Below, piece by piece: positions 1 to 64,000 of a stretch of 64,000 nucleotides of DNA. The translations under genes were made by a program, and so were the position numbers. The stretch covers positions 16,173 to 80,172 of the forward strand of contig MHTK01000005.1 of NCBI GenBank assembly GCA_001824825.1. The letters run 5' to 3'. The notes below the pieces were generated by a model. It was not told where the DNA came from. It did no database searches and saw only the letters and a program-made list of their open reading frames with translations. The DNA comes from Candidatus Vogelbacteria bacterium RIFOXYD1_FULL_46_19. GTDB lineage: Bacteria; Patescibacteriota; Minisyncoccia; Phycocordibacterales; XYD1-FULL-46-19. How positions within the stretch are numbered: the first letter of the stretch is position 1; the number at the start of each line of letters is the position of its first letter.

Positions 1-1
1 A

Positions 2-76
2 TACCACATTGGTGATCGGGTTAAAATAAAGGAAACTAGGCCGATATCAAAGGACAAGAGTTTTGAGGTAATTTAA
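2..76 (+). CDS. rpsQ: 30S ribosomal protein S17, C-terminal fragment (gene continues upstream of window)
   Basis: Frame-2 translation YHIGDRVKIKETRPISKDKSFEVI* matches the S17 C-terminus. It lies immediately upstream of rplN, as in the spc operon. Confidence 0.6.
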   Translation, partial: YHIGDRVKIKETRPISKDKSFEVI

Positions 77-87
77 CGAGTGTGCGA

Positions 88-187
88 CCCCGCCCGGCTC
101 CGTTTTTGACAGCCAGAGACCACTGATCAGGAAAGTGCACTCTATCTGTTTTTAAAACCAATCCAGTCGACAACGGAGCCGGGCGGA
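88..187. repeat. Palindromic intergenic element between rpsQ and rplN (15-bp inverted repeat arms 88-104 / 172-186)
   Basis: cccgcccggctccgtt ... aacggagccgggcgg are perfect inverted repeats about 65 nt apart. rpsQ and rplN are normally adjacent, so this reads as a roughly 100-bp insertion. Confidence 0.5.
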
Positions 188-226
188 GTGAAGACAATAT
201 ATTCTCTACGTTCATTATTTTCAATC

Positions 227-598
227 ATGATCCAACCACAATCCATCGTAAAAATAGCAGACAATACCGGCGGTAAAATCGGCCGAGTTTTTAAGGTGCT
301 TGGTGGTTCGAAACGACGTTACGCGCGGATTGGAGACCTGGTCGTCATGTCGATTCAGGTAGCCGAGCCACGCAAGGCTACTAAGAAAAAGGAAGTAGTT
401 CAGGCAGTGGTGGTCAGACAGCGTCAGCCTTTTCGCCGTAAAGATGGGTCTTATGTTCGTTTTGATGAAAACGCTGTAGTTATTATTGAAAAAGGTAAAA
501 AAGAACCTAAGGGTGGTCGTATTTTCGGTCCCATTCCGCGCGAAATTCAAGAACTTGGTTTCCAAAAAATTGCCTCCCTGGCTCCCGAGGTGGTTTAG
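227..598 (+). CDS. rplN: 50S ribosomal protein L14
   Basis: MIQPQSIVKIADNTGGK...VRFDENAVVII is canonical L14. The start was taken at the internal Met of the 188..598 ORF. Confidence 0.9.
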   Translation: MIQPQSIVKIADNTGGKIGRVFKVLGGSKRRYARIGDLVVMSIQVAEPRKATKKKEVVQAVVVRQRQPFRRKDGSYVRFDENAVVIIEKGKKEPKGGRIFGPIPREIQELGFQKIASLAPEVV

Positions 599-624
599 AT
601 CCGCTCGTGGAGAAAATCAATCAT

Positions 625-897
625 ATGAATACTTTACATATTAAAAAAGGTGATACGGTTAAGGTTATTACTGGCAAAGATAAGGGTAAAACCGCCAAGG
701 TTATTAGGGCTTTTCCCAGACAGGACAAGGTAATTGTGGAAGGCTTAAACCTTAAATCGAGGCGAGTCCGAGCCAGGAAGAGTAATGAAACCGGCCAAAC
801 CGTGAAAACAGCCGCTCCGATCCACGTGTCCAACCTAGCTTTGGCTGAGAAGAAAACCAAGGCCAAACCAACTAAAAAAGCCGTTGCTAAAAAATAA
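625..897 (+). CDS. rplX: 50S ribosomal protein L24
   Basis: MNTLHIKKGDTVKVITGKDKGKTAKV is the KOW motif of L24. GGAGAAA lies 9 nt upstream of the ATG. The ORF-track start at 607 is a GTG alternative. Confidence 0.85.
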   Translation: MNTLHIKKGDTVKVITGKDKGKTAKVIRAFPRQDKVIVEGLNLKSRRVRARKSNETGQTVKTAAPIHVSNLALAEKKTKAKPTKKAVAKK

Positions 898-905
898 ACT
901 GACTT

Positions 906-1454
906 ATGTTTACTCCTCTAAAAGAAAAAATTGAAGCCATTAAGCCTAGCTTGCGTAAGAGCTTGCAAGCTGACAATGATTTAGCTTTACCTAGACTGGT
1001 TAAGGTGGTAGTTAGCTCTGGTACTGGTAAGGCTAAAGATAAGAAGCGCAATGAGCTAGTGGCCGGGCGCTTAGCTAAAATTACTGGGCAAAAACCAGCC
1101 TTGCGTGGAGCCAAGCAGTCTATCGCTACTTTCAAATTACGACAGGGTGATATTATTGGCGCTGCGGTAACCTTGCGGGGACCTCGCATGTATCGTTTCC
1201 TGGATAAGCTTTTTAATGTCACTATGCCGCGTATGAGAGACTTTAAAGGGTATCCGGAAACAATTATCGACGATATGGGCAACCTGACTCTAGGTATCAG
1301 GGAGCATATCGTTTTCCCGGAAACCGCTGATGAGGACATCCGCGATGTTTTTGGTATGTCTATAACTATTGTTACTACCGCTAAAAATAAGGCTGAGGCC
1401 CTAATTTTCTTCCGTGAACTAGGCTTTCCGTTTAAGAAGGTAGCAGCTCGTTAA
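906..1454 (+). CDS. rplE: 50S ribosomal protein L5
   Basis: The sequence is L5-like throughout (…RLVKVVVSSGTGKAKDKK…FRGYPE-like…DIIDDMGNLTLGIREHIVFPE), and its position in the spc operon fits. Confidence 0.9.
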   Translation: MFTPLKEKIEAIKPSLRKSLQADNDLALPRLVKVVVSSGTGKAKDKKRNELVAGRLAKITGQKPALRGAKQSIATFKLRQGDIIGAAVTLRGPRMYRFLDKLFNVTMPRMRDFKGYPETIIDDMGNLTLGIREHIVFPETADEDIRDVFGMSITIVTTAKNKAEALIFFRELGFPFKKVAAR

Positions 1455-1587
1455 CTGACCCAAATATATAGTTTGGGGATGATTGGGAATCGACGACGGC
1501 TCCCTTAGAGGGGTAGCCAACTTTTAAGTTACAAATTTAAGGTTATTAGATCGACTTGTCGCTCTAAACGCCCCGTTTGCTAGTTTG

Positions 1588-1616
1588 ACAGGCTAACGCT
1601 TTATTGATAGTATACT
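1588..1616 (+). promoter_or_regulatory. Putative sigma70-type internal promoter upstream of rpsN (TTGACA-17-TAGTAT)
   Basis: ttgaca ggctaacgctttattga tagtat lies in the unusually long 190-bp rplE-rpsN spacer. Confidence 0.35.
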
Positions 1617-1646
1617 TCCTAGCCCTTAGGGCTAATTTGTTTAATT

Positions 1647-1832
1647 ATGGCCAAAAAATCTGTTATTGCTCGAAGTCTAAAAACTCCCAAATTCGCCTCA
1701 CGCGTAGTGCGACGCTGTTTCCGTTGTGGTCGTAAGCGTGGTTATATGCGAGATTTTGATCTCTGTCGTATTTGTTTTAGGGAGTATGCTAATGAGGGCA
1801 AAATTCCTGGCATTAAAAAATCATCATGGTAA
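1647..1832 (+). CDS. rpsN: 30S ribosomal protein S14, zinc-binding type Z
   Basis: A 61-aa protein with CFRCGRKRGYMRDFDLCRIC, a CxxC…CxxC zinc ribbon, matches the short S14 type. Confidence 0.9.
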   Translation: MAKKSVIARSLKTPKFASRVVRRCFRCGRKRGYMRDFDLCRICFREYANEGKIPGIKKSSW

Positions 1833-2221
1833 CAGACCCTATTGCTGATATGTTAAATCGCGTATCTAACGCGTCTAAAGTGGGCAAACCACAAGTGACG
1901 GTTAGTTATTCTAACTTGCGCTTGGCGGTAGCTTCGGTGTTGAAAAAAGAGGGCTATCTAATTAGTGTGGTTAAAAAGAATAAACACGGCCGCAATTACC
2001 TTATTTTAGATATTGCTTATACCGATGGTGGCGCCCCAGTGATGTCTTTTGTCAAAAAAATTTCCAAACCGTCCAAGCGGATTTATGAAAAATCTACCGC
2101 TATCAGGAGTGTGCGTCAGGGTCGAGGCTTGTCGATTATTTCTACCCCCAAAGGGGTGATGACCGATAAAGATGCCAGACGGGAAAAGGTCGGCGGAGAA
2201 GTGTTGTGTCAAATTTGGTAA
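1826..2221 (+). CDS. rpsH: 30S ribosomal protein S8
   Basis: MVTDPIADMLNRVSNA… is the S8 N-terminus. The gene overlaps the rpsN stop (ATGGTAA). Confidence 0.9.
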   Translation: MVTDPIADMLNRVSNASKVGKPQVTVSYSNLRLAVASVLKKEGYLISVVKKNKHGRNYLILDIAYTDGGAPVMSFVKKISKPSKRIYEKSTAIRSVRQGRGLSIISTPKGVMTDKDARREKVGGEVLCQIW

Positions 2222-2306
2222 TTTAAATCTTAGGCAGGCCACGAGTGATAAACTAGTGTTGATAAGACTAGGCCTATCCTCGTAGACAATCGTTAATATA
2301 TTAATT

Positions 2307-2843
2307 ATGTCTCGTATTGGAAAGCGCACAATTGAAATACCTACCGGAGTGACGGTTGCTAAAAATCCGGAGGGGGTGGAGGTTAAAGGTCCTAAGGGAA
2401 CTTTAACTAGGCATTTCCGTTCGGAGGTGGCTATTAATATTGATGGCCATACCATTACTTTGGTGCCCACTAAGGAAACCGGACCAACCCGAGCCTTGTG
2501 GGGGACTTATGGCTCGCACTTGGTTAATATGATTGAGGGTGTGTCTAAAGGTTTTGAGAAAAAAATGATTATTGAGGGAGTTGGTTTTAAAGCGGCAGTG
2601 GTGGGTAATAAATTAGTTTTGGATATTGGTTTTTCTCATCAGGTTGAGGAGGCTATTCCAGCGGGTTTAATTGTGACGACTGAAAAAAACCTAATTACCG
2701 TAACTGGGTTTGATAAAGAGCTGGTGGGGCAGTTCGCGGCCACGGTACGTTCCCATAAACCAACTGAGCCCTACAAGGGTAAGGGAATTAGGTATATGGA
2801 CGAAATTGTTCGCCGCAAGCAAGGTAAAAAGACTGTTTCCTAG
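2307..2843 (+). CDS. rplF: 50S ribosomal protein L6
   Basis: MSRIGKRTIEIPTGVTVAKNPEGVEVKGPKGTL is the L6 N-terminus, and the operon position fits. Confidence 0.9.
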   Translation: MSRIGKRTIEIPTGVTVAKNPEGVEVKGPKGTLTRHFRSEVAINIDGHTITLVPTKETGPTRALWGTYGSHLVNMIEGVSKGFEKKMIIEGVGFKAAVVGNKLVLDIGFSHQVEEAIPAGLIVTTEKNLITVTGFDKELVGQFAATVRSHKPTEPYKGKGIRYMDEIVRRKQGKKTVS

Positions 2844-2861
2844 TTGTAGTATATTTTAATT

Positions 2862-3230
2862 ATGATTGCTCATATTCAAAAAAAGAAGGCCGCCGCTTTA
2901 ACTCGCCGTCACCAGCGGATTCGAGCTCGCTTGAGTGGTACTGCTCTCCGACCTCGTCTCCTAGTTAAAAAATCCAACCGTTACACTCGAGCGGCTTTGA
3001 TTGATGATCTTAAAGGGGCAACTTTGGCTGCGGCTAGTACAGTTACTACTAAAGTCGCTAAAGGTGACTTCGCCAAGGTAGAATCGGCCCGCGCTCTCGG
3101 GTTGGAAATTGCTAATTTAGCTAAGGCTAAAAAGATTTCTAAGGTTGTTTTTGACCGCGGAGGGAACCGCTACACTGGTCGAGTTAAAGCGGTGGCGGAA
3201 GGGGCCCGCGAGGGTGGTTTGGAATTTTAA
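2862..3230 (+). CDS. rplR: 50S ribosomal protein L18
   Basis: …RLLVKKSNRYTRAALIDD…GNRYTGRVKAVAEGAREGGLEF are L18 motifs. Confidence 0.9.
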   Translation: MIAHIQKKKAAALTRRHQRIRARLSGTALRPRLLVKKSNRYTRAALIDDLKGATLAAASTVTTKVAKGDFAKVESARALGLEIANLAKAKKISKVVFDRGGNRYTGRVKAVAEGAREGGLEF

Positions 3231-3247
3231 TACTCGATATTTTAGTT

Positions 3248-3811
3248 ATGACTACTACTGCACAAAATAAAACAAATCCCGTCGTCGAAGCCCCGGCCCC
3301 AGCTGGTCGTGGTAACAATAGTGGGGCCTATGCCAAGCGTCGAAGTTTTGGGGGTGGACAGCGTCGTGAACGAGCTAAGCCGGAGTTTGCTCACAAAGTG
3401 GTGGATGTTCGTCGGGTCACTCGAGTTATGGCAGGAGGTCGCCGGTTCAGTTTCTCGGTCACCTTGGTGGCTGGTGATAAAAAAGGCCGAGTGGGAGTGG
3501 GTATTGGTAAAGCTGGGGACACTGCTCTCGCCATTGATAAGGCTATGAATGACGCCAAAAAAAGAATGATCACTGTTCTTAGAACCGACGAACAGTCTAT
3601 TCCTCATGAGGTGGAGGCCAAGTACGGTGCCACCCGTCTAATTTTAAAGCCGTCTAAAGGTAAAGGGTTGGTGGCCGGTAGCTCGGTGCGAACCGTGCTG
3701 GATTTAGCGGGAGTTAAAGACGTTAATGCTAAATTAATTTCTCGCAGCAAAAACAAGTTAAATAATGCGCGGGCGGTGGTGATAGCTCTAAAAAAGTTAA
3801 GAGCGGCTTAG
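3248..3811 (+). CDS. rpsE: 30S ribosomal protein S5
   Basis: …VVDVRRVTRVMAGGRRFSFSVTLVAGDKKGRVGVGIGKAGDTALAIDKA… is the S5 core. It is followed directly by rplO with no rpmD (L30) between them. Confidence 0.9.
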   Translation: MTTTAQNKTNPVVEAPAPAGRGNNSGAYAKRRSFGGGQRRERAKPEFAHKVVDVRRVTRVMAGGRRFSFSVTLVAGDKKGRVGVGIGKAGDTALAIDKAMNDAKKRMITVLRTDEQSIPHEVEAKYGATRLILKPSKGKGLVAGSSVRTVLDLAGVKDVNAKLISRSKNKLNNARAVVIALKKLRAA

Positions 3812-3829
3812 GACTTTCGAATATCTACT

Positions 3830-4273
3830 ATGCAAACTCACGAAGTAAAACAAAAATCAAAGAGAACTAGACACCAACAAATAGGCCGGGGTGGTAAGCG
3901 TGGTAAAACTTCTGGTCGGGGAACTAAGGGTCAGAAGGCGCGAGCTGGACGTAAACTGCGACCGGAAATTCGCGACCAAATCAAAAAAATCCCTAAGTTG
4001 CGTGGTCGCGGTATTAATACCAATAAACCGGTGGGCTTGCCGGTGGCTACTATTAGTGTGGCTGTGATCGGAGCTAATTTTAAAGACGGCGAAAAAGTAT
4101 CACCGAAAATTTTAGTCGACAAGAAGCTCGTCAGAAAAATCGATGGCCGTGTGCCTTTGGTTAAAGTATTGGGGACTGGCGATATTAAGAGTAAGATTGT
4201 AGCTCGCGGTTTAACTTTCTCGAAGGCCGCCGCTGACAAACTTCAAGTGGCGGGCGGGGTAGTGACTAACTAA
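3830..4273 (+). CDS. rplO: 50S ribosomal protein L15
   Basis: A basic N-terminus (…RGGKRGKTSGRGTKGQKARAG…) typical of L15, in the expected operon position. Confidence 0.85.
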   Translation: MQTHEVKQKSKRTRHQQIGRGGKRGKTSGRGTKGQKARAGRKLRPEIRDQIKKIPKLRGRGINTNKPVGLPVATISVAVIGANFKDGEKVSPKILVDKKLVRKIDGRVPLVKVLGTGDIKSKIVARGLTFSKAAADKLQVAGGVVTN

Positions 4274-4280
4274 ATATTTT

Positions 4281-5552
4281 ATGGCTGAATTCATCCAAAA
4301 AATTAAACTGGTAATGGCCGACCGGTCTTTGATGGTCCGCATTGGCTTTGTGCTGTTGGTTTTGGCTTTGTTTCGGGCCGCCGCCGCTGTGCCTATTCCC
4401 AGTGTTGACCATTTGGCTTTAGCCCAATTTTTTTCTAATAATCAGTTTTTTGGTCTGTTGAATATTTTTTCCGGTGGTGGCTTATCTAACTTATCTATTG
4501 TGATGCTCGGGGTGGGACCTTTTATTACCGCTTCGATTATTATGCAACTGTTGACGTTGATTTTTCCATCTTTAAAAGAGTTGTATCATGAGGATGGCGA
4601 AGCTGGCCGCCGTAAAGTAGCCCAGTACTCGAGGCTTTTGTCGGTGCCACTGGCCATGCTGCAAGGCTTTGGACTCTTGACCTTACTGGCTCAACAGGGA
4701 GTTTTAAATGAAATGACGACGGTGGATCGCCTCTTGAGTGTCATTGTGGTTACGGCCGGTTCAGCGCTCTTAATGTGGCTAGGAGAGATGATCAATCAGT
4801 ATGGTATCGGCAATGGGTTGTCGATTATTATTTTTGCCGGTATCGTGGCGGCTTTACCGCAGGCTATTTCTCAGCTTTGGGTTACCTATGATCCAAGTTT
4901 AATTCCCACTTATCTCGGCTTTGTGGTTTTGGCGATAGTCATTGTGGGTGGAGTGGTTATTGTGACCGAGGGTGAACGGCCGATTCCTATTACTTATGCC
5001 AAAAGAGTGCGCGGGATGAAGGTTTATGGCGGGGTCTCTACTTACTTACCGATTCGGGTTAATAATGCCGGCGTTATGCCAATCATTTTTGCTTTGTCGA
5101 TCTTGCTGTTTCCGCAGATGATTGTGAATTTCTTGGTTCAGGCGAACAATGTGGTGGTGCAGGATGTGTCTAATTTTATCTTGTCCATTCTTAATAATGC
5201 TTGGATTTACAGCATTATCTATTTTATTTTAGTTTTTGGTTTTACTTATTTCTATTCGGCTGTCACCTTTGACCCTCATATGATAGCTACTAACTTGCAA
5301 AAAGGGGGAGCTTTCATTCCCGGTATCAGGCCGGGCCAGTCGACGGAGGTTTATATTGGCAAAATGCTGTCACGACTGACTTTTTTTGGAGCTTTATTTT
5401 TGGGTATTATTGCGATGTTGCCTCTGATTATGCAGGAGATTACCGGAGTGGCTACGCTAGCTATTGGGGGAACCGGCCTGTTGATCGTAGTTTCGGTGGT
5501 TCTGGATTTGATCAAGAAAATTGACGCGCAGGTGACGATGCGAGAATATTAA
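4281..5552 (+). CDS. secY: Preprotein translocase subunit SecY
   Basis: A 423-aa polytopic membrane protein (…GGGLSNLSIVMLGVGPFITASIIMQLLT…) located after rplO. Confidence 0.9.
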   Translation: MAEFIQKIKLVMADRSLMVRIGFVLLVLALFRAAAAVPIPSVDHLALAQFFSNNQFFGLLNIFSGGGLSNLSIVMLGVGPFITASIIMQLLTLIFPSLKELYHEDGEAGRRKVAQYSRLLSVPLAMLQGFGLLTLLAQQGVLNEMTTVDRLLSVIVVTAGSALLMWLGEMINQYGIGNGLSIIIFAGIVAALPQAISQLWVTYDPSLIPTYLGFVVLAIVIVGGVVIVTEGERPIPITYAKRVRGMKVYGGVSTYLPIRVNNAGVMPIIFALSILLFPQMIVNFLVQANNVVVQDVSNFILSILNNAWIYSIIYFILVFGFTYFYSAVTFDPHMIATNLQKGGAFIPGIRPGQSTEVYIGKMLSRLTFFGALFLGIIAMLPLIMQEITGVATLAIGGTGLLIVVSVVLDLIKKIDAQVTMREY

Positions 5553-5555
5553 TTA

Positions 5556-5720
5556 GCCAAACCCCAAAAGGAGCACGAAAAAAAGTCTACTGACTTTTTT
5601 CTCAGTCCCCGCCTGCCACACCACAAGGCACTGGCGGGCAGGCCCGCCTGCAACGCTTGAGCTTGACGATGGCGGGCAGGTCGGCTACTCACCTGCGAAG
5701 TCCTCCTTTTGGGGTTTGGC
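5556..5720. repeat. MITE-like palindromic element with perfect 18-bp terminal inverted repeats (gccaaaccccaaaaggag / ctccttttggggtttggc)
   Basis: The terminal inverted repeat is perfect, at 5556-5573 and 5703-5720. It contains a nested hairpin (gaaaaaaagtc tact gacttttttc) and repeated ggcgggcagg / ccgcctgc motifs. It sits directly after the secY stop. Confidence 0.55.
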
Positions 5721-5780
5721 TTGAGGAATGAAGGAAATGTTGATAATCGTATTTAGTATGGAATACATAGTATAATGTAC

Positions 5781-5812
5781 CCCCGCGCGCCACAGGTGCG
5801 CGGGGGTTTTCC
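5781..5812 (+). terminator. GC-rich hairpin plus T-tract (cccccgcgcgccacaggtgcgcggggg tttt), preceded by a TATAAT box
   Basis: Perfect 11-bp stem followed by Us. tagtataat lies about 15 nt upstream, so this may be a very short transcript or an attenuator ahead of adk. Confidence 0.4.
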
Positions 5813-5894
5813 GTATCCCATACGGTATACTTTATACGATGTATTACCCCGGCCCTAGATTTAGACCCTAATTTGCGTTATACTTACTCTCGTC

Positions 5895-6491
5895 ATGTTT
5901 GATCCTAATCTCCTCACTGTTCTCTTCATTGGCCGTTCTGGCTGTGGCAAGGGTACACAATCGGGCCTCTTGGTTAAGTATTTGGAGGCGGGTAATCGGG
6001 CCCTGGCCCCTGTTTTATATATTGAGACCGGCGCTCGATTTCGGGATTTTATTAAGCGTGATTCTTTTTCCAGCCAGTTATCCCAAAAAATAATGGCCAC
6101 TGATGATTTGCAGCCATCTTTTTTGTCGACTTGGATGTGGGCCAACGAGTTTATTGAAAAAATGGAAGAGGGCCAACATTTAGTGGTAGACGGCTCACCG
6201 AGGAAGCCGGCGGAGGCTCTGACTATGGCTTCGGCCCTTAGGTTTTATGGTCGACATCGTCCGGCTGTCGTCCACTTGAATGTGTCGCGGGAGTGGTCAC
6301 ATAAGCATTTACTGGCCCGGGGCCGGGCTGATGACGACGTGGCGGGTATTGAAAAAAGACTGAACTGGTTTGATGAGGAAGTGGTACCCACTATAGATTT
6401 TTTTAAGAATGATCCCAACTTTCTATTTTTAGACATTGATGGCGAGCGGCCGATCGAGGTGATTCATCAGGATATAATTGCCCGTTTATGA
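5895..6491 (+). CDS. adk: Adenylate kinase (divergent)
   Basis: A P-loop (IGRSGCGKGTQ), an LVDGSPRK-like NMP-binding motif, and a position between secY and map, as in the spc operon. Confidence 0.7.
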   Translation: MFDPNLLTVLFIGRSGCGKGTQSGLLVKYLEAGNRALAPVLYIETGARFRDFIKRDSFSSQLSQKIMATDDLQPSFLSTWMWANEFIEKMEEGQHLVVDGSPRKPAEALTMASALRFYGRHRPAVVHLNVSREWSHKHLLARGRADDDVAGIEKRLNWFDEEVVPTIDFFKNDPNFLFLDIDGERPIEVIHQDIIARL

Positions 6492-7252
6492 TCAGACTAA
6501 AGAATGAGCAGGAGATCAAGATTTTGCGGGCCGGGGGTAAGCGCCTAGCCGGCCTAATTGAGCGCTTAAGTGAAGAGTTGAAGCCTGGTCTTAAAACTGG
6601 TGAGCTTGATGACTTGGCGCAAGAGCTGATTGCCGAGGCTGGAGACCGGCCCGCCTTTTTAAATTACCGACCGGAGGGAGCCATCTTAGCCTACCCAGCC
6701 GCCTTGTGTGTCTCGATTAATGAAGAGATTGTGCACGGGATTCCCGGTGGCAGAGTGATCAATGATGGTGATTTGGTCACTCTTGATCTGGGGCTCATTC
6801 ATCAAGGTCTGGTGACTGATATGGCCAGGTCTTTCTCTATCGGTGAGCCGTCACCGGAGGTGGCTAAGCTCTTGATGGTCACTCGAGAAGCTTTGGATAT
6901 TGGGATCGCGGCCGCGAGGCCCCAGGGCACGGTGGGTGATATTGGGGCGGCGATTGAAGACTATGTCACTGCTGCTGGTTTTGGGCTAGCTCGTGATCTG
7001 TCTGGTCACGGGGTGGGGTTTGCAGTCCATGAAGACCCACAAGTGCCTAACTATGGACGGCCTGGAGAAGGGGCCAAGTTGGAGCCGGGGCTGGTGATTG
7101 CTATTGAGCCAATGGTGCTCGCCGGTCGAGAAAAGACTAAGTTGTTGGGTGACGGTTATACTTTCATAACCGCTGATGGCAGTTTGTGTGCTCACTTCGA
7201 GCACACCATAGCCATCACGGAGACCGGAGTAGAAATTTTAACAATTAAGTAA
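6488..7252 (+). CDS. map: Methionine aminopeptidase type I
   Basis: …HGIPGGRVINDGDLVTLDLG… and …HFEHTIAITETG… are metal-ligand motifs of MetAP. Confidence 0.9.
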   Translation: MIRLKNEQEIKILRAGGKRLAGLIERLSEELKPGLKTGELDDLAQELIAEAGDRPAFLNYRPEGAILAYPAALCVSINEEIVHGIPGGRVINDGDLVTLDLGLIHQGLVTDMARSFSIGEPSPEVAKLLMVTREALDIGIAAARPQGTVGDIGAAIEDYVTAAGFGLARDLSGHGVGFAVHEDPQVPNYGRPGEGAKLEPGLVIAIEPMVLAGREKTKLLGDGYTFITADGSLCAHFEHTIAITETGVEILTIK

Positions 7253-7260
7253 GATATTTT

Positions 7261-7845
7261 ATGGTAAATCCTAAGGAAGAACGAAGCTATGTCATGGTTA
7301 AGCCCGATGGCGTCCGTAAGGGGCTAGTGGGAGAAATTATGCAGCGTTTTGAGCGGCGCGACTTAAAAATTGTGGCCCTAGAAATGTTCCAACCCACCAC
7401 GGATCAAATTGACAGCCATTATCCCAAGGATGAAAAGTGGATTACCAGGCTCGGGGAAAAGACTAAGTCAACTTACGATAAGTATGGCTATGATTTAAAG
7501 GCCGAGTTGGGGACTGATGATTTATTTGCCATCGGTACCCAGGTTCGCCAGTGGATTTTGGATTATATGACCTCGGCTCCCTTGGTGCGGATGGTCGTGC
7601 AGGGCCTGCACGCCGTCGACGTGGTACGGAAAATTACGGGCCATACTATTCCATCGATGGCCGATATGGGCACCATTCGGGGTGATTTTTCGATTGATTC
7701 ACCGCTCCTGGCTAACGCGGAAAAACGAGCCATTATGAACTTGATTCACGCGTCGGAAACACCGGAAGAAGCTGAACATGAGATTAATTACTGGTTTGGG
7801 GATAAGCCTATCTTTAACTATAAACGGTTTGGGGTGGATGATTAG
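7261..7845 (+). CDS. ndk: Nucleoside diphosphate kinase with ~45-aa internal insertion
   Basis: SYVMVKPDGVRKGLVGEIMQRFERRDLKIV and NLIHASE (catalytic His) are present. The insert HYPKDEKWITRLGEKTKSTYDKYGYDLKAELGTDDLFAIG… lies between conserved blocks. Confidence 0.75.
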   Translation: MVNPKEERSYVMVKPDGVRKGLVGEIMQRFERRDLKIVALEMFQPTTDQIDSHYPKDEKWITRLGEKTKSTYDKYGYDLKAELGTDDLFAIGTQVRQWILDYMTSAPLVRMVVQGLHAVDVVRKITGHTIPSMADMGTIRGDFSIDSPLLANAEKRAIMNLIHASETPEEAEHEINYWFGDKPIFNYKRFGVDD

Positions 7846-7886
7846 TTAGTCGGTATTGGTTGAGCTCGCAGTGGATTAAATATTAA

Positions 7887-7925
7887 ATTCGTCGCTAACT
7901 TTCGTTGGCGACGAATTTGTATTTA
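7887..7925 (+). terminator. Rho-independent terminator after ndk
   Basis: A ttcgtcgc…gcgacgaa stem followed by tttgtattt. Confidence 0.5.
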
Positions 7926-8126
7926 CAATAAGATTGGTTATAATTTAAGGGAGGTTATTTGTGGGGTATTATCTAGATCAAACATAACCCTAGGGAGCCT
8001 TATATTGCTTAGGATCTTTGATCTTAAGTTGCGGGCACCCACGTAGATACTATTTCTTCTAGGGTTAATACTCTCAAATAACCTTTAAAGAAAATCTCTC
8101 CTATCAGACGGAGGGATTTTGTTTTG
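7917..8126 (+). promoter_or_regulatory. Promoter (TTGTAT-16-TATAAT) + SD + 8-codon mini-ORF (GTG GGG TAT TAT CTA GAT CAA ACA TAA, 7961-7987) + structured leader ending in intrinsic terminator (8091-8126)
   Basis: The -35 is at 7917-7922 and the -10 at 7939-7944. AAGGGAGG sits 6 nt before the GTG. The terminator is aaaatctctcc/ggagggatttt followed by gttttg. This candidate attenuator or riboswitch-like leader is upstream of the membrane protein gene at 8161. Confidence 0.4.
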
Positions 8127-8160
8127 CAGGCTAGGCTATTTAAGGTACAATTTTAGATAA

Positions 8161-8610
8161 ATGTCACGATTATTGAAACTTTACATCACCACAGGGTTAG
8201 TCACGGCCGTTACGGTGGGGCTAGGGCTAGCGGCGTATCACTTTTTTTGGTTCTGGCATTTCTGGTGGTTTGATGTTTTGCTTCATCTCTTAGCTGGATT
8301 ATCGATAGGTTTGATTAGTTTGTCGGTCTACGTCCTGGTCAATAGGTTAAAGGGAGACAATTTGAGAGATTTAAAATATATCTTGTCTGTCACTATTATA
8401 GCAGTAGCTGTGACGGGTATTATTTGGGAATTATTAGAGTTTCAAATTGATCAGTCTTGGGCGACTCGTATTTCTATTAAGCAACTAGTTGTCCTGCAGA
8501 TTGGTTTTTGGGATACGATTGGTGACTTAGTCTGGGATTTATTAGGGGCGGTACTGGCTGGATTAATATTTTACCATCAGAGCCCGAGGCTTAATCGGTT
8601 GGATAATTAA
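8161..8610 (+). CDS. Hypothetical polytopic membrane protein
   Basis: A 149-aa protein with four predicted TM helices and an aromatic-rich N-terminus (HFFWFWHFWWF). No family could be assigned. Confidence 0.5.
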   Translation: MSRLLKLYITTGLVTAVTVGLGLAAYHFFWFWHFWWFDVLLHLLAGLSIGLISLSVYVLVNRLKGDNLRDLKYILSVTIIAVAVTGIIWELLEFQIDQSWATRISIKQLVVLQIGFWDTIGDLVWDLLGAVLAGLIFYHQSPRLNRLDN

Positions 8611-8621
8611 TTAGACTTTCT

Positions 8622-9998
8622 ATGAAACCTAAAGCAACGATTACTTTTTATGGCGGGGCTGGCTCGGTGACCGGAGCCAATTTTTTACTAGAAACAGAAT
8701 CAAACGGAAGTTCAGAGCGGATTTTGATTGATTGCGGGTTGATTCAGGGTGGGGCTATTTATGAAAAGTTAAACTTTGAGCCTTTTGCTTACGATCCGGG
8801 GAGCATTGATGCTGTATTCATTACTCACGGTCACCTCGACCACGTGGGTCGAATTGGTAAGCTGATCCAGGATGGTTTTAAGGGTAAGATTTACTCTACA
8901 CCACCCACTAAGGAAATTGCCGAACTGATTATGCTGGATAGCTTGGGGGTGATGGAAAAAGAGTTGCGGGGCTCCGATCGACCCCCGCTATATGATGAAT
9001 CTGATGTGGCGACCGCGATGGGCATGTGGGAAACCGCACCCTATCACGAGCCGGTTACAGTGGGTGGGGTGCAAGCGGTGTTTCGGGATGCCGGGCACGT
9101 TTTAGGGTCAGCGATGATAGAATTTACAGTGGCCGGGCGGAAAATTTTGTTTTCCGGGGACCTGGGTAATTCACCGGCGCCGCTTCTACCGCCGACGGAA
9201 AAAATTACGGATATTGATTACTTGCTGATGGAAAGTGTTTATGGCGACCGCAATCACGAGCAAAATGAAGAGCGGTTACACCTATTACGAGGCGTGATTA
9301 AAGATACGATGAATAAAGGGGGGACGCTGATGATCCCAGCTTTTTCGGTGGAGCGAACTCAACAACTGTTGTTTGAAATTGAAAATATGATGGAAAGATC
9401 TGAAATATCCTTGGTGCCGGTGTTTGTCGACTCGCCACTGGCCATTAAAGTGACGCGGATCTATAAAAAGTACTACTATTATTTTAATAGTAATGTGCGG
9501 GAGGTTCACCGACTAGGGGACGGAGTATTTCATTTTCCCCAGCTTCATTTCACTGAAAGTACAGAGTTATCCAAAGCTATTAAGTATCAGAGTCCGCGCA
9601 AGATTGTGATCGCTGGCTCGGGTATGTCCAACGGGGGGCGTATTTTACATCACGAAAAAGAGTATTTACCCGATCCTAATAGCACCTTACTGCTCGCTGG
9701 TTACCAGGCGGTGGGTAGTTTGGGCCGTATTTTGCAGGATGGGGCCAAGAAAGTAAAAATTATGGGTACTTGGGTGCCGGTGCGAGCCACAGTAGTGACT
9801 ATTACCGGTTTTTCCGCCCACAAGGGATCGGATGATCTAGTGGAGTTTGTGGCTGATAGCGAGCGAACCCTTAAAAAAGTGATGGTGGCGATGGGTGAAC
9901 CGAAGTCATCGTTGTTTTTAGTCCAGCGTTTGCGAGGTGAGTTGGGGCTTCAGGCAGTGGCCCCAACAGGTGGCGAGAAAATTGTGTTGGAGTTGTAG
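8622..9998 (+). CDS. Metallo-beta-lactamase-fold hydrolase, beta-CASP/RNA-metabolising type (RNase J / CPSF-like)
   Basis: HGHLDHVG is the HxHxDH motif. The approximately 450-aa architecture, with a C-terminal domain after the MBL core, is typical of beta-CASP ribonucleases. Confidence 0.65.
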   Translation: MKPKATITFYGGAGSVTGANFLLETESNGSSERILIDCGLIQGGAIYEKLNFEPFAYDPGSIDAVFITHGHLDHVGRIGKLIQDGFKGKIYSTPPTKEIAELIMLDSLGVMEKELRGSDRPPLYDESDVATAMGMWETAPYHEPVTVGGVQAVFRDAGHVLGSAMIEFTVAGRKILFSGDLGNSPAPLLPPTEKITDIDYLLMESVYGDRNHEQNEERLHLLRGVIKDTMNKGGTLMIPAFSVERTQQLLFEIENMMERSEISLVPVFVDSPLAIKVTRIYKKYYYYFNSNVREVHRLGDGVFHFPQLHFTESTELSKAIKYQSPRKIVIAGSGMSNGGRILHHEKEYLPDPNSTLLLAGYQAVGSLGRILQDGAKKVKIMGTWVPVRATVVTITGFSAHKGSDDLVEFVADSERTLKKVMVAMGEPKSSLFLVQRLRGELGLQAVAPTGGEKIVLEL

Positions 9999-10049
9999 GA
10001 GAGGGGGAAAGGGTGTATGAAGTATATAAGTATGTTGTATAGAATATGG

Positions 10050-10087
10050 AAAATCCCCTTTGGTGCGGAAGCACCAAAGGGGATTTT
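10050..10087. terminator. Bidirectional terminator (perfect 17-bp stem aaaatcccctttggtgc / gcaccaaaggggatttt)
   Basis: It lies between the convergent MBL gene (+) and rplT (−). A/T runs on both sides of the stem serve both strands. Confidence 0.7.
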
Positions 10088-10119
10088 ATACACGATACTC
10101 TATACTGTATACAATATAC

Positions 10120-10464
10120 TTATTTTACGTATTCCACGACTTGCTTAAAAGTGTCTGGATTGTTTTCCGCGAGGTCGGCGAGGATCTTGCGATCAAGCTC
10201 GACGTTCTTCTTTTTCAAGAGGCCGATGAGTTGACTGTAAGATAGGCCTAAGGCGCGAACAGCGGCGCCGATTTTAATATTCCACAAGCGACGAAAGTCG
10301 TTTTTCTTATCGCGCCTATGCGCAAAAGCGTGAGTGCCAGCGTGCAGAAAGGCTGTTTTAGCTTCGCGCTTTTTAGTACTGCGGCCGAATCGAAAGCCTT
10401 TGACTCGGGCTAGGATGTTGCGGCGTCTCTTTAATGTAGTTTTTCCTCCTTTAACTCTAGGCAT
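10120..10464 (-). CDS. rplT: 50S ribosomal protein L20
   Basis: MPRVKGGKTTLKRRRNILARVKGFRFGRSTKKREAKTAFLHAGTHAFAHRRDKKNDFRRLWNIKIGAAVR matches L20. Confidence 0.9.
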   Translation of the reverse strand: MPRVKGGKTTLKRRRNILARVKGFRFGRSTKKREAKTAFLHAGTHAFAHRRDKKNDFRRLWNIKIGAAVRALGLSYSQLIGLLKKKNVELDRKILADLAENNPDTFKQVVEYVK

Positions 10465-10475
10465 GATTATTGGGG

Positions 10476-10676
10476 TTAATTACTTCTGGTTTTTTGACCG
10501 CTAAGCATTCGACTGGCAGTTTTGGCACTAATGGCGAAGGTTTTCATCCCTTTGCCGGCCAGCTGGGTGGAACGACTTTCTTTGGCGTTAAAATGGTTCT
10601 TGCCCGGTTTGCGACCAAGCACTTTTTTATTACGTGTCACCTTTAGTCGCTTGGTGAATGATTTGTTAGTTTTCAT
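10476..10676 (-). CDS. rpmI: 50S ribosomal protein L35
   Basis: A 66-aa basic protein (MKTNKSFTKRLKVTRNKKV…) lying between infC and rplT. Confidence 0.85.
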   Translation of the reverse strand: MKTNKSFTKRLKVTRNKKVLGRKPGKNHFNAKESRSTQLAGKGMKTFAISAKTASRMLSGQKTRSN

Positions 10677-10694
10677 ATTATATAAATTGAATGT

Positions 10695-11270
10695 TTAAAC
10701 TGTTGGAGCCGAACTGGTAGGTTTACCTGGAATTTCTTCTCCCTCTTTACTTTTCACACTTTTGTCTCTTTCGACAATGAGATAAGGGCCTTTGGGGCCT
10801 CGTTTGGCCGGTTCGGCAATGCGATAGTCGACCGGGATCAAGCGCAGTAGTCGCTCCAAGCGATCATTTAAAAAGTTTTGGTCAAAGTATTTAGCTCGGC
10901 CTGAGACAAAGAGCTCGATTTTGACGCGGTGACCTTCGGTAAGCCAGGTGCCCGCCCGGCGGGCTTTAAGCTCTAGATCGTGATCCCCGGTGCCAATTTT
11001 TACCTGCAGTGATTTGGTTTCCGTCGATTTGCTGCCGGCCTTAGCGGCCTTAGCTTTACGCTTTTCCATATACTGCCACTTGCCGTAGTCAATGATCTTG
11101 GCAATCGGTGGGTTGGCTTGCGGGGTGATTTCAATTAAATCTAAGCCCAGCTCCTCAGCCTTCTTTAAAGCCTCTTCCTTACTCATGACGCCCAAATTGG
11201 TGCCCTCCTCGTCGATAATTCGGAGTTCTTTGGCAGTAATTTGATGATTTAGGCGGGTGAATTTACTCAA
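10695..11270 (-). CDS. infC: Translation initiation factor IF-3
   Basis: …ELRIIDEEGTNLGVMSKEEALKKAEELGLDLIEI…LQVKIGTGDHDLELKARRA… matches IF-3, at the head of the infC-rpmI-rplT operon. Confidence 0.9.
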   Translation of the reverse strand: MSKFTRLNHQITAKELRIIDEEGTNLGVMSKEEALKKAEELGLDLIEITPQANPPIAKIIDYGKWQYMEKRKAKAAKAGSKSTETKSLQVKIGTGDHDLELKARRAGTWLTEGHRVKIELFVSGRAKYFDQNFLNDRLERLLRLIPVDYRIAEPAKRGPKGPYLIVERDKSVKSKEGEEIPGKPTSSAPTV

Positions 11271-11388
11271 AATTGACTTTATATTAACCCACTGATGACC
11301 GCTCTTAAAGTTTAAGCGCCCGAGTGGATATGCGGGTAATAGTAAACAAAAATAGCCTAAAAGTCAATAAGTCTGTTAGAATAGCTCT

Positions 11389-11835
11389 ATGACTGGCAGT
11401 GTGAGAAATAAAAAGGCCGGCTTTAACTATGAGCTCCTAGAGCGGTATACGGCTGGGGTGAAGCTCTTGGGGACGGAAGTGAAGTCGGTCAAAGGTGGCC
11501 AAGGCTCTCTAGAGGGGGCTTACGTGATCCTCCGAGGGAGGGAGGCTTTTTTGGTGGGGGCCACTATCCCGCCTTTTCAAGGGGGTAATGCTCCTGAGGG
11601 CTACGAGCCGAGCCGTCCTCGCAAGCTCTTACTCCAGAAACGGGAACTCGAAGAGCTGGAAACGGCCTCCCAGACCAAGGGTTTGACAATACTGCCTATT
11701 TCAGTGTATAATAAAGGAAGGCTGGTGAAGGTAGATATTGCCATTGGGCGCGGTAAAAAGAAGTTTGATAAGCGCGAAACCATCAAAAAACGCGATGTCA
11801 AAAGAGACATTGACCGTACATTGAAAAATAGTTAG
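11389..11835 (+). CDS. smpB: SsrA-binding protein SmpB
   Basis: …NKKAGFNYELLERYTAGVKLLGTEVKSVKGG…AYVILRGREAFLVGATIPPF… matches SmpB. The tmRNA gene follows immediately. Confidence 0.9.
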   Translation: MTGSVRNKKAGFNYELLERYTAGVKLLGTEVKSVKGGQGSLEGAYVILRGREAFLVGATIPPFQGGNAPEGYEPSRPRKLLLQKRELEELETASQTKGLTILPISVYNKGRLVKVDIAIGRGKKKFDKRETIKKRDVKRDIDRTLKNS

Positions 11836-11900
11836 AAAGCCCGGTCATTCGGCTAAAGCATATTTACTATCGAACATATTTCTTTCTAAACATGTTTTAG

Positions 11901-12278
11901 GGGGATGATCGGCCTTGCCATTGATATGTTAGTTTATTCGTGCGTCCCGAGGGTGCTGGTCGCCTCGTAAATCACACCGGCAAAACTTAAGTGCAAAAAA
12001 CAGCACTGGTGCGGTGGTTTCACCGTACTCTCCAGCTTTCGCTTTAGCGTAATAAGCTGGTGTCGGACGAGCTTTTTCCTAACTGGCTCGCTCCCGGCAT
12101 AATAACCGTTGGGATAGGCAACTGGACTTGTTTCGCCCAGACGCCGAAACTTAGAAACTTTAACGCTTTGGGATTTTGCTCGTTTTATACCTAAAGCGTC
12201 GAGAACTTAAAACCAGCTACGGATGTAGACTCGCTTAAACCATATCTCTGCACGGGGGTTCGATTCCCCCCATCTCCA
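11901..12278 (+). ncRNA. ssrA: tmRNA (ssrA), standard one-piece; CCA not encoded
   Basis: The 5' acceptor GGGGAUG pairs with the 3' CAUCUCC, followed by discriminator A. The T-arm is GGGGG UUCGAUU CCCCC. An internal tag reading frame GCA AAA AAC … GCU UUA GCG UAA UAA (11993-12055) gives the tag AKNSTGAVVSPYSPAFALA with a double stop. The gene sits immediately downstream of smpB and is about 378 nt long. Confidence 0.85.
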
Positions 12279-12285
12279 CAATTAC

Positions 12286-12319
12286 AAAAATCGCTCACAT
12301 TTATATGTGAGCGATTTTT
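12286..12319 (+). terminator. Intrinsic terminator after ssrA (aaaaatcgctcacat ttat atgtgagcgattttt)
   Basis: A perfect 15-bp stem with a U-tract. It is embedded in a larger palindrome that includes the tmRNA acceptor 3' strand (catctccacaa / ttgtggagatg). Confidence 0.7.
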
Positions 12320-12321
12320 GT

Positions 12322-12560
12322 TTGTGGAGATGAGCAAAGCGCCTGCGCGCTTTGCGTGGGGGAATCGAAAAGGCTGAACATATCGCAGTGAGCCGAGCAC
12401 CAGAGAAGGCATTGGTGCTTGGCGAAACGAGATGTGAAGCCTGTACCGTTCATGTAATGAAAGATTCCCCGGCCGTGGGGGAATCGAAAGACCCCGCCCT
12501 GTGCACAGGGCGGGATTGGGGTAGAGAGATTACCATTGTCTCTACAAACAAAATGCCCTT
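12322..12560. other. Structured non-coding region downstream of ssrA containing two inverted (mirror) copies of the tmRNA 3' end
   Basis: 12324-12370 reads gtggagatg + [agcaaagcgcctgcgcgctttgcgt hairpin] + gggggaatcgaa. This equals the reverse complement of the tmRNA 3' end, gggggttcgattccccccatctccac, with a 23-nt perfect hairpin inserted at the T-stem/acceptor junction. A second copy, gtgggggaatcgaaa, is at 12475-12489. Further hairpins are cgccctgtgcacagggcg and gtagaga…tctctac. Confidence 0.6.
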
Positions 12561-12606
12561 GTAAAACAAGATTTTTTCCTATTGTGGAAGTTCGTTTTAG
12601 GGACTA

Positions 12607-12637
12607 TTGACTTATTTGAATATTATGATATTATATA
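12607..12637 (+). promoter_or_regulatory. Putative promoter TTGACT-16/17-TATTAT/ATTATA for small secreted protein gene
   Basis: ttgact tatttgaatattatgat attata lies about 50 nt upstream of an SD (AAAGGAA) and the ATG at 12686. Confidence 0.4.
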
Positions 12638-12685
12638 AAAGGAGTTTGAAAAGTTTGTTTTTCCAACCACGAAAGGAATGCGACC

Positions 12686-13027
12686 ATGAAGACGATGAAT
12701 ATTTTTATGTTTTTGGTGGCGGTGACATTGATGGCGATTGGTTTTCATTTGGGTTCCATCAGGAACAGTCTCAGTCGGATGTCTGAACAGGAATCCACTC
12801 TGGTCTACGAGGAGGTAGTTGAGGTGGTCGGATTGGCCACTTATCCCTTCGATGGCCTCGGCGCCACGGTGGGCTATCTCGTGAAAAGTCACGATGGCCT
12901 CAAAGTCATTCCCCTCAGCCAAGGATTGATGGGGAAGGAACCGGTTGAAATCGCACGCCCGCAATTTTTGACGGTGTTGCATTCGTCGACGGGCGAAATG
13001 CACTACAACGCTCTTCTCGTTGATTAG
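12686..13027 (+). CDS. Small secreted protein (signal peptide), hypothetical
   Basis: It has its own promoter and SD, and a clean intrinsic terminator directly downstream. The N-terminus MKTMNIFMFLVAVTLMAIGF is signal-peptide-like. The overlapping antisense 161-aa ORF is judged spurious. Confidence 0.55.
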   Translation: MKTMNIFMFLVAVTLMAIGFHLGSIRNSLSRMSEQESTLVYEEVVEVVGLATYPFDGLGATVGYLVKSHDGLKVIPLSQGLMGKEPVEIARPQFLTVLHSSTGEMHYNALLVD

Positions 13028-13046
13028 TCGTCTTGGTTGTCCCCGC

Positions 13047-13088
13047 CCCACTCGAAAGCTTCGCTTTCGAGTGGGGCTTTCTGTTTTT
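13047..13088 (+). terminator. Intrinsic terminator (ccccactcgaaagc ttcg ctttcgagtgggg ctttctgttttt)
   Basis: A perfect 13-bp stem followed by a T-tract. Confidence 0.7.
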
Positions 13089-13093
13089 AATAT

Positions 13094-13135
13094 TGATTCA
13101 ACTCCCACCCACCCTGTGACCCCCCTTAAACTATT
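13094..13135 (+). repeat. Direct repeat copy 1 (tgattcaactcccaccc[acc]ctgtgaccccccttaaactatt)
   Basis: A roughly 40-nt near-identical copy is at 14253-14290. Both copies sit about 15 nt after an intrinsic terminator. Together they flank a 1.1-kb segment of higher GC and different codon usage. Confidence 0.6.
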
Positions 13136-13248
13136 TTACTACCCATAAACCAAGTTATTTTTATCGGATTCAAGCGAACCAGTTAACAAATCTGCGTTAT
13201 TATGGTAGAGATATATAAGAACTACAACCGAGAAGGGGGGTGAAGCTA

Positions 13249-13404
13249 GTGGCAAGAAAGTGCGGAATCAGGAGAAGAACCCGTCTCCGTCGATTGATGA
13301 GAGGTGAGACTGTTCCCACCAAAAAGCAAAGACGAGACCAGAATCGCAGTCGTAGGGATCATCTTAGTATTACTTCAAGTCTTCGGAGTATATACTGGGG
13401 ATGA
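13249..13404 (+). CDS. Candidate small, highly basic protein (51 aa; MARKCGIRRRTRLRRLMRGETVPTKKQRRDQNRSRRDHLSITSSLRSIYWG)
   Basis: A strong SD (GAAGGGGGG) sits 8 nt upstream of the GTG start. It is below the ORF-track size cutoff and has no assignable homology. Confidence 0.25.
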   Translation: MARKCGIRRRTRLRRLMRGETVPTKKQRRDQNRSRRDHLSITSSLRSIYWG

Positions 13405-13599
13405 CTGAGGTCCCGAATCTCGCCTTGTGAAGTTGTGGCTCTTGTAGCGATGCTGGAGCCACTTTTTAGTTCCTAACTGGTGACCCCAAAAAACAAAGCT
13501 ATTGACTAAAGTTGTATATTGTGCTAGGTTCTTAGTCAGAATGGATCATGGTGGTCCGCGTTAGTGTCGTCTGTAAATGAAGCAGAAAGGGGAATTACA

Positions 13600-14166
13600 G
13601 TGGAGAATCTATTGCGTTGGGCCAGTGAGGGAGTCCAGAACTTCCAAAGTGAACAAGTCAATTGGGATGAAATCGTCGATGCGCCGATTGGAGAAGGTGA
13701 AATCGTTATCGGCGAAGTCACTGACCCCGATGTCCAGAAACTCTATGGCTTTCTTGCGAAACATGGCGACGAGATGGCCGAACGGCTCAAAGGCATCCAT
13801 GAGCGGATGCTTACGACCGTGATTCAAGACGACCTTGACCACCAGGACGACGATCCCAACGAAGACGCAAGTCTTCGGCACGCCCGTCATTGCGTTTCTT
13901 GTCGAGCACAAGCCGAGATGCAGACCGAAGAAGCGCGACACCAGCTTCTTCACGACTTGTTCTGGGGAAGCATCTCGACAAGTCTCACGATCGAAGATCG
14001 AGTTCGTGCCAACAAGGGCAACGGACTGGGGCTTCGCCAGGGCTGGAAGATCGTCATCATGAAGGAAAGCGTGGAAGATGAGGCGTCCAAGTCGCTGGGG
14101 AACGCTTTGGGGGGTATCGTTCTGGCGACGCGAATTGCGGGGTTAGGACGTTTCGTAAGTCTCTAA
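13600..14166 (+). CDS. Hypothetical protein, compositionally atypical (GC3-rich codons: gac/gtc/atc/ggc/ctg)
   Basis: The long ORF is 13564..14166. The preferred start is the GTG at 13600, 6 nt after AAAGGGGA. An intrinsic terminator follows. No recognisable motifs. Confidence 0.5.
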   Translation: MENLLRWASEGVQNFQSEQVNWDEIVDAPIGEGEIVIGEVTDPDVQKLYGFLAKHGDEMAERLKGIHERMLTTVIQDDLDHQDDDPNEDASLRHARHCVSCRAQAEMQTEEARHQLLHDLFWGSISTSLTIEDRVRANKGNGLGLRQGWKIVIMKESVEDEASKSLGNALGGIVLATRIAGLGRFVSL

Positions 14167-14191
14167 CCCCTCTCTCTCACTTGATCTACAA

Positions 14192-14230
14192 GCCCCGACG
14201 TCATCAGACGCCGGGGCTTATTTTGTATTT
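14192..14230 (+). terminator. Intrinsic terminator (gccccg acgtcatcagacgc cggggc ttattttgtattt)
   Basis: A GC stem followed by a T-rich tract, directly after the stop at 14166. Confidence 0.6.
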
Positions 14231-14252
14231 CCAATCGCGTTTTCTTTTACTC

Positions 14253-14290
14253 TGATTCAACTCCCACCCTGTGACCTCCTACCACTATTC
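14253..14290 (+). repeat. Direct repeat copy 2 (tgattcaactcccaccctgtgacctcctaccactattc)
   Basis: Matches copy 1 at 13094-13135. It has 17 + 8 exact nucleotides with a 3-nt indel. Confidence 0.6.
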
Positions 14291-14471
14291 AATTACGTAA
14301 AAACAAAGCTTTCCTCTCCACTACCAGCCCCCACAATCGCCGCTCTCGCCTCAAATACCCAGGGAAATAGGTGGTTCCAACTTTTCGTGATTAAGTCCAC
14401 AAAAATAAGAAGCGCGACGACTATATTTTTGTAGGATGCCGAAGTGTACTCACTTTGGCGCCACATCAATA

Positions 14472-14506
14472 ACAAAAACCTGAGAACTAGTTCTCAGGTT
14501 TTTGTT
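14472..14506. terminator. Perfect 15-bp palindromic hairpin with flanking A/T tracts (aaaaacctgagaact agt tctcaggttttt)
   Basis: Bidirectional-terminator geometry, but no confident gene ends at it. It may terminate an unannotated RNA. Confidence 0.45.
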
Positions 14507-14648
14507 ATGCTCAAATTTTTACCACCATTTCCTAACTTTCCGATAAATATCAAACCCAGATATTCATCCTTGAGAGATTGTGTCCACTGTGTTAGGAATT
14601 ATTTTAGAGTCATCCAGGTGTCCCGATTTTTAGAGAGAGGAGTAGTTT

Positions 14649-15152
14649 ATGAGGAAATCAGCGATCTTGTACTTAGCTGGGGGTCTTTTTAACGCCGGTG
14701 AGCGGATTCACAATTTATATCTGGAGGTGGCACTTGGAGTTTTGGGGCATGCAATCGTTTTACCGCAGCGCGAAGCGCTGCGGTTTCAGAATCCCCAGAC
14801 TTGCCTGTTTGACACCGGAGCAATTTCTAGAGATTGTCGTCGGGCCGCCGAAAATCCGAACAGTATTTTGGTGGGTTGTGTGGACGGTCCCGATGTCGAC
14901 AGTGGAACCGCTGTGGAGTATGCCTATGCGATGGCCAAAACCGGTCGAGCAATAATATATCGCACTGATTTTCGTACTAGTCTGGAGCACGAAGTGGGGG
15001 TAAACGCGATGCTCCGGGGGCTTGGTACGGAATTCATCTATTTGCCTTGTTTTATAACCGAGCTTGAAGAGATCGAGCTGTATTACAGGCACTTGGCCAG
15101 GAAAATTGACGAGGCGGCTCAGCGAATTCTGGCTGTGGAGAGAGTTGATTGA
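14649..15152 (+). CDS. Nucleoside 2-deoxyribosyltransferase-like / SLOG-LOG-fold protein
   Basis: YLAGGLFNAGER is an N-terminal motif, and GxVDGPDVDSGTAVEYAYAMAKTGRAII is the characteristic D.GT..E.G.A block of the Nuc_deoxyrib_tr family. GGAG sits 7 nt upstream. Confidence 0.6.
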   Translation: MRKSAILYLAGGLFNAGERIHNLYLEVALGVLGHAIVLPQREALRFQNPQTCLFDTGAISRDCRRAAENPNSILVGCVDGPDVDSGTAVEYAYAMAKTGRAIIYRTDFRTSLEHEVGVNAMLRGLGTEFIYLPCFITELEEIELYYRHLARKIDEAAQRILAVERVD

Positions 15153-15167
15153 TTTCGCCTGGTTGTA

Positions 15168-15205
15168 CCCCGCTGAAACTTTAGTTTCGGCGGGTTTTTA
15201 TATTT
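15168..15205 (+). terminator. Intrinsic terminator (ccccgctgaaact tt agtttcggcggg ttttta)
   Basis: A stem followed by a U-tract, directly after the stop. Confidence 0.6.
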
Positions 15206-15294
15206 TAATTAAACTTCGAACCTTAATTTTTAGTAAAAACTCGGTTTAACCTTGCCTAGAATTACAAGAGGAAAAAACGTATAATCAGATTATT

Positions 15295-15585
15295 ATGATG
15301 CTCAGTAAAAATATTATCCGGCCAGCTTTGTTTACCGCTCTAGTTCTGATTATCCCTTTAGCGGCGATGCAGTTTAGTGAGGAAGTGAACTGGAACTTGG
15401 CTGATTTTGTAATTGGTGGGGTACTGCTATTGGCTGTGGGGTTAGGGTATGAGCTTTTGTTTAAAAAGGTGAAAAAATATAAATATCGCTGGGCTCTCGC
15501 TATTGGTCTCGGCCTACTCTTCATTATGGTGTGGGCGGAGCTGGCGGTGGGTATTTTCAATATTCCAGGTATTTCGGGGAGTTGA
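15295..15585 (+). CDS. Small membrane protein (3 TM), hypothetical
   Basis: A 96-aa hydrophobic ORF with three predicted TM helices. Confidence 0.45.
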   Translation: MMLSKNIIRPALFTALVLIIPLAAMQFSEEVNWNLADFVIGGVLLLAVGLGYELLFKKVKKYKYRWALAIGLGLLFIMVWAELAVGIFNIPGISGS

Positions 15586-15640
15586 GTAAGTTTAATTTCT
15601 GTTTATTATGATCAATATTCTAACTTAAGTTGGAACACTT

Positions 15641-16180
15641 ATGGCTTACTATTACTCACCTTTTCGTAATAAATATTCCAAGAAACCGTCTGATTCAGGT
15701 TGTCCTTTTTGTAATACAGAGATGATGGAGAAGCAGTCTGTTAAATATTCCGACGGCACTATTATTGAAAACAAAACCTATCGGTGGGTGGTAAATATGT
15801 TCCCTAAGTTTGAAGGTCACACTATGGTAGTGCCCAAGCGCCATGTGACTAAAATCGGGTCAGAGACCACTCAAGAGATAAAAGATCGGGAAGAGCTAGT
15901 CGCTCTTGCCGCTAAGACTTTAAATGAAACTTACAATACCGATGGCGTGGAAGTTTTTCTTCAGACGGGGTTAAACTCGGAATCATCAATAAAACATCTT
16001 CATTGGCACGTGGTGTCATCACAGGCCAGTGACCCATTGCGCGGGTTTGACAAGTTGGGTCATTTTTTTACAATACAGGAGGATAATCCTAAGATCATAA
16101 TATTTCCGGTGCCGATTAAGAAAGCCAAGACTCAACTTTTAAAGGCCTTAGCTAAAACGCTGGGTCGGAAAGGACGGTAA
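15641..16180 (+). CDS. HIT-family (histidine triad) nucleotide hydrolase/transferase
   Basis: An N-terminal CPFC zinc motif (compare CIFC in bacterial Hit), PKRHV, and the histidine triad HLHWHVV. Confidence 0.7.
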   Translation: MAYYYSPFRNKYSKKPSDSGCPFCNTEMMEKQSVKYSDGTIIENKTYRWVVNMFPKFEGHTMVVPKRHVTKIGSETTQEIKDREELVALAAKTLNETYNTDGVEVFLQTGLNSESSIKHLHWHVVSSQASDPLRGFDKLGHFFTIQEDNPKIIIFPVPIKKAKTQLLKALAKTLGRKGR

Positions 16181-16182
16181 CA

Positions 16183-16917
16183 GTGAAAGCAGTGGTGATG
16201 GCGGGCGGGAAGGGGTCGCGTCTGATTTCCGCTAAAGGCCAAGTTAATAAGCACGTTTTGCCGGTTTATGATCGGCCGATGATCGAGCATGTGATTCGGA
16301 CGTTGGTAGCTGGCGGAGTCACTGAGGTGTTGGTTTTGCTGAACTGGTTTTATCCGCAGACTGTGATGGAGGTACTCGAAGATGGCACTCGGCTTAATTG
16401 TGACATCTATTACCGCTATCTGCGGGAAGTCGATGGACCTGGTCGGCAGTTGTACTTGGCCGAGAAGTGGGTGGGGGGAGAAGACTTCATCATTATGTTA
16501 GGGGATAGTCTCTATCTTCACCCACTTGATTTTCGCCACCTAACGGCACCGCATCTGTGGACCATGCCATCTGAGAATCTGGACGATGATCTGTCGAAGT
16601 ACGGTCAAGTTATGGTCGACGGTGATAAGGTGACGAAGCTTCGGGAAAAGGTTAGTTATCGTTTTGGTGAGTTAATCACGACGGCTACTTGGCTTTTTCC
16701 TCCCTCTGTTTTTGACCTGGCGCGCGGGCTGGATGCTGAAACAAAAGGCGAGGTTCACGTCGCTATGCTGTCTCAGGGCTTTATCGATCGCGGCGAAATG
16801 ACTCATACCACTTTGCCGGTCGGTTCCTATATTGACCTGGGGACACCAGATGCCTTGCTACGTGGAGCAAATATGCTTCAAGCCCGAGCGAAGGTGGCAC
16901 AGTTGATCACCGGTTAA
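16183..16917 (+). CDS. Sugar-phosphate nucleotidyltransferase (NTP_transferase family)
   Basis: The N-terminus MKAVVMAGGKGSRL… is the G-x-G-x-R-L signature of RmlA/GalU/GlmU-type nucleotidyltransferases. It starts 3 nt after the HIT gene, so the two are probably co-transcribed. Confidence 0.65.
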   Translation: MKAVVMAGGKGSRLISAKGQVNKHVLPVYDRPMIEHVIRTLVAGGVTEVLVLLNWFYPQTVMEVLEDGTRLNCDIYYRYLREVDGPGRQLYLAEKWVGGEDFIIMLGDSLYLHPLDFRHLTAPHLWTMPSENLDDDLSKYGQVMVDGDKVTKLREKVSYRFGELITTATWLFPPSVFDLARGLDAETKGEVHVAMLSQGFIDRGEMTHTTLPVGSYIDLGTPDALLRGANMLQARAKVAQLITG

Positions 16918-17016
16918 ACGAGCGACCAATCGTACTGTTGGAGCTATAAGTCTATCTTTCGGGATAGGCTTTTTTGTTAAGGCGACAAAAAAACCAACTC
17001 TGCTATAATTAATTAT

Positions 17017-17565
17017 ATGTCCCAAGTCTTATTCCAAGAATCACCAGTGGCGAAATTTCTGCTCTCGGATACCAGGGCGGCTTTCTTATGGCTCCCGATC
17101 CGTCTCTATGTGGGCTGGGCCTGGTTTACCGCTGGCTGGAGCAAACTAAACAATCCGGCTTGGGTGGGCAATGACATGGGTCACTCACTCACTGGTTTTA
17201 TTACCAAGGCGGTGGGAAAGGCAACCGGTGAGCATCCGGATGTACCACTGTGGTATGCCAATTTTTTGCAGACTGTGGTATTAGATAATGTCGAGACTTG
17301 GTCGGTGGTAGTAGCGACGGGGGAGTTTTTGGTTGGCCTCGGACTCTTATTGGGGCTATTTACGGGGGTAGCGGCTTTCTTTGGTTTAATGATGAATTTC
17401 AACTTTATGTTGGCTGGCTCGCTTAGTACTAACCCGATCCTGCTTGTCTTAAGTGTGGGGCTGGTTTTGGCGTGGAAAGTAGTGGGGCAGCTGGGGCTAG
17501 ATCGTTTTGTTCTACCGGCCTTGGGTACCCCTTGGCAGCCAGGGCGCTGGTTTAGGCAGAGTTGA
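17017..17565 (+). CDS. DoxX-like integral membrane protein (tentative)
   Basis: Four TM helices and a W-rich sequence (…LYVGWAWFTAGWSKL…). Family assignment is weak. Confidence 0.4.
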   Translation: MSQVLFQESPVAKFLLSDTRAAFLWLPIRLYVGWAWFTAGWSKLNNPAWVGNDMGHSLTGFITKAVGKATGEHPDVPLWYANFLQTVVLDNVETWSVVVATGEFLVGLGLLLGLFTGVAAFFGLMMNFNFMLAGSLSTNPILLVLSVGLVLAWKVVGQLGLDRFVLPALGTPWQPGRWFRQS

Positions 17566-17775
17566 CCCCGTGAAATAATTTACCCCAATTTTTTACTTTT
17601 TGTCATCATCCTGAGGTGGTATAAGTTTTCAGTGGTAATTTAAGAGTCTATATTTCACAGGGTTGACCCCGTGAAATAATTTACCCCAAGGTCTTTATTT
17701 AAATATAATTATTCTGAAGTGATATTTGGTCTCAATGAGGATTTCAGATTTCCTATTTCACAGAGTTGACAAAAA
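17551..17775. repeat. Degenerate tandem repeat, ~100-bp unit × 2.3, each unit bounded by palindromic motif tatttcacag(g/a)gttgac(cccgtgaaata)
   Basis: Unit starts are at 17553, 17655 and 17757. TTTCAC-N-GTGAAA dyads are centred on TTGAC. The internal regions are similar (atcctgaggtggtata vs attctgaagtgatatt). Confidence 0.6.
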
Positions 17776-17894
17776 ATTTAAAATCATTTATGTTATAGAC
17801 TGCAAGTTTAAGGAAGTTGTTTGGTTGGGCTGTGGCTCCTTAGACTTGCCCCAAACGGTGCGTCAGGCCCCATCCTGACGCACCTATTTTTTTT
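17766..17894 (+). ncRNA. Candidate small RNA: promoter (TTGACA-17-TATGTT) → ~95-nt transcript → intrinsic terminator (ggtgcgtcagg cccca tcctgacgcacc + T9)
   Basis: The -35 is at 17766-17771 and the -10 at 17789-17794. The terminator spans 17857-17894. No ORF longer than 10 codons lies between them. Confidence 0.4.
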
Positions 17895-18035
17895 TGATAA
17901 ACAGTGGATAAATGATTGCACCTTCAGGATGAGCTTGGTATAGTTTAAATAGTACCGGCGGTAACTTGATCACTATTTGATCGGGTTGCAGGGGCCGCCG
18001 GCTTGGGTCCTTGTCTTACTTAGGAGGAATTGCCT

Positions 18036-18464
18036 ATGAAAGTTCTCCTCGTGGTGGGGTTAGTAGCCTTACTAGCCTTCGCCTTGGTGTTAGCGATTGG
18101 CCCTCCGGCCCTCGCTGGCACTCAAGCTGTACCGGTGGTGGTAGCCAAAGTTGCCCCGCTGGGAGCATGGGCATATTCCTCTATTGAGGAAGGGGAGACG
18201 CGGATTTTCCCTTCAGATTCATTGCTTGTACTGGCGATTTTTCAGCACGGATCAGCCGAGCACTTGTCGGTGGAAATTTCGACCAGTAGCGGTAGCGACT
18301 TTATCTATTCGTTTGGGGCCTCGGCTCTGTTGTCGGCTGACTACTCCGAGAAAGTAGAGGTGACGGCGCCCGGCGCCAGTCGTAGAGCGTTGGCAGTCGT
18401 TGAGTTAGACTGCCGTTCGGCTCTCGTTCTTGAAAGGAGGGTCATGGCGCGAGCCCTGGCCTGA
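18036..18464 (+). CDS. Small secreted Ala/Val-rich protein, hypothetical
   Basis: AGGAGG sits 6 nt upstream of the ATG. The N-terminus is signal-peptide-like (MKVLLVVGLVALLAFALVLAIGPPALA). A terminator follows. Confidence 0.55.
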   Translation: MKVLLVVGLVALLAFALVLAIGPPALAGTQAVPVVVAKVAPLGAWAYSSIEEGETRIFPSDSLLVLAIFQHGSAEHLSVEISTSSGSDFIYSFGASALLSADYSEKVEVTAPGASRRALAVVELDCRSALVLERRVMARALA

Positions 18465-18491
18465 TCTAGCTCTTAAGTATTGTTGACTTTA

Positions 18492-18528
18492 ACCCCCTGA
18501 GGCTTAGCTTCAGGGGGTTGTCTTTTTA
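18492..18528. terminator. Bidirectional terminator (aaccccctgaggc ttagc ttcagggggtt gtcttttt)
   Basis: It lies between the convergent 18036 gene (+) and the anti-sigma gene (−). Confidence 0.6.
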
Positions 18529-18532
18529 AATA

Positions 18533-19618
18533 TTAAAATTTAAGTAGCGGTAGGAGTGAGGGATTTTCAAGAAGAGAGGTAGCGGCCGGTAAAATCTGCG
18601 GTGGTCCCTTGGTGACAGGTTTTAGAGGGTCATTATCGGAGGTCAGATTTTCTTTTGAGTTATCTTTGGTAACTATAGTTTCGGAGGGACCTTTAGAAGA
18701 AGGATTTGTAGAATTAGTGGTGAGATTGGCTCCTTCTTCAGACTCCGCTGGTTCAAACAAAGAAGTTGGTCGAAAGGGTGCTCCATCTTGATGTTCTGAT
18801 TGTGGAGTTTGGTTAGGCTTAAGGACATTTAACTGTCCGTTCACTAGATCAATCATTTTAAGTGGAGCTTTATCGCTTTGGGCGGTTTCTAGCATCTGTT
18901 TGTAGTTTTCTAAGTCTGCGATAAAGTCGGCTGGTACGTCAGCTTTAGCTGGTTGGTTTGTAATCAGTTTACGATTACTGGCCGGTGGTGGGGTAAAAGA
19001 CTCTTTCGACCTTAAGGCGGTGTCGGACTTCTTGGTCACTTCAAGGGTAGTTGCCATCGCTCGGGTTTCTTCGGCTAGAGCGGTAACACCCTCCTTCTCA
19101 TTAGTGGTGACACTAGCGGCGGACGCCGACTCGACCTGATAAAGAAAAGCCACGTGGTCACTAAAAAGCTCAACCAGGGTGTTTTCGAACTCGGGAGTCA
19201 GCTGGTTATTTTGGGCCAGTATTACCGCTTCGGCTAATCGCCGTTTAGCTTGAGTTAGGTGCCATGTATTAGATTTTTCGCCGGCCGGAGTTATGGCACT
19301 GATGATATTTTCATTAACATCAGTCTTAATGGGGTATAAAAAATCTCCGGGCACAGTGCCTTCAGCCGCGTAAGAAACCCCGGATAGGGCAAATAAAAAA
19401 ACCGCGAGGCCAGCTAAAACTGGTTTGGGTGGCAGGAAGCGGCCTAGAATTAGGCGCAAGTCCATATAGCCACCACTATTTTTTTGATCGGAAGAATTAA
19501 AACCGGCTCGGGTATAATTTTTTTCTAAAATAGCCTCTAGGATCCTAGCTTTAATGTTTGGTTCTAGCTGGATCTTTTTAAGGGAGGCAAGGTGTTTTTG
19601 AATCTCGGCGTCGTTCAT
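18533..19618 (-). CDS. Putative membrane-anchored anti-sigma factor (DUF5667-like extracytoplasmic domain)
   Basis: It lies immediately downstream of, and probably co-transcribed with, the ECF sigma gene. It has a single TM after a 60-aa cytoplasmic N-terminus, a DFLYPIK…TWHLTQAKRRLAEAVIL block, and a low-complexity S/T/P-rich C-terminus. Confidence 0.5.
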   Translation of the reverse strand: MNDAEIQKHLASLKKIQLEPNIKARILEAILEKNYTRAGFNSSDQKNSGGYMDLRLILGRFLPPKPVLAGLAVFLFALSGVSYAAEGTVPGDFLYPIKTDVNENIISAITPAGEKSNTWHLTQAKRRLAEAVILAQNNQLTPEFENTLVELFSDHVAFLYQVESASAASVTTNEKEGVTALAEETRAMATTLEVTKKSDTALRSKESFTPPPASNRKLITNQPAKADVPADFIADLENYKQMLETAQSDKAPLKMIDLVNGQLNVLKPNQTPQSEHQDGAPFRPTSLFEPAESEEGANLTTNSTNPSSKGPSETIVTKDNSKENLTSDNDPLKPVTKGPPQILPAATSLLENPSLLPLLKF

Positions 19619-19716
19619 TTTTGTTGTGGTTATCTTTATGGGTTTTAATAGACTTAAAAACTTTAAAAGAAATATATTAATAAGCTGTTAATAACTATAC
19701 CTCAGATAAGCTTGGT

Positions 19717-20220
19717 TTAAGTGGTGGCTTGGCCGTTTTTGAGCAACTCTCGCAGTTGGGTCATGCCACGATTTATCCTGACAGACACATTATTCTCAGT
19801 CTCACCGATAATACTGGCAATATCCTTAGGTCCTAAATCCTCAACAAATTTCATCAGGAGCACCTGTTTGTATTTCTCATCGAGCTGTTCTAAATATTTA
19901 TACACTTGCTCGATTTCCGCTCCCGCCTCAATAGCGGCGTGACCCCGATCTGAAGGGGAAAAGCCGTCGTCAAGTAACCGGTCTAAAGAAAAGGATTTCT
20001 TTTTACGATAGGTATCAATTAAAAGATTATGGGCAATCGTAAACAAAAATGTCTTTTCGTTTTCAATCAATTGGCCGTTGGTGACGCATTTCCAGACGCG
20101 AGTAAAAGTTTCTTGGACCAAGTCTTTGGCCTGCTCCTTATCCGATACTCTAAAATAGCAGTATCGGAAGATGGCATCCGCATAAGATTCGTACATAGCG
20201 GTAAATTGATTTTCGGTCAT
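19717..20220 (-). CDS. RNA polymerase sigma factor, ECF (sigma-70 family group 4)
   Basis: A 167-aa protein with region 2 (…FRYCYFRVSDKEQAKDLVQETFTRVW…) and region 4 (…DIASIIGETENNVSVRINRGMTQLRELL). Confidence 0.85.
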   Translation of the reverse strand: MTENQFTAMYESYADAIFRYCYFRVSDKEQAKDLVQETFTRVWKCVTNGQLIENEKTFLFTIAHNLLIDTYRKKKSFSLDRLLDDGFSPSDRGHAAIEAGAEIEQVYKYLEQLDEKYKQVLLMKFVEDLGPKDIASIIGETENNVSVRINRGMTQLRELLKNGQATT

Positions 20221-20487
20221 AGATATATTAAAACAATTTGACGACCGATCAGAGCTATACTTAAAAGACGGACTGGAGGTGCTTTTCTTACATACGGCCG
20301 AGTGGAATCTAAGGAAGCCCTCAGACGGTCGCGGGTAATCGCTAATTATAACATTTTAAGATATTAGCCGCAAGACCAGCCTTCTAGGCTGAAGACCTTA
20401 CCAAGCTGGGCTTTGACAGCTGGGAGGCGCAGGGTAGAATTAATAGTAGAGGCCGATATTAGTAGTCTGATAATTAAAATAAGTATT

Positions 20488-20739
20488 ATGGATAACACTA
20501 CGATAAACATGCCGGAGTCATCCGCTCCGCGCAATGATGATAGTGGTTTTGGGGTAGTAATTGGAGTAATTATTGCCGTTTTGATCGTTATTATCCTGTT
20601 TATGTTTGGTATTTCTCGAGACACTAATGTGGAAGTTCCAGCCGAGGAAGGGAATATTGGAGAGGTGGAAATTGATGTTAATTTGCCAACCTCCCCAGCT
20701 GACGGTGGAGCTGAGACGCCGGTAGTTCCGGCCCAGTAG
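20488..20739 (+). CDS. Small single-pass membrane protein, hypothetical
   Basis: An 84-aa protein starting at MDNTTINMPESS with one TM helix (GVVIGVIIAVLIVIILFMF). It is preferred over the low-complexity antisense ORF 20364..20747. A terminator follows. Confidence 0.35.
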   Translation: MDNTTINMPESSAPRNDDSGFGVVIGVIIAVLIVIILFMFGISRDTNVEVPAEEGNIGEVEIDVNLPTSPADGGAETPVVPAQ

Positions 20740-20771
20740 AGTCTCACTCAAGCTTCATTTATAGCTTAAGT

Positions 20772-20795
20772 AAAAACCCGCCACTGGCGGGGTTT
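20772..20795. terminator. Bidirectional terminator (aaaacccgcc actg gcggggtttt)
   Basis: A perfect palindrome with A/T tracts on both sides, between convergent genes. Confidence 0.65.
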
Positions 20796-20807
20796 TACTT
20801 AGTTTCT

Positions 20808-21134
20808 TTATGGCCGATGATCGAAGCGATTAGGTGAAGCCAGGTAGATTTTGTTGACTGTGGTGAGGCAGAACCAGCCAATCAGGGCGTAAATTAAGAG
20901 GGCAAATAAGGTAGACACTTCTAGACTAGAACCGGTTTCGGGGCTAAGGGCCGGAAAAATGTTGGCAAAGGGGGTAAGGAGGGGCTCGGTAGTGCTGTAA
21001 AGCCAAGCGGTAAAAGGGGTGACTAAGTTAGCCCCGAGTAACTTAAGGATTAGCCGACCGCCCAGAAGGGCAATAATCAGACCAAAAATCAAATTGATCA
21101 AATAAACGATTATCAAACGTGAATTAGCATTCAT
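20808..21134 (-). CDS. YggT-like small membrane protein (tentative)
   Basis: A 108-aa protein with two TM helices. Its size and topology are reminiscent of YggT/Ycf19, but no firm motif was found. Confidence 0.4.
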   Translation of the reverse strand: MNANSRLIIVYLINLIFGLIIALLGGRLILKLLGANLVTPFTAWLYSTTEPLLTPFANIFPALSPETGSSLEVSTLFALLIYALIGWFCLTTVNKIYLASPNRFDHRP

Positions 21135-21236
21135 AATTAGTGGATAGGTGTTAAAACATTAAAAGTCGACTGTTGGTATGGCTTAACCTAATCTATAAAC
21201 GAAATTATCCAGCCAAATCTTTCTTTTTGGTCATTT

Positions 21237-23240
21237 TTGTTTATAATGCACCCTGTAAGGAAGTTGACGGAAAAGGTAGTGAAGGAGGGTTGTAAACTAG
21301 ATAATTCTCATATGGCTAAAAACAAATCGAAGAAAAATCGACCTAAAAATTCGTCAAAAAAGGTGTGGAACCAGTTTGGGAGCCAGATTTTTTTGGCTTT
21401 GCTTTTACTGTTAGGACTGGTGATGTTTTACTCGGCCCTAACCGAAAACCGTAGTCAAACCGAAGAAATTAGCTTATCGGAACTGGCGGCCCTGGTGCTA
21501 GCGGCGAAGGTGGAGAAAATTGCGGTGGCAGGCGATGAGCTGTCGGTAACTTTAGTGGATGGCACGGAGAAACTGTCGAAAAAAGAAACCGAGTCTTCAC
21601 TATCGGAAACTCTTATTAACTATGGCGTGAGCGGCGAACAGCTGACGGCGCTCCAACTGGATGTGACCAAGGCGGGCGGGCTGGGGTACTGGGTTTTAAA
21701 TATTTTACCCTTTCTGATCCCGCTCATCTTTTTAGTGGTGTTTTTCTGGCTCGTATCACGCCAAATGAAGGGGGCATCGATGCAAGCTTTCTCTTTTGGG
21801 CAATCGCGGGCCCGGATTATTGACCCGAATGATAAAAGTCAAAAAGTCCTGTTTAAAGATGTGGCCGGCGCTAAGGAAGCTAAAGATGAACTGATGGAAA
21901 TCGTTGATTTTTTGAAAAATCCGAAAAAATTCTTGGATATTGGCGCCCGTATTCCTAAGGGGGTGCTAATGATGGGGGCCCCGGGCACCGGTAAAACTTT
22001 GCTCGCGCGAGCGGTGGCCGGTGAGGCTCACGTGCCATTTTTCTATTTATCGGGTTCGGAGTTTGTGGAAATGTTTGTTGGCGTAGGGGCATCCCGTGTG
22101 CGCGATTTGTTTAAAATGGCCAAGCGTACGGCGCCGGCGATTATTTTTATTGATGAGATAGACGCTATTGGCCGGCACCGCGGTTCTGGTATGGGGGGTG
22201 GCAATGATGAACGAGAGCAAACCTTAAACCAAATTTTAGTGGAAATGGACGGTTTTGAACCGAATGAAAAGCTGATTGTAATGGCGGCCACCAACCGGCC
22301 CGATGTTTTGGACCGGGCCTTGTTGCGCCCTGGGCGGTTTGATCGACGGGTCATCTTAGAGGCCCCAGATATTAATGATCGGGAAGAAATTTTAAAATTA
22401 CATGCTAATAAAAAACCTTTGGCTGAGGATGTAAACATTAGGGTGATTGCTCAGCGGACGCCGGGTTTTTCTGGGGCGGACTTGGCGAACTTAATGAATG
22501 AGGCGGCCATCCTGGCGGCTAGAGAAAATCGAACCGAGGTGGGGCAGTTCGACTTGATTCGTAGTGTGGAAAAAGTGATGCTGGGTCCAGAGCGCAAGAG
22601 CCATATTTTGTCGGAAAAAGAAAAAGAAATCACGGCTTACCACGAGATGGGGCACGCTTTAGTGGCTTCGGTTTTATCTTATGCCGACCCGGTGCATAAA
22701 GTCTCGATTATTTCGCGGGGGCACGCCGCTGGTTATACTTTGAAACTGCCACTCGAGGACCGAAAGCTTAACTCTAAAAATGAATTCTTAGATGACCTAG
22801 CGGTGTCTTTGGGTGGCTACGCGGTGGAACAACTAATTTTCGGAGATATTACCACGGGTGCTTCCAATGATATTCAGGTAGCTACTTCCCTCGCTCGAGC
22901 GATGGTGACCCGTTATGGGATGAGCGAAAAAGTGGGTCCGATCGACTTTGGGGCTAGTACGGTTTCTCACTTAGGCGATGTGCCTTTGTCGGAAAAGAGC
23001 GCTTCCGAAAGTACTTGGGCAGTCATTGACGGTGAAGTTTCGGCTTTAATGAAGCACGCTTTGAATCGGGCGACCGAAGTGGTGACGGGCAATCTAGATG
23101 CTCTTCATCACTTGTCCAAAGAATTAGTGCGAGTGGAAACTCTCGAGCGGGCCGACTTTGAAACTTTGCTCAAGGCTCACGGGATTGAACCTAAAGTCGA
23201 ACCCAAGTTAGTCTCGGAAATAGCTAAAGCGACACTCTAA
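21237..23240 (+). CDS. ftsH: ATP-dependent zinc metalloprotease FtsH
   Basis: Walker A ([23 protein letters not shown]), a second region of homology, and the HEMGHAL zinc site. There are two N-terminal TM helices. Alternative starts lie at 21246 and 21312; none has a strong SD. Confidence 0.9.
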
Positions 23241-23261
23241 GTTTAAGTCATAAATATTGCT

Positions 23262-23978
23262 ATGGCGGTTTTTAAAATTTGGAAACCGGTCGGCCTCACA
23301 CCGCTCGAGGCTGTTAAAAGACTCCAACAAATAAGGCCAGATTTAGGCGGAGTTAAACTGACTTACGCCGGTCGGTTGGATCCCTTGGCTCTGGGGGTGA
23401 TGATTATTTTGTCGGCCGGTGATATTAAAGACAAAGAGCAGTTTTTAGTCTTACCTAAAACTTATGAAGTTGAGATTTTACTGGGGGCGGCGACTGACAG
23501 CGGCGACGTCTTGGGACTCTCGACTAAGGTGGTGAAGCCTGAAATAGTAAGCCTCGAGCGAGTAGCCATGGCCACTCGGTCCTTAGTCGGCAAGCGACGG
23601 CAAACCGCCCCTCGCTACTCGGCGCCGGGTTTGGATGGGAAAGTTTTTACCCGCTCGGTTGAAATAAAGTCGGTCGCTGTAGGTGAGAGACAGATGATAT
23701 TGGCCGAAGCTTTACTTAAACTGATTGAGGAAAAAATTTTCCTGGTGATGGGGGACTTTCGGCAAGCGGAAATTCTGGCCGGTTGGCAGAGGGAATTGAA
23801 ACGATGGTCCAGCTGTAACTTTCCGGTCATTCCACTTACTATCGAGTGCTCAAGCGGTACTTATGTTCGACTTCTGGCCCGGGAGTTGGGGCGACAACTA
23901 GAATTGCCGGCTTTAGCTCTCCATATTAAAAGAATCAAGGTGGGGGAGATCACCGAGAGTGACTGTGTTAAGGTTTAG
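23262..23978 (+). CDS. truB: tRNA pseudouridine(55) synthase TruB-like
   Basis: YAGRLDPLALGVMIIL matches the catalytic Asp motif GxLDPxAxGVL. It is followed by KTYEVEILLGAATDSGDVLG. Confidence 0.65.
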   Translation: MAVFKIWKPVGLTPLEAVKRLQQIRPDLGGVKLTYAGRLDPLALGVMIILSAGDIKDKEQFLVLPKTYEVEILLGAATDSGDVLGLSTKVVKPEIVSLERVAMATRSLVGKRRQTAPRYSAPGLDGKVFTRSVEIKSVAVGERQMILAEALLKLIEEKIFLVMGDFRQAEILAGWQRELKRWSSCNFPVIPLTIECSSGTYVRLLARELGRQLELPALALHIKRIKVGEITESDCVKV

Positions 23979-24032
23979 ATAAGTCGCTGGCGAATTTGAT
24001 TTTTAATATAATGAGGTTATGCTAGTTTTGTG

Positions 24033-24105
24033 GCGCGTGTAGCTCAGTTGGTAGAGCGCGGAGCTTATACCTCCGTGGTCCCAGGTTCGAGTCCTGGCAC
24101 GCGCA
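24033..24105 (+). tRNA. tRNA with anticodon UAU (reads AUA; Ile); CCA not encoded
   Basis: Cloverleaf: acceptor GCGCGUG/CACGCGC, D-arm GCUC-AGUUGGUA-GAGC, anticodon stem CGGAG/CUCCG with loop CUUAUAC (U33, A37), T-arm CCAGG-UUCGAGU-CCUGG, discriminator A. Confidence 0.8.
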
Positions 24106-24115
24106 CAAAATCTTA

Positions 24116-24150
24116 AGTCCTGAAGTGAAAGCTTCAGGACTTTTGATTTT
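24116..24150 (+). terminator. Intrinsic terminator after tRNA (agtcctgaag tgaaag cttcaggact tttgatttt)
   Basis: A perfect 10-bp stem followed by a U-tract. Confidence 0.65.
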
Positions 24151-24520
24151 GTAGCAGCGTGAGGGACTCGAAAGCCGGAGCCGGTATACAAGATTTTGAG
24201 GTAACGAAAAATGCTTGTCGGCGAGGCGGGGTAGCGACCTTCGTAGCGGAGATTTATCGAAGCAGAAGAGTTGTGACCGAGTCCTGGCACGCGCACCTGA
24301 ACAAAGTGAGGGTGAGAGTGTAGCAAGCCAACTGCTTGGCTTGCGTCAGGACTCGAAAGACTTTTCGTTACCGAGTATCTGATAAAGATAATCGGTCGAA
24401 AAGTACCCGCCCCCGTTGGGGGAGAGTCTTTACCTACGCGCACCCGAACAAAGTGAGGTAAGAGTGCCGCGCATCTTTGTGTTGTCATAGGTGTGATTAT
24501 GCGCACCAGAAAAAATATTC
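24151..24520. repeat. ~370-nt non-coding block composed of direct and inverted copies of the tRNA(UAU) 3' half
   Basis: A direct copy cgagtcctggcacgcgcac (24278-24296) is a 19/19 match to the tRNA at 24087-24105. A partial direct copy acgcgcacc is at 24436-24444. Mirror (reverse-complement) copies gcgtgagggactcgaaag (24157-24174) and gcgtcaggactcgaaag (24343-24359) are present. The block has internal degenerate tandem structure (cgcgcacc[t/c]gaacaaagtgagg[g/t][t/a]gagagtg occurs twice). The antisense 185-aa ORF here is judged spurious. Confidence 0.6.
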
Positions 24521-24591
24521 TTTTTTTTGACGGTAGAGGTATAATAAAATTGGATTGCAAAGTCTAGACAACTATCACAAAGGAGGGTGAT

Positions 24592-24783
24592 ATGTGTCGG
24601 AGCAAGTGGTATGAATCAATATGTCAGGAAACCGAAAATTGCTCTGTTAGACTAAGAGACGATCGGCCATACGCCTGCTGCACTTTATGTCCGGATTGCG
24701 GTCAGCACATTAAGTTTCCGCACTGGGACGATCATTTATGCCACCAGAAGGCCAAGAGAATGGGTTGGACTTATGAAAAATAG
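24592..24783 (+). CDS. Small Cys-rich (zinc-ribbon-like) protein, 63 aa
   Basis: Strong SD (AAAGGAGGGTGAT-ATG). Eight Cys and three His lie in CxxxxxxxxC…CC..C..C…HWDDHLCH patterns. A TATAAT box lies about 40 nt upstream. A terminator follows. Confidence 0.55.
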   Translation: MCRSKWYESICQETENCSVRLRDDRPYACCTLCPDCGQHIKFPHWDDHLCHQKAKRMGWTYEK

Positions 24784-24795
24784 TCGACGTTCATC

Positions 24796-24830
24796 GCCGC
24801 TAGCCTCAAAGCTAGCGGCAGTTTTAATTT
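24796..24830 (+). terminator. Intrinsic terminator (gccgctagc ctcaaa gctagcggc agttttaattt)
   Basis: A perfect 9-bp stem followed by a T-rich tract. Confidence 0.6.
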
Positions 24831-24863
24831 GAAATTTCCGGTTAAAAGCTCTATGATGGGCTA

Positions 24864-25619
24864 ATGACTACAAGATTTTATTTCGGGTTAGCCATTTTAA
24901 TACTTCTTTTGGTTTTTGTGGATCAGGTGGGAGCCCAAACAGCTATCAGTTCCACTGCCACAACCTCGATTATCATTAGCGAACTGAGTGCTACCTCGAG
25001 TGAACCGGGAATCTGGGTCACTATTTCTGGCCAAAATCTAAACCAGGCCGACCTCTTGGTGGGGGACCAGCGCGTACCTCTCGCTAATTTACTGTACACT
25101 GGCGCTCTCGGTGAAGAAGTGAAATATCGAGTACAGGCTTTACCGGCCGGAACCTACCATTTAAAGTTTGTAGGGACAGATGGTGGTCGAAGTAATGAGA
25201 TACCTTTAGTTATTCTACCAGTCGCGGAAGTTAATTTGCCAGCTGAACCTAGCGCCGAGGCCCCTGGCTTTATTGTGTCGGTTGGACTAGCTGATGCCGA
25301 AATTAATTCCACTTGGGCCATGGGGACCGTTCGCGACGTCATCTGGCAGGCGCCAGGTTTAACCCAGCCCTTAGATTTGCTGGTTTGCCATAATAACACC
25401 AAAGGTTGCTGGATCGTCGGATCTAATCTGACTAACGACGGCCAAGCCACCATTGTTCTCCCGACCGGTATTTTAACCGGGCCGTCGTATTTTTTGTTGC
25501 GTCAGTCTAATAATTATTCAACTCGAGAGCGTAGCGAATTGTTTGAAGTGTTACCGTCCCCGCTCTTTTCTGGCTGGGCTAATTTGGCGGCTAGCTTGTT
25601 TGCTTGGTGGCCCCGTTAG
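24864..25619 (+). CDS. Secreted protein with signal peptide, hypothetical
   Basis: The N-terminus is MTTRFYFGLAILILLLVFVDQVGAQ. The rest is an S/T-rich, beta-rich 250-aa sequence with no assignable family. Confidence 0.5.
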   Translation: MTTRFYFGLAILILLLVFVDQVGAQTAISSTATTSIIISELSATSSEPGIWVTISGQNLNQADLLVGDQRVPLANLLYTGALGEEVKYRVQALPAGTYHLKFVGTDGGRSNEIPLVILPVAEVNLPAEPSAEAPGFIVSVGLADAEINSTWAMGTVRDVIWQAPGLTQPLDLLVCHNNTKGCWIVGSNLTNDGQATIVLPTGILTGPSYFLLRQSNNYSTRERSELFEVLPSPLFSGWANLAASLFAWWPR

Positions 25620-25638
25620 GGTCACTCATTACTCCGGT

Positions 25639-27777
25639 TTACTCAAAGTGGATAGCGGGACGATTGGCTAGTCGCTCTTTCAACAGCGGATGAGTTTTAA
25701 GGTTGGGATCCTGGTCCAACAAGTTTTGGGCTTCCAGGCGGGCCGCTTCCACCATTTTAATATTTTTAATGGCTTCCATACCGATATCGGAAATCCCCCA
25801 CTGTTTGACGCCGGTTAAACTACCTCCTCCGCGCAACGACAAGTCCATCTCGGCTAATTCAAAACCGGTTTTAGCTTCGGTTAAAGCTTTGAGTCGTCGG
25901 AGGGAAGTGGTATTAGTCGTGTCACTAAACAAGTAGCAGTAGGCTTGGTGATGAGAGCGGAAAACCCGCCCCCGCAGTTGATGCAGTTGAGCCAGGCCGA
26001 AAGCCTGGGCGCCTTCAATAACAATGGCAGTGGCGTTGGGGACATTGACACCAACTTCTACCACTGAGGTGGCGACTAAAACATTAATTTGGCCACTTGA
26101 AAAGTCGGCCATCACCTGGGCTTTAGCCATTGGGGCCAGTTTGCTGTGCACCAAGCCGACGCGATAGGTGGGGAAAACATAAGTTTGCAGGCGCCGGCTT
26201 TCGCTTACAGCGGACTTGGTTTGAAGAGCGGAGGCTTTGTCTGGATCTGGTTCGTCAATCCGTGGACAGATAACATAAGCTTGGCGACCGGCGGCTAGCT
26301 CTTGCCGGATCTGATCATAAGCTTCCTCTCGTTTATCGGGGCTGACGATGGCGGTCTTGATAGTTTGTCGGCCCGGGGGTAATTCATCTAAGACTGACAA
26401 GTCTAAGTCTCCAAAAATAGTTAAAGCCAAAGTGCGGGGAATAGGGGTGGCCGTCATGGAGAGTAGGTGGGGGACAGTGTCGGCGGCCGTACTTTTTTCT
26501 TTAAGAATTTTTTGTCTTTGCATTACACCGAAACGATGTTGTTCGTCGATAATCGCCAGACCTAATTTTTTAAAAATTACAGCCTTTTGAATTAAGGTGT
26601 GGGTGCCGATCACGATGGGGATATCACCGCTAGCGACCCATTTTAAAAGTTGGGTTCGGGAAATATGGGTGTGTTCTAGGCGGTTGATTTTGGAGGGAAA
26701 TTTTCGGCACTCACTGCCGGTGATTAGTCCAATATTAATGTTTAAGTGAGCAAAGTTTTGAATAAAGGATTCAAAGTGCTGGCGTGCTAAAATTTCGGTG
26801 GGCACCATATAGGCCACTTCTAGGCCGGTCTTAACTGTTAAATGGGCTGCCGCCGCCGCTACCGCTGTTTTACCAGAGCCCACGTCACCCTCTAGGAGTC
26901 TGGCCATTGGTTCAGTTTCGGCGAGGTCCCCGGCAATTTGCTTGATGGCTCGCTCTTGCGCTCTGGTTAGAGGAAAAGGGAAACTCGCCAGAAGCTCTTT
27001 TAAGTTGGCCTTAGAACTAGTAATGGCCGGGGCTCGACCAGCTTTATAAACCACCCTTTGCTGACGGCGATCGAGCTGAATCAATAGGACTTCTTCAAAA
27101 GCAAAACGCTTGCGGGCACTTTGGGTGTCCGGTAATTTTTGAGGGGCATGAATCCAGACTAGAGCCGTATCTAAAGCGGGTAAATGGTAACGCTTTAATA
27201 AAGCATCTGGTAACGGATCGGTTAAATGTTTATGCACCCCCAAACTTAACAGTTTTTGGATATGGTAATAAAACCAACCCGAGGATAGACCGCGTGTTTC
27301 CGGATAGATGGCTACTAGATTGTCAGGTTGATTGGGATTGGCAAAAATAGTTTGTTTACTGAAGCTGTAGGTGGGCGCCGGGCTGATATCGGGATTAGAA
27401 AAATAAAGTTCACCGTGGCGGCTATTGACGCTGCCTGATAATTGAACCAAGGTACCGGGGACTAATTTTTTAGCCAAGTAAGCTTGATGGAACCAAACCG
27501 CTTTTACTTTTCCGGTGTCATCTTCTATAACCGCTTCCGCCATCGGAATTTGGCGGCGGTAAGCTTTCTTGGGCCCTGCTTTTTCTACTCGACCGACAAT
27601 GGCCGCTTTTTCACCGGCTCGCAAATCCACAATTGACCTAATTTCGCCTTGATGAGCGTAGCGAGAAGGTAAATAAAATAATAGGTCGCGCAAGGTGACC
27701 AAGTTTAATCGAGTGAGAGCTTTCTTTTGGTCGGGAGTGAGGCGAAAGTGCCCAGTGATCAGATAATCTGGTTGCAT
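25639..27777 (-). CDS. recG: ATP-dependent DNA helicase RecG
   Basis: A 712-aa protein with an N-terminal wedge domain, Walker A (GDVGSGKTAVAAAAA), DEQHRFG (motif II) and helicase C motifs. Confidence 0.9.
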   Translation of the reverse strand: MQPDYLITGHFRLTPDQKKALTRLNLVTLRDLLFYLPSRYAHQGEIRSIVDLRAGEKAAIVGRVEKAGPKKAYRRQIPMAEAVIEDDTGKVKAVWFHQAYLAKKLVPGTLVQLSGSVNSRHGELYFSNPDISPAPTYSFSKQTIFANPNQPDNLVAIYPETRGLSSGWFYYHIQKLLSLGVHKHLTDPLPDALLKRYHLPALDTALVWIHAPQKLPDTQSARKRFAFEEVLLIQLDRRQQRVVYKAGRAPAITSSKANLKELLASFPFPLTRAQERAIKQIAGDLAETEPMARLLEGDVGSGKTAVAAAAAHLTVKTGLEVAYMVPTEILARQHFESFIQNFAHLNINIGLITGSECRKFPSKINRLEHTHISRTQLLKWVASGDIPIVIGTHTLIQKAVIFKKLGLAIIDEQHRFGVMQRQKILKEKSTAADTVPHLLSMTATPIPRTLALTIFGDLDLSVLDELPPGRQTIKTAIVSPDKREEAYDQIRQELAAGRQAYVICPRIDEPDPDKASALQTKSAVSESRRLQTYVFPTYRVGLVHSKLAPMAKAQVMADFSSGQINVLVATSVVEVGVNVPNATAIVIEGAQAFGLAQLHQLRGRVFRSHHQAYCYLFSDTTNTTSLRRLKALTEAKTGFELAEMDLSLRGGGSLTGVKQWGISDIGMEAIKNIKMVEAARLEAQNLLDQDPNLKTHPLLKERLANRPAIHFE

Positions 27778-27923
27778 ATTTAAGAATTTTAACTCACTTA
27801 GATGGGTTTGACTAAAGCTGGGCTAGCTTGGTGGCTAACTTTTAGACTGGATAAAGTCGATTGGTAGTTAGGGGACTTTAGTTTATCATTAGAAGAGTCG
27901 TTTGGACTGACTCTTCATTTTTA

Positions 27924-29549
27924 ATGAATAATAAACTTTCTCAAGTACAAAAAGCTTCACTGGCAACAGTTTTGGCTACCGTGGTGGCAACTTTATTAGT
28001 GCTTTCAGCTTCGGGCTGGGCTTTAAGTCGTCCGAGTTCGATCTTGGTAGTCTTCGACAGTTTTCATCAGTTATTGGCCCAAGTCAGTTCTATTGGTCAA
28101 TGTAAGTTAGCTAAACCACAGGTTCAAGTTATTCCTGGTTCTCAAACAGTGGCTCCTGGTGGAACAGTTGAATACACTCTCACTTTAACCAACAAAAATA
28201 ATAATGGGTGTGACCCCGCGACTTTTAAAATCGAGCCGTGGCTAAATCCTTTGTTTGGTCTTAAGGCCAGTCCAGCTTCTTTCACGGAGACTTTGGAGTC
28301 TGGAGCTAAAATTTCTCGGACTTTTAATCTAATGGTGCCAGACTGGTCACTGGAAGTTCCTATTATTTTCAATCAGCGGGCTTACAATATTGGCCGGCCG
28401 GTTGATTGGACCAGCGCCAACGCTCGGCTGACGGTTAAGGGTAAGCCTCTGGTGACTGGTTGTGTTTATCGGCCACCACTTCTGACGCTCACCCCTTTCA
28501 CTCAGACCAGCGCCGCGGGTGATACGGTTACTTATACTTACTCTTTAACGAATAATAATGACTTAAGCTGTGGTGAGACGGAATTTACCTTAAGACCGTG
28601 GGTGCCAGCGGATAGTAATTTGACGATTAATTCTTTTGCTGTCTCGGTGGCTGGCGGCACTACCGCTTCCGGTGAATTTGCAGTCAATTCTATTGCGGCC
28701 ACAACTTCCAACTCCTACCGCTTTAATATGGGGGCTTATTTTACAGCTACCTCCACTAGTGGCCTTCTTACTTACCGTGGCTTACAAGATGCTATTTATG
28801 AAGTTACCCCAACTATAGATGAAGCCACAACTACCGCTACTACGACGATTAGTTCCCCCTTGACCAATTGGGGGATTGAGTGTTTTGACCATAAAGATTA
28901 CGACGGGGACGGACTAGCCGGTTTTGATGATCCAGATTGTTTTGGTCCAAACTTGCGGCAAACTGATACCGACTATGGCTACACTTGGTTCGAACCGTCC
29001 CCCGCCAGCCGAATTATTTACGTGTCTAATTCCAGCGGGGATGACAGTTTTGACGGCTTGACACCGGAGCCGGTTCTTGGCACTAATCAGGGACCAAAAA
29101 AAACTATTTTAGCTGGCTACAATTTATTGCGTCCAGCCTCGGCGGACTGGCTCCTCCTCAAGCGGGGTGATACTTTTGTGGAGCCGGATATTTGGTTTAT
29201 AACTTCTGGACGTTTACCGACCGAACGAATTTTGGTGGCCAGCTATGGTCGTTCGATTCAACGGCCGATTTTAATCAACACCCGCTTCAGTCTTTTCCAG
29301 ACTCGTAATTTGGCTTTTGCCGGCTTAAACTTCTTTTCCACTGAAACTGACTTAGGTGTGCCCCAGATCGGAGCTATGGTTCCAGCTAAGGGCGGAATAA
29401 CTATTTGGGAAAGGGACACCCAGTCTAATAATATTTTGATTGAAAATAATATTTTTCATTTTGATCAGACTAATATTCTAAATAATACTACTCTGTGGAA
29501 AAATATTGTTCTTCGCCTGAACGTGTTTCGTCGACCGGTTAACTTTTAG
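27924..29549 (+). CDS. Secreted/membrane-anchored protein: 2× Ig-like 'NNN..CDPATF.I.PW' repeat domains + truncated right-handed beta-helix (pectate-lyase-fold) start
   Basis: An N-terminal TM anchor precedes repeats TLTNKNNNGCDPATFKIEPWLNPLFGL and SLTNNNDLSCGETEFTLRPWVPADS, which are shared with the two downstream paralogs. The C-terminus IYVSNSSGDDSFDGLTP…KTI…LLKRGDTF… is the canonical N-cap of pectin-lyase-fold beta-helix proteins. The ORF ends after about 3 rungs, so it may be truncated. Confidence 0.6.
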   Translation: MNNKLSQVQKASLATVLATVVATLLVLSASGWALSRPSSILVVFDSFHQLLAQVSSIGQCKLAKPQVQVIPGSQTVAPGGTVEYTLTLTNKNNNGCDPATFKIEPWLNPLFGLKASPASFTETLESGAKISRTFNLMVPDWSLEVPIIFNQRAYNIGRPVDWTSANARLTVKGKPLVTGCVYRPPLLTLTPFTQTSAAGDTVTYTYSLTNNNDLSCGETEFTLRPWVPADSNLTINSFAVSVAGGTTASGEFAVNSIAATTSNSYRFNMGAYFTATSTSGLLTYRGLQDAIYEVTPTIDEATTTATTTISSPLTNWGIECFDHKDYDGDGLAGFDDPDCFGPNLRQTDTDYGYTWFEPSPASRIIYVSNSSGDDSFDGLTPEPVLGTNQGPKKTILAGYNLLRPASADWLLLKRGDTFVEPDIWFITSGRLPTERILVASYGRSIQRPILINTRFSLFQTRNLAFAGLNFFSTETDLGVPQIGAMVPAKGGITIWERDTQSNNILIENNIFHFDQTNILNNTTLWKNIVLRLNVFRRPVNF

Positions 29550-29713
29550 TCGGAGGGATAAATAAGCAAGTTTTGAATCGGGAGATGGTATTGACCGATT
29601 TTATCACTAAGACCTGTTGATGACTTGGTGGCTAAGTGTTGATATATCCTTTATGATTAGCTGAAGCTAAGCTTTAGGCCTGGAGTTAATTTTTTAATAA
29701 TATTTCCGTAAAT

Positions 29714-32700
29714 ATGAAAAATTTAGATTTTGTTCGCAGTGCTTTTATTATAGTGGTTGGAGTGCTTTTGGTAGCGTTTTCCACTTGGTATCTGATGGAA
29801 AGAACGGAAATTTTGTCTGGGCCGCAGGCTCTCGTGGAGCGGTTGGTGGCACAAGTTAGCGGCTTAGGCAGTTGTGAACTTAAAAATCCAACCGTCAGCA
29901 TTACCCCCAGGCGGCAAGAGGGGGCGCCGGGCGAAAGATTAAAGTTTTCATTTACAGTTCGGAATAATAATCTTAACTGCGATCCGGCGACCTTTGATAT
30001 TAGACCCTGGCTTGATCCTCGTTATGGGTTATCAGCTGAGCCGCGTCTTCACGTTGAAACTTTAGCCGATGGAACATCGGTCACTCGTGACTTCATCATG
30101 ATTTCTCCCGCGACAGCCGAGGCTCGAGAAATAGTTTTTAACCAGAAGGCTGTTAATGTAAGCAGTGCTCGTCATTGGGGCAGTGCCGATGCTCGTTATG
30201 TGGTGATGGTGGAAGAAGTGGAGACTTGTGTGCGGCGTCACCCTTCGATATCGGTTCGACCGGCGACTAAAGCTGGTTTACCGGGTCAAATTGTTAATTA
30301 CCTATTTACCGTCACCAATAACAATAGTTCGGTTTGTGGGGAGTCTGATTTTCAGATTAAACCATATTTTTTTACCGACAGTGTTCTAAGTTCAGCTTCG
30401 ACTCCGATTATGACTATGAAAATAGCGGCCGGTGGACAAGTCTCAAAGACTTATTCGGTTAAATCTTCAGCCACGGCCAGTTTAGGTGATAGTGTACGGT
30501 TCAACCTCGGGGCTTATTCAAGCTTTGAAGGGGTTAACTATCGTCACAGCCAAGATCTATTTTATGTGGTGGGCACCAGTACCGTGCCGGTGTCAGCCCC
30601 ACCTGTGCCGGTTGAACCAGTTGAGCCGGTACCTTTACCAGAGCCACCATTAACTGAAGGTGAACCGATTAGCCTGGCTCTGATTACTATTGCAGCGGAC
30701 TCTTTAGTGAATAATGTTTATCGACTGGGAGTAAATATTGGTTACACAGCCAGTGCTGATACCTCTGTTCACTTCCGTAAAAATATAGTTAGGAACCCTG
30801 GTTTTGAAGTCTCTACTTTGCGTAGTAATTACGTCCTACATCATTTCCGAACCAAGGATGGTAATGGCAAATTGATTGGTGAAGGATCAATTCAAGCTAA
30901 TCAAGCGCAAGAGTTTTGCTGGAATACTGATTGGAGCAATAATGGCAACTTAGGGCAGCCGATCGGCACCTGGAATGACGCCGACTACGAAATAATGTCT
31001 GGCCCCCTTAAGGGTATAAAAGGGGTGGTGCAGGATTTCACTTATGAGGCTGATGCCTCCGGGGCTCCTCATTACACCTTTACCCTGGATAAAAATTTGC
31101 CCCGTCGCCCGGGTAATACTGATACGATCTTGACGGTGCGAAAAACTTTCGACGATTTTGATTCGACAGAAAAACGCCCTGGTAGCCCCGGTCAAAGGTC
31201 GCTACGACTGGAGCCGGAAACTGGGCCGGGAAAAACCACTCTTCTTAATCAATTATATGATGATGGCTCTTCAACTGTGGTTGAAGATGGTTACTCTGGC
31301 AAAAAAATGATTGTCGAGGGTCGGTGGCGCTTGTCCTTCTGGGCTAAGGCGGCTACTCCTGGTGATAAAGTATTTATTAGTTTTGTGCGACCGGGAACTC
31401 CCGGGTTCTTAAGTGAAGTAGTAACCTTGGATAAAGCCGGTTGGCAGGAATATGATATTCCGTTTACAGTGCCGGTGGGAACCGATGCTCGTCATACGAA
31501 CGCGGCTCCGCCAGTTGGTTTAAAAATTTCTTCTGTCCCGGACCAATATGACCGAGTTTATAAAGATTATCGTAATCGGAGCCAGATTTGGATCGACGAC
31601 GTTTATTTAGGGGAAGCCGATAATACCAACCCGACCGTTTTTAGCGATCAAGCGGTCGCAATGTTGAAAGAGTTGAATCCGGGAGTCTTGCGTTACTGGG
31701 GTGGTAACTTGGGTGAGCCCCTCGTCAATGTTCTGGGTTCGGAGTGGGGCCGAGGGATGTCACGATTTGCAACTCGGGCTAAAACGGGAAATGAATATTT
31801 CTCTTCACTTCCGGAAGTCTTGGATTTAGCCAAAGAAATTGACGCTGATCCGTGGTACGTAGTGCCGCCAACTTTGACTAAAGAGGAGTTAAAAGATTTG
31901 ACCACTTATGTTAACTCTCGAGCTGGCGAGTTTAATCGAATTTACTTAGAGTATGGTAATGAGATGTGGGGCACAGGGTGCGGATCCGATCCTTTTATGG
32001 GGGCCACGGTCGGTTTTCATTTGCCGAAGATGGCGGATGAGGCGTTTGAAGTGATGCGTGACGCGGGGTTGTCATCTAAGGTCAAGCTAATTATTGGTGG
32101 GCAGGCCGCCTGGGTCGGTCGTCAATCTCAAATTGAAGCTAATAGTGATAGTCATGATATAACGGCTATTGCTCCTTACTACACAATGATTGAAGAAGGG
32201 ATTACTAATCGGCCCACTCCAACCGTGGCTAATCTTCTGGATTACATTTATGCTAGCCCTTTGATCCGAAATAAAGCCAATAATAAAACCAACCAGTCTA
32301 GTAAAATTATTTCACAAGCTGGTCGGGAACCGGCTATTTATGAGATAAACTTTCATGATACCGGTAGTTTTCCACCGATTGCTCTAAAGAATAAAATTCT
32401 TACGGGTCAAGCTGGGGGTATTACCCTACCGCTACATATGTTGCACGCGATGAAAGAGAGTGGTATTCGTATTCAAACTGCTTTTTCCTTCTTACAAATT
32501 TACTTCCGAGACACCGGTGGAACTATGACTCGCTTGTGGGGTATTGCCCGGGACTTGGACAATATTCAGGCTTACCGCGGAACTGGTCTGGCTCTCTCGG
32601 TAGCTAACAAGGCGGTGTTTGGTGATTTGATCGGTAGTAACGTAGTTGGCGGCGGTTCGTGGTCTAGAACGATGGTGGATGAGTTTGATCGCAGTAAAAA

Positions 32701-32986
32701 AGCCGACCACGTCATCCCATACCTCCAATCCTTTGCTTTCAAAGATGGTAATCGTTATGGCCTAATCGTTTTCAATGTTCATCAGACGGCCACGATTAAA
32801 TCTAAGCTGGATTTACCGGGTGTCGGAGGAGCCGGGACGCGCTACCAGTTGTATCACCCTGATCCTCTGGCTACCAATGAAAGAAGTGTGAATCTGACGA
32901 TTCAAGAAGTGCCGGTAACTATTGATGAAATTACTGAGTACGAATTCCCACCGCATTCGATTACTAGCTTCACTTGGAGTGAGTAA
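29714..32986 (+). CDS. Large secreted multidomain protein: N-terminal Ig-like repeats + beta-sandwich + C-terminal GH51-like (clan GH-A) glycoside hydrolase domain
   Basis: A signal/TM region at the N-terminus is followed by two CDPATFDIRPW-type repeats. LRYWGGNLGE matches GH51 lRfPGGn. YLEYGNEMWGTGCG matches the GH51 acid/base motif GNE(N/M)WGCGG. AIYEINFHDTG is the nucleophile motif. A C-terminal beta-sandwich follows. The protein is 1090 aa. Confidence 0.65.
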   Translation: MKNLDFVRSAFIIVVGVLLVAFSTWYLMERTEILSGPQALVERLVAQVSGLGSCELKNPTVSITPRRQEGAPGERLKFSFTVRNNNLNCDPATFDIRPWLDPRYGLSAEPRLHVETLADGTSVTRDFIMISPATAEAREIVFNQKAVNVSSARHWGSADARYVVMVEEVETCVRRHPSISVRPATKAGLPGQIVNYLFTVTNNNSSVCGESDFQIKPYFFTDSVLSSASTPIMTMKIAAGGQVSKTYSVKSSATASLGDSVRFNLGAYSSFEGVNYRHSQDLFYVVGTSTVPVSAPPVPVEPVEPVPLPEPPLTEGEPISLALITIAADSLVNNVYRLGVNIGYTASADTSVHFRKNIVRNPGFEVSTLRSNYVLHHFRTKDGNGKLIGEGSIQANQAQEFCWNTDWSNNGNLGQPIGTWNDADYEIMSGPLKGIKGVVQDFTYEADASGAPHYTFTLDKNLPRRPGNTDTILTVRKTFDDFDSTEKRPGSPGQRSLRLEPETGPGKTTLLNQLYDDGSSTVVEDGYSGKKMIVEGRWRLSFWAKAATPGDKVFISFVRPGTPGFLSEVVTLDKAGWQEYDIPFTVPVGTDARHTNAAPPVGLKISSVPDQYDRVYKDYRNRSQIWIDDVYLGEADNTNPTVFSDQAVAMLKELNPGVLRYWGGNLGEPLVNVLGSEWGRGMSRFATRAKTGNEYFSSLPEVLDLAKEIDADPWYVVPPTLTKEELKDLTTYVNSRAGEFNRIYLEYGNEMWGTGCGSDPFMGATVGFHLPKMADEAFEVMRDAGLSSKVKLIIGGQAAWVGRQSQIEANSDSHDITAIAPYYTMIEEGITNRPTPTVANLLDYIYASPLIRNKANNKTNQSSKIISQAGREPAIYEINFHDTGSFPPIALKNKILTGQAGGITLPLHMLHAMKESGIRIQTAFSFLQIYFRDTGGTMTRLWGIARDLDNIQAYRGTGLALSVANKAVFGDLIGSNVVGGGSWSRTMVDEFDRSKKADHVIPYLQSFAFKDGNRYGLIVFNVHQTATIKSKLDLPGVGGAGTRYQLYHPDPLATNERSVNLTIQEVPVTIDEITEYEFPPHSITSFTWSE

Positions 32987-33014
32987 TATAGACTAAAAAT
33001 CCGAGGCTTAAAAA

Positions 33015-33052
33015 TCAACCCCGCCGTAGCAACAGTTACGGCGGGGTTGATT
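33015..33052 (+). terminator. Hairpin terminator-like element after 29714..32986 (tcaaccccgccgta gcaacagt tacggcggggttga)
   Basis: A perfect 14-bp stem with a weak U-tract. Confidence 0.45.
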
Positions 33053-33187
33053 GATATCCTTTATCATCCTAGTCTGTCTGCGGCTGGATAAATTTTGACA
33101 CCAGCTACTCTTTGTGGTTAGTATGAGGGGTAGTGGTCGTTTCGATGACACAGGAGTTGGCTGCTGACTAATCTAATTGTTGAGTTA

Positions 33188-33225
33188 TTGAGGACGTATG
33201 AAAGTGAACTTTCATACGTCCTCAA
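33188..33225. promoter_or_regulatory. Perfect 18-bp inverted repeat (ttgaggacgtatgaaagt gaac tttcatacgtcctcaa) ~95 nt upstream of the third paralog
   Basis: A long perfect palindrome with a 4-nt loop. It is a candidate operator or RNA structure. There is no flanking T-tract. Confidence 0.35.
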
Positions 33226-33315
33226 CTGATAATGACGGACTCAGATCCATATAGGTCCAGGGCTTGACCCTGGGGTTTATACTTTTTACTTGCTTTTTAA
33301 CCAGATTTTAACCCT

Positions 33316-36150
33316 ATGATAATTAATAGCAGAACTGGCCGCATAACCCCTTTTCTCTTGATCGGAGGAACATTTTTAATAGTCTTAGTTGTCGTTGTTG
33401 GTTTGACCCCGACCAGAACTTCCGCCGAAGCTTGCGTGCGGCAAAATCCAACGATTGAGGTGACCCCCTCGGTGCAGTACGGCGAGCCGGGTCGGATTTT
33501 AAATTATTCTTATCGCTTAACCAATAATAATAGCGCTGGTTGTGGTGTTGAAACCTTTGAAATTAAGCCTTACTTTTTGCCGGGCAGTATTGTGGAATCA
33601 GGTTATGGTGAAGCGAAATTGGATCGGGTGGCGCCGGGGGCGACTGATGATGGGCGTTACCAGATTAAGTCGGCCGCCAATGCTCCTCTGGGCACCAAAG
33701 TTAGATTTAATATTGGGGCTTACCTGGTGGCTGATGGGGTGACCTATAAAACTACTAAAGATTTGTTTTACCAAATCGGTACTCCCACCACACCGCTACC
33801 TGGTGAAAACCCTGACCCGGAGCCAGGCCCCGATCCGGAAGTACCTCCTCCAGTACCACCGACCGCGACGGGGACTGTGGTTTCGTTGTTAAACCAGTCC
33901 CTTTTAAACGATGCTTCTAGATTGGGTATAAATATTGGTTATACAGCTGGTTTTGATACGGCGGTTCACTTTCGGAAAAATATTGTTCATAATCCCGGCT
34001 TTGAAGAAGCCACTTTGCGGAGTAACTACACTTTGAAAAATGGCGGGGCCGAGGGTGGTCTGGCGGCCAATCAAGTGCAGGAATTTTGCTGGCAAACGGA
34101 ATGGGGTACTGGTTCGGACGGTAAACACTTCAAGGGGCAAGGCTTGGGCGCTTGGGCCGGCGGCGATTATGAGTTTATTGCAGGGCCGGCATGGTTAAAG
34201 GATGTAAAAGGAAAAGTCACTGCTTTTACTTTTAAAGCCGATAAAAACGGGGCGTCGCGTTATACTTTTACGTTGGATAAAAATTTACCTAAACGACCTG
34301 ATTACTTGAATACGATTTTACAGGTACGTAAAACTTTTGATAACTTTGACCGCAGCCAAAAAAGGCCAGGCAGCCCCGGGGATCGTTCACTTAAGCTGGA
34401 CTCCAACCGGGGGGACGGCGGGGATTATCCTTTTTTGCAGTACTTTGACGACGGGGCTAGAACTAAAGTGGAAGACGGTTACGCCGGTAAAATGTTGGTA
34501 GTGGAGGGACCTTGGCGCTTGTCGGTGTGGGCCAAAGCCGAACAGCCGGGCGATAAGCTGTTTGTTAGCTTTTCCCGCCAAGGTTTGCCAGCCTTCTTGG
34601 ATAAAGAAATTACGCTAACCGATACTAATTGGCGCGAGTATACTTTTAATTTTATGGTGCCGGCTGGCCTCGATGCTCGCAACGTATCGGCCAATATCTT
34701 GGTTCAACCGGTGAGTCTAAAAATTGCCACTCGCACCCATACTTACTCTAAAAACCGCGGTTCGGTTTGGATCGACGACCTTTACTTAGGTGAAGCGGAC
34801 AACACTAATCCCACTGTCTTTAGCGATCAAGCTGTCAAAATGTTGAAAGAATTAAACCCTGGCGTTTTGCGCTACTGGGGTGGTAACTTGGGTGAACCAA
34901 TTGAAAACGTGCTGGGCTCGGAGTGGGAACGGGGGACCTCTAACTTTTCCACCGAAGCCCGCGAAAATAACACTTTATATTTTTCCTCCCTACCCGAAAT
35001 CCTAGATTTAGCCAAAGCCGTAGATGCCGACCCGTGGTACGTGGTACCACCAACTTTAACGACTCAGGAATTAGAAGATTTAACAGATTACGTTAATTTC
35101 CGAGTGGGTGAGTTTGATCGGATTTATTTGGAGTACGGTAATGAGATGTGGGGGACAGGGTGTGACGACCCATTTAAGGGGGCGACTGTTAGTTTTAATC
35201 TACCGACTTTGGCGGATGAAGCCTTTCGAGTAATGAAAGGAGCCGGCCTTTCGAGCAAGGTTAAACTGGTGATCGGGGGGCAAGCCGCTTACGTGGACCG
35301 ACAAAATCAAATTGAACAGGGTAGTGATACTCATAATCTGACGGCTATTGCTCCTTACTACCAAATGAATGGGCGGGCCAACTCAACTGTTGCTTCTTTG
35401 CTCGGCCACTTATACGCCGACCCGCTAGTGCGAAATATTCCGGGTAGTAAAATAAACCAGTCGGCGTCCATTGTAAGAGTGGCTGGTCGGGAACCAGCTA
35501 TTTATGAAATTAACTTTCATGACACTGGCAACCAACCGGCGATTGCCCTAAAAAATAAAATTATCACCGGTCAGGCGGGAGGTATTACTTTACCCCTTCA
35601 GATGTTGCACGCCATGAAGGGGAGTGGTATTCGTGCTCAAACCGCGTTTACTTTTTCCCAGTTTGCTTTCCGTGACACCGGGGGTAATATGACCCGTTTG
35701 TGGGGGGTGGTACGCGATTTAGACAATGGGCGGGCTTTTCGTGGGACAGGTTTAGCTCTGGTGGTAGCCAACAAAGCTATTTTTGGGGATTTGATTAAGG
35801 CAGAAGTTAGTGGCGGCCGAACTTGGGTTCAGAGTTTACCTGACGAGGTTGAAAAAGATCGATCCGCCAACCACACTGTTCCTTATTTGCAGACTTTTGC
35901 TTTTAAAGATGGTAATCGCTATGGGCTCATCGTCTTTAACCTCCATCAAACCGAAACTCTTAAAACTAAACTCGATCTACTGGGTACCGGTGGCTCGGGC
36001 CGTAAGTATTGGCTCTACCACCCTGACCCCCTAGCTAATAACGAAAGGAATATTCAGTTAAGAGTGGAAGAAGCCCCAGTTACTATTAATGAAAGTACTG
36101 AGTATGAATTTCCGCCCCACTCGATTACGAGTTTGGTTTGGAACGAGTAG
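33316..36150 (+). CDS. Paralog of 29714..32986: secreted Ig-like-repeat + GH51-like glycoside hydrolase (944 aa)
   Basis: The C-terminal ~600 aa are about 75% identical to the upstream gene (VWIDDLYLGEADNTNPTVFSDQAVKMLKELNPGVLRYWGGNLGEP…YLEYGNEMWGTGCDDPF…AIYEINFHDTGN…). The N-terminus has one CGVETFEIKPYF repeat and a Pro-rich linker. Confidence 0.65.
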   Translation: MIINSRTGRITPFLLIGGTFLIVLVVVVGLTPTRTSAEACVRQNPTIEVTPSVQYGEPGRILNYSYRLTNNNSAGCGVETFEIKPYFLPGSIVESGYGEAKLDRVAPGATDDGRYQIKSAANAPLGTKVRFNIGAYLVADGVTYKTTKDLFYQIGTPTTPLPGENPDPEPGPDPEVPPPVPPTATGTVVSLLNQSLLNDASRLGINIGYTAGFDTAVHFRKNIVHNPGFEEATLRSNYTLKNGGAEGGLAANQVQEFCWQTEWGTGSDGKHFKGQGLGAWAGGDYEFIAGPAWLKDVKGKVTAFTFKADKNGASRYTFTLDKNLPKRPDYLNTILQVRKTFDNFDRSQKRPGSPGDRSLKLDSNRGDGGDYPFLQYFDDGARTKVEDGYAGKMLVVEGPWRLSVWAKAEQPGDKLFVSFSRQGLPAFLDKEITLTDTNWREYTFNFMVPAGLDARNVSANILVQPVSLKIATRTHTYSKNRGSVWIDDLYLGEADNTNPTVFSDQAVKMLKELNPGVLRYWGGNLGEPIENVLGSEWERGTSNFSTEARENNTLYFSSLPEILDLAKAVDADPWYVVPPTLTTQELEDLTDYVNFRVGEFDRIYLEYGNEMWGTGCDDPFKGATVSFNLPTLADEAFRVMKGAGLSSKVKLVIGGQAAYVDRQNQIEQGSDTHNLTAIAPYYQMNGRANSTVASLLGHLYADPLVRNIPGSKINQSASIVRVAGREPAIYEINFHDTGNQPAIALKNKIITGQAGGITLPLQMLHAMKGSGIRAQTAFTFSQFAFRDTGGNMTRLWGVVRDLDNGRAFRGTGLALVVANKAIFGDLIKAEVSGGRTWVQSLPDEVEKDRSANHTVPYLQTFAFKDGNRYGLIVFNLHQTETLKTKLDLLGTGGSGRKYWLYHPDPLANNERNIQLRVEEAPVTINESTEYEFPPHSITSLVWNE

Positions 36151-36177
36151 TTGAGAGAGGTAAAATATGGGAGTAAC

Positions 36178-36217
36178 AAAATTCCCCCGACAGGCTTTAA
36201 GCCTGTCGGGGGAATTC
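36178..36217. terminator. Strong bidirectional terminator (aaaattcccccgacaggc tttaa gcctgtcgggggaatt)
   Basis: A perfect 17-bp stem with A/T runs on both sides. Confidence 0.7.
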
Positions 36218-36226
36218 TAGTTGGTT

Positions 36227-36373
36227 TTAGGGTTTCCGATTATTGCGGATAGCTGGCCGGAAGTTCATATTTTTGGTGGGGCGGAGCGACTTGGCCGCTT
36301 TAAAGCCGGATGGGGTACGGAAAGCTGGGTTGCCATCTTGTTTGCCACTTTTGATACGATTACTGTTTTTCAT
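36227..36373 (-). CDS. Candidate small basic protein (48 aa; MKNSNRIKSGKQDGNPAFRTPSGFKAAKSLRPTKNMNFRPAIRNNRKP)
   Basis: The ORF ends at the bidirectional terminator. No SD is present, and it is below the ORF-track cutoff, so this is speculative. Confidence 0.2.
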   Translation of the reverse strand: MKNSNRIKSGKQDGNPAFRTPSGFKAAKSLRPTKNMNFRPAIRNNRKP

Positions 36374-36488
36374 ATTTAGTAATTATAGCGCAAGTTATAT
36401 AATTTTGGCTAGAAGTTGACTTCAATTGGCTTTTAGCCTAGTTTAGGCAATAGATTATTTTAAATTTCAACCGAAAGGGGTAAGCTTT

Positions 36489-36662
36489 ATGCCGGTAATT
36501 TCTGTGAAAGACGCCAGGTTGAACCTGGAAGTATTGTATGGTGAGCTCGAGGATGAAGGATCGCCAATTCCCCGTGAGGCTTTGGTGCGCCAAATTGAGG
36601 CGGCTAGAGATCGGGTGAAGCTAGTAGAGCAGTTAGCGACTCCGCAGGAGCTCTGTCAATGA
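36489..36662 (+). CDS. Candidate small protein, 57 aa (MPVISVKDARLNLEVLYGELEDEGSPIPREALVRQIEAARDRVKLVEQLATPQELCQ)
   Basis: AAAGGGG sits 8 nt upstream of the ATG. The protein is acidic and helical. Its size and composition are reminiscent of antitoxin or small regulatory proteins. It is below the ORF-track cutoff. Confidence 0.3.
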   Translation: MPVISVKDARLNLEVLYGELEDEGSPIPREALVRQIEAARDRVKLVEQLATPQELCQ

Positions 36663-36804
36663 AAGTGGATTCGGAATGAAATTTTTCGTTCCCAAGCCGC
36701 CTGAGCAATCAGGCGGTTTTTTGGTTGGTGGGATTCTTTCATTACATGAACAGTATACCTTTGCGATTTTATCCCAGCCAAGCTGCTCGAAAATAACGCA
36801 AAGC

Positions 36805-36877
36805 TTTTCGAATCCCACCCGCGAGGCAAGCAGTTGCCTCGCTACCCTCCGCAGCTTTTTCACTGCGTTCAAAACTG
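36805..36877. other. Mirror copy of tRNA-Ser 3' end with 24-nt hairpin insertion, plus long palindrome overlapping tRNA acceptor end
   Basis: On the + strand, ttcgaatcccaccc + [gcgaggcaagcagttgcctcgcta] + ccctccg. This is an inverted duplicate of the tRNA-Ser 3' end (GGGTTCGAATCCCACACCCTCCG, minus strand) with a perfect hairpin inserted at the T-stem/acceptor junction. The palindrome ccctccgcag-c-tttt…aaaa-ctgcggaggg pairs the acceptor 3' strand with a downstream mimic. Confidence 0.55.
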
Positions 36878-36966
36878 CGGAGGGTGTGGGATTCGAACCC
36901 ACGAGGGGTTTTAAAGCCCCTACCTCGTTAGCAGTGAGGCGCTTTCGGCCACTCAGCCAACCCTCC
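36878..36966 (-). tRNA. tRNA-Ser (anticodon GCU), long variable arm; CCA not encoded
   Basis: Revcomp: GGAGGGT-UG-GCUG-AGUGGCCGAAAGC-GCCUCA-CUGCUAA-CGAGG + variable arm UAGGGGCUUUAAAACCCCUCG + T-arm GUGGG-UUCGAAU-CCCAC + ACCCUCC + G. Confidence 0.85.
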
Positions 36967-36990
36967 AATTACTGCTTGATACTAGCAATT

Positions 36991-38223
36991 TTAAACCCTT
37001 TTTTCAATCAGTTTATATTTCCGATTGATTTGTTTTAAAAAGATTAAACTGATAACCAACAGAATGGTTAAAAAGAATAACCCGGTCTGATAACCACGGA
37101 CACCCTCACCAGCCGTAATTAGAGCTAGGCTCCAAATACCTGGACCAATAAAAGTGGCGAATCGTTCAGCGATAACATAATAACTATAAGATGAGGCAAC
37201 AAGGTTGGTTGGAGCTAGTTGCCCGACTAAAGACCGACTGATACCCCAAACTGGGCCAAAAAGGAGTCCAGCTACCAAGAAAACCGGAATAAGAAAATAA
37301 AAATTAGTAATGAGGGCCATGGCCGGGAAAATTACACACCAGGCAATAATGATCCAAGTTAAAATCTTTACTTCCCCTTTTTTATCAGCCAGGCGACCAA
37401 AGATAACAGCGCCAATGGCGGCTAACACTAGAATCATGGCGGTTAGAAGGGATTTAATCGTATCTGATACACCATGAATGGTCTCTAAATACAAAGGGAA
37501 GTTATTGGCAAAAGTTATTAAGGTATCACTAAAAAGGAAGTAGGCAATTAGCATGAAGGCGAGAGGACGGTAAGACCAGATGATCTTAAGTAGATTCAAA
37601 GAGTTTGGCGGCAGATTATTTTTGGGTGGAGTTAAAAAAGTATTTTCTCGATAAAAAATTAAAATTGGTAAAGAAAATAAAGAAAATAAAATAATAGCTG
37701 GTAAAAGAGCTTGGGCCCGACCCGGTTCGCCTAAAAGAGTGAGGCCATTAACAAATGGTAGAGTTACTAAGACACCGGTTACTTGCCCGATCGAGTTAGC
37801 GCCCTGCCCCAAACCGGAGATCCACGACCGGTTACTCGAGCGTGACAGGTCGTTTAACATTGGGGTGAAATATAGAAAGCACATTAAATAGGCATACATC
37901 GCCAAAGTGTAAAAGGTGGTAGTCAAAAGTTCGAAACCACTTACCAGAACTGTCATCAAGGCGGTAGCAGTGAAACCAATAAAAGACATGATCGTCCACC
38001 ACCGCAATCCTTTAATTTTTTTACCCGTTTGGTCGATGAGATGACTGGCTTTGGGGGCAGTAATTAGAAATAACACCGAAGAGATAATGAGGGAAAAGTT
38101 GTACCACCAGGCGGGCTGGCCGCGGTCGATAACTAGCCACTGGGAAAAATAAAACAAAAAAGCCATTAGAACAATCGAGTTGGCAAAATCGTATAGAGAC
38201 CAATAAATTATTTTTTTAACCAT
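36991..38223 (-). CDS. MFS-type transporter
   Basis: A 410-aa protein with about 12 TM segments in two 6-TM halves. The sequence is MFS-like throughout. Confidence 0.65.
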   Translation of the reverse strand: MVKKIIYWSLYDFANSIVLMAFLFYFSQWLVIDRGQPAWWYNFSLIISSVLFLITAPKASHLIDQTGKKIKGLRWWTIMSFIGFTATALMTVLVSGFELLTTTFYTLAMYAYLMCFLYFTPMLNDLSRSSNRSWISGLGQGANSIGQVTGVLVTLPFVNGLTLLGEPGRAQALLPAIILFSLFSLPILIFYRENTFLTPPKNNLPPNSLNLLKIIWSYRPLAFMLIAYFLFSDTLITFANNFPLYLETIHGVSDTIKSLLTAMILVLAAIGAVIFGRLADKKGEVKILTWIIIAWCVIFPAMALITNFYFLIPVFLVAGLLFGPVWGISRSLVGQLAPTNLVASSYSYYVIAERFATFIGPGIWSLALITAGEGVRGYQTGLFFLTILLVISLIFLKQINRKYKLIEKRV

Positions 38224-38245
38224 TACTTAAGTATAGCAAAAACTT

Positions 38246-38911
38246 TTACCCATGCGCGGCGGCGGTAGCTAGGAGGTGGCGGGGCTTAGCGCGCTGCAAC
38301 GTTTGGCGGGCTTCTCTTAAGGTGGCACCGGTGGTGGTCACATCATCAAGGAGACAAACTACGCGACCTTTTAGTAATGGAGTTTGTTTAGTCAGAGCAA
38401 AGGCGCCGGTTAAATTTTTTAATCGCTTAGCCTTTGTTTTAATACATACTTGAGTTGGCGTATTTTTTATTTTTATTAAAATGTTAGTGGCCACTTCAAA
38501 GCGATTTGGATCTAAAGCAACGAGCGCCTCAGCTAGCATTATCGCTTGGTTCCAACCCCGCTGTTTTAAGTGTTGGCGCGTCATTGGGACAGGGATTAGG
38601 ATGATAGGTTTAAGGGTGGCCGCGGCCGGTCCTCGACTAATTTCGGCTAAAATTGTCTGATGCAAATAAGGAGCCAGCAGGGTGGCCGCTTCGGGCGAGC
38701 CGCGATACTTTAAGTGCCAAATAAGCTGGCGCACTCTCGGGTCGTGGTAGGAGAGAGCGGCTAAGGTCCCGTCTTCTAGTGGCTCGGCTGGCTCTAAAAT
38801 TTGGGTGCAAGTTGCACAGAGTAAAGTGCCGACCTCACCGCAACCAACACACACTGACGGAAATAAAAAGCGCGCAACAATGTGGATAAGTTTTAGAGCT
38901 AGTGAAAACAT
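38246..38911 (-). CDS. comF: ComF family protein (ComFC-like phosphoribosyltransferase with N-terminal double zinc ribbon)
   Basis: CVGCGEVGTLLCATC is the N-terminal zinc ribbon. The C-terminal PRTase motif is VVCLLDDVTTTGATL. It lies adjacent to the type IV pilus locus. Confidence 0.75.
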   Translation of the reverse strand: MFSLALKLIHIVARFLFPSVCVGCGEVGTLLCATCTQILEPAEPLEDGTLAALSYHDPRVRQLIWHLKYRGSPEAATLLAPYLHQTILAEISRGPAAATLKPIILIPVPMTRQHLKQRGWNQAIMLAEALVALDPNRFEVATNILIKIKNTPTQVCIKTKAKRLKNLTGAFALTKQTPLLKGRVVCLLDDVTTTGATLREARQTLQRAKPRHLLATAAAHG

Positions 38912-38985
38912 AGCAACCTCTTAGTGTGATATACTTTACATTATATAAATGAAACTTGAACCTGGAAAACTAATTAGGATTATTT

Positions 38986-40092
38986 ATGGCTTTTAGCTTG
39001 TTTAAAAAGCAAAACAGTGTTATCGGCCTAGACATCGGCTCCTCGTCGGTGAAGGTCATTCAGTTGCGCAAAGATAAAGGCCGGGTCATTTTGGAAACTT
39101 ATGGTGAACTTTCCACCGGACCTTACGCCGGTAAAGCGGTGGGTCAGGCTGTAACGTTGGCACCGGAACAATTGGCTGTCCTCATTACCGACTTATTTAA
39201 AGAAGCTAATATTACCACCAAAGTGGGCGGGGTAGCCATTCCACTTCGTTCGAGCTTACTGGTTACCATCAACGTGCCGGAGTTGGAGGAAGATAAGCTA
39301 GCCCAAATGGTACCCTTGGAGGCCCGCAAATACGTACCAGTGCCGATTTCTGAAGTGATGTTGGACTGGTCGGTCATTCCTGATATGCACCGGGAGCTAA
39401 TTGATGATAATCAAACAGCGCCGGAAGCTGGCAACAAAGTGACCCCGAAGCAAATCGAAGTGTTGATTGTGGCTATTCACAAAGACACTATTAAACAGTT
39501 CCAGGAAATTAGTCGGCAGACCGACATCGACACTAAATTTTTAGAAATCGAAACTTTCAGTGCTATGCGGTCCTCACTCTCCGGTGATTTTGGGGCGTCG
39601 GTCATTGTTGATCTGGGAGCCTCGACCACTAAAACGGTGATTGTTGACTATGGGGTAGTGCGGATGTCGCACACCATCAATAAAGGTGCTCAAGATGTGA
39701 CTTTGGCCATTGCTCGTTCGATGGACTTGTCTTTTATTAAGGCCGAAGAGGTAAAACGCAAAGTTGGCATTATTGAAAAATTTGGTGATAAGGATATTGG
39801 CGAGACAATCAGTCCGATTGTGGAATACATCTTTAACGAAATTAGCCAAGTAATGATAGAATATCAGAAGAAGCACAGTCGCAGTATTGAAAAAGTTATT
39901 ATGATCGGTGGCGGAGCGATGCTTAAAGGTTTGTTTGATTTAGCGAAAGAGAATATTTATGCGCCGGTGTATCTGGGGACGCCGTTTGACCGTGTTGAAG
40001 CCCCAGCTTTTTTAGAAAATATTTTAAAGGAGGTGGGCCCGGGCTTTGCGGTTTCGATCGGCTTGGCCTTGCGGGGTTTAGAAGAAATGTAG
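38986..40092 (+). CDS. pilM: Type IV pilus assembly protein PilM (actin-like ATPase)
   Basis: MAFSLFKKQNSVIGLDIGSSSVKVIQL… is the PilM N-terminus. The actin/FtsA fold is evident throughout. It is the first gene of the pil operon. Confidence 0.85.
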   Translation: MAFSLFKKQNSVIGLDIGSSSVKVIQLRKDKGRVILETYGELSTGPYAGKAVGQAVTLAPEQLAVLITDLFKEANITTKVGGVAIPLRSSLLVTINVPELEEDKLAQMVPLEARKYVPVPISEVMLDWSVIPDMHRELIDDNQTAPEAGNKVTPKQIEVLIVAIHKDTIKQFQEISRQTDIDTKFLEIETFSAMRSSLSGDFGASVIVDLGASTTKTVIVDYGVVRMSHTINKGAQDVTLAIARSMDLSFIKAEEVKRKVGIIEKFGDKDIGETISPIVEYIFNEISQVMIEYQKKHSRSIEKVIMIGGGAMLKGLFDLAKENIYAPVYLGTPFDRVEAPAFLENILKEVGPGFAVSIGLALRGLEEM

Positions 40093-40119
40093 ACGTTCGC
40101 TTTTAATACTTAAATTGTT

Positions 40120-40719
40120 ATGGCAATTCAAAATCAATCATCGTTCATTCCCAAAGATGGCTCCTTCAAAAAGCCTCGCCGCGAAAGTATGATGGGAATT
40201 TTAATGTTGGTGTCACTTGTCGTTTTAGGCTTATCCTTACTGTTGTTTGCCGGCTCTTACGGCTACTGGTATCTCTTAGACCGTCAAGTAAATGCGCCTT
40301 GCGATGGCGAGGGTGGTGCCTGCGGTCTTAAAGCGACGGTGGATAATATCAAGCACGAGCTCGACTTAAAGCAAATTGTGCGCTACAACCGCTTGGATAA
40401 AAAAATGAAAGTGGCTCAAGGGCTGATCGACGGTCACACCACTTTGGTACCTTTGTTTGATGTTTTAGAACGCTTAACAATTCATAATGTGCGTTATAAC
40501 AAGTTTTCGGTGGAAGATGGGACGACGGTAACGATCGAAGGCACGGCTCGCGAGTATGAGGATTTGGCCGCCCAGCTGCGGGTTTATAAAGATAGTAATT
40601 CTATTAAAGAAGCGGTGTTTTCTGGGCTAGGCCTAGATGACGACAGCTTGATTACTTTTAAGCTCCAACTGGTGCCTGTGTCGTCTTTGTTAACCTTTTC
40701 TACTAATTTAAATAATTAA
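40120..40719 (+). CDS. pilN: PilN-like pilus assembly protein
   Basis: A single N-terminal TM, a 199-aa length, and a position after pilM. Confidence 0.6.
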   Translation: MAIQNQSSFIPKDGSFKKPRRESMMGILMLVSLVVLGLSLLLFAGSYGYWYLLDRQVNAPCDGEGGACGLKATVDNIKHELDLKQIVRYNRLDKKMKVAQGLIDGHTTLVPLFDVLERLTIHNVRYNKFSVEDGTTVTIEGTAREYEDLAAQLRVYKDSNSIKEAVFSGLGLDDDSLITFKLQLVPVSSLLTFSTNLNN

Positions 40720-40722
40720 ATT

Positions 40723-41319
40723 ATGCTGGTCCAGATTTTACTACCAATTCTGTTCTTGCTGACGGCGGTCGGGGTGTATTTTGGTCTCACTGATCCGGTG
40801 ATTTACGGCGGGGGTTTGTTCAGTAGTGGCGACAGTGGGATTGTGGATTTAAGAGAGGAGAAAAAAACTTTGACGCAGGCGATGGAGGATGCCAAGGCTC
40901 TACAAGAGCGGGCGGCCGAGCTCGAGCGCCAGGCGGCTAGTATCTCGCCTGATAATATTACTCGCCTGGACAATTTCCTGCCTGACTCGGTGGATGACAT
41001 TCAGCTAGTGGTGGATTTAAACACGATTGCTAGTCGGTCCGGTATGGGCTTGGGCGAGGTTAAGCTTGGTGCCGACCAAACTAGACGCCGGTCAGTCGAG
41101 CGGGAAACTGGCCAAGCGGTGCCGGCGGTAGAAACCGTGGCCGTCTCCTTTACGGTAGACGGTAGTTATGGCCAGTTGAAAGCTATGATCTCGGATTTGG
41201 CTAAAAGTTTACGAATCTTGGAAGTCAAACAGTTGAAGTTTGCTTCGGTGGCGGAAGATGGTTCGGAGACTGGTCGTTACAAGTATGAAATTACGGTGGA
41301 AACTTACTGGCTAAAGTAA
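40723..41319 (+). CDS. pilO: PilO-like pilus assembly protein
   Basis: An N-terminal TM, a coiled-coil region (…KKTLTQAMEDAKALQERAAELERQAAS…), and a position after pilN. Confidence 0.6.
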   Translation: MLVQILLPILFLLTAVGVYFGLTDPVIYGGGLFSSGDSGIVDLREEKKTLTQAMEDAKALQERAAELERQAASISPDNITRLDNFLPDSVDDIQLVVDLNTIASRSGMGLGEVKLGADQTRRRSVERETGQAVPAVETVAVSFTVDGSYGQLKAMISDLAKSLRILEVKQLKFASVAEDGSETGRYKYEITVETYWLK

Positions 41320-41324
41320 TTACT

Positions 41325-41753
41325 ATGAATCAAAAGAAAGTACTCATAAATACTGTGGTTGCCATCCTCTTGGTCGGAGCGGTGGTCGCTGGCTATATTT
41401 ATCTTTCGGGAGGCGATGAAGAGGCTGAACGCATTGGCCTTGACTCGGTCGTCGGGGAAGAGGCGTCAGTTGTTCCTGGTGGCACCTCCGAATTTTTACT
41501 CCTATTGGAGTCGCTGAAAGGAGTGGATCTATCCGGACAAATTTTTACCAACGCTCTTTTTTCGCGTGAACTGGTGAACTTTACCACTATTGTGCCTTTT
41601 CGTCCGCAGGGTCGGGCTAACCCTTTTGCGCCTTTAGGGACGGCTAATCTATCGAGCCAGGCACCTGACATCGAGCAGGGTACCACCACGGTAAGTTCTT
41701 TTTTGAATGAAGAAACGCCAGTAGTGGACTTTTCGACTGATGTGCAGTTTTAG
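41325..41753 (+). CDS. Pilus-assembly accessory protein (PilP-like), hypothetical
   Basis: An N-terminal TM, a 142-aa length, and a position in the pilMNO(P) cluster. Confidence 0.45.
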   Translation: MNQKKVLINTVVAILLVGAVVAGYIYLSGGDEEAERIGLDSVVGEEASVVPGGTSEFLLLLESLKGVDLSGQIFTNALFSRELVNFTTIVPFRPQGRANPFAPLGTANLSSQAPDIEQGTTTVSSFLNEETPVVDFSTDVQF

Positions 41754-41785
41754 TTCTAGGGACGGAATTACCTTTTAAATATTAT

Positions 41786-43366
41786 ATGACTGATCTGTCT
41801 TCTATTCCCGTAGCACAACTTAATGGCAATCGGATTTCTTTCGACATTTTGAAATTTATTCCGGAAGACGCCGCTGGCTACTATAAATTTATCCCGCTTG
41901 ATTTTAAAGACGGGGTTCTTCAGGTGGGAATGGTGGATCCGGACAATATTGAAGCCCGCGATGCTTTGCAGTTTATCGCGTCCAAAAGTAATTTACCGTT
42001 TAAAATATTTTTAATCTCCGAAGAAAATTTTACCGAAGCTTTGAAAAGTTATGAAGCCTTAGGCGGGCAAGTAGATGAAGCCCTGGATGCCTTTGCGGCC
42101 GAGATTGAAGCCGACAAGAAAGACTCCACCGAGCTTTTAAAGGACGGTGAGCAGAAAGCTAGTAGCAAGACCCCGAACATTATTGAAGAAGCGCCGGTGA
42201 CCAAAATTGTGGGGGTTATTTTACAGCACGCTACTGAGGGTAATGCTTCCGACATCCATATCGAGCCCACCACCGAACAGGTTCGAGTCCGGTTTCGAGT
42301 GGACGGTGTTCTTTATACCAGTTTGTTTTTACCGAAAGCGGTGCAGGAGGCGGTGGTAGCCCGCATAAAAATTTTGACCAATATGAAATTGGATGAAAAG
42401 CGCAAACCGCAAGACGGCCGCTTTTCGGCCAAAATTGACGGCCGAAAGATCGATTTTCGCGTGTCGACTTTCCCGACCTACTTTGGTGAGAAGGTGGTGC
42501 TGCGTATTTTGGATCCGGACAAAAAGCTGATCTCGCTGGCTTCGGTGGGCTTTGTCGGCGAACAGCTTGCTCAAATAGATGCGGTGATTAAAAAGCCCCA
42601 CGGTCTCGTTCTTCTAACCGGTCCGACCGGCTCGGGTAAGACGACCACTTTATACGCTATGCTAAACGCTTTAGATAAGGAGCAGGCCAATGTGGTGTCT
42701 TTAGAGGACCCAATCGAGTACGACATTGCCGGCATTAATCAGTCGCAAGTTCAGGCGGATATTAATTACACTTTTGCTAGTGGTCTGCGTTCTATTTTAC
42801 GCCAAGATCCCGATATTATCATGGTGGGTGAAATTCGTGATAAAGAAACGGCGACACTTGCCATCCAAGCTTCTCTAACCGGCCACTTAGTGTTTTCCAC
42901 TATCCACACTAATAGCGCTATTGGGGTGGTGCCGCGCCTGATTGATATGGGAGTGGATCCATTTTTAATTCCGCCGACTTTAGTGATGGCTATTGGTCAA
43001 CGTTTGGTGCCGCTCTTGTGTCCGGAAGCTCGCAATCCGGTCCCGGTGGAAGGCAGTATTAAAATGATGATTGATAAGCAGTTATCGGATCTGCCGGAAA
43101 TATTCCGCCGCGAAATTATGATTCCAGATATGGTTTACGAGGCTAAGTCAACCGCCAGCTGCCCCTCGGGTACCAAAGGCCGAACGGCAGTCTTTGAGTT
43201 TATCACTATGGACCGTGACCTGGAGCACCTAATCTTAAAAAGCCCAAGTGAAGACGATATTTACAATCACGTGCGGGCCAAAGGTTTTACGTCGATGAAA
43301 GAAGACGCGATGCGCAAGGCTTTTGCTGGCCAAATTTCTTTCACTGAGGTTAATAAATTTAATTAA
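41786..43366 (+). CDS. pilB: Type IV pilus assembly ATPase PilB (GspE family)
   Basis: Walker A (VLLTGPTGSGKTTTLYAML), an Asp box, a His box, and an N-terminal GspII-like domain. Confidence 0.9.
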   Translation: MTDLSSIPVAQLNGNRISFDILKFIPEDAAGYYKFIPLDFKDGVLQVGMVDPDNIEARDALQFIASKSNLPFKIFLISEENFTEALKSYEALGGQVDEALDAFAAEIEADKKDSTELLKDGEQKASSKTPNIIEEAPVTKIVGVILQHATEGNASDIHIEPTTEQVRVRFRVDGVLYTSLFLPKAVQEAVVARIKILTNMKLDEKRKPQDGRFSAKIDGRKIDFRVSTFPTYFGEKVVLRILDPDKKLISLASVGFVGEQLAQIDAVIKKPHGLVLLTGPTGSGKTTTLYAMLNALDKEQANVVSLEDPIEYDIAGINQSQVQADINYTFASGLRSILRQDPDIIMVGEIRDKETATLAIQASLTGHLVFSTIHTNSAIGVVPRLIDMGVDPFLIPPTLVMAIGQRLVPLLCPEARNPVPVEGSIKMMIDKQLSDLPEIFRREIMIPDMVYEAKSTASCPSGTKGRTAVFEFITMDRDLEHLILKSPSEDDIYNHVRAKGFTSMKEDAMRKAFAGQISFTEVNKFN

Positions 43367-43595
43367 GCTAGAAAGATGGTGTTGAACGACAGATTGGTCG
43401 CTTGAACTGTGTGTAATTAACTAGCGACTGAGGCGGACTCATGCGATAATAAAAATAATTGGCATTAAATTGAAGTAATGGTTGCTGTTTTTACTTCGGT
43501 GACCACTTTCGGCTTAAAGTTTTGATAAGGACACAGCCTATCATCATCTTGACTCCTGCAGCAACTAGCTTAATAATCATCAATTTATTTAAAAA

Positions 43596-44660
43596 ATGGC
43601 TGAATACAAAAAACAATTAGACGACTTGGTACTGATTGTCACCAAAGAGGGTGCTTCTGACCTGCATATTACCGCGGGGATGCATCCGGTTATTCGGGTG
43701 GCGGGCGACCTGGTGCCCCTAGTGAACCAGTCGGTGCTTTCGGCCGACGATACGATGGGAATAGCGATGGAGCTTTTAAACGAGGCCAATAAAACTTTGT
43801 TTTTGAATAAAAAAGACGTTGACTTTTCCTACTCGCCCGATGGTCTAACCCGTTTCCGAGGCAATGCTTTTTTTCAGCGGGGCTTAGTGGGGGTGGCTCT
43901 CCGCCTTATTCCAACCCACGTCCAAACTTTAGCTGAGTTAAATCTTCCCGACATTTTGGCCGAGTTTACCCGCAAAGAACAGGGTTTTTTCTTGGTGGTG
44001 GGGCCGGTGGGTCAAGGTAAATCCACTACACTCGCAGCCATGGTGAATATGATCAACCAAGAGCGGGCCGAACATATTATTACCATTGAAGATCCGATCG
44101 AATACTTGTTTACCAATGAACGCTCTATTATCGACCAGCGTGAGGTGCGGTTTGATACCGACGATTTTCATTCCGCTTTGCAGTCGATGTTTCGCCAAGA
44201 TGTGAATGTGGGTATGATCGGGGAAATGCGTAATCCGGAAACCATTTCGACTGCGGTTACGGCGGCTGAAACCGGTCACTTGATTTTATCTACTTTGCAT
44301 ACCAACAGTGCCTCGCAAACCATCGACCGTATTATCGACTCCTTCCCACCCAATCAGCAAAGGCAAATTCGCATTCAGCTGGCCGGCTCCTTGATCGGGA
44401 TCTTTTCGCAGCGTCTGTTACCACGTGTTTCGGGCGGCTTAGTACCGGCTTATGAACTGCTGGTGGACAATAGCGCTGTCTCTAACCTGATTCGCGAAGG
44501 CCGAACGGCGGAAATAGATGTCTTGATTGAAACTGGTTCCGACCAGGGAATGATCGATTTAAACCGCTCTTTAGCCGAGCTAGTCCGCCAGGGAGAAATC
44601 ACCGCTGAAAGTGCCTATCGCTACAGTATGAATCCGAAAAGCCTTGATCGTTTGCTGTAA
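43596..44660 (+). CDS. pilT: Twitching motility / pilus retraction ATPase PilT
   Basis: Walker A (LVVGPVGQGKSTTLAAMVN) and a 354-aa PilT-size protein (…IITIEDPIEY…). Confidence 0.9.
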   Translation: MAEYKKQLDDLVLIVTKEGASDLHITAGMHPVIRVAGDLVPLVNQSVLSADDTMGIAMELLNEANKTLFLNKKDVDFSYSPDGLTRFRGNAFFQRGLVGVALRLIPTHVQTLAELNLPDILAEFTRKEQGFFLVVGPVGQGKSTTLAAMVNMINQERAEHIITIEDPIEYLFTNERSIIDQREVRFDTDDFHSALQSMFRQDVNVGMIGEMRNPETISTAVTAAETGHLILSTLHTNSASQTIDRIIDSFPPNQQRQIRIQLAGSLIGIFSQRLLPRVSGGLVPAYELLVDNSAVSNLIREGRTAEIDVLIETGSDQGMIDLNRSLAELVRQGEITAESAYRYSMNPKSLDRLL

Positions 44661-44677
44661 TATTTTTTTAAATCACT

Positions 44678-45886
44678 ATGCTTTTTAATTACGAAGCGAC
44701 CAATAAAATCGGCCAAGTCCAAGATGGCAGTATTGAAGCCTCTAATCTGGATACGGCGATTGTGGCCCTCCAGCGCCGAGGTTTGGTGGTCATTAGTATC
44801 GAAGAGGAGCGGCCGCCGGGCTTGTTTGGGGGGCGTTTTAACCTGGCTTTTAGCCGCGTGCGGTCGAGTGACGTAGTAATCTTGTCGCGTCAGATTGCGA
44901 CTTTGTTTGAAGCTAAAGTTTCTGTGATGTCGACTTTTCGCTTGATTGCCAGTGAAAGTCCGAACGCTATTCTGCAAAAGAAGCTGACGCAAGTGACTGA
45001 TGATATTAAAACCGGGGTGCCGATTTCGGCGGCACTGGCTCGCCATCCGGATGTTTTTTCCGACTTTTACGTTAGTATGGTGCGCTCGGGCGAGGAGTCG
45101 GGCAAGCTGTCGGAAACTTTCACTTATCTCGCTGATTATCTGGACCGGTCTTACGCTTTGGTCTCGAAAGCGCGCAATGCTCTCATCTATCCGGCCTTCG
45201 TCATTTTGTCTTTTATTGTGGTGATGATGCTGATGATGGTGTATGTCATTCCGCAACTGTCGGAAATTCTGGCTGAAACCGGCCAAGAATTACCTATTTA
45301 TACTAAAATTGTGGTGGGCTCCAGCCAGTTTATGGCTGACTATATTCTTTTGATGCTGGCCTTTCTCGTCGTCGTGGCCGCTTTTTTGGTGAAGTATTTA
45401 CCCACTACGGCTGGGCAAATGGCCTTGTCGCGATTTAAGCTGGCTATTCCTTATGTCGGTAGCTTATACCGCAAGCTATATTTGTCGCGGATTGCCGACA
45501 ACTTAAACACTCTCATCACTAGCGGCGTCTCGATGGTGCGGTCTCTCGAGATTACCTCCGAGGTGGTAGGTAATGAAGTGTATCGAGAAATTTTAGAGGA
45601 GACGGCTAACTTGGTGAAGTCGGGCAATGCTGTGTCGGCCGTCCTCTCGCGTTATGAAGAGGTGCCCAGCATTATGGTGCAGATGATCAAAGTGGGCGAG
45701 GAGTCGGGCAAGCTAACTTTCGTCTTGGGAACATTGTCTAAGTTCTACCAACGCGAAGTGGATAATGAGGTGGATACTCTGGTGGGCTTGATCGAGCCGG
45801 CGATGATCGTGCTTCTGGGTCTTGCCGTGGGTATTCTCCTAACCTCCGTTTTGGTGCCGATTTATGACGTGGCCGCCGGTTTCTAG
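44678..45886 (+). CDS. pilC: Type IV pilus platform protein PilC (GspF family)
   Basis: Two T2SS-F repeats, three TM helices, and a 402-aa length. Confidence 0.85.
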   Translation: MLFNYEATNKIGQVQDGSIEASNLDTAIVALQRRGLVVISIEEERPPGLFGGRFNLAFSRVRSSDVVILSRQIATLFEAKVSVMSTFRLIASESPNAILQKKLTQVTDDIKTGVPISAALARHPDVFSDFYVSMVRSGEESGKLSETFTYLADYLDRSYALVSKARNALIYPAFVILSFIVVMMLMMVYVIPQLSEILAETGQELPIYTKIVVGSSQFMADYILLMLAFLVVVAAFLVKYLPTTAGQMALSRFKLAIPYVGSLYRKLYLSRIADNLNTLITSGVSMVRSLEITSEVVGNEVYREILEETANLVKSGNAVSAVLSRYEEVPSIMVQMIKVGEESGKLTFVLGTLSKFYQREVDNEVDTLVGLIEPAMIVLLGLAVGILLTSVLVPIYDVAAGF

Positions 45887-46060
45887 TTCTAGTACGTTTA
45901 GGCTTCTCTTGAGAAGAGTCCTTAGAGAGTTATCCTCAAGTGATGATTGTGGCGGATGTTTGAGGTAGAGTATAATTAAAAGCATAAGCTTAAAGAGCAG
46001 GATTAGTCGTTATTATTATTTAATAGATATTGCGGCCAAAGTTTAGGTCGCCAAGAATTT

Positions 46061-46456
46061 ATGAAAAACAAAGGTTTTACCCTGATCGAACTGCTGGTGG
46101 TAATTGCTATCATTGGTATTTTGTCGGGGATTGTGATTACCGCCTTGTCGGGGGCACGAGATAAAGCAAGTGACGCTAAAATTAAAGCTACTTTGGCTGG
46201 ATTCCGCACTGCCGCCGAACTAGTTTATTCTGAGAGTGCAGCCCCAGGAAGTTATACGGGTGCTTGTACCGCCGGAAACGAATTTACCGGAGCTTATTTA
46301 GCTGATTTGTCGGTGAGCCAAGATTGTCAGGTCAATGGCTCAAGGTATTACATATCTGATGAATTAAATGATGAGACAATCTGGTGTGTTGATAGCAGTG
46401 GCTACTCAGGAGTTAAAAGTTCAGCCCCAGCTACGTCTCCTTGTACTAGCTTATAA
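46061..46456 (+). CDS. Type IV pilin (major pilin candidate 1)
   Basis: Prepilin leader and class III signal ([21 protein letters not shown]), followed by a C-terminal disulfide-containing globular domain. Confidence 0.85.
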
Positions 46457-46496
46457 TCAGTAATAACGTTTGAGTATATACTGAAAAAGTAAATTC

Positions 46497-46540
46497 CATC
46501 CACCTAAAAACCCGCCAGCTGGCGGGTTTTTAGGTGGATG
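46497..46540 (+). terminator. Long perfect palindrome/terminator (ccatccacctaaaaacccgcc agct ggcgggtttttaggtggatgg)
   Basis: A 20-bp perfect stem with an internal U-tract, located after pilin 1. Confidence 0.7.
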
Positions 46541-46605
46541 GGGAGATTGGGCTCAAGAGCGATTGGTGTTATGCTTTAGTTAACTTAACTCACATCAATT
46601 AGACA

Positions 46606-47007
46606 ATGAAACATAATAAAGGCTTCACCTTGATCGAACTGCTGGTGGTAATTGCTATCATTGGGATCTTGGCCAGCATTGTTTTGGTAAGCTTATCCGG
46701 AGCCCGGGTGCGGGCGCGGGATGCTGGCATCCGAGCGGACCTGGCCGGTTCGCGCATTGGCGCCGAGCTTTTTTACTCCACCACTGGCGGCAACACCTAC
46801 TATGGCCTATGCTCTAGCTTGCAATTGGCACCATATCTGGCCGGTAAAGGCGCCCCTGGGGTGAATTATGTTTGTGAGAGTAATGAGCAAAGCTATGTTA
46901 TAGGGGTCGCTTTATCATCTGGTTACTTTTGTGTAGACTCGCGTCGGGTGGTGGGTGATTATCTAGGACCGTTACCTGCTACTTTCCCAGGGTTTGTGTG
47001 CCCATAA
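46606..47007 (+). CDS. Type IV pilin (major pilin candidate 2)
   Basis: [34 protein letters not shown]…, with Cys pairs near the C-terminus. Confidence 0.85.
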   Translation: MKHNKGFTLIELLVVIAIIGILASIVLVSLSGARVRARDAGIRADLAGSRIGAELFYSTTGGNTYYGLCSSLQLAPYLAGKGAPGVNYVCESNEQSYVIGVALSSGYFCVDSRRVVGDYLGPLPATFPGFVCP

Positions 47008-47133
47008 GGTGGCAGGCGATGACACTTCTGATTGCTTTTTCTTAAACTAATGGTTGTGTGGATAAAGGCGGTAAGTCCGACCTCCTTTTTAGTGTTATGA
47101 TTAAAGAAATAACTAATCTAATGACCCACTTTT

Positions 47134-48702
47134 ATGTTTAAAAAAATTGGCTTGGGGGTGGCCCTGGTGGCTTTGGTCGTTTTAGCTTCCGTTTGGACAG
47201 TGAAAACTATTCCGGCGACCGAGGCTCAAACCGGCGGGGCCGAGCTCACTGGCTGGCTGTGGAGTTCCAATATTGGCTGGGTCAGTTTAAATTGCAGTAA
47301 TACTAGCGTTTGTGCCACGCGAAATTTTAAAGTGGTAAAAAATACGGACGATACTTTGTCTGGCTATGGCTGGAGTTCTAATGTGGGCTGGGTGAAGTTT
47401 AATCCGGCTGGGCCCTATCCGACCGGCGGTGCGACTAGTGCTCATAGCGCCAAATTTGTGGGCAGTGACGTGAAAGGCTGGGTACGTTTTTGCGGGCCGC
47501 TGGCGGCTGGCTGTGACAGTACTCTCTTAGGGGACCAAATCAGAGGTGGGTGGGACGGCTGGGTGAGCCTGTCGGGTACTTCGGCCACCAGCGGGGCCTA
47601 TGGGGTAAAATTTGATTCCCTGACCAAGCGGTTTTCCGGCTTCAGTTGGGGAGACTTGGTAGTGGGCTGGGCGGATTTTAGTTTAGCCGCTTGCGCTAAT
47701 TGTGTTATCACTGGTGATCCGGTTTTAACTATTAATATCGTAGGACTGGGGCGAGTGACTGATATGGATACTGATGACATTATCTTAATAGACTGCGATG
47801 AGTCTGATACTCTTTGTACTCAAAGTTATCCTGATGGTTCTTCTATTCGTTTGCTGGCCTATCCAGCTCCCGGGGAACAGCTTTTAGATTGGGAATGGGC
47901 ACCAGCTGGTGATGCGGATCCTTCTTGTGGCATTTTTAATCCCACAACAGGGGGTATGTGTGGAGCCGTTTATATGGATCGAGATCGGACAGTGACGGTT
48001 ACTTTTTCAGACTCGACATTAGCTGACGATGAACATCAGCTTAGAGTTGTGGTTGTTGGTACTGGTACGGTCACGGGAAGTGGGTTTAACTGTACAACTA
48101 GTTGTGTAAATACTTTTTCCGCCGAAGAAGCTGTGACTCTAAACGCTGATCCATCTGCCACTTGGACTAGTAGTCTAAGTGGTTTGTGCGACGAGGCAGA
48201 CACTGATTGTAACTTTAATATGCCAGATCAGGACACTACTATTACAGTAGATTTTACTGGCGGGGTTACGACGCCGACTGACTTGTTCTCCTTCCACGAA
48301 TGTGTGCGAGTTGGTGGTGGTGATCGCTGTGTTATGACGATTAACTGCGACATTATTGCGGACTGTTTACATGAAGCAGTCTTTTCTAACGCGGCTCAAA
48401 TCGTACCAAATGATCCAGCTCAAGTTATAAATTACCAAGTATTTTTCCCAAGTTCGATTGCTAATGGTAGAGGGGCGGGTTTCCAGTTTAAGCAATGTGA
48501 TAGTGCCGACAGTGAATCTTGCCCAACTTTAGTGCCAACGTCGGGCATTACCGGCTCTTACTATCTGAAAGTTTTTAAACCGATTGGTTCAGGTCTTGAG
48601 AGTTTTGACACTCAAGTAGGGGTAAAGGCTACAGCGGCGGGAATCACTGATCAGAAAATTGCCACTTTCCGCTTTATCTTTACTGGTGGGGTTCAAGACT
48701 AA
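47134..48702 (+). CDS. Large secreted repeat protein encoded inside the pilus operon (candidate pilus-associated adhesin)
   Basis: A signal peptide, then three ~45-aa Trp-rich repeats (GWLWSSNIGWVSLN / GYGWSSNVGWVKFN / GFSWGDLVVGWADFS), then a Cys-rich C-terminal region. It lies between the pilins and pilD. Confidence 0.55.
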   Translation: MFKKIGLGVALVALVVLASVWTVKTIPATEAQTGGAELTGWLWSSNIGWVSLNCSNTSVCATRNFKVVKNTDDTLSGYGWSSNVGWVKFNPAGPYPTGGATSAHSAKFVGSDVKGWVRFCGPLAAGCDSTLLGDQIRGGWDGWVSLSGTSATSGAYGVKFDSLTKRFSGFSWGDLVVGWADFSLAACANCVITGDPVLTINIVGLGRVTDMDTDDIILIDCDESDTLCTQSYPDGSSIRLLAYPAPGEQLLDWEWAPAGDADPSCGIFNPTTGGMCGAVYMDRDRTVTVTFSDSTLADDEHQLRVVVVGTGTVTGSGFNCTTSCVNTFSAEEAVTLNADPSATWTSSLSGLCDEADTDCNFNMPDQDTTITVDFTGGVTTPTDLFSFHECVRVGGGDRCVMTINCDIIADCLHEAVFSNAAQIVPNDPAQVINYQVFFPSSIANGRGAGFQFKQCDSADSESCPTLVPTSGITGSYYLKVFKPIGSGLESFDTQVGVKATAAGITDQKIATFRFIFTGGVQD

Positions 48703-48721
48703 ATCCTATTAAAATTTATTA

Positions 48722-49540
48722 ATGATTCCTATTATCTATTTGGTTTCAATTGGGGCGGGTCTCATAGTTGGGAGCTTTTTAAACGTGGTTGTTTTGCGTT
48801 TCAACACTGGCTGGACTTTGCAAGGACGATCTCGTTGCTTGTCTTGCAGTCATCAGCTTAGCTGGCTAGAGTTGGTACCGGTAGTCAGCTTTCTGTGGCA
48901 GCGTGGTCACTGTCGCCACTGCGGTAGCCAGATTTCCTCGCAATACATAACCGTGGAGCTGGTAACAGCGCTGGTGTTTGGTTTCATTGCTTGGCGGGCC
49001 GTTACCGATATTGGCCTGGAGTGGTTTGAACTGGTTCGAACAGTGGTGTGGACTTGGGCAGTGGCTTCGACTTTGGTGGTAATTGCCGCTTATGATTTGA
49101 AACATAAAATTATTCCCGACCAGTTGGTGTACCTATTTATGGCCTTGTCGGCCCTATCGGGGTTTGTCTTAAATTTTGATTTCGGCATAGCGGAAATTGT
49201 GTGGCTAGTGCACGGCCTTTACTCGGGCGGACTACTATTCTTGGCTTTTTGGGCCTTGTGGTACTTTTCCGCTGGTCGCTTGATGGGCTTTGGTGATGCG
49301 AAGTTGGTGTTTGGCTTGGGACTATGGCTAGGTTTAAAGGACGCTTTGATTGGCGTGATGCTCGCTTTTATTCTAGGGGCGGTGGTGGGGCTGGGGCTGA
49401 TTGCCCTTAGGCGGTCCAAAAATTTACCCAAGGGCTGGCGCTTGTTGTCGCTTAAGAGTGAAATTCCGTTTGCGCCGTTTTTAGTAACCGGGGCTTTTAT
49501 TAGTTTCATTTTAAACTTAGGCGATGTTCTGGCTGGCTAA
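48722..49540 (+). CDS. pilD: Prepilin peptidase PilD (A24 family)
   Basis: An N-terminal CxxC…CxxC (CLSCSHQLSW…CRHCGSQI) and a polytopic membrane domain with catalytic Asp motifs. Confidence 0.85.
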   Translation: MIPIIYLVSIGAGLIVGSFLNVVVLRFNTGWTLQGRSRCLSCSHQLSWLELVPVVSFLWQRGHCRHCGSQISSQYITVELVTALVFGFIAWRAVTDIGLEWFELVRTVVWTWAVASTLVVIAAYDLKHKIIPDQLVYLFMALSALSGFVLNFDFGIAEIVWLVHGLYSGGLLFLAFWALWYFSAGRLMGFGDAKLVFGLGLWLGLKDALIGVMLAFILGAVVGLGLIALRRSKNLPKGWRLLSLKSEIPFAPFLVTGAFISFILNLGDVLAG

Positions 49541-50147
49541 ACAACAACTAAAGCAAGGGGGTTTCACTTTGCTGGAAATGGTGGTGGTGGTCACGATCGT
49601 GATGATTATCACCGGGGTGGTTATTTCTTATGTGCCGGCTTTCCGTGACCGCTCGGGACTTGATTTGGTGGCACAGGAAATTGCGGTGAATGTGCGGGGG
49701 GCTCAGGTATTTGCCTCGGGGGGCAAAACCTTGGCGAGTGGAGTCATCTTTCCTAACGAACGGCCTAGTTATGGTATTCATTTCGATAAAACTGCCAATA
49801 CTTTTTCTTTATTTGCTAATGTGACTGATACGGGTAGCGACCAGTATTTTAATGCAGAAGAAGGTGGCGACTTGGTTCAAGAGACGAGGGAACTGAGTGG
49901 TTTGGTGTTCGACAGTTTGTGTGTAAATCGGGGAACGAGCGAAGAGGATTGCAATGGGGTTGAACTTGATATTACTTATACCAGACCGAGCTTGCAGGCC
50001 GCTATTTGTATCCGTCAAACAGGGGGCGAGTGGGAGTGTCAAAATAAGGATAGTGCCACGATTTTAATCAGATCGCCTCGTTCACAACAAGCCAAAGCGA
50101 TAACCGCTTATTTTAATGGACAAATTGGAGTTGATAATGAAAACTAA
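49524..50147 (+). CDS. Minor pilin / pseudopilin (GspH/FimT-like)
   Basis: GFTLLEMVVVVTIVMIITGV is a class III signal sequence. The protein is 207 aa. Confidence 0.7.
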   Translation: MFWLAKQQLKQGGFTLLEMVVVVTIVMIITGVVISYVPAFRDRSGLDLVAQEIAVNVRGAQVFASGGKTLASGVIFPNERPSYGIHFDKTANTFSLFANVTDTGSDQYFNAEEGGDLVQETRELSGLVFDSLCVNRGTSEEDCNGVELDITYTRPSLQAAICIRQTGGEWECQNKDSATILIRSPRSQQAKAITAYFNGQIGVDNEN

Positions 50148-50685
50148 ATTTTTACATAAGAGGAAGACGGCCGCTGGTTTTACCCTGATTGAGATGATGG
50201 TAGCGGTTTCGATTTTTGCCATTGTCGCTATGATTACCAGTGGCTCGTTTATAATAATGGCGGACTTATACCGCAAGGTGCAAACCAACAGGGCGGTTAT
50301 TGATAACTTAAATTTAGCGATGGATACCATGGCGCTACAAATTAGGGAGGGTCGAAATTATGATTTTAGCTGTAACGGGGGGGTCAGCTGTATTGCTTTT
50401 GATGAGTTGTCTATTGAAACTAATCAGTTAACTACTAATCGACATTTATTTTATAAGTTAGAAGATAGCCGTTTAGTTCAATGTGTTGGAACAGCTAGTC
50501 CGGCCGATTGCCAAGCTTTAACATCGCCAGAAATTACAGTTGATGGTTTGGAATTTTTTAGGGATGACTCTTTAGAGGTACCTCGAGTTACGGTTGTTCT
50601 AAGTGGAGTGGCTACTAGTAAAGTTGGTTTGAGTTCAGATTTTTTACTCCAAACTACCTTATCCCAGCGTAATTATCCTCGTTAA
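50137..50685 (+). CDS. Minor pilin (PilW/GspJ-like)
   Basis: MKTKFLHKRKTAAGFTLIEMMVAVSIFAIV; GGAG sits 9 nt upstream. Confidence 0.7.
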   Translation: MKTKFLHKRKTAAGFTLIEMMVAVSIFAIVAMITSGSFIIMADLYRKVQTNRAVIDNLNLAMDTMALQIREGRNYDFSCNGGVSCIAFDELSIETNQLTTNRHLFYKLEDSRLVQCVGTASPADCQALTSPEITVDGLEFFRDDSLEVPRVTVVLSGVATSKVGLSSDFLLQTTLSQRNYPR

Positions 50686-50688
50686 ATA

Positions 50689-51237
50689 ATGTCTCAGTCT
50701 AATTTACAATCAGGTTTTACTTTAATAGAAACGTTTGTGGCGGTTCTGATACTAGTGTTTGCTGTTATTGGACCACTCGGGCTCTTGTCGCGAGCTATTA
50801 ATGACGGCAATTACGCTAAAAATCAGGTCACAGCTTATTATTTGGCCCAAGAGGCGACGGAATTGATTATTAATCAACGTGATCAAAATTTAGCAGCGTC
50901 TGTTGACTGGCTAAATGATTTAGGGAATTGTGTGGGGGACGACTGTCAAATTGGATTAGATTTGAATCAACAACTAGATATTAGATCTTGTGATATTGAA
51001 GCTACTATAAGCAACTGCCTCTTATACATACAAGACGACCTTGGTCAGCAGCCATACTATACCCACACTAATACTGGCCGACCTGCCATTTTTAGGCGAA
51101 CAGCGACTATTAACGAGGACGAGGATTCAGCTTCCATTACCGTTAAGGTAGTGTGGGTAAATAAAACTAATCCGGTTGAGCTGGAACTAACTACTATAAT
51201 TTACAATCAAGGTATTCGAACGGTACCAACCCCTTAA
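50689..51237 (+). CDS. Minor pilin (PilV/GspI-like)
   Basis: MSQSNLQSGFTLIETFVAVLILVFAVIG. Confidence 0.7.
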   Translation: MSQSNLQSGFTLIETFVAVLILVFAVIGPLGLLSRAINDGNYAKNQVTAYYLAQEATELIINQRDQNLAASVDWLNDLGNCVGDDCQIGLDLNQQLDIRSCDIEATISNCLLYIQDDLGQQPYYTHTNTGRPAIFRRTATINEDEDSASITVKVVWVNKTNPVELELTTIIYNQGIRTVPTP

Positions 51238-51249
51238 CTAAAAAATTTA

Positions 51250-51747
51250 ATGACCACCATTAGAAAAAAACAATCAGGCTTTGTCATTCTTTACGCCGTT
51301 TTAGTGGCTGGGGTGATTTCTATCGGAGGTATCTTACTAGCCAATATTATTGTTAAACAGCTGATGTTGTCATCGGTGGGTAAGGAATCACGGTTGGCCT
51401 ATTACGCCGCTAATGCTGGTGATGAATGTGCTCGTTTTGGTAACGCTCAATACGCTTTTGGTGGATTTCAAGTTGATTTGAATGATGATTTGGTCTATGA
51501 GCAAGGTGATATTGGCTTGTTGACTTGCGGGACGGCGGTTAGTGGCCCTACAAATGTGGCCCCAGGGGTTATAGGTTTTGAATTTGAAGTCGAGTCAGTA
51601 GGTGGAAACCAAGGGGCGACCGTCAGAGCTCTTTTGTCTGAAAGTAATCCACTAGTAGTTGAGGCAACAGGTTATAATATTAAAGATCCTAAACACCCGC
51701 GCCGGGTGGAAATAGTAATTGTTCGGTCTAGCAGCAGCGGGGACTAG
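51250..51747 (+). CDS. PilX-like minor pilin/pilus assembly protein
   Basis: The N-terminus …KQSGFVILYAVLVAGVISIGGILLA is PilX_N-like rather than a canonical prepilin signal. Confidence 0.55.
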   Translation: MTTIRKKQSGFVILYAVLVAGVISIGGILLANIIVKQLMLSSVGKESRLAYYAANAGDECARFGNAQYAFGGFQVDLNDDLVYEQGDIGLLTCGTAVSGPTNVAPGVIGFEFEVESVGGNQGATVRALLSESNPLVVEATGYNIKDPKHPRRVEIVIVRSSSSGD

Positions 51748-51773
51748 TTTGCACCGCTGGTTAATTCATTTAA

Positions 51774-53771
<1,998 letters not shown>

Positions 53772-53795
53772 GAGGGCTGATGCTATCATAGATTT

Positions 53796-54095
53796 ATGAT
53801 TGGTGAACATGAAGTGCAAATTTTAGCAGAGCTGTCGCGACTGTCTTTAACCGAGGCCGAAACCGGTGCTTTACAGCGGGATCTGGATTCCATTTTAAAT
53901 TATATTTCGCAACTTGATGAAGTGGCGGCCGAGACACCTGTTCACCAGGATTTAAACTTGGTAAAAAACGTGTTGAGGGAGGACGTGGAGCCTCATCCTG
54001 CCGGCCTCTACACCGATCGCTTACTGGAGGCGGCCCCAGCTACCGAAAATGAAATGGTGGCGGTTAAAAAGATTTTAGATAATCCCTCGGCTTAG
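53796..54095 (+). CDS. gatC: Asp/Glu-tRNA(Asn/Gln) amidotransferase subunit C
   Basis: A 99-aa protein (…LSLTEAETGALQRDLDSILNYISQLDEV…) immediately upstream of gatA. Confidence 0.8.
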   Translation: MIGEHEVQILAELSRLSLTEAETGALQRDLDSILNYISQLDEVAAETPVHQDLNLVKNVLREDVEPHPAGLYTDRLLEAAPATENEMVAVKKILDNPSA

Positions 54096-54099
54096 TTAT

Positions 54100-55518
54100 A
54101 TGGCTACTGATTTACTGACTTTATCGGTGACCGAGGCCAGCCACCTGTTGACCAAGAAAGAAATTTCGGCGGTGGAGTTGGCGGAAAGTTACTTGGCCCA
54201 AATAGAAGCGAAAAATTCTGACCTCAAGGCGTACTTGGAGGTGTTTGCTGATGTAGTAGATCAAGCAAAGGTCAGTGATGACAAGCGGTCGGCTGGGAGC
54301 CACGCGCTGTGGGGAATACCGCTGGCCGTTAAAGATAATATTTTAATCGAGGGTCGGCGGGCTAGTTCCGCCTCCCGGATTCTGGAAAATTATGTGGCCC
54401 CGTATGATGCGACCGTGATCACCAAGCTTAAAACAGCCGGGTCGGTGTTTTTGGGGCGAACGAATATGGACGAGTTTGCGATGGGTGGGTCGACGGAAAA
54501 CTCAAGTTTCGGTCCAACTAAAAATCCGCATGATTTAAGCCGAGTCCCCGGAGGCTCTTCCGGCGGGTCGGCGGCCGCCGTGGGTGGGGGGCTCGCACCA
54601 ATAGCCCTCGGCTCTGATACAGGTGGGTCGATCCGTCAGCCAGCCAGCCTTTGTGGGGCAGTGGGGCTAAAGCCGACTTATGGTAATGTGTCGCGCTATG
54701 GTTTGATGGCGATGGCCTCATCGTTGGACCAGATCGGTCCGATTGCGAGATCGGTCGCCGATGCCCGCCTGCTTTACGAAACTATCGCCGGTCGAGATCC
54801 ACTCGACTCTACCAGTGTTGAACTAGTTGAACCGAAGGCGACACCGGAAGCCTTTACTATCGGCGTACCTTATGACACTCTCACCGAGGGTGTGGACGAG
54901 GAAGTGTTGGCTATTTTTAATGACACTATCGCCAAGCTAAAAGGGGCTGGGCACTTAATTCGGGAAGTGTCTTTGCCTAATTTGAAATACTCATTAGCTA
55001 GTTACTATGTCTTAATGCCGGCTGAAAGCTCGACCAACTTGGGCCGGTTTGATGGCTTGCGTTACGGAGTAGCGAAATCTGGAGCTAATTTGCTAGAAGA
55101 TTATTTGAAAACGCGCGGAGAAGGATTTGGGCCGGAGGTGCGGCGGAGGATTATTTTGGGAACTTATGTGCTGTCGGCTGGGTATTATGATGCTTTTTAT
55201 GGCAAAGCCACGGCGGTGCGGGAACTGGTGCGGCAAGACTACGCGCAAGCTTTTGCTAAAAAGAATTCGGGCGTGGATATTATTTTAACGCCCACAGCCC
55301 CGACTCCAGCTTGGCTGATCGGCGAGAAAGTTAATGATCCACTACAAATGTATCTGGAAGATATTTTTACCGTGCCGGCTAACCTAGCTGGTATCCCAGC
55401 CTTGTCGGTGCCAGCGGGCCAGACTAGAGCGGGGCTTCCGGTAGGGGTACAACTGGCTGGTCCTCATTTTGCCGAAAACAATTTGTTTGCCCTTGGGGAA
55501 ATCATTGAGCAACTTTAG
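54100..55518 (+). CDS. gatA: Asp/Glu-tRNA(Asn/Gln) amidotransferase subunit A (amidase)
   Basis: The amidase signature GGSSGGSAAAV, the catalytic Ser-cisSer-Lys context, and a 472-aa length. Confidence 0.9.
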   Translation: MATDLLTLSVTEASHLLTKKEISAVELAESYLAQIEAKNSDLKAYLEVFADVVDQAKVSDDKRSAGSHALWGIPLAVKDNILIEGRRASSASRILENYVAPYDATVITKLKTAGSVFLGRTNMDEFAMGGSTENSSFGPTKNPHDLSRVPGGSSGGSAAAVGGGLAPIALGSDTGGSIRQPASLCGAVGLKPTYGNVSRYGLMAMASSLDQIGPIARSVADARLLYETIAGRDPLDSTSVELVEPKATPEAFTIGVPYDTLTEGVDEEVLAIFNDTIAKLKGAGHLIREVSLPNLKYSLASYYVLMPAESSTNLGRFDGLRYGVAKSGANLLEDYLKTRGEGFGPEVRRRIILGTYVLSAGYYDAFYGKATAVRELVRQDYAQAFAKKNSGVDIILTPTAPTPAWLIGEKVNDPLQMYLEDIFTVPANLAGIPALSVPAGQTRAGLPVGVQLAGPHFAENNLFALGEIIEQL

Positions 55519-55525
55519 TCCATTT

Positions 55526-56068
55526 ATGTTTACCATCAACTATAACTATCTCTATTTCACAGTTTATGACTGGCTGGTAGGCGTTTTTACTTTTTCCGAT
55601 CTAGGCTTGCTTGTCTCGAAGATTTTATGGGGTGTGCTGGGGGCTGGACTTTTAATTTTTATTATAACTATTTATCGCAAGCATCAGGAGCTTGATCGGA
55701 TTGAGCGGGGAGTTTTAAATGAAGCAGTGCGAGAGCGGTCGGGTCAGGTCGATGCCCCAAATCGGGAGTGGCAAAAAATTACGGATTATTTATCGTCGTC
55801 TAATCCGTCCGACTGGAAGCTGGCTATTTTGGAAGCCGACACTTTGCTTGATATACTCGTTAAAAAAATGGGTTATGACGGGGAAAATTTGGGTGAGCGG
55901 CTGAAGAAAGTGGAGCCGAGTGATTTTTTAACTTTAAACGCCGCTTGGGAAGCCCATAAGGTGAGAAATGCGATTGCCCATGAGGCAGGCTATGAGCTGT
56001 CCGAGCGAGAAGCCAAGCGGGTGATCAAATTATTTGAGAGTGTCTTTGAGGAGTTTGAATATATTTAG
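55526..56068 (+). CDS. Hypothetical membrane protein
   Basis: The start is at MFTINY…, 8 nt after the gatA stop. Two N-terminal TM helices are followed by a helical soluble domain. No family could be assigned. Confidence 0.45.
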   Translation: MFTINYNYLYFTVYDWLVGVFTFSDLGLLVSKILWGVLGAGLLIFIITIYRKHQELDRIERGVLNEAVRERSGQVDAPNREWQKITDYLSSSNPSDWKLAILEADTLLDILVKKMGYDGENLGERLKKVEPSDFLTLNAAWEAHKVRNAIAHEAGYELSEREAKRVIKLFESVFEEFEYI

Positions 56069-56070
56069 TT

Positions 56071-56108
56071 AAACAAAAAGAGCTACGAAAGTAGCTCTTT
56101 TTGTTTAT
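56071..56108. terminator. Bidirectional terminator (aaacaaaaagagctac gaaa gtagctctttttgttt)
   Basis: A perfect 16-bp stem between the convergent 55526 gene and the minus-strand tRNA. Confidence 0.7.
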
Positions 56109-56113
56109 TCTTG

Positions 56114-56184
56114 TTGCGGGGGCCGGAATCGAACCGGCGTCTGGAGGTTATGAGCCTCCCGAGGTACCTCTCCTCTACCCCGCG
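56114..56184 (-). tRNA. tRNA-Met (CAU), initiator type (C1·A72 mismatch); CCA not encoded
   Basis: Revcomp CGCGGGG-UA-GAGG-AGAGGUA-CCUC-G-GGAGG-CUCAUAA-CCUCC-AGACG-CCGG-UUCGAUU-CCGG-CCCCGCA-A. It resembles E. coli tRNA-fMet (CGCGGGG…GGCCCCCGCAACCA). Confidence 0.8.
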
Positions 56185-56272
56185 TTGCGCATTTAATATA
56201 TCACACAAACGGTTTTGGCGCAATTAGTTAATTGCCAAAAACGCAAAAATATGTATAAATTTAAAGGTAATT

Positions 56273-56345
56273 GTCGGGGTAGCTCAGTTGGTAGAGCACA
56301 GGACTCATAAGCCTGGGGTCGTGGGTTCAATCCCCACCCCCGACA
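56273..56345 (+). tRNA. tRNA-Met (CAU), elongator-type (or Ile-lysidine); CCA not encoded
   Basis: GUCGGGG-UA-GCUC-AGUUGGUA-GAGC-A-CAGGA-CUCAUAA-GCCUG-GGGUC-GUGGG-UUCAAUC-CCCAC-CCCCGAC-A. Confidence 0.8.
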
Positions 56346-56384
56346 CAAGACATTTACATGAGTTTCTGTTAGAATGTCTCACGT

Positions 56385-56459
56385 TTGCGGTCGTAGCTCA
56401 ACTGGTTAGAGCACCCGCCTGTCACGCGGGAGGTTGCCGGTTCAAGTCCGGTCGACCGC
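56385..56459 (+). tRNA. tRNA-Asp (GUC)
   Basis: GCGGUCG-UA-GCUC-AACUGGUUA-GAGC-A-CCCGC-CUGUCAC-GCGGG-AGGUU-GCCGG-UUCAAGU-CCGGU-CGACCGC-G. Confidence 0.85.
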
Positions 56460-56465
56460 GCAAAT

Positions 56466-56488
56466 AAAGCCCCTGCTGGGGCTTTTTG
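56466..56488 (+). terminator. Intrinsic terminator after tRNA cluster (aaagcccc tgct ggggcttttt)
   Basis: A stem followed by a U-tract. Confidence 0.6.
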
Positions 56489-56566
56489 CTTGGCGGTCGG
56501 AAAAACTGGACTGCTCCAATTTTTGATAGTATAACCAACCGCCGGCCCTTGAGGGCTGGTGGTTGG

Positions 56567-56800
56567 TTATAATTTTTGAATTTCCTTCAAGTCTTTATCT
56601 GGCAAATACAACAGGAGTAATCCTAGTGCGATACCGATGAGGCCGCCCAAGAAGTGATTACCTTTAAGAGCAACAATGTCAAAAGCGTCTAAAACGTACC
56701 AGACCCCGCGCCAGACTGATACTAAGCCGATGACCACTAGTAAATTTCTTGCAAAATAACGGAGAATATAAGCTAAACTATGGTCGTTGTTGTTTTTCAT
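56567..56800 (-). CDS. Small membrane protein (2 TM), hypothetical
   Basis: A 77-aa hydrophobic protein, with a long palindrome (tataaccaaccgccggccc ttga gggctggtggttggttata, 56535-56577) downstream. Confidence 0.4.
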   Translation of the reverse strand: MKNNNDHSLAYILRYFARNLLVVIGLVSVWRGVWYVLDAFDIVALKGNHFLGGLIGIALGLLLLYLPDKDLKEIQKL

Positions 56801-56864
56801 GATGAGTTGATTATAGCAAACTGGCTTTGGTTTAGCCTAATAGTCTGTGTTAATATAATTAAAT

Positions 56865-57485
56865 ATGAAAAATGCTTATATTTTTATAATTATTATCGCG
56901 CTTTTGGTGGCGTTGGGAGTTGGTTTAACGGTTAAGACCTTAGTTAAGAAACCAGTTCCGCCCCCAATGTTTGAAGGGGCGGCTACAACGACTGAACCAG
57001 TGGTGACCACTCTGACTGGTAGGGAGTTGATCGGAGTTAATTTTATAGTGCCTGGTGGTAATACCGTAGTTCGGTTGGCTGATGGCCTAGTGGATTATCA
57101 AACCGCTGATGGATTGTCCGACGGGGTGGTAATTTTTATCACGGATCAAGTGGTGTTTGGAGAAGTGGCCGGAACGCCAGTGGCAGTAGCTCCGGTGGCC
57201 GCTAGCACAGGGGGAACCGGCACCTTCTTATATTTAGTTTTATATGAGGAATCAGCTGGTGGCTGGCAACAGCGCGGGGAAGTCTTGCTGGGTGATCGTG
57301 TTGTTTTGCAGTCTTTAACTATGGACCGGTCCGGCGCGAATCCGCGTTTGCAAGCTCGAATCTTAGACCGTGGTGAAGGAGAGTCTCTCGCGGTGGAGCC
57401 GAGTGTGGCTATAGTTAAAGAGTTTGAAATTATCGGCGGTGCTTTGCGGGAGTTATCAACCGCTAGGGAGAGTGGTGATGAATAA
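56865..57485 (+). CDS. Membrane-anchored extracytoplasmic protein, hypothetical
   Basis: An N-terminal TM (IFIIIIALLVALGVGL) followed by a beta-rich 180-aa domain. Confidence 0.45.
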   Translation: MKNAYIFIIIIALLVALGVGLTVKTLVKKPVPPPMFEGAATTTEPVVTTLTGRELIGVNFIVPGGNTVVRLADGLVDYQTADGLSDGVVIFITDQVVFGEVAGTPVAVAPVAASTGGTGTFLYLVLYEESAGGWQQRGEVLLGDRVVLQSLTMDRSGANPRLQARILDRGEGESLAVEPSVAIVKEFEIIGGALRELSTARESGDE

Positions 57486-57753
57486 TAAACTCACCAAGCT
57501 GTGGTTTAAACGTAAGTGGTATGGCTGGGGTTGGTACCCGGCTTCGGTTGAAGGCTGGCTGGTAACTTTGATCTATGCCGGTGGGGTGCTGTTTTTCGCT
57601 TCGGCTACTGACTTTAATGTCACTAAAGAAGTGTGGCTATTTTGGTTACTACCCGTTTTATTATTGACTGTTACCTTTATCCGTTTGGCTTATCGCTTTG
57701 GCGAGTCGCCACGCTGGCAATGGGGCCGACCCAAAAAAGATGACCTCGCTTGA
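57478..57753 (+). CDS. Small membrane protein (2 TM), hypothetical
   Basis: The start MNNKLTKLWFKRKWYGWGWYPAS overlaps the previous stop by 8 nt. Confidence 0.4.
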   Translation: MNNKLTKLWFKRKWYGWGWYPASVEGWLVTLIYAGGVLFFASATDFNVTKEVWLFWLLPVLLLTVTFIRLAYRFGESPRWQWGRPKKDDLA

Positions 57754-58330
57754 TCAGTTATTAGAATTTTTAAAACTGATTCATCGCTTTCAAGCGATTG
57801 AACGTAAAATTGCAGTGCCCGGCCAAGAGCGGAACGAAAATGATGCCGAACATTCTTTTGCTCTGGCTTTATGCACTTGGTATCTGATTGATTCGCGGGG
57901 GCTAAAGTTAGACAGTATGAAAGCGGTAAAATACGCTTTAGTACATGATTTGCTGGAACTTTATACTGGCGACGTGGCTTATTTTGAAAGTGCTGAAAAA
58001 GTTTTACAGAAAAAAGAGAAAGAGCGGGAGGCTTTGACGCAAATTACGGAAGTACTACCCGACTGGCCCGCCCTGGCAGATTTGATAAAGGCTTATGAAG
58101 ACAAAACTGATCCGGAAAGTCGCTTTGTGTATGTATTAGACAAACTATTGCCGGCCGCCAATAATTATCTTGACGAGGGTCGGACATGGAAGAAGTATGG
58201 GCTTAGATTCGAGACCATGGTGGCTAATAAAACAAAATTTTTAGATTTGTCACCAGAGTTGAAGGCGGATTTTAAATCACTACTAGGGCTGATTGAAAAA
58301 GACCAAGATCGGCTATTTACGACTGATTGA
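57740..58330 (+). CDS. HD-domain phosphohydrolase (YfbR-like 5'-deoxynucleotidase family)
   Basis: ENDAEHSFALA… and VHDLLELYTGDV are the H…HD…D metal ligands. A longer start is possible at 57698. Confidence 0.65.
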   Translation: MTSLDQLLEFLKLIHRFQAIERKIAVPGQERNENDAEHSFALALCTWYLIDSRGLKLDSMKAVKYALVHDLLELYTGDVAYFESAEKVLQKKEKEREALTQITEVLPDWPALADLIKAYEDKTDPESRFVYVLDKLLPAANNYLDEGRTWKKYGLRFETMVANKTKFLDLSPELKADFKSLLGLIEKDQDRLFTTD

Positions 58331-58372
58331 TAAAGTTTATAACTTATATTACAATATTCTCGTTTGGTTTGT

Positions 58373-58446
58373 AGCCATTGTAGCTCAGTTGGTAGAGCAC
58401 CCCCATGGTAAGGGGGAGGTCGCCGGTTCGATCCCGGCCGATGGCT
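58373..58446 (+). tRNA. tRNA-Thr (GGU)
   Basis: GCCAUUG-UA-GCUC-AGUUGGUA-GAGC-A-CCCCC-AUGGUAA-GGGGG-AGGUC-GCCGG-UUCGAUC-CCGGC-CGAUGGC-U. Confidence 0.8.
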
Positions 58447-58494
58447 CAAGATTAGCTTGGGTGGCGGCATTTAAGGGCCGCTAAAACTTATTAT

Positions 58495-59934
58495 ATGAAA
58501 ATCAATTTCAGAAACATAAAAAAGCGCTGGTTTTTGGGCCTTATTGTAATCGTCATTTTAGTCGGCGGCGGCTGGCTCGCTTTTAAGAATGGCAATGGTG
58601 ACTACGAGATGTTGGAAGTCGAGCGGCGTGATTTGGTGGAAACCGTACGGGTGGCGGGTCGTGTCGAGGCTGAGGTGGTGTCTGATTTAGGGTTTCCGGT
58701 GTCAGGGACGGTGCGCGCGGTACTGGTGAAGGTTAATGATCGAGTCGGTCTCGGTGCCAGACTAGCCACTCTAGACTTGGGTACTCTCTCGGCTGATTTA
58801 CGAGCGGCTGAAGCGGACATTTTAATTAAACAAGCTGAACAAGGTAATACCTCTGTTAACCTAGAAGCGATAGAGAAGGAATACGATACTTTGGTTCAAA
58901 GTGCCAAGAGGTCGCTACTGTCTGAAGGCTTGGTGGCTGAGCCATCCCGATCTTCTTATACTCAAACTCCGCCGACGGTCAGTGGCCTTTATGATGGGCC
59001 AGAGGGTACCTATAAAATAATTGTTAAGCGGGAAGCGGTAACAGCTAACGACTATGAACTGCGCGTGTTCGATTTGGAAAATCCGGCTTTTGTGGAAATT
59101 GCCGAAACTAGCGCTACCTCGCTCGGTACACGTGGATTGTTTATCGATTTTCCAGATGACTTGGATGACTACCAGGATACTATTTGGTACGTCACTATTC
59201 CTAATAAAAAAAGCTCGGTCTACTTAGCCAATAAGAATACTTATGACGAAACAATTAGGAGTCGCAACCGAGCTTTAGAAGAAGCTAGAAATAGTTTACG
59301 ATCGCAGTCTAGTGGAACTTCTATGGCGGAAGCCGAACTGGCTCGAGCCCAAGCGGCGGCCGATAGAATTAGAGCCGAAATTGGTCAAAGAGTGTTAACC
59401 GCTCCTTTTGCTGGGACGGTGTCCGCCGTTAATATTGACCCAGGTGAATCGGCGGGAGCCAATGAGACAGCTATTTCTCTTATTTCAGCTGGTCAGTTGG
59501 GAGTAGTGGTGGACTTGCCGGAAGTAGATAGTGTTAAAGTGATGACCGGGGACCTTGCGGCCATTACTATTGATTCTATCGGTGAAGATTTGGTCTTGAC
59601 TGGTAAAGTAGTGTCGGTTAATCGGTCAGAAAGCCTCACTGACGGGGTACCGGTTTATGAAGCTCGGTTGGTTTTTGATGAACTGGATGAGCAAATTGCT
59701 TCGGGTATGACGGCTGAAGTTACTATTACCACTAGTGTTAAAAATAACGTTTTAGCTTTGCCGGCGCGCGCGGTGCGCTATAAAGACGATGGCTCTACTT
59801 ATGTGGTGGTACGTTCGGCTGATGGTAAAAGTGACAAAGAGGTCGACGTGGCTACTGGTTTGCGCAGTACCGATGGTTGGATGGAAATTACGGCTGGACT
59901 AGCTGGGATGGAAAACGTCATTGTAAAGTCTTAA
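58495..59934 (+). CDS. HlyD/MacA-family periplasmic adaptor (membrane fusion) protein
   Basis: An N-terminal TM, biotinyl/lipoyl-like hairpin halves, a long coiled-coil, and a C-terminal beta-barrel. It lies upstream of the FtsX-type permease and ABC ATPase. Confidence 0.7.
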   Translation: MKINFRNIKKRWFLGLIVIVILVGGGWLAFKNGNGDYEMLEVERRDLVETVRVAGRVEAEVVSDLGFPVSGTVRAVLVKVNDRVGLGARLATLDLGTLSADLRAAEADILIKQAEQGNTSVNLEAIEKEYDTLVQSAKRSLLSEGLVAEPSRSSYTQTPPTVSGLYDGPEGTYKIIVKREAVTANDYELRVFDLENPAFVEIAETSATSLGTRGLFIDFPDDLDDYQDTIWYVTIPNKKSSVYLANKNTYDETIRSRNRALEEARNSLRSQSSGTSMAEAELARAQAAADRIRAEIGQRVLTAPFAGTVSAVNIDPGESAGANETAISLISAGQLGVVVDLPEVDSVKVMTGDLAAITIDSIGEDLVLTGKVVSVNRSESLTDGVPVYEARLVFDELDEQIASGMTAEVTITTSVKNNVLALPARAVRYKDDGSTYVVVRSADGKSDKEVDVATGLRSTDGWMEITAGLAGMENVIVKS

Positions 59935-59936
59935 CT

Positions 59937-61187
59937 ATGTTAGGTAATACCCTTCGGGTCGGACTACTACTTGGTTGGCGGCAGATTCGCTACGCCAGCC
60001 TGTGGACGACGGCGCTCATCATTTTTGTTATGATGTTGACTTTTATGAATCTGGTGGTGGTGACTGGTATTTTGGTGGGACTGATTGAAGGGTCCGTCAA
60101 AGCTTATCGCGATCAATATACTGGTGATATTTTTATTTCCACTCCGGCCGGAGAAGAGTATATAAAAAACACCAACGAAATTATCTCGGTACTGCCATCT
60201 TTGCCAGGCATTGCTGCGTATACTGTTCGGTCCACGACTGGGGTGACAGTGGAGGCTAACTATCGCACTAGGCGGGACCCGCTTGAGCTACGTGATTCAG
60301 TCGGAACGCGGGTCACTAGCATTGACCCGATAGCGGAGGATATTGTGACGGGCTTATCGGGCTTTGTGGTGGAGGGTGAATATCTAGAGCCGGGGCGAGA
60401 GGGTGAAATTTTGATTGGCGCCAACCTCCTGGATCAGTATGCGCCGGATTTTGGGGAGGGGTTTGATACTCTAGATGATGTGCATCCTGGTACCAGAGTC
60501 CGTTTGTCGGCCGGGGGTAAGACGAAGGAGTACATTGTGCGGGGGGTGGTCAACTCCAAAGTGGATGAAACCTCACGGCGAATTTTTATGGTAGAAAGTG
60601 ACTTTTTACGTTTTATTGGTCGGACCAATTTAAATGTTAATGAAATAGCGATCCGAGTGCAGCCGGCCGTGGACCCACAGATGGTTAAGGCTAATTTGGT
60701 TGCCAGTGGCCTTGGCCGGCAGGCGGTGATTCGCTTGTCGCGCGAGGGTTTGCCACAAGCCTTGGAAGATATTATCGCCACTTTTGCTTTTTTAGGTAAT
60801 TTGATTAGCTCAATTGGCTTGGTGGTAGCCTCGATTACCATTTTTATTGTGGTCTTTGTCAATGCTATTACTCGCCGTAAGTATATTGGAATTTTGAAGG
60901 GAATTGGGATTTCGCCGCTAGCTATTGAATTATCGTATGTTTTTCAATCGGTAGTGTACGCCGTTATTGGCTCAGCTATCGCGGTAGTTATCATTTATGG
61001 GGCTTTGGTACCATGGTTTTTGGCTCACCCGCTTGATTTTCCTTTTTCTGACGGTATTTTGGTAGCACCGGTGGGTGGGACAGTGATTCGCTTGGTGATT
61101 CTGATGTTCTCGACCATTATCGCCGGCTATGTGCCAGCTTGGCTGATTATTAAGAAAAATACTCTGGACTCTATTTTAGGTCGTTAA
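59937..61187 (+). CDS. ABC transporter permease, FtsX/MacB family
   Basis: An N-terminal TM, a large extracytoplasmic domain, and three C-terminal TM helices (FtsX fold). Confidence 0.75.
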   Translation: MLGNTLRVGLLLGWRQIRYASLWTTALIIFVMMLTFMNLVVVTGILVGLIEGSVKAYRDQYTGDIFISTPAGEEYIKNTNEIISVLPSLPGIAAYTVRSTTGVTVEANYRTRRDPLELRDSVGTRVTSIDPIAEDIVTGLSGFVVEGEYLEPGREGEILIGANLLDQYAPDFGEGFDTLDDVHPGTRVRLSAGGKTKEYIVRGVVNSKVDETSRRIFMVESDFLRFIGRTNLNVNEIAIRVQPAVDPQMVKANLVASGLGRQAVIRLSREGLPQALEDIIATFAFLGNLISSIGLVVASITIFIVVFVNAITRRKYIGILKGIGISPLAIELSYVFQSVVYAVIGSAIAVVIIYGALVPWFLAHPLDFPFSDGILVAPVGGTVIRLVILMFSTIIAGYVPAWLIIKKNTLDSILGR

Positions 61188-61196
61188 TTTGATTTT

Positions 61197-61889
61197 ATGA
61201 TTGAAGTCACTGACTTAACTAAAAATTACACCACTGGGCCGGTGGTGACCAAGGTCTTGCAAGGAATAAATTTATTTGTTCCGAGCGGTGAATTCCTGTC
61301 CATTATGGGTAAATCAGGAGCTGGTAAGTCCACCCTGCTTTACCAGATGAGTCTTTTGGATTTGCCTTCAAGTGGCCGGATAATAATTGATGGCGTTAAT
61401 ACCGCTGATTTTTCTGATAAGGCTAGAATGAATTTTCGTCTTAACCGTTTGGGTTATGTTTTTCAAGACTATGCCTTGCTACCCGAATTATCGGCAGTGG
61501 AAAATGTGATTGTGCCGCTTTTGATGCAAGGCTTAAACAAAGTGGATGCTTATGCTCGCTCGATTGAGGCCTTGGATGCGGTGGGACTCGCTCATCGGCA
61601 TGACAATCGGCCGAGCCAGCTATCGGGTGGGGAGCAACAACGAGTGTCAATCTCGAGGGCTATCGCCCAAAAACCGGATATTTTATTTGCCGACGAGCCA
61701 ACGGCCAACTTAGATAGTACCTCCGGCCAGGCCGTGATTGAAGTAATGAATAAGTTGCACGCCGAGCGTGGGCAGACTATTGTAATGGTAACGCATGAGC
61801 TGGAGTATGCCCGAGAGGCTGATCGGATAATTTACCTCGAGGATGGCCAGATTAGTGGCGAGGAAAAACAGTCAGCGGCGAATCATTAG
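61197..61889 (+). CDS. ABC transporter ATP-binding protein (MacB/LolD-type)
   Basis: Walker A (GKSGAGKSTLL), the ABC signature LSGGEQQRVSISRA, Walker B (ILFADEPT) and an H-loop. Confidence 0.9.
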   Translation: MIEVTDLTKNYTTGPVVTKVLQGINLFVPSGEFLSIMGKSGAGKSTLLYQMSLLDLPSSGRIIIDGVNTADFSDKARMNFRLNRLGYVFQDYALLPELSAVENVIVPLLMQGLNKVDAYARSIEALDAVGLAHRHDNRPSQLSGGEQQRVSISRAIAQKPDILFADEPTANLDSTSGQAVIEVMNKLHAERGQTIVMVTHELEYAREADRIIYLEDGQISGEEKQSAANH

Positions 61890-61925
61890 GACAAGTTAAA
61901 AATGGTTTGGACTTTATTAAGTTTA

Positions 61926-61962
61926 GTTTGCTATTCACTGTGCCACCTTAGCTCAGCTGGCC
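61926..61962 (+). repeat. Partial 5' duplicate of tRNA-Thr(CGU) with its leader (gtttgctattcactgt + gccaccttagctcagctgg)
   Basis: It is a 37-nt exact copy of 62044-62080 (leader plus the first 21 nt of the tRNA), placed 118 nt upstream. The intervening sequence contains the hairpin cccgcccgccagcgc…ggcgttgcgggcgag. Confidence 0.6.
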
Positions 61963-62063
61963 CGCCCGCCAGCGCAAGCCTAGAGTTAGCTCAGGCGTTG
62001 CGGGCGAGTAGAGAGTCACTTTATAATAGTTTGAACTTGTTAGGTTTTGTTTGCTATTCACTG

Positions 62064-62136
62064 TGCCACCTTAGCTCAGCTGGTAGAGCACCACTTTCGT
62101 AAAGTGGGGGTCCGGAGTTCGACTCTCCGAGGTGGC
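62064..62136 (+). tRNA. tRNA-Thr (CGU)
   Basis: GCCACCU-UA-GCUC-AGCUGGUA-GAGC-A-CCACU-UUCGUAA-AGUGG-GGGUC-CGGAG-UUCGACU-CUCCG-AGGUGGC-U. Confidence 0.85.
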
Positions 62137-62173
62137 TCAATTTAAGACCTTAATCCTGTGCTATAATCCCCTC

Positions 62174-63046
62174 ATGCCGGATGAACTAAAGCAGAAAATT
62201 GCTGACCTAGAGGCTAGTATGCAAGCCTCGGATTTTTGGGCCGACAAGGAACAGGCTCAAGCGACGGTGGCCGAGTATCAAGCGGCCAAGAGTGAGTTGG
62301 CTGGAGTGGGCCAGTACGACAAATTAAACGCTCTGATGACTATTTTTGCCGGTGCCGGCGGTGACGACGCCGAGGATTTTGCGTCGATATTATTTGAGAT
62401 GTACCGTAAATATGTGGATAAACAGGGTTGGACTTTGTTTACTCTACACTCTAATCAGAATGATCACGGCGGGTATCGCAACTTAACTTTTAAGATTGAA
62501 GGCCGAGGCTCGTATGGTATACTTAAGAATGAGTCGGGGGTGCATCGGTTGGTGCGCATTTCACCTTTCAACGCCAAAAAGTTGCGCCATACGTCGTTTG
62601 CTTTGGTAGAGGTTATCCCAGAATTTCCCAAGCCGGAGACGATTGTAATTCCGCCCGATGATTTGGAAATTGAGTTTGCTCGCTCATCCGGCCCTGGTGG
62701 TCAGAACGTCAACAAGCGGGAGACGGCGGTGCGCATTGTCCATAAGCCGACGGGGCTGGTGGCTCAATCGGATACGGACCGGACGCAAGAAGCTAACCGT
62801 CGTAACGCTCTGGCTATCCTGGAAGGTAAAATATTCCGTAAGCAAGAAGCTGATCGGCAGAAGGCTGAACAAGGTATGTACGTCTCGAAGACGACGGAAA
62901 TCGAGTGGGGCAATCAAATTCGGTCTTACGTTCTGCATCCGTACAAGCTGGTGAAAGATCATCGCACCGAAGTGGAAACCAGCGATATTGAAGGGGTACT
63001 AGAGGGGGGGCTGGATGAATTTATTGCCGCCGAAAGCAACTTATAA
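62174..63046 (+). CDS. prfB: Peptide chain release factor 2, short N-terminus, no programmed frameshift
   Basis: The SPF tripeptide motif ([10 protein letters not shown]) indicates RF2. GGQ is present in [17 protein letters not shown]. The single uninterrupted ORF starts 7 nt after a TGcTATAAT box (62152-62167), so the transcript may be leaderless. Confidence 0.8.
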
Positions 63047-63130
63047 ATGGTTAATATTCTAAATTGAGGTTAAGGTTTTCCTATTAGTATCAGTCGTCTG
63101 AATTAATTTGTAGATTTGTCTCGAGTTCAT

Positions 63131-63811
63131 ATGATTTATTTTGATAAAGTTTCTAAAGTCTATTTCGATAAGTCCTTAGCGCTGGATGATGTATCTTTTA
63201 CCATCGAGCCGGGTGAGTTTGTCTCCGTGGTGGGTCACTCCGGGGCCGGTAAGTCGACTTTACTGAAAATGATCATCGCGGAAGAAAAGCCGACCGAGGG
63301 TAAGGTGTTTTTTGAGTCGGTTGATGTGCATTCTTTGTCACACCGTCGGATTCCAGATTTGCGCCGCCGAGTGGGCAGTGTCTTTCAGGATTTTCGACTC
63401 TTGCCCAATAAAACCACTTTTGAAAACATTGCTTTTACGATGGAAGCGGCCGGCCGCTCTGATGAAGAGGTTCAGTCGGATGTACCTCACGTTTTAGAGC
63501 TGGTTGGTCTGGATGATAAAATGTGGCACTTCCCGTTTGAGTTGTCGGGGGGCGAGCGTCAGCGGGTAGCGATTGCGAGAGCCTTAGTTAATCAACCAGA
63601 CTTACTGATCGCTGATGAGCCGACTGGTAACTTAGACCCAGTGACTACTCACGAGATAATGGAAATATTTAAAAAAATCAATGACATTGGAACAACAGTT
63701 ATTTTAACCACTCACAATAAAGGCGTTATCGATAAACTAGGCAAGCGAGTGCTGACCTTGGAAAGGGGTCGTCTAGTTCGCGACGACAAAGAGGGGCGTT
63801 ATGTAATTTAA
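63131..63811 (+). CDS. ftsE: Cell division ATP-binding protein FtsE
   Basis: MIYFDKVSKVY…, Walker A (GHSGAGKSTLLK), the signature LSGGERQRVAIARAL, and Walker B. It is followed by an ftsX start. Confidence 0.85.
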   Translation: MIYFDKVSKVYFDKSLALDDVSFTIEPGEFVSVVGHSGAGKSTLLKMIIAEEKPTEGKVFFESVDVHSLSHRRIPDLRRRVGSVFQDFRLLPNKTTFENIAFTMEAAGRSDEEVQSDVPHVLELVGLDDKMWHFPFELSGGERQRVAIARALVNQPDLLIADEPTGNLDPVTTHEIMEIFKKINDIGTTVILTTHNKGVIDKLGKRVLTLERGRLVRDDKEGRYVI

Positions 63812-63826
63812 TTTTTTGACATAATT

Positions 63827-64000
63827 ATGATCGTAAATTTAAAACGAGTAATCAGAGCCGGGTCGATCAATTTTTGGCGCAATAGTGCGGTAGCTATGGC
63901 TTCGATCTTTGTCCTCACGGTTACTTTGCTGGTGATTGGGTCCTTGATTCTTGGTTCCACCTACTTGAATTCGACTTTGGAGGGGATCCGGAGTCGAGTG
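63827..64000 (+). CDS. ftsX: Cell division permease FtsX, N-terminal fragment (continues beyond window)
   Basis: MIVNLKRVIRAGSINFWRNSAVAMASIFVLTVTLLVIGS… is FtsX-like, with the first TM helix after a short cytoplasmic N-terminus. It is immediately downstream of ftsE. Confidence 0.6.
   Translation, partial: MIVNLKRVIRAGSINFWRNSAVAMASIFVLTVTLLVIGSLILGSTYLNSTLEGIRSRV

What the first reader, a model, noticed from the sequence alone, without database searches (positions are those of the whole stretch)
27924..36150. Tandem family of three large secreted proteins: shared Ig-like 'CDPATF.I.PW' repeats fused to a truncated beta-helix or to GH51-like glycosidase barrels
All three consecutive genes start with a signal/TM anchor. 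All three carry one or two copies of an ~90-aa module of the form (T/S)(L/V)(T/R)N(N/K)NN..C(D/G)(P/E)(A/T)TF(K/D)I(E/R)PW.

The first gene (27924..29549) ends in the N-cap of a pectate-lyase-type right-handed beta-helix. It stops after about three rungs, so it may be truncated or a pseudogene.

The other two (29714..32986 and 33316..36150) carry C-terminal halves that are about 75% identical over ~600 aa. These halves hold the clan GH-A catalytic signatures LRYWGGN, EYGNEMWGTGC (compare the GH51 GNENWGCGG acid/base block) and YEINFH (nucleophile). A beta-sandwich follows. The whole pattern is typical of GH51 alpha-L-arabinofuranosidase-like enzymes.

A pair of recently duplicated, roughly 1000-aa secreted glycosidases is unexpected in an otherwise minimal, CPR-like genome. 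One hypothesis is that they target a host envelope polysaccharide, for example arabinogalactan, peptidoglycan-linked glycans or exopolysaccharide, for attachment or feeding by an episymbiont. The N-terminal repeats have no obvious named family.
Basis: partly seen in the sequence, partly recalled or inferred. Interest (0 to 1): 0.8.

Follow-up and report, generated by a model that had tools for sequence, protein, structure and literature searches.

The report
Surface-anchored GH51-like glycosidase pair in CPR bacterium
Two neighbouring genes of a tiny groundwater bacterium (Candidatus Vogelbacteria) encode membrane-anchored, outward-facing sugar-cutting enzymes from a large, uncharacterized family distantly related to GH51 arabinofuranosidases, next to a truncated third gene sharing their stalk; this is a sound but fairly ordinary enzyme prediction whose substrate is unknown.

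Summary
There are three consecutive + strand ORFs: g1 27924-29549, g2 29714-32986 and g3 33316-36150. Each starts with a hydrophobic anchor and carries one or two ~120-aa two-cysteine Ig-like modules.

g2 and g3 are paralogs. Each continues with a Pro-rich linker, a CBM4-like jelly roll, a (β/α)8 barrel and a C-terminal β-sandwich.

The acid/base (g3 E610, g2 E750) aligns with AbfA E175. The nucleophile (g3 E731, g2 E877) sits on β7. Both are about 99% conserved in 188 family domains.

The jelly roll is inserted where fungal long GH51 has its CBM4-like domain. The family is large (940 representatives at 50% identity), unannotated, and only ~15% identical to GH51, so it is a sister family and the substrate is open.

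g1's β-helix is truncated; homologs run 300-450 aa further. The duplication is old (dS saturated) and under purifying selection. GHs are common in CPR genomes. The host-envelope idea is untested.

The parts
27924..29549 (+). g1 (OHA59807.1, 541 aa). It comprises an N-terminal anchor, Ig-like modules A and B, an Asp-rich linker and a truncated right-handed β-helix.
   Evidence: ORF. It is 100% identical to the deposited Vogelbacteria protein. Truncation shown. Model.
28092..28817 (+). g1 Ig-like modules A (aa 57-176) and B (aa 177-298).
   Evidence: Module alignment. The AF2 model shows β-sandwiches at 66-171 and 186-295 with pLDDT about 80-90. Foldseek hits tandem Ig/FnIII-like proteins such as RbmA and integrin legs. 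TIGR01451 DUF11-type repeat scores 24.9 bits.
28980..29546 (+). g1 β-helix remnant (aa ~353-541), consisting of the N-cap and roughly the first three rungs only.
   Evidence: It is 40% identical to P0039 residues 183-421 of 864 and 39% identical to P0040 residues 157-350 of 705. Four of the six homologs carry Pfam PF13229 Beta_helix. tblastn finds no continuation anywhere in the window.
29714..32986 (+). g2 (OHA59808.1, 1090 aa). It comprises an anchor, Ig-A, Ig-B, a Pro-rich linker, a CBM4-like jelly roll, a (β/α)8 barrel and a β-sandwich.
29864..30583 (+). g2 Ig-like modules A (aa 51-168) and B (aa 169-290).
31961..31963 (+). g2 Glu750, the predicted general acid/base (EYGNE).
   Evidence: Paralog alignment with g3 E610. 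Coordinates checked.
32342..32344 (+). g2 Glu877, the predicted catalytic nucleophile (IYEINFH).
   Evidence: Paralog alignment with g3 E731. Coordinates checked.
33013..33052 (+). An 18-bp GC-rich hairpin 27 nt after the g2 stop, likely a terminator. A promoter-like TTGACA-18-TAGTAT follows at 33095-33124, ahead of g3.
   Evidence: These are consensus scans only.
33316..36150 (+). g3 (OHA59809.1, 944 aa). It comprises an anchor, Ig-B, a Pro-rich linker, a CBM4-like jelly roll, a (β/α)8 barrel and a β-sandwich.
33424..33789 (+). g3 Ig-like module B (aa 37-158).
   Evidence: Model strands 46-154 with pLDDT about 75-88.
33874..33978 (+). g3 aa 187-221: an N-terminal strand that probably joins the C-terminal sandwich, plus barrel strand β1 (RLGINIGY; R202, G204 and N206 conserved).
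   Evidence: DSSP of the model. Only seven barrel strands lie after residue 494, so β1 must be here (inference). Conservation. Same topology as MgGH51 (PMC7604909).
33979..34794 (+). g3 aa 222-493: a CBM4-like β-jelly roll inserted between barrel β1 and α1. It starts with the near-invariant NPGFE.
   Evidence: The family profile hits CBM4 structures 1gui (1e-7) and 3jxs (1.8e-5). Five family members hit Pfam CBM_4_9. The model is all-β in this region. Conservation.
34795..35775 (+). g3 aa 494-820: the remainder of the (β/α)8 catalytic barrel.
35143..35145 (+). g3 Glu610, the predicted general acid/base, located directly after β4.
   Evidence: It aligns with AbfA N174-E175. It is Glu in 185 of 187 family domains.
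35506..35508 (+). g3 Glu731, the predicted nucleophile on β7. The E-x-N motif matches the GH51 DEWN motif.
   Evidence: DSSP strand 726-734. It is Glu in 186 of 188 family domains. Residue-level superposition was not available.
35776..36147 (+). g3 aa 821-944: the C-terminal β-sandwich.
   Evidence: The family profile matches the GH51 C-terminal domain (3ug3 residues 407-502). The model is all-β with pLDDT above 90. UniRef names the protein 'Alpha-L-arabinofuranosidase C-terminal domain-containing protein'.
36184..36212 (.). A perfect GC-rich hairpin (CCCCCGACAGGC-TTTAA-GCCTGTCGGGGG) 34 nt after the g3 stop, likely a terminator.
   Evidence: Sequence read directly. Coordinates checked.

Best explanation
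g2 and g3 are paralogous cell-surface retaining glycoside hydrolases.

Architecture. Each is held in the membrane by an N-terminal hydrophobic anchor, which could be a signal-anchor or a cleaved signal peptide. The enzyme head is spaced from the cell by one (g3) or two (g2) lineage-specific, two-cysteine Ig-like modules and a Pro-rich linker. The head is a clan GH-A (β/α)8 barrel with a CBM4-like jelly roll inserted after strand β1 and a C-terminal β-sandwich. This is the topology of 'long' GH51 enzymes.

Catalysis. It should proceed by the classical double-displacement mechanism. Glu610 in g3 (Glu750 in g2) is the acid/base after β4, and Glu731 in g3 (Glu877 in g2) is the nucleophile on β7.

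Family. The proteins belong to a large, uncharacterized family whose nearest characterized relatives are the GH51 α-L-arabinofuranosidases, at only about 15% identity. The substrate is therefore some extracellular glycan. An α-L-arabinofuranoside or β-D-galactofuranoside side chain is the leading guess, and a β-glucan or hemicellulose backbone is the alternative. The released sugars presumably feed the fermentative cell.

g1. It carries the same anchor and Ig-A/Ig-B stalk, fused to the first rungs of a right-handed β-helix whose remainder has been deleted. It is most likely a decaying or stalk-only paralog.

What is shown and what is inferred. Shown: the ORFs, the paralogy, the fold, homology to GH51, alignment of the acid/base residue, family-wide conservation of both glutamates, the g1 truncation, and purifying selection. 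Inferred: extracellular location, the identity of the nucleophile at residue level, the insertion topology, the substrate and the physiological role.
For: Sequence homology:
- The family profile hits only GH51 arabinofuranosidases (3ug3, 3s2c and 4atw at E about 1e-10, in two stretches covering the barrel and the C-terminal sandwich) and CBM4 modules in the PDB.
- hhalign of the family against G. stearothermophilus AbfA gives 93% probability and E 3.4e-7. It pairs R519 with R69, N524 with N74, N609-E610 with N174-E175, and Y681 with Y246. The AbfA sequence was validated against 1pz3.

Structure:
- The AF2 model has pLDDT 84.6 and pTM 0.78.
- Foldseek's top 32 hits are all GH51 (E 1.2e-21, TM 0.67), with GH79 next at 1e-12.
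- E610 follows β4 and E731 lies on β7.

Conservation and selection:
- Across 188 family domains, E610 is conserved in 185/187, E731 in 186/188, R519 in 188/188 and Y681 in 186/188.
- Between g2 and g3, dN in the barrel is 0.19 while dS is saturated, which indicates purifying selection on both copies.

Topology and context:
- MgGH51 has a CBM4-like domain inserted after its 36-residue N-terminal segment (PMC7604909). The strand count in the g3 model is consistent with the same arrangement.
- Each protein has an N-terminal hydrophobic helix and two invariant cysteines per Ig module.
- A Bacteroidota homolog lies beside a SusC-like receptor and an AraC-type regulator.

g1: truncation shown.
Against: - No Pfam or NCBIfam GH model reaches its cutoff on g2 or g3. 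The best is ArfA at 15.6 bits against a cutoff of 625.
- hhalign could not align the nucleophile region to AbfA. The E731 assignment therefore rests on the predicted structure, on conservation and on the E-x-N motif.
- Some GH51 sugar-binding residues are not conserved. AbfA H244 corresponds to an Ala that is conserved in the family. N74 corresponds to Gln in most family members. The counterpart of E29 is unclear.
- No sugar-catabolic genes flank the cluster.
- There are no expression or biochemical data.
Confidence: 0.8

Rival explanations
1. g2 and g3 are bona fide GH51 exo-α-L-arabinofuranosidases that strip arabinose side chains from plant-derived arabinoxylan, arabinan or arabinogalactan in the aquifer. 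This is a more specific version of the best explanation.
Confidence: 0.3
2. They are endo- or exo-acting β-glycanases, for example β-glucanases or other hemicellulases, or β-D-galactofuranosidases, from a separate clan GH-A family. In this reading the CBM4-like domain binds a glycan chain.
For: GH51 contains non-arabinofuranosidase members, and a distant GH51 relative hydrolysed lichenan. CBM4 modules typically bind β-glucan or xylan chains (PMC5725463). Some Araf-binding residues are not conserved. The family is expanded in polysaccharide-degrading phyla such as Hydrogenedentota, Chloroflexota, Planctomycetota and Bacteroidota.
Against: There is no direct evidence for any substrate. The MgGH51 CBM4-like domain showed no binding cleft, so the insert may be structural rather than glycan-binding.
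Confidence: 0.3
3. The enzymes attack a host cell-envelope glycan, such as arabinogalactan, wall teichoic-type glycans or exopolysaccharide, to help an episymbiont attach or feed.
For: The proteins appear to be surface-displayed on a stalk. The CPR paralogs form a 100%-bootstrap clade with homologs from DPANN archaea, which are also ultrasmall presumed episymbionts. Type IV pilus genes lie about 3 kb downstream.
Against: The evidence is circumstantial only. The host is unknown. The family is mostly found in free-living polysaccharide degraders. CPR genomes commonly carry hemicellulose-type GHs that are interpreted as serving fermentative carbon scavenging. The proximity of the pilus genes is not evidence of functional linkage.
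Confidence: 0.12
4. The heads are non-catalytic, lectin-like binding domains built on a dead GH scaffold.
For: No GH profile reaches threshold. The stalk and Ig-module architecture resembles that of adhesins.
Against: Both catalytic glutamates, the preceding Asn, R519 and Y681 are about 95-100% conserved across 188 family domains and are intact in both paralogs. The barrel is the most strongly constrained region (dN 0.19).
Confidence: 0.05

Closest known systems
GH51 α-L-arabinofuranosidases, 'long' form (e.g. Meripilus giganteus MgGH51, PDB 6zps; plant ASD1-type)
   Different: Identity is 10-11%. The insert is about 270 aa here against 169 aa in MgGH51. GH51 sequence models do not recognise g2 or g3. 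Here the enzyme carries an N-terminal membrane anchor, Ig-like stalk modules and a Pro-rich linker. The specificity is unknown.
Bacterial GH51 α-L-arabinofuranosidases (T. maritima 3ug3; G. stearothermophilus AbfA 1pz3)
   Different: Identity is about 15-16%. The bacterial enzymes are intracellular, about 500 aa, hexameric and lack the CBM4-like insert. The H244 counterpart is Ala. The nucleophile region is not alignable by sequence.
GH148 (EngU β-glucanase; PMC5725463)
   Same: Both are clan GH-A barrels with a CBM4-type module embedded within the catalytic domain and a C-terminal region of unknown family. Both were undetectable with standard family HMMs.
   Different: In EngU the CBM4 sits between β4 and α4, that is, between the two catalytic glutamates (motifs INNEN and VTEYN), and the similarity is to GH42. 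Here the insert precedes both glutamates (EYGNE and IYEIN, 121 residues apart) and the similarity is to GH51. The resemblance is analogous, not homologous.
GH79 β-glucuronidases/heparanases (e.g. 5bwi, 3vny)
   Different: There is no sequence-profile hit at E ≤ 1, and the structural scores are lower than those for GH51.
DUF11-type / CARDB-like Ig-fold repeats of prokaryotic surface proteins (NCBIfam TIGR01451; Pfam DUF11, DUF7507, DUF7927)
   Same: Both share the '...Y.ltvtNnG...' β-sandwich repeat signature. g1 scores 24.9 bits against a cutoff of 24 on TIGR01451. There are weak Pfam hits to DUF7507, DUF7927 and DUF11. The predicted fold is Ig-like.
   Different: The match is marginal and covers about 20 residues. 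The two invariant cysteines and the C(D/G)..TF.I.PW motif are specific to this small clade. A profile search of 5.8 billion proteins found no other carriers; only P0001 shares the module.
Right-handed parallel β-helix proteins (Pfam PF13229 Beta_helix), for g1
   Same: The g1 C-terminus is 28-44% identical to the N-terminal part of six β-helix proteins, four of which carry PF13229. It also shares the preceding Cys/Asp-rich DxDGDG motif.
   Different: g1 ends after about three rungs and lacks 300-450 aa, including the conserved HNGW, RGxG and C-terminal motifs. It is uniquely fused to the Ig stalk.

Membership tests
Clan GH-A (4/7 superfamily) retaining glycoside hydrolases | (β/α)8 barrel fold | tested here: met
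Clan GH-A (4/7 superfamily) retaining glycoside hydrolases | General acid/base Glu in an Asn-Glu motif at the end of β4 | tested here: met
   N609-E610 follows strand 603-607. It aligns with AbfA N174-E175. Glu is conserved in 185 of 187 family domains.
Clan GH-A (4/7 superfamily) retaining glycoside hydrolases | Nucleophile Glu at the end of β7 | tested here: inconclusive
   E731 lies in model strand 726-734 and is conserved in 186 of 188 family domains. No residue-level superposition or sequence alignment to a known nucleophile could be obtained.
GH51 | Significant sequence similarity of the catalytic domain to family members (CAZy criterion; dbCAN GH51 HMM) | not testable with these tools
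   No CAZy or dbCAN library is available. As proxies, Pfam GH51-related models gave no hit on 39 family members and NCBIfam ArfA gave 15.6 bits against a cutoff of 625. The profile-to-PDB hit to GH51 was E 1e-10.
GH51 | Recognition by curated GH51 family models (Pfam Alpha-L-AF_C PF06964 / ASD1_dom PF22848; NCBIfam ArfA) | tested here: not met
   nothing at or near the cutoffs for g2 or g3. Three distant relatives carry precomputed PF22848 hits.
GH51 | Barrel plus β-sandwich that contains both chain termini; the long form has a CBM4-like insert after the N-terminal segment | tested here: inconclusive
   The C-terminal sandwich matches the GH51 C-terminal domain. The insertion topology is inferred from the strand count in the model and compared with the MgGH51 description. 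Coordinates could not be inspected.
GH51 | Arabinofuranose-binding residues (AbfA E29, R69, N74, N174, H244, Y246) | tested here: inconclusive
   The counterparts of R69, N174 and Y246 are conserved. N74 is kept in g2 and g3 but is Gln in most of the family. H244 corresponds to Ala. The E29 counterpart is not identified.
GH51 | α-L-arabinofuranosidase (or other demonstrated) activity | not testable with these tools
   This requires an enzyme assay.
GH148 | CBM4 inserted between β4 and α4, with catalytic motifs INNEN and VTEYN and GH42-like similarity | tested here: not met
   In g2 and g3 the jelly roll precedes both glutamates, the motifs are EYGNE and IYEIN, and the similarity is to GH51.
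CBM4 / CBM_4_9 | β-jelly-roll with CBM_4_9 sequence signature | tested here: inconclusive
   The family profile hits CBM4 structures (1gui at 1e-7) and 5 of 39 members hit Pfam CBM_4_9. g2 and g3 themselves do not. The domain is about 270 aa with a large internal insertion. Glycan binding is untested.
DUF11-type repeat (TIGR01451) | Score at or above the curated cutoff | tested here: inconclusive
   g1 scores 24.9 bits against a cutoff of 24 and passes. g2 scores 16.2 and fails. g3 has no hit.
Right-handed β-helix (PF13229), for g1 | Multiple parallel β-helix rungs recognised by the family model | tested here: not met
   g1 itself has no PF13229 hit. Only about three rungs remain, and homology is to the N-terminal part of PF13229-bearing proteins.

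The most novel reading that the evidence does not exclude
g2, g3 and P0001 would represent a CPR-specific branch of a not-yet-classified glycoside hydrolase family, a would-be new GH family sister to GH51. The branch would have been exchanged between ultrasmall episymbiotic bacteria (CPR) and archaea (DPANN). It would be mounted on a lineage-specific disulfide-bonded Ig stalk, and it would act on a host or partner cell-envelope glycan rather than on plant debris, making it a dedicated tool of the episymbiotic lifestyle.
Probability: 0.12. Interest if true: 0.7.

Novelty: new variant of a known kind. Interest (0 to 1): 0.4.

Why it matters
If the prediction holds, it assigns a fold, a mechanism and catalytic residues to a large protein family that current domain databases leave blank. 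The family has at least 940 clusters at 50% identity. It is spread over Hydrogenedentota, Chloroflexota, Planctomycetota, Bacteroidota, DPANN and one CPR lineage.

Biochemical characterization would probably found a new CAZy family or a deep GH51 subfamily, and it could reveal a new specificity.

For CPR biology, it adds a concrete, testable example of a surface-displayed enzyme on a lineage-specific stalk, and a possible case of CPR-DPANN gene sharing.

It does not overturn anything. Glycoside hydrolases in CPR genomes are already well documented.

Tried and rejected
- Single-sequence Pfam, NCBIfam and PDB searches gave no usable GH hit. Profiles were needed.
- hhalign of the family against the second half of AbfA failed to align the nucleophile region (probability 1.3%).
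- A profile of the six Ig modules found no further carriers among 5.8 billion proteins. It was also too divergent for the metagenome DNA-pattern scan.
- The metagenome scan with g3 found only five distant (~32%) relatives and no new CPR-clade members.
- Neighbours of the DPANN-labelled homologs were not diagnostic of domain.
- The Rfam scan found no riboswitch or regulatory RNA near the cluster.
- GH148 membership was considered because of its embedded CBM4. It was rejected on insertion position, motifs and nearest family.
- A frameshift explanation for the g1 truncation was rejected. No β-helix homology exists in any frame downstream or elsewhere in the window.
- Recent horizontal transfer of the cluster was considered. 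The GC content of the region (0.45-0.48) is not distinguishable from the rest of the window.
- Foldseek on the g1 model reported only the Ig modules, not the β-helix remnant.
Full report
**1. What is in the sequence**

- g1: 27924-29549, 541 aa
- g2: 29714-32986, 1090 aa
- g3: 33316-36150, 944 aa

[quoted passage not shown] The CPR guess is therefore right.

Each protein begins with its most hydrophobic 19-residue stretch at residues 10-31. The models predict these stretches as helices.

The motif N(N/K)N..C(D/G)..F.(I/L).P(W/Y) occurs five times. The units are about 120 aa long, not about 90. They fall into two types:
- A type: g1A and g2A, 41% identical.
- B type: g1B, g2B and g3B, 32-45% identical.
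- A versus B is 22-25% identical.

Two cysteines are invariant in every copy.

The paralogy is clear:
- g2 and g3 are 60% identical over 932 aa. By region this is 75.5% in the barrel, 72% over the last 450 aa and 67.6% over the last 596 aa.
- g1 shares its first 280 aa with g2 at 38% identity.
- LRYWGGN, EYGNEMWGTGC and YEINFH are present in both g2 and g3.

**2. What g2 and g3 are**

Single-sequence searches were nearly blank. Pfam gave no GH hit. NCBIfam gave a faint ArfA hit, 15.6 bits against a cutoff of 625. The PDB search gave nothing.

A search of 5.8 billion proteins returned 37 homologs, almost all 'hypothetical' with no Pfam domain. Their alignment (A1) shows an invariant EYGNE-type block and a near-invariant YE.N block.

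A profile of this alignment, searched against all PDB sequences, hit only two kinds of protein:
- GH51 α-L-arabinofuranosidases (3ug3, 3s2c and 4atw at E about 1e-10). The match came in two stretches, one in the barrel including GNE and one in the C-terminal sandwich.
- CBM4 modules (1gui at 1e-7, 3jxs at 1.8e-5), matching the region before the barrel.

The AlphaFold model of g3 built on A1 is confident, with mean pLDDT 84.6 and pTM 0.78. Its layout is:

| g3 residues | Feature |
|---|---|
| 13-29 | helix (anchor) |
| 46-154 | β-sandwich (Ig-like module) |
| 157-184 | disordered Pro-rich linker |
| 187-493 | all-β region |
| about 494-820 | β/α barrel |
| 825-943 | β-sandwich |

Structure comparison points to GH51:
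- Foldseek against the PDB returns GH51 as its top 32 hits (E 1.2e-21, TM 0.67 on the target, 16% identity). GH79 follows at 1e-12, then GH44 and GH30.

**3. Catalytic residues**

I wrote out G. stearothermophilus AbfA from memory and validated it against 1pz3 (502 of 502 residues aligned, two substitutions). Its acid/base is E175 and its nucleophile is E294; this is established knowledge for GH51.

hhalign of the family against AbfA gives 93% probability and E 3.4e-7 over g3 498-688 and AbfA 48-253. The residue pairs are:

| g3 | AbfA |
|---|---|
| R519 | R69 |
| N524 | N74 |
| N609-E610 | N174-E175 |
| Y681 | Y246 |
| A679 | H244 |

In the model, E610 follows β4 (IYLEY-GNE) and E731 lies on β7 (AIYEINF). 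The E-x-N motif mirrors the GH51 DEWN motif.

E731 is therefore an inference from position and conservation.

Conservation across 188 domains of the wider family is near-total:
- R519: 188/188
- N609: 178/187
- E610: 185/187
- Y681: 186/188
- E731: 186/188
- N733: 180/188

**4. Topology**

After residue 494 the model has only seven barrel strands. The missing β1 is most simply the short strand in the conserved RLGINIGY segment (R202, G204, N206). It is preceded by a long strand (187-197) that would join the C-terminal sandwich.

On that reading, the 270-aa CBM4-like jelly roll (222-493), which opens with the near-invariant NPGFE, is an insertion between β1 and α1.

This is exactly how the fungal long GH51 enzyme MgGH51 is described. 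[quoted passage not shown]

The shared insertion point strengthens the specific link to GH51. For g3, however, it remains an inference from the model.

**5. Family status**

An exhaustive HMM search of 1.84 billion representatives found 940 proteins at E ≤ 1e-30. Most are about 720 aa.

In species-representative genomes there are 255 relatives. The best 80 come from Hydrogenedentota (often several copies per genome), Chloroflexota, Planctomycetota, Bacteroidota, Ignavibacteria, Sumerlaeota and a few DPANN archaea. None come from other Patescibacteria.

Specificity is open:
- A CAZy 'GH51_dist' protein was active on lichenan (PMC6442616).
- Some Araf-binding residues differ. The H244 counterpart is Ala, and the N74 counterpart is Gln in most members.

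GH148, another GH-A family with an embedded CBM4, was considered and rejected. Its insert lies between the catalytic glutamates, its motifs differ, and its similarity is to GH42 (PMC5725463).

**6. The stalk and g1**

The Ig-like modules are β-sandwiches in both models. They match tandem Ig/FnIII-like proteins.

g1 just passes the DUF11-type repeat model TIGR01451 (24.9 bits against a cutoff of 24). 'No named family' is therefore only roughly true.

In this exact form the module is confined to g1, g2, g3 and P0001. P0001 is the closest homolog, at 49% identity, and it has an anchor, one module (NNNIGNCQTEFVIRPW) and a Pro/Gln linker.

After its two modules, g1 has a disordered Asp-rich linker and then about 190 aa homologous to the start of right-handed β-helix proteins. 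Four of its six homologs carry PF13229.

All six homologs continue for 300-450 aa through conserved rungs and a conserved C-terminal motif. g1 stops mid-rung, and no remainder exists in any frame of the window. g1 is a truncated gene: either a decaying paralog or a stalk-only protein.

**7. Evolution and context**

The g2/g3 duplication is old. pS is 0.70-0.81, so dS is saturated. dN rises from 0.19 in the barrel to 0.53 in the Ig module. Both copies are under purifying selection, and 'recently duplicated' is wrong.

In NJ trees with 100 bootstraps:
- g2 pairs with g3 (93%).
- The pair then joins P0001 (100%).
- That trio then joins four DPANN-labelled archaeal sequences (100%).

P0001 sits between a serine recombinase and a tyrosine integrase.

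In the window the cluster lies between housekeeping genes (ECF sigma factor, FtsH, TruB, RecG) and tRNA-Ser, an MFS transporter, ComF and type IV pilus genes. There is no sugar-catabolic operon and no compositional anomaly.

An 18-bp hairpin follows g2 and a good promoter-like site precedes g3. A perfect hairpin follows g3. No structured RNA was found.

A Bacteroidota homolog lies in a PUL-like arrangement, with an AraC-type regulator, a SusC-like receptor and an unknown 433-aa ORF. This is consistent with glycan processing.

**8. Assessment**

The surrounding narrative is weaker:
- GHs are routine in CPR genomes. PMC5581439 surveyed more than 2000 CPR genomes and placed this one in its CPR phylogeny.
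- The duplication is ancient.
- The host-envelope idea has no evidence for or against it.

What is modestly new is threefold. A sizeable, unannotated GH family gets a fold, a mechanism and catalytic residues. A rare CPR branch of it is mounted on a lineage-specific Ig stalk. That branch groups with DPANN homologs.

I rate the interest as moderate (0.4) and the novelty as a new variant of a known kind.

Noticed in passing
window 29714-36150; loci L001, L003, L006, L031, L068: In NJ trees the CPR paralogs plus P0001 form a 100%-bootstrap clade with homologs from four MAGs labelled DPANN archaea (Nanoarchaeota, Pacearchaeota, uncultured archaeon). The best named homolog of g1's β-helix (P0040) also comes from a DPANN (Diapherotrites) MAG. 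This may be gene sharing between ultrasmall bacteria and archaea. The archaeal identity of the contigs was not verified independently.
   Followed up: partly
loci L012, L016, L020, L035, L041, L042, L074: Several Chloroflexota loci carry two family paralogs side by side, so tandem pairs recur in this family outside CPR. Many Hydrogenedentota genomes have three or more copies.
   Followed up: no
L026:35-7577: A Bacteroidota homolog lies directly downstream of an AraC-family regulator, a SusC-like TonB-dependent receptor and an unannotated 433-aa ORF that could be SusD-like. This is a PUL-like layout.
   Followed up: partly
L001:87-10189: The closest homolog, P0001, is flanked by an N6/N4 DNA methyltransferase, a ResIII helicase, a large serine recombinase and a tyrosine integrase. 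This suggests it sits in or next to a mobile or defence island.
   Followed up: no
window 24033-24106: ARAGORN and Rfam both call a tRNA-Ile with anticodon TAT (UAU). This is uncommon in bacteria, which usually decode AUA with a lysidine-modified CAU tRNA. Two tRNA-Met(CAT) genes lie at 56113-56346.
   Followed up: no
window 36227-36373 (-) and 36184-36212: A 48-aa, very basic ORF (MKNSNRIKSGKQDGNPAFRTPSGFKAAKSLRPTKNMNFRPAIRNNRKP) converges on g3. It has a 10/12 promoter-like site at 36411-36382. The perfect hairpin at 36184-36212 lies between the two genes and could terminate both.
   Followed up: no
L003:4617-7463: The Nanoarchaeota homolog starts MLNKKGVSDVITTVLLILIVLAAIG..., which looks like an archaeal class III (pilin-type) signal peptide rather than a Sec signal. 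This judgement is by eye.
   Followed up: no
window 28869-28979 (g1 aa ~316-352): A Cys/Asp-rich motif (ECFDHKDYDGDGLAGFDDPDC) precedes the β-helix. It is shared with P0039 and P0040, and a similar CNDLIDNDGDGF occurs in L006. It resembles Ca-binding DxDxDG-type motifs.
   Followed up: no
window 38986-43366: A type IV pilus gene set (PilM, PilN, PilB-type ATPase) lies about 3 kb downstream of the cluster, beyond tRNA-Ser, an MFS transporter and a ComF-like gene.
   Followed up: no
window 11901-12281: A tmRNA gene with tag peptide AKNSTGAVVSPYSPAFALA.
   Followed up: no

What the first reader, a model, noticed from the sequence alone, without database searches (positions are those of the whole stretch)
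36805..36966. Third instance of the 'mirror 3' end + hairpin insertion' motif, at tRNA-Ser
Downstream of minus-strand tRNA-Ser(GCU), the + strand reads ttcgaatcccaccc + 24-nt perfect hairpin (gcgaggcaa gcag ttgcctcgc) + ccctccg. This is the tRNA's own T-loop/T-stem/acceptor 3' strand in inverted orientation. The hairpin is inserted at the same T-stem/acceptor junction as at ssrA.

In addition, a 14-bp palindrome (ccctccgcag…ctgcggaggg) pairs the acceptor 3' strand with a downstream 5'-strand mimic. The same design in two unrelated sequences, each tailored to its own gene, argues against chance. It points to a copy-and-insert mechanism or to selection on the 3' trailer structure.
Basis: seen in the sequence. 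Interest (0 to 1): 0.6.

Follow-up and report, generated by a model that had tools for sequence, protein, structure and literature searches.

The report
Structured module tailored to tRNA ends
The mirror copy of the tRNA-Ser 3' end is real and belongs to a widespread, apparently undescribed ~150-nt structured module that follows tRNA and tmRNA genes in Patescibacteria (CPR), each copy complementary to its own tRNA's 3' end; it is most likely a small non-autonomous insertion element, but an RNA function is not excluded.

Summary
Downstream of tRNA-Ser(GCT), a perfect 11-nt complement of the acceptor 3' strand plus trailer and a perfect 12-nt complement of T-loop/T-stem flank a 9-bp hairpin. No shuffle of 5000 reached this.

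It is the left part of a larger unit (36725-36877, minus strand): loop L, mirror, hairpin HP1, mirror, TCGAAAAG, long hairpin P2, GTATAC, hairpin HP3, then a direct repeat of the tRNA T-loop/T-stem.

A covariance model finds exactly three copies in the window (Ser, ssrA, Ile). It finds 84 in 63 CPR loci, and 56 of 93 tRNA/tmRNA genes there carry one. All helices covary. The mirror matches each neighbouring tRNA. No Rfam family, viral contig, paper or neighbouring recombinase matches.

The stems are almost purely Watson-Crick, unlike the tRNA stems beside them. Copies occur in tandem and nested, differ between close relatives, and are flanked by repeats running from the T-loop to the discriminator.

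I favour a non-autonomous insertion module whose folded strand rebuilds the tRNA gene's 3' end as a duplex (confidence 0.4). A cis-encoded RNA is the main rival (0.28). Mechanism and trans-acting enzyme are unknown.

The parts
36878..36966 (-). tRNA-Ser(GCT). T54-C65 is at 36886-36897, acceptor 3' strand + discriminator at 36878-36885. CCA is not encoded (trailer CAG at 36875-36877).
   Evidence: ARAGORN; Rfam RF00005 54.9 bits; sequence
36855..36874 (-). Loop L (TTTTGAACGCAGTGAAAAAG): apical part of the palindrome, holding a mini-hairpin ACGCAGT (GCA triloop) flanked by GA..GA. In the ssrA and Ile copies, and in many other loci, this place is taken by a terminator hairpin.
36844..36854 (-). 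Mirror A (t2'): CTGCGGAGGGT, perfect complement of ACCCTCCG+CAG (acceptor 3' strand, discriminator, 3 trailer nt).
   Evidence: (I1)
36820..36843 (-). HP1: A-GC GAGGCAA CTGC TTGCCTC GC-G. A 9-bp hairpin with conserved flanks and loop and covarying stem, placed at the T-stem/acceptor junction of the mirror.
   Evidence: I8; 7 of 9 pairs with changes on both sides, 98.9% paired
36807..36819 (-). Mirror T (t1'): G-GTGGGATTCGAA, perfect complement of TTCGAATCCCAC (T54-C65).
   Evidence: I3; 37 of 40 family members have 11-13 nt contiguous complement to their own tRNA
36759..36806 (-). AAAG linker + P2 long hairpin (CTTTGCG TT ATTTTC ... GATAAAAT CGCAAAG), type-1a inner domain.
   Evidence: I2; helices 3 and 4
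36737..36758 (-). Conserved GTATACT + HP3 (GTTCA TGTAA TGAAA). The 17-mer GTTCATGTAATGAAAGA is identical at the ssrA copy.
   Evidence: 2 matches, expected 0.15; helix 5 (90.9% paired, 5 of 6 pairs covary)
36727..36736 (-). DR2: GAATCCCACC, direct repeat of tRNA G57-C65 (t1 only; the acceptor part is not repeated here). It is also complementary to mirror T.
   Evidence: D4, I5
36725..36855 (-). Whole covariance-model match of the module at tRNA-Ser (121.1 bits, E 3.5e-30).
12321..12474 (+). Sister copy downstream of ssrA (tmRNA 11901-12279): mirror GTGGAGATG / HP1 AAAGCGC-CTGC-GCGCTTT / mirror TGGGGGAATCGAA, type-1b P2, same HP3, DR2 GATTCCCC.
   Evidence: 106.5 bits
24310..24435 (+). Sister copy (unit 2) downstream of tRNA-Ile(TAT) (24033-24106). 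It is preceded by a type-2 unit (24107-24278) and a perfect 18-nt repeat of the tRNA 3' end (24279-24296). It was not in the model's seed.
   Evidence: 69.6 bits

Best explanation
The mirror and hairpin are the left part of a ~150-nt non-coding, non-autonomous insertion module. Modules of this family occupy the 3' end of tRNA and tmRNA genes in Patescibacteria.

Layout (shown): tRNA 3' end (T-loop to discriminator) | L hairpin | complement of acceptor 3' strand + trailer | HP1 | complement of T-stem/T-loop | AAAG | P2 | GTAYAC | HP3 | direct repeat of the tRNA 3' part.

Inferred: the unit entered the tRNA gene as integrating elements do. The gene's present 3' end and trailer are element-borne, and the distal repeat is the displaced native end.

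Inferred: the element works as a folded single strand, more likely DNA than RNA. The mirror folds back on the tRNA-3'-end sequence. This gives a three-way junction whose main helix is a duplex copy of the target (tRNA gene T54 to N73 and beyond), with HP1 branching where the D and anticodon arms leave a real tRNA. P2 and HP3 complete a scaffold read by an enzyme encoded elsewhere. The principle resembles integron attC or CTX-phage attP, and the guide-next-to-hairpin logic of IS200/IS605.

Not shown: the strand and chemistry (DNA or RNA), the enzyme, and how the mirror becomes matched to a new tRNA.
For: Family and structure:
- 59 of 82 exact-motif hits in species genomes have a perfect or near-perfect 7-bp HP1 stem. 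Nearly all of these are in records titled as Patescibacteria; a few carry uninformative titles and one is titled Burkholderiales (L099). The rest are chance hits in other phyla.
- The model R1 finds 84 copies in 63 loci, and 3 in the window including one not in its seed.
- Helices: 86.6% of cells paired against 64.6% shuffled and 33-46% slid. Covariation score 0.584 against 0.177, reached by 0 of 500 shuffles.

Link to tRNA genes:
- 56 of 93 tRNA/tmRNA genes in those loci have a copy within 120 nt downstream on the same strand.
- Mirror T is an 11-13 nt contiguous complement of its own tRNA in 37 of 40 copies.

Insertion-like behaviour:
- The direct repeat runs from T55-G57 to the discriminator, +0-3 nt.
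- Tandem identical units occur in L034, L101 and L069, and there is an array at the window's Ile gene. Nested units occur in L102, L104 and L110.
- In a relative with 96% identical neighbour protein and an identical tRNA-Ser, similarity stops 3 nt after the tRNA and the model finds nothing.
- L105 and L079 have a perfect repeat of the new tRNA but a mirror fitting another tRNA.
- CCA follows the distal repeat about as often as it follows module-free tRNAs (6 of 37) and more often than tRNAs with a module (2 of 60) (sequences).

DNA-like signature:
- HP1 has 276 Watson-Crick pairs and 0 G-T. HP3 has 168 and 1. In P2, G-T (16) equals A-C (16).
- tRNA stems in the same loci have 4.8% G-T (52 of 1077) and 2 A-C.
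- Folded as DNA, the Ser unit gives exactly the three-way junction: -51.9 kcal/mol, z = -10.
- L is a terminator hairpin between the tRNA and the rest of the module in 21 of the 45 listed copies.

No protein in cis:
- No recurrent neighbour family was found.
- Among 144 ORFs within 2.5 kb, 131 Pfam families matched. None had more than 3 members, and the 25 listed hold no integrase or transposase family.
Against: - No excised form, empty site or enzyme was found. The predicted empty junction for the Ile array is absent from metagenomes.
- Copies within one genome are as divergent as copies between genomes (0.575 vs 0.544). There is thus no sign of recent bursts, yet structure and mirror complementarity are maintained while the distal repeat decays. 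That fits a host or cis function as well as, or better than, a selfish element.
- L palindromes (terminators, an RNA function) are also almost purely Watson-Crick. The lack of G-U is therefore suggestive, not decisive.
- Fixed G-A mismatches and the higher stability of the sense strand (21 vs 7) fit RNA as well as single-stranded DNA.
- Moving to a different tRNA by crossover inside the gene would create a chimeric tRNA. No mechanism for re-tailoring about 23 nt of mirror is demonstrated.
- Patchwise gene conversion between modules (L048/L112, same genome) could produce the 'wrong mirror' cases without any transposition.
Confidence: 0.4

Rival explanations
1. A cis-encoded structured RNA, in one of two forms. 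It could be a 3' trailer or separately released RNA whose antisense segment pairs with the 3' half of its own (pre-)tRNA. Or, paired with the downstream repeat, it could form an acceptor/T-arm minihelix mimic with HP1 in place of the D and anticodon arms. Such an RNA could act in tRNA 3' processing, quality control or regulation, or be handled by RNase P, RNase Z or the CCA-adding enzyme.
For: - The module is always on the tRNA strand, beginning 19-61 nt downstream, in 40 of the 45 copies listed with a nearby upstream tRNA.
- It is present at 60% of tRNAs in the sampled loci, including every tRNA of some clusters such as L053 and L056.
- Inside tRNA operons, L lacks a terminator (L073).
- Structure and mirror complementarity are kept over deep divergence while the repeat decays.
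- HP1 sits at the tRNA-like junction. Conserved unpaired nucleotides and G-A motifs lie on the sense strand.
- In L191, L204 and L182 the mirror and repeat close a minihelix-like stem that includes CCA.
Against: - G-U pairs are virtually absent from HP1 and HP3 (1 in about 450 pairs), against 4.8% in neighbouring tRNA stems.
- A terminator hairpin separates the tRNA from the module in many copies.
- The predicted RNA minimum-energy fold of tRNA-Ser plus module destroys the cloverleaf.
- The mirror pairs better with the upstream tRNA end (at least 8 of 9 in 25 of 67 copies) than with the downstream repeat (12 of 67), and the repeat decays. The minihelix-with-DR2 version is therefore not general.
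- There is no Rfam match.
- Presence varies between close relatives.
Confidence: 0.28
2. A once-mobile module that the host has domesticated as a DNA-level cis element of the tRNA gene. Possible roles are a bidirectional terminator or insulator cluster, or a structure that occupies or masks the tRNA integration site against other integrating elements. Templated correction of the quasi-palindrome would keep the mirror matched to the tRNA.
For: - Stems are purely Watson-Crick, as in the bidirectional L terminators.
- Neighbours are housekeeping genes with no mobility genes.
- Copies are old and divergent yet structurally intact.
- The mirror tracks the selected tRNA arm.
- tRNA-Asp in the window has only terminator + GGCGGTCG, the complement of its acceptor 3' strand.
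Against: - A terminator or insulator does not need HP1, P2 and HP3 with conserved loops, nor complementarity reaching into the T-loop.
- The Ser copy has no T-run after any module hairpin on the tRNA strand.
- There is no evidence on integration immunity.
Confidence: 0.12
3. Ordinary scars of classical integrase-mediated islands or prophages at tRNA genes (attL/attR remnants plus terminators), with no function of their own.
For: - Direct repeats of the tRNA 3' end are present, tmRNA is also a target, and there are tandem arrays.
- Some copies are separated from their tRNA by 2.5-3.5 kb of accessory genes: UDG, NUDIX, DUF5680, SocA/Panacea.
Against: - Random scars would not share four covarying helices, conserved loops and a precise HP3/repeat junction across 84 copies.
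- No integrase is present in or near them.
- The motif is absent from IMG/VR viral contigs.
Confidence: 0.05
4. Chance inverted matches or generic palindrome density downstream of genes.
For: The T-arm is itself nearly palindromic, so short inverted matches to it are common.
Against: - 0 of 5000 shuffles and 0 of 3000 random positions reach 23 nt.
- The model hits only the three tRNA-linked sites in 64 kb.
- The family recurs in dozens of genomes.
Confidence: 0.01

Closest known systems
Integrating elements at tRNA/tmRNA genes (tyrosine-integrase islands and prophages; T-loop sublocation described by Williams 2002, from my own knowledge)
   Same: The targets are tRNA and tmRNA genes. The direct repeat runs from the T-loop to the 3' end of the gene. 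The gene stays intact. Arrays accrete in tandem. Accessory cargo is sometimes present.
   Different: The module is ~150 nt with no integrase in or near it. Its content is a conserved folded scaffold. It carries an inverted copy of the att core split by a hairpin. One scaffold family serves at least 14 different tRNA specificities.
Folded single-strand recombination sites: integron attC and CTX-phage attP(+) (own knowledge; PMC4792948 and PMC3442271 appeared, abstracts only)
   Same: Structure is conserved while stem sequence is free. Unpaired bases are conserved. The enzyme acts in trans. In CTX phage, a hairpin whose stem imitates the duplex target site ends up next to the hybrid site after integration. 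Small co-oriented accessory ORFs lie upstream of the site in some copies.
   Different: There is no GTTRRRY core, no intI or attI platform, and no dif-like site. The target is a tRNA gene. No single-stranded intermediate has been shown.
IS200/IS605 family and derived miniature elements, and REP/BIME with RAYT (own knowledge)
   Same: These are non-autonomous, hairpin-bearing and strand-specific elements. A short 'guide' at the foot of a hairpin base-pairs with the flanking target or cleavage site. REP/BIME have a mosaic modular build.
   Different: The guide here is about 23 nt on both feet of the hairpin, against 4 nt. The insert is flanked by a 17-21 nt repeat, whereas IS200/IS605 make none. 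No Y1 transposase or TnpB was seen in the window's ORF list (not searched by profile).
IS110/IS1111 bridge or seek RNAs (PMC10849738, abstract seen; details from own knowledge)
   Same: A non-coding element carries target-complementary segments on either side of a stem-loop, so targeting is programmable in principle.
   Different: Both mirror segments pair with one continuous strand rather than left and right guides for opposite strands. No IS110 recombinase gene adjoins the module. There is no second (donor) loop. A 17-21 nt repeat replaces a 2-nt core.
tRNA-like structures and minihelices (tmRNA tRNA-like domain, viral TLS, YrlA; own knowledge)
   Same: The mirror plus a tRNA 3' strand gives stacked acceptor and T helices, with one arm leaving at the 7/49-type junction.
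   Different: The T-loop is replaced by base pairing and a large inner domain. ARAGORN and the Rfam tRNA model do not call it. The 3' partner strand (DR2) is often decayed.

Membership tests
Classical integrase-type island at a tRNA gene | Insert flanked by direct repeats of the tRNA gene's 3' part | tested here: met
   Ser: 10 nt (GAATCCCACC, D4). Ile: 18 nt. Family: the full G57-N73 stretch in about half of copies.
Classical integrase-type island at a tRNA gene | Integrase (tyrosine or serine recombinase) encoded in the element next to att | tested here: not met
   The Ser insert is 152 nt with no plausible ORF. No recurrent neighbour family. Cargo ORFs are UDG, NUDIX, DUF5680 and SocA. Among 144 ORFs within 2.5 kb, no family has more than 3 members and none of the listed ones is a recombinase.
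Integron attC | R''/L''-L'/R' imperfect palindrome with GTTRRRY core at the crossover, and an intI/attI platform | tested here: not met
   The junctions read ...HP3|GA(A/T)TCC and N73|CAA, so there is no GTTRRRY. No integrase neighbour.
Integron attC / CTX attP | Recombination as a folded single strand | not testable with these tools
   Only indirect evidence: Watson-Crick-only covarying stems and a DNA fold with z = -10.
IS200/IS605 (incl. miniature derivatives) | No target-site duplication; insertion 3' of a 4-5 nt target | tested here: not met
   The insert is flanked by a 17-21 nt repeat.
IS200/IS605 (incl. miniature derivatives) | Y1 HUH transposase (TnpA) somewhere in the genome | not tested
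   Only 64 kb of the genome is available. The ORF list shows ribosomal, pilus and housekeeping genes, and no profile search of all ORFs was run.
IS110 bridge RNA | Encoded at the end of an IS110 element beside its DEDD recombinase; two loops (target and donor) | tested here: not met
   No adjacent ORF. There is a single mirror/HP1 unit. No recurrent neighbour protein.
Any Rfam 15 RNA family | Score at or above the family's gathering threshold | tested here: not met
   Only tRNA and tmRNA were found in the window. Nothing significant at 36600-37000 up to E = 10. Nothing on the modules of 9 other loci.
Intrinsic terminator | G+C-rich hairpin followed by a T-run on the transcribed strand | tested here: not met
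   For the Ser copy, the only terminator-like site (36694-36719) is on the + strand and serves the convergent ORF. L is a terminator in the ssrA and Ile copies and many others, but that is only one part of the module.
tRNA / tRNA-like gene | Cloverleaf recognised by ARAGORN or the Rfam tRNA model | tested here: not met
   No call on 36725-36877.
The module family defined here (model R1) | Match to the covariance model; position within 120 nt downstream of a same-strand tRNA/tmRNA; mirror complementary to that tRNA | tested here: met
   121.1 bits, E 3.5e-30. The module starts directly after the tRNA. The mirror is 12+11 nt perfect.

The most novel reading that the evidence does not exclude
The module is a nucleic-acid-guided homing element. 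Its mirror, split by HP1, would be a roughly 23-nt programmable guide that pairs with the exposed sense strand of a tRNA gene (T54 to just past the 3' end). A trans-acting enzyme bound to the HP1/P2/HP3 scaffold would then insert the unit there, duplicating or re-supplying the tRNA 3' end. Copies with a perfect repeat but a 'foreign' mirror (L105, L079) would be off-target jumps. This would be a guide-directed insertion system unrelated to CRISPR-associated transposons, IS110 bridge RNAs or TnpB.
Probability: 0.2. Interest if true: 0.9.

Novelty: new variant of a known kind. Interest (0 to 1): 0.75.

Why it matters
If these modules are mobile, they are a very small and abundant class of tRNA-gene-specific insertion elements in the Candidate Phyla Radiation. 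They would work without their own recombinase and carry a built-in complement of their target. That would reveal either a new use of folded single-stranded att sites or a new guide-directed insertion principle. It would also point to an unidentified trans-acting enzyme of possible use in genome engineering.

If they are RNAs, most tRNA genes in several CPR classes carry a dedicated antisense or minihelix partner. That would be an unknown layer of tRNA biology in organisms with minimal genomes.

Either way, 60% of tRNA genes in the sampled loci carry a conserved element that is in no RNA or repeat database I could search. The family is large enough (84 copies in 424 kb) for direct tests.

Tried and rejected
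1. The shared 17-mer GTTCATGTAATGAAAGA in IMG/VR gave 28 hits, all unrelated coding sequence.
2. The HP1 motif in IMG/VR gave 7 hits, none with a hairpin. The module is not seen in viral contigs.
3. Rfam found only tRNA and tmRNA, both at gathering threshold on the window and at E-value threshold on the locus and on 9 other loci. Weak sX4 and plastid-UTR hits lie on the tRNA itself.
4. Contigs carrying the identical MFS protein are identical in the region and so uninformative.
5. Relatives at 60-68% identity have lost synteny with tRNA-Ser.
6. The predicted empty-site junction for the Ile array is absent from metagenomes.
7. The tRNA-Ser 3' 25-mer in metagenomes is shared by many phyla. Most hits are module-free high-GC bacteria, and only 4 loci carry other module types.
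8. I tested whether the P2 tip hairpin mimics the anticodon arm. It does not: the same GAGCTTTGCTC occurs at Lys, Glu and Leu.
9. I tested whether scaffold similarity follows tRNA identity (p = 0.83) or genome (0.575 vs 0.544). It follows neither.
10. A promoter inside the module: only a weak TTGGCT-18-TATACT match. The conserved TRTAC lacks the -11 A in most copies, so this is not pursued.
11. A primer-binding-site-like origin (a complement of mature tRNA, as in retroviruses) is rejected. The mirror matches the genomic trailer (CAG, AA, AAAATC), not CCA, and it extends to T54 rather than stopping at A58.
12. Seven literature searches found no description. One possibly relevant 2026 preprint on coevolutionary mining of non-coding elements could not be opened.
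Full report
**1. The observation**

tRNA-Ser(GCT) lies on the minus strand at 36877/8-36966. Read on the tRNA strand, the gene ends ...GGGTTCGAATCCCAC-ACCCTCC-G and is followed by:
- CAG;
- a 20-nt loop (TTTTGAACGCAGTGAAAAAG);
- CTGCGGAGGGT, the perfect complement of ACCCTCCG+CAG;
- A-GC GAGGCAA CTGC TTGCCTC GC-G, a 9-bp hairpin that I call HP1;
- G-GTGGGATTCGAA, the perfect complement of TTCGAATCCCAC (T54-C65).

The repeat finder gives the same arms (I1, I3, I8). The two complemented stretches are contiguous in the tRNA, so HP1 interrupts the mirror exactly at the T-stem/acceptor junction.

The hairpin is 22 nt, and the palindrome arms are 11 nt perfect or 15 nt at 93%.

The combined 23-nt match was reached in none of 5000 shuffles (maximum 17). 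It was reached at none of 3000 random positions of the window (maximum 21).

**2. The feature is larger than reported**

Aligning the ssrA and Ser downstream regions and reading all eight tRNA-type genes shows a common unit. After the mirror come:
- AAAG;
- a long hairpin P2 (36759-36803);
- GTATACT;
- a short hairpin HP3 with loop TGTAA;
- GA, followed by a direct repeat of the tRNA's T-loop/T-stem 3' side (GAATCCCACC, 36727-36736).

The 17-mer spanning HP3 is identical at ssrA and Ser and occurs nowhere else in the window.

At tRNA-Ile(TAT) there is an array:
- a unit with a different inner domain ('type 2');
- a perfect 18-nt repeat of the tRNA 3' end;
- a type-1 unit;
- a degenerate repeat;
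- a remnant.

The other five tRNAs lack the unit.

**3. A family in Patescibacteria**

I scanned one genome per species for AGC-N7-CTGC-N7-GCG-N7/8-TCGAAAAG. This gave more than 119 stretches.
- Of the 82 matches in the 80 loci read, 59 have a perfect or near-perfect 7-bp stem with very diverse sequences. Nearly all of these are in records titled as Patescibacteria (Saccharibacteria, Paceibacterota, Parcubacteria and others); a few carry uninformative titles ('uncultured bacterium') and one is titled Burkholderiales (L099).
- The other 23 lack a hairpin, lie in other phyla, and number about what chance predicts.
- 40 of the 59 begin 19-61 nt after a same-strand tRNA or tmRNA. Fourteen amino-acid specificities occur across the copies read, plus tmRNA.
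- Most of the remainder are at contig ends.

The anatomy seen in the window recurs throughout. L is either a small hairpin or a full terminator hairpin whose A- and T-runs extend the palindrome. There are at least two inner-domain types.

**4. Structure**

An alignment of 31 type-1 units, scored against HP1, helix T (mirror T with the downstream repeat), P2 and HP3, gave:
- 86.6% of cells paired, against 64.6% in shuffles and 33-46% when the partners are slid;
- 259 cells with changes on both sides, against 84;
- a covariation score of 0.584 against 0.177, reached by 0 of 500 shuffles.

A covariance model built from the alignment finds exactly three sites in the window:
- Ser, 121 bits;
- ssrA, 106.5 bits;
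- the Ile unit, 69.6 bits, which was not in the seed.

It finds 84 sites in 63 CPR loci. 23 of these lack the exact search motif yet keep the same features with covarying first pairs of HP1. They also show TTGAA in place of TCGAA; I did not check the T-loops of their tRNAs.

In those loci, 56 of 93 tRNA/tmRNA genes carry a unit within 120 nt downstream on the same strand. The 'orphans' are contig edges, second units of tandems, nested units, or units separated from their tRNA by cargo.

**5. Known families**

Nothing known matches.
- Rfam gives nothing on the module, in the window or in nine other loci.
- The motif is absent from IMG/VR.
- Seven full-text searches found no description.
- No protein family recurs next to the modules. 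The 144 ORFs within 2.5 kb hit 131 Pfam families. None has more than three members, and the 25 listed are housekeeping.
- The accessory genes that separate some modules from their tRNA are UDG, NUDIX, DUF5680 and a SocA/Panacea antitoxin, not recombinases.

**6. What the mirror is matched to**

Mirror T is a contiguous 11-13 nt complement of the neighbouring tRNA in 37 of 40 units. Mirror A pairs with the upstream tRNA end and trailer (at least 8 of 9 in 25 of 67 units) more often than with the downstream repeat (12 of 67).

Where the tRNA and the downstream repeat differ, the mirror agrees with the tRNA at 94 positions and with the repeat at 2. That total is inflated by indels in decayed repeats. 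However, all clean single-substitution cases go the same way: L034, L058, L069, L083, L099 and the window's ssrA.

So complementarity to the live tRNA 3' end is maintained while the repeat decays.

Two units show the opposite pattern. L105 at tRNA-Trp and L079 at tRNA-Glu(CTC) have a perfect or near-perfect repeat of their tRNA, but a mirror that fits another T-arm.

**7. Insertion-like traits**

- The repeat begins at T55-G57 and ends at the discriminator, +0-3 nt.
- Encoded CCA follows 2 of 60 tRNAs that have a module, against 6 of 37 tRNAs that lack one.
- Several distal repeats are followed by CCA although their tRNA copy is followed by CAG, CAT or CAA: L075, L100, L110 and L217. L067 and L086 also have CCA after the repeat (sequences).
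- The distal repeat therefore looks like the native gene end, and the present 3' end plus trailer looks element-borne, as in integrase-type insertion.
- Tandem identical units (L034, L069, L101) and nested units occur.
- In a close relative (neighbour protein 96% identical, tRNA-Ser identical), similarity ends 3 nt after the tRNA and the model finds nothing.

**8. DNA or RNA?**

Evidence leaning to DNA:
- HP1 has 276 Watson-Crick pairs and no G-T. HP3 has 168 and one. In P2, G-T and A-C are equal (16 each).
- In the same loci, tRNA acceptor and T stems have 52 G-T in 1077 pairs and two A-C.
- As single-stranded DNA, the stretch from T54 to the repeat folds into the expected three-way junction (-51.9 kcal/mol, z = -10).
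- As RNA, the minimum-energy fold of tRNA plus module sacrifices the cloverleaf to the mirror.
- 21 of the 45 listed units have a terminator hairpin between the tRNA and the mirror.
- L and HP3 loops are of the GNA type, and several L hairpins are GCGAAGC. From my own knowledge this is an unusually stable DNA mini-hairpin.

Evidence against reading too much into this:
- L palindromes are also almost purely Watson-Crick.
- Fixed G-A mismatches and a sense-strand stability bias (21 vs 7) fit either nucleic acid.
- In tRNA operons, L has no terminator (L073).

**9. Dynamics**

- Scaffold similarity follows neither tRNA identity (0.557 vs 0.576, p = 0.83) nor genome (0.575 vs 0.544).
- Some same-genome pairs at different tRNAs share long identical patches. 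L039 and L074 share HP1 and P2.
- L048 and L112, from the same MAG, share 100% identity over about 75 nt of inner domain, while their HP1 stem, mirror and repeat all differ.
- The family is therefore old and mosaic. Patchwise exchange is bounded by the T-loop-derived flanks. There are no recent bursts.

**10. Interpretation**

I rank first a non-autonomous insertion module whose folded strand presents the tRNA gene's 3' end as a duplex (confidence 0.4). It combines the insertion geometry of tRNA-integrating elements with the structure-not-sequence logic of attC, CTX attP or IS200/IS605 ends.

The main rival is a cis-encoded RNA (0.28). A domesticated DNA-level element (0.12) would reconcile long-term maintenance with the DNA-like signature. 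Plain integrase scars (0.05) and chance (0.01) are contradicted by the covariation.

The step from 'lands at a tRNA' to 'mirror matches that tRNA' is unexplained. Candidates are templated correction of the quasi-palindrome, selection on a guide, or patchwise conversion. I could test none of them.

**11. Other module types**

The tRNA-Ser 3' 25-mer is shared across phyla, and most metagenomic hits have no module. Four loci (L182, L191, L204, L217) show the same plan with other inner domains and without HP1. The plan is an L hairpin, then a stem formed by a mirror and a repeat of the tRNA end that encloses a structured domain. The design principle may therefore be broader than the HP1-bearing family.

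Noticed in passing
window 12475-12560 (+): Directly after the ssrA module's repeat (GATTCCCC) comes a second mirror, GTGGGGGAATCGAAAG. It is followed by GGGGTAGAGAG...CTCTAC, which looks like a truncated second unit with a type-2-like start.
   Followed up: partly
window 24107-24480 (+): tRNA-Ile(TAT) carries an array. Unit 1 has a 'type 2' inner domain (CCGGAGC...GGGGTAGCGA...GTGACC) and its HP1 is deleted. Then come a perfect 18-nt repeat of the tRNA 3' end, a type-1 unit, a degenerate repeat, and a t2-L-t2' remnant. The type-2 domain recurs in many CPR loci and also has no Rfam match.
   Followed up: partly
window 56461-56520 (+): tRNA-Asp has no module. However, its terminator is followed by GGCGGTCG, the complement of its acceptor 3' strand (model score only 11.8 bits, E 0.19). 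It may be a remnant, or the simplest form of the palindrome.
   Followed up: no
L048 and L112 (both contigs of MAG CAYTUZ01): Two modules at different tRNAs share a 100% identical inner domain of about 75 nt, including the normally variable P2 tip and HP3. Their HP1 stem, mirror and repeat differ. This suggests patchwise gene conversion bounded by the T-loop-derived flanks.
   Followed up: partly
L075, L100, L110, L217, L067, L086 (distal repeats): The distal repeat is followed by CCA, although the tRNA copy (where it is in the locus) is followed by CAG, CAT or CAA. Encoded CCA is found at 2 of 60 tRNAs with a module against 6 of 37 without.
   Followed up: partly
L053, L061, L069, L072, L101, L102, L110 (between GA and the rest of the distal repeat): An optional ~15-nt motif, (T)AAGCGTACTCGCGGT, is inserted inside the repeat just after G57-A58. 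Its meaning is unknown.
   Followed up: no
L153 3060-3339 (close relative of the window organism): Downstream of the identical tRNA-Ser the sequence is unrelated. It contains GGTGGAAGAAGT, then the hairpin CCCGCGCC-GAC-GGCGCGGG, then TGTGGGCAAAAG. This may be a decayed or different module type. The downstream genes also differ, so the tRNA end is a synteny breakpoint.
   Followed up: partly
L182, L191, L204, L217 (metagenome loci with the same tRNA-Ser 3' end): These carry other module types without HP1: an L terminator, then a stem formed by a mirror and a repeat of the tRNA end (with CCA) that encloses different inner domains. L191 (GC 0.66) may lie outside CPR.
   Followed up: partly
window 36979-37007 (-): A promoter-like site (TTGAAA-17-TAGTAT with TG) lies just upstream of tRNA-Ser, so the tRNA probably has its own promoter although it sits 25 nt after the MFS gene.
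   Followed up: no
window 27924-36150 (+): Three large ORFs (541, 1090 and 944 aa) with hydrophobic N-termini lie between the RecG-like gene and the Ser locus. The 541- and 944-aa products share NNN..GC motifs near the N-terminus. The called 944-aa and 1090-aa products carry no precomputed Pfam domains.
   Followed up: no
L154 832-2403: In a 68%-identity relative, the MFS gene is preceded by a large serine recombinase whose 3' end overlaps an antisense tRNA-Tyr, next to a SduA_C (Shedu-type defence) gene. This is an ordinary island at a tRNA with no module.
   Followed up: no
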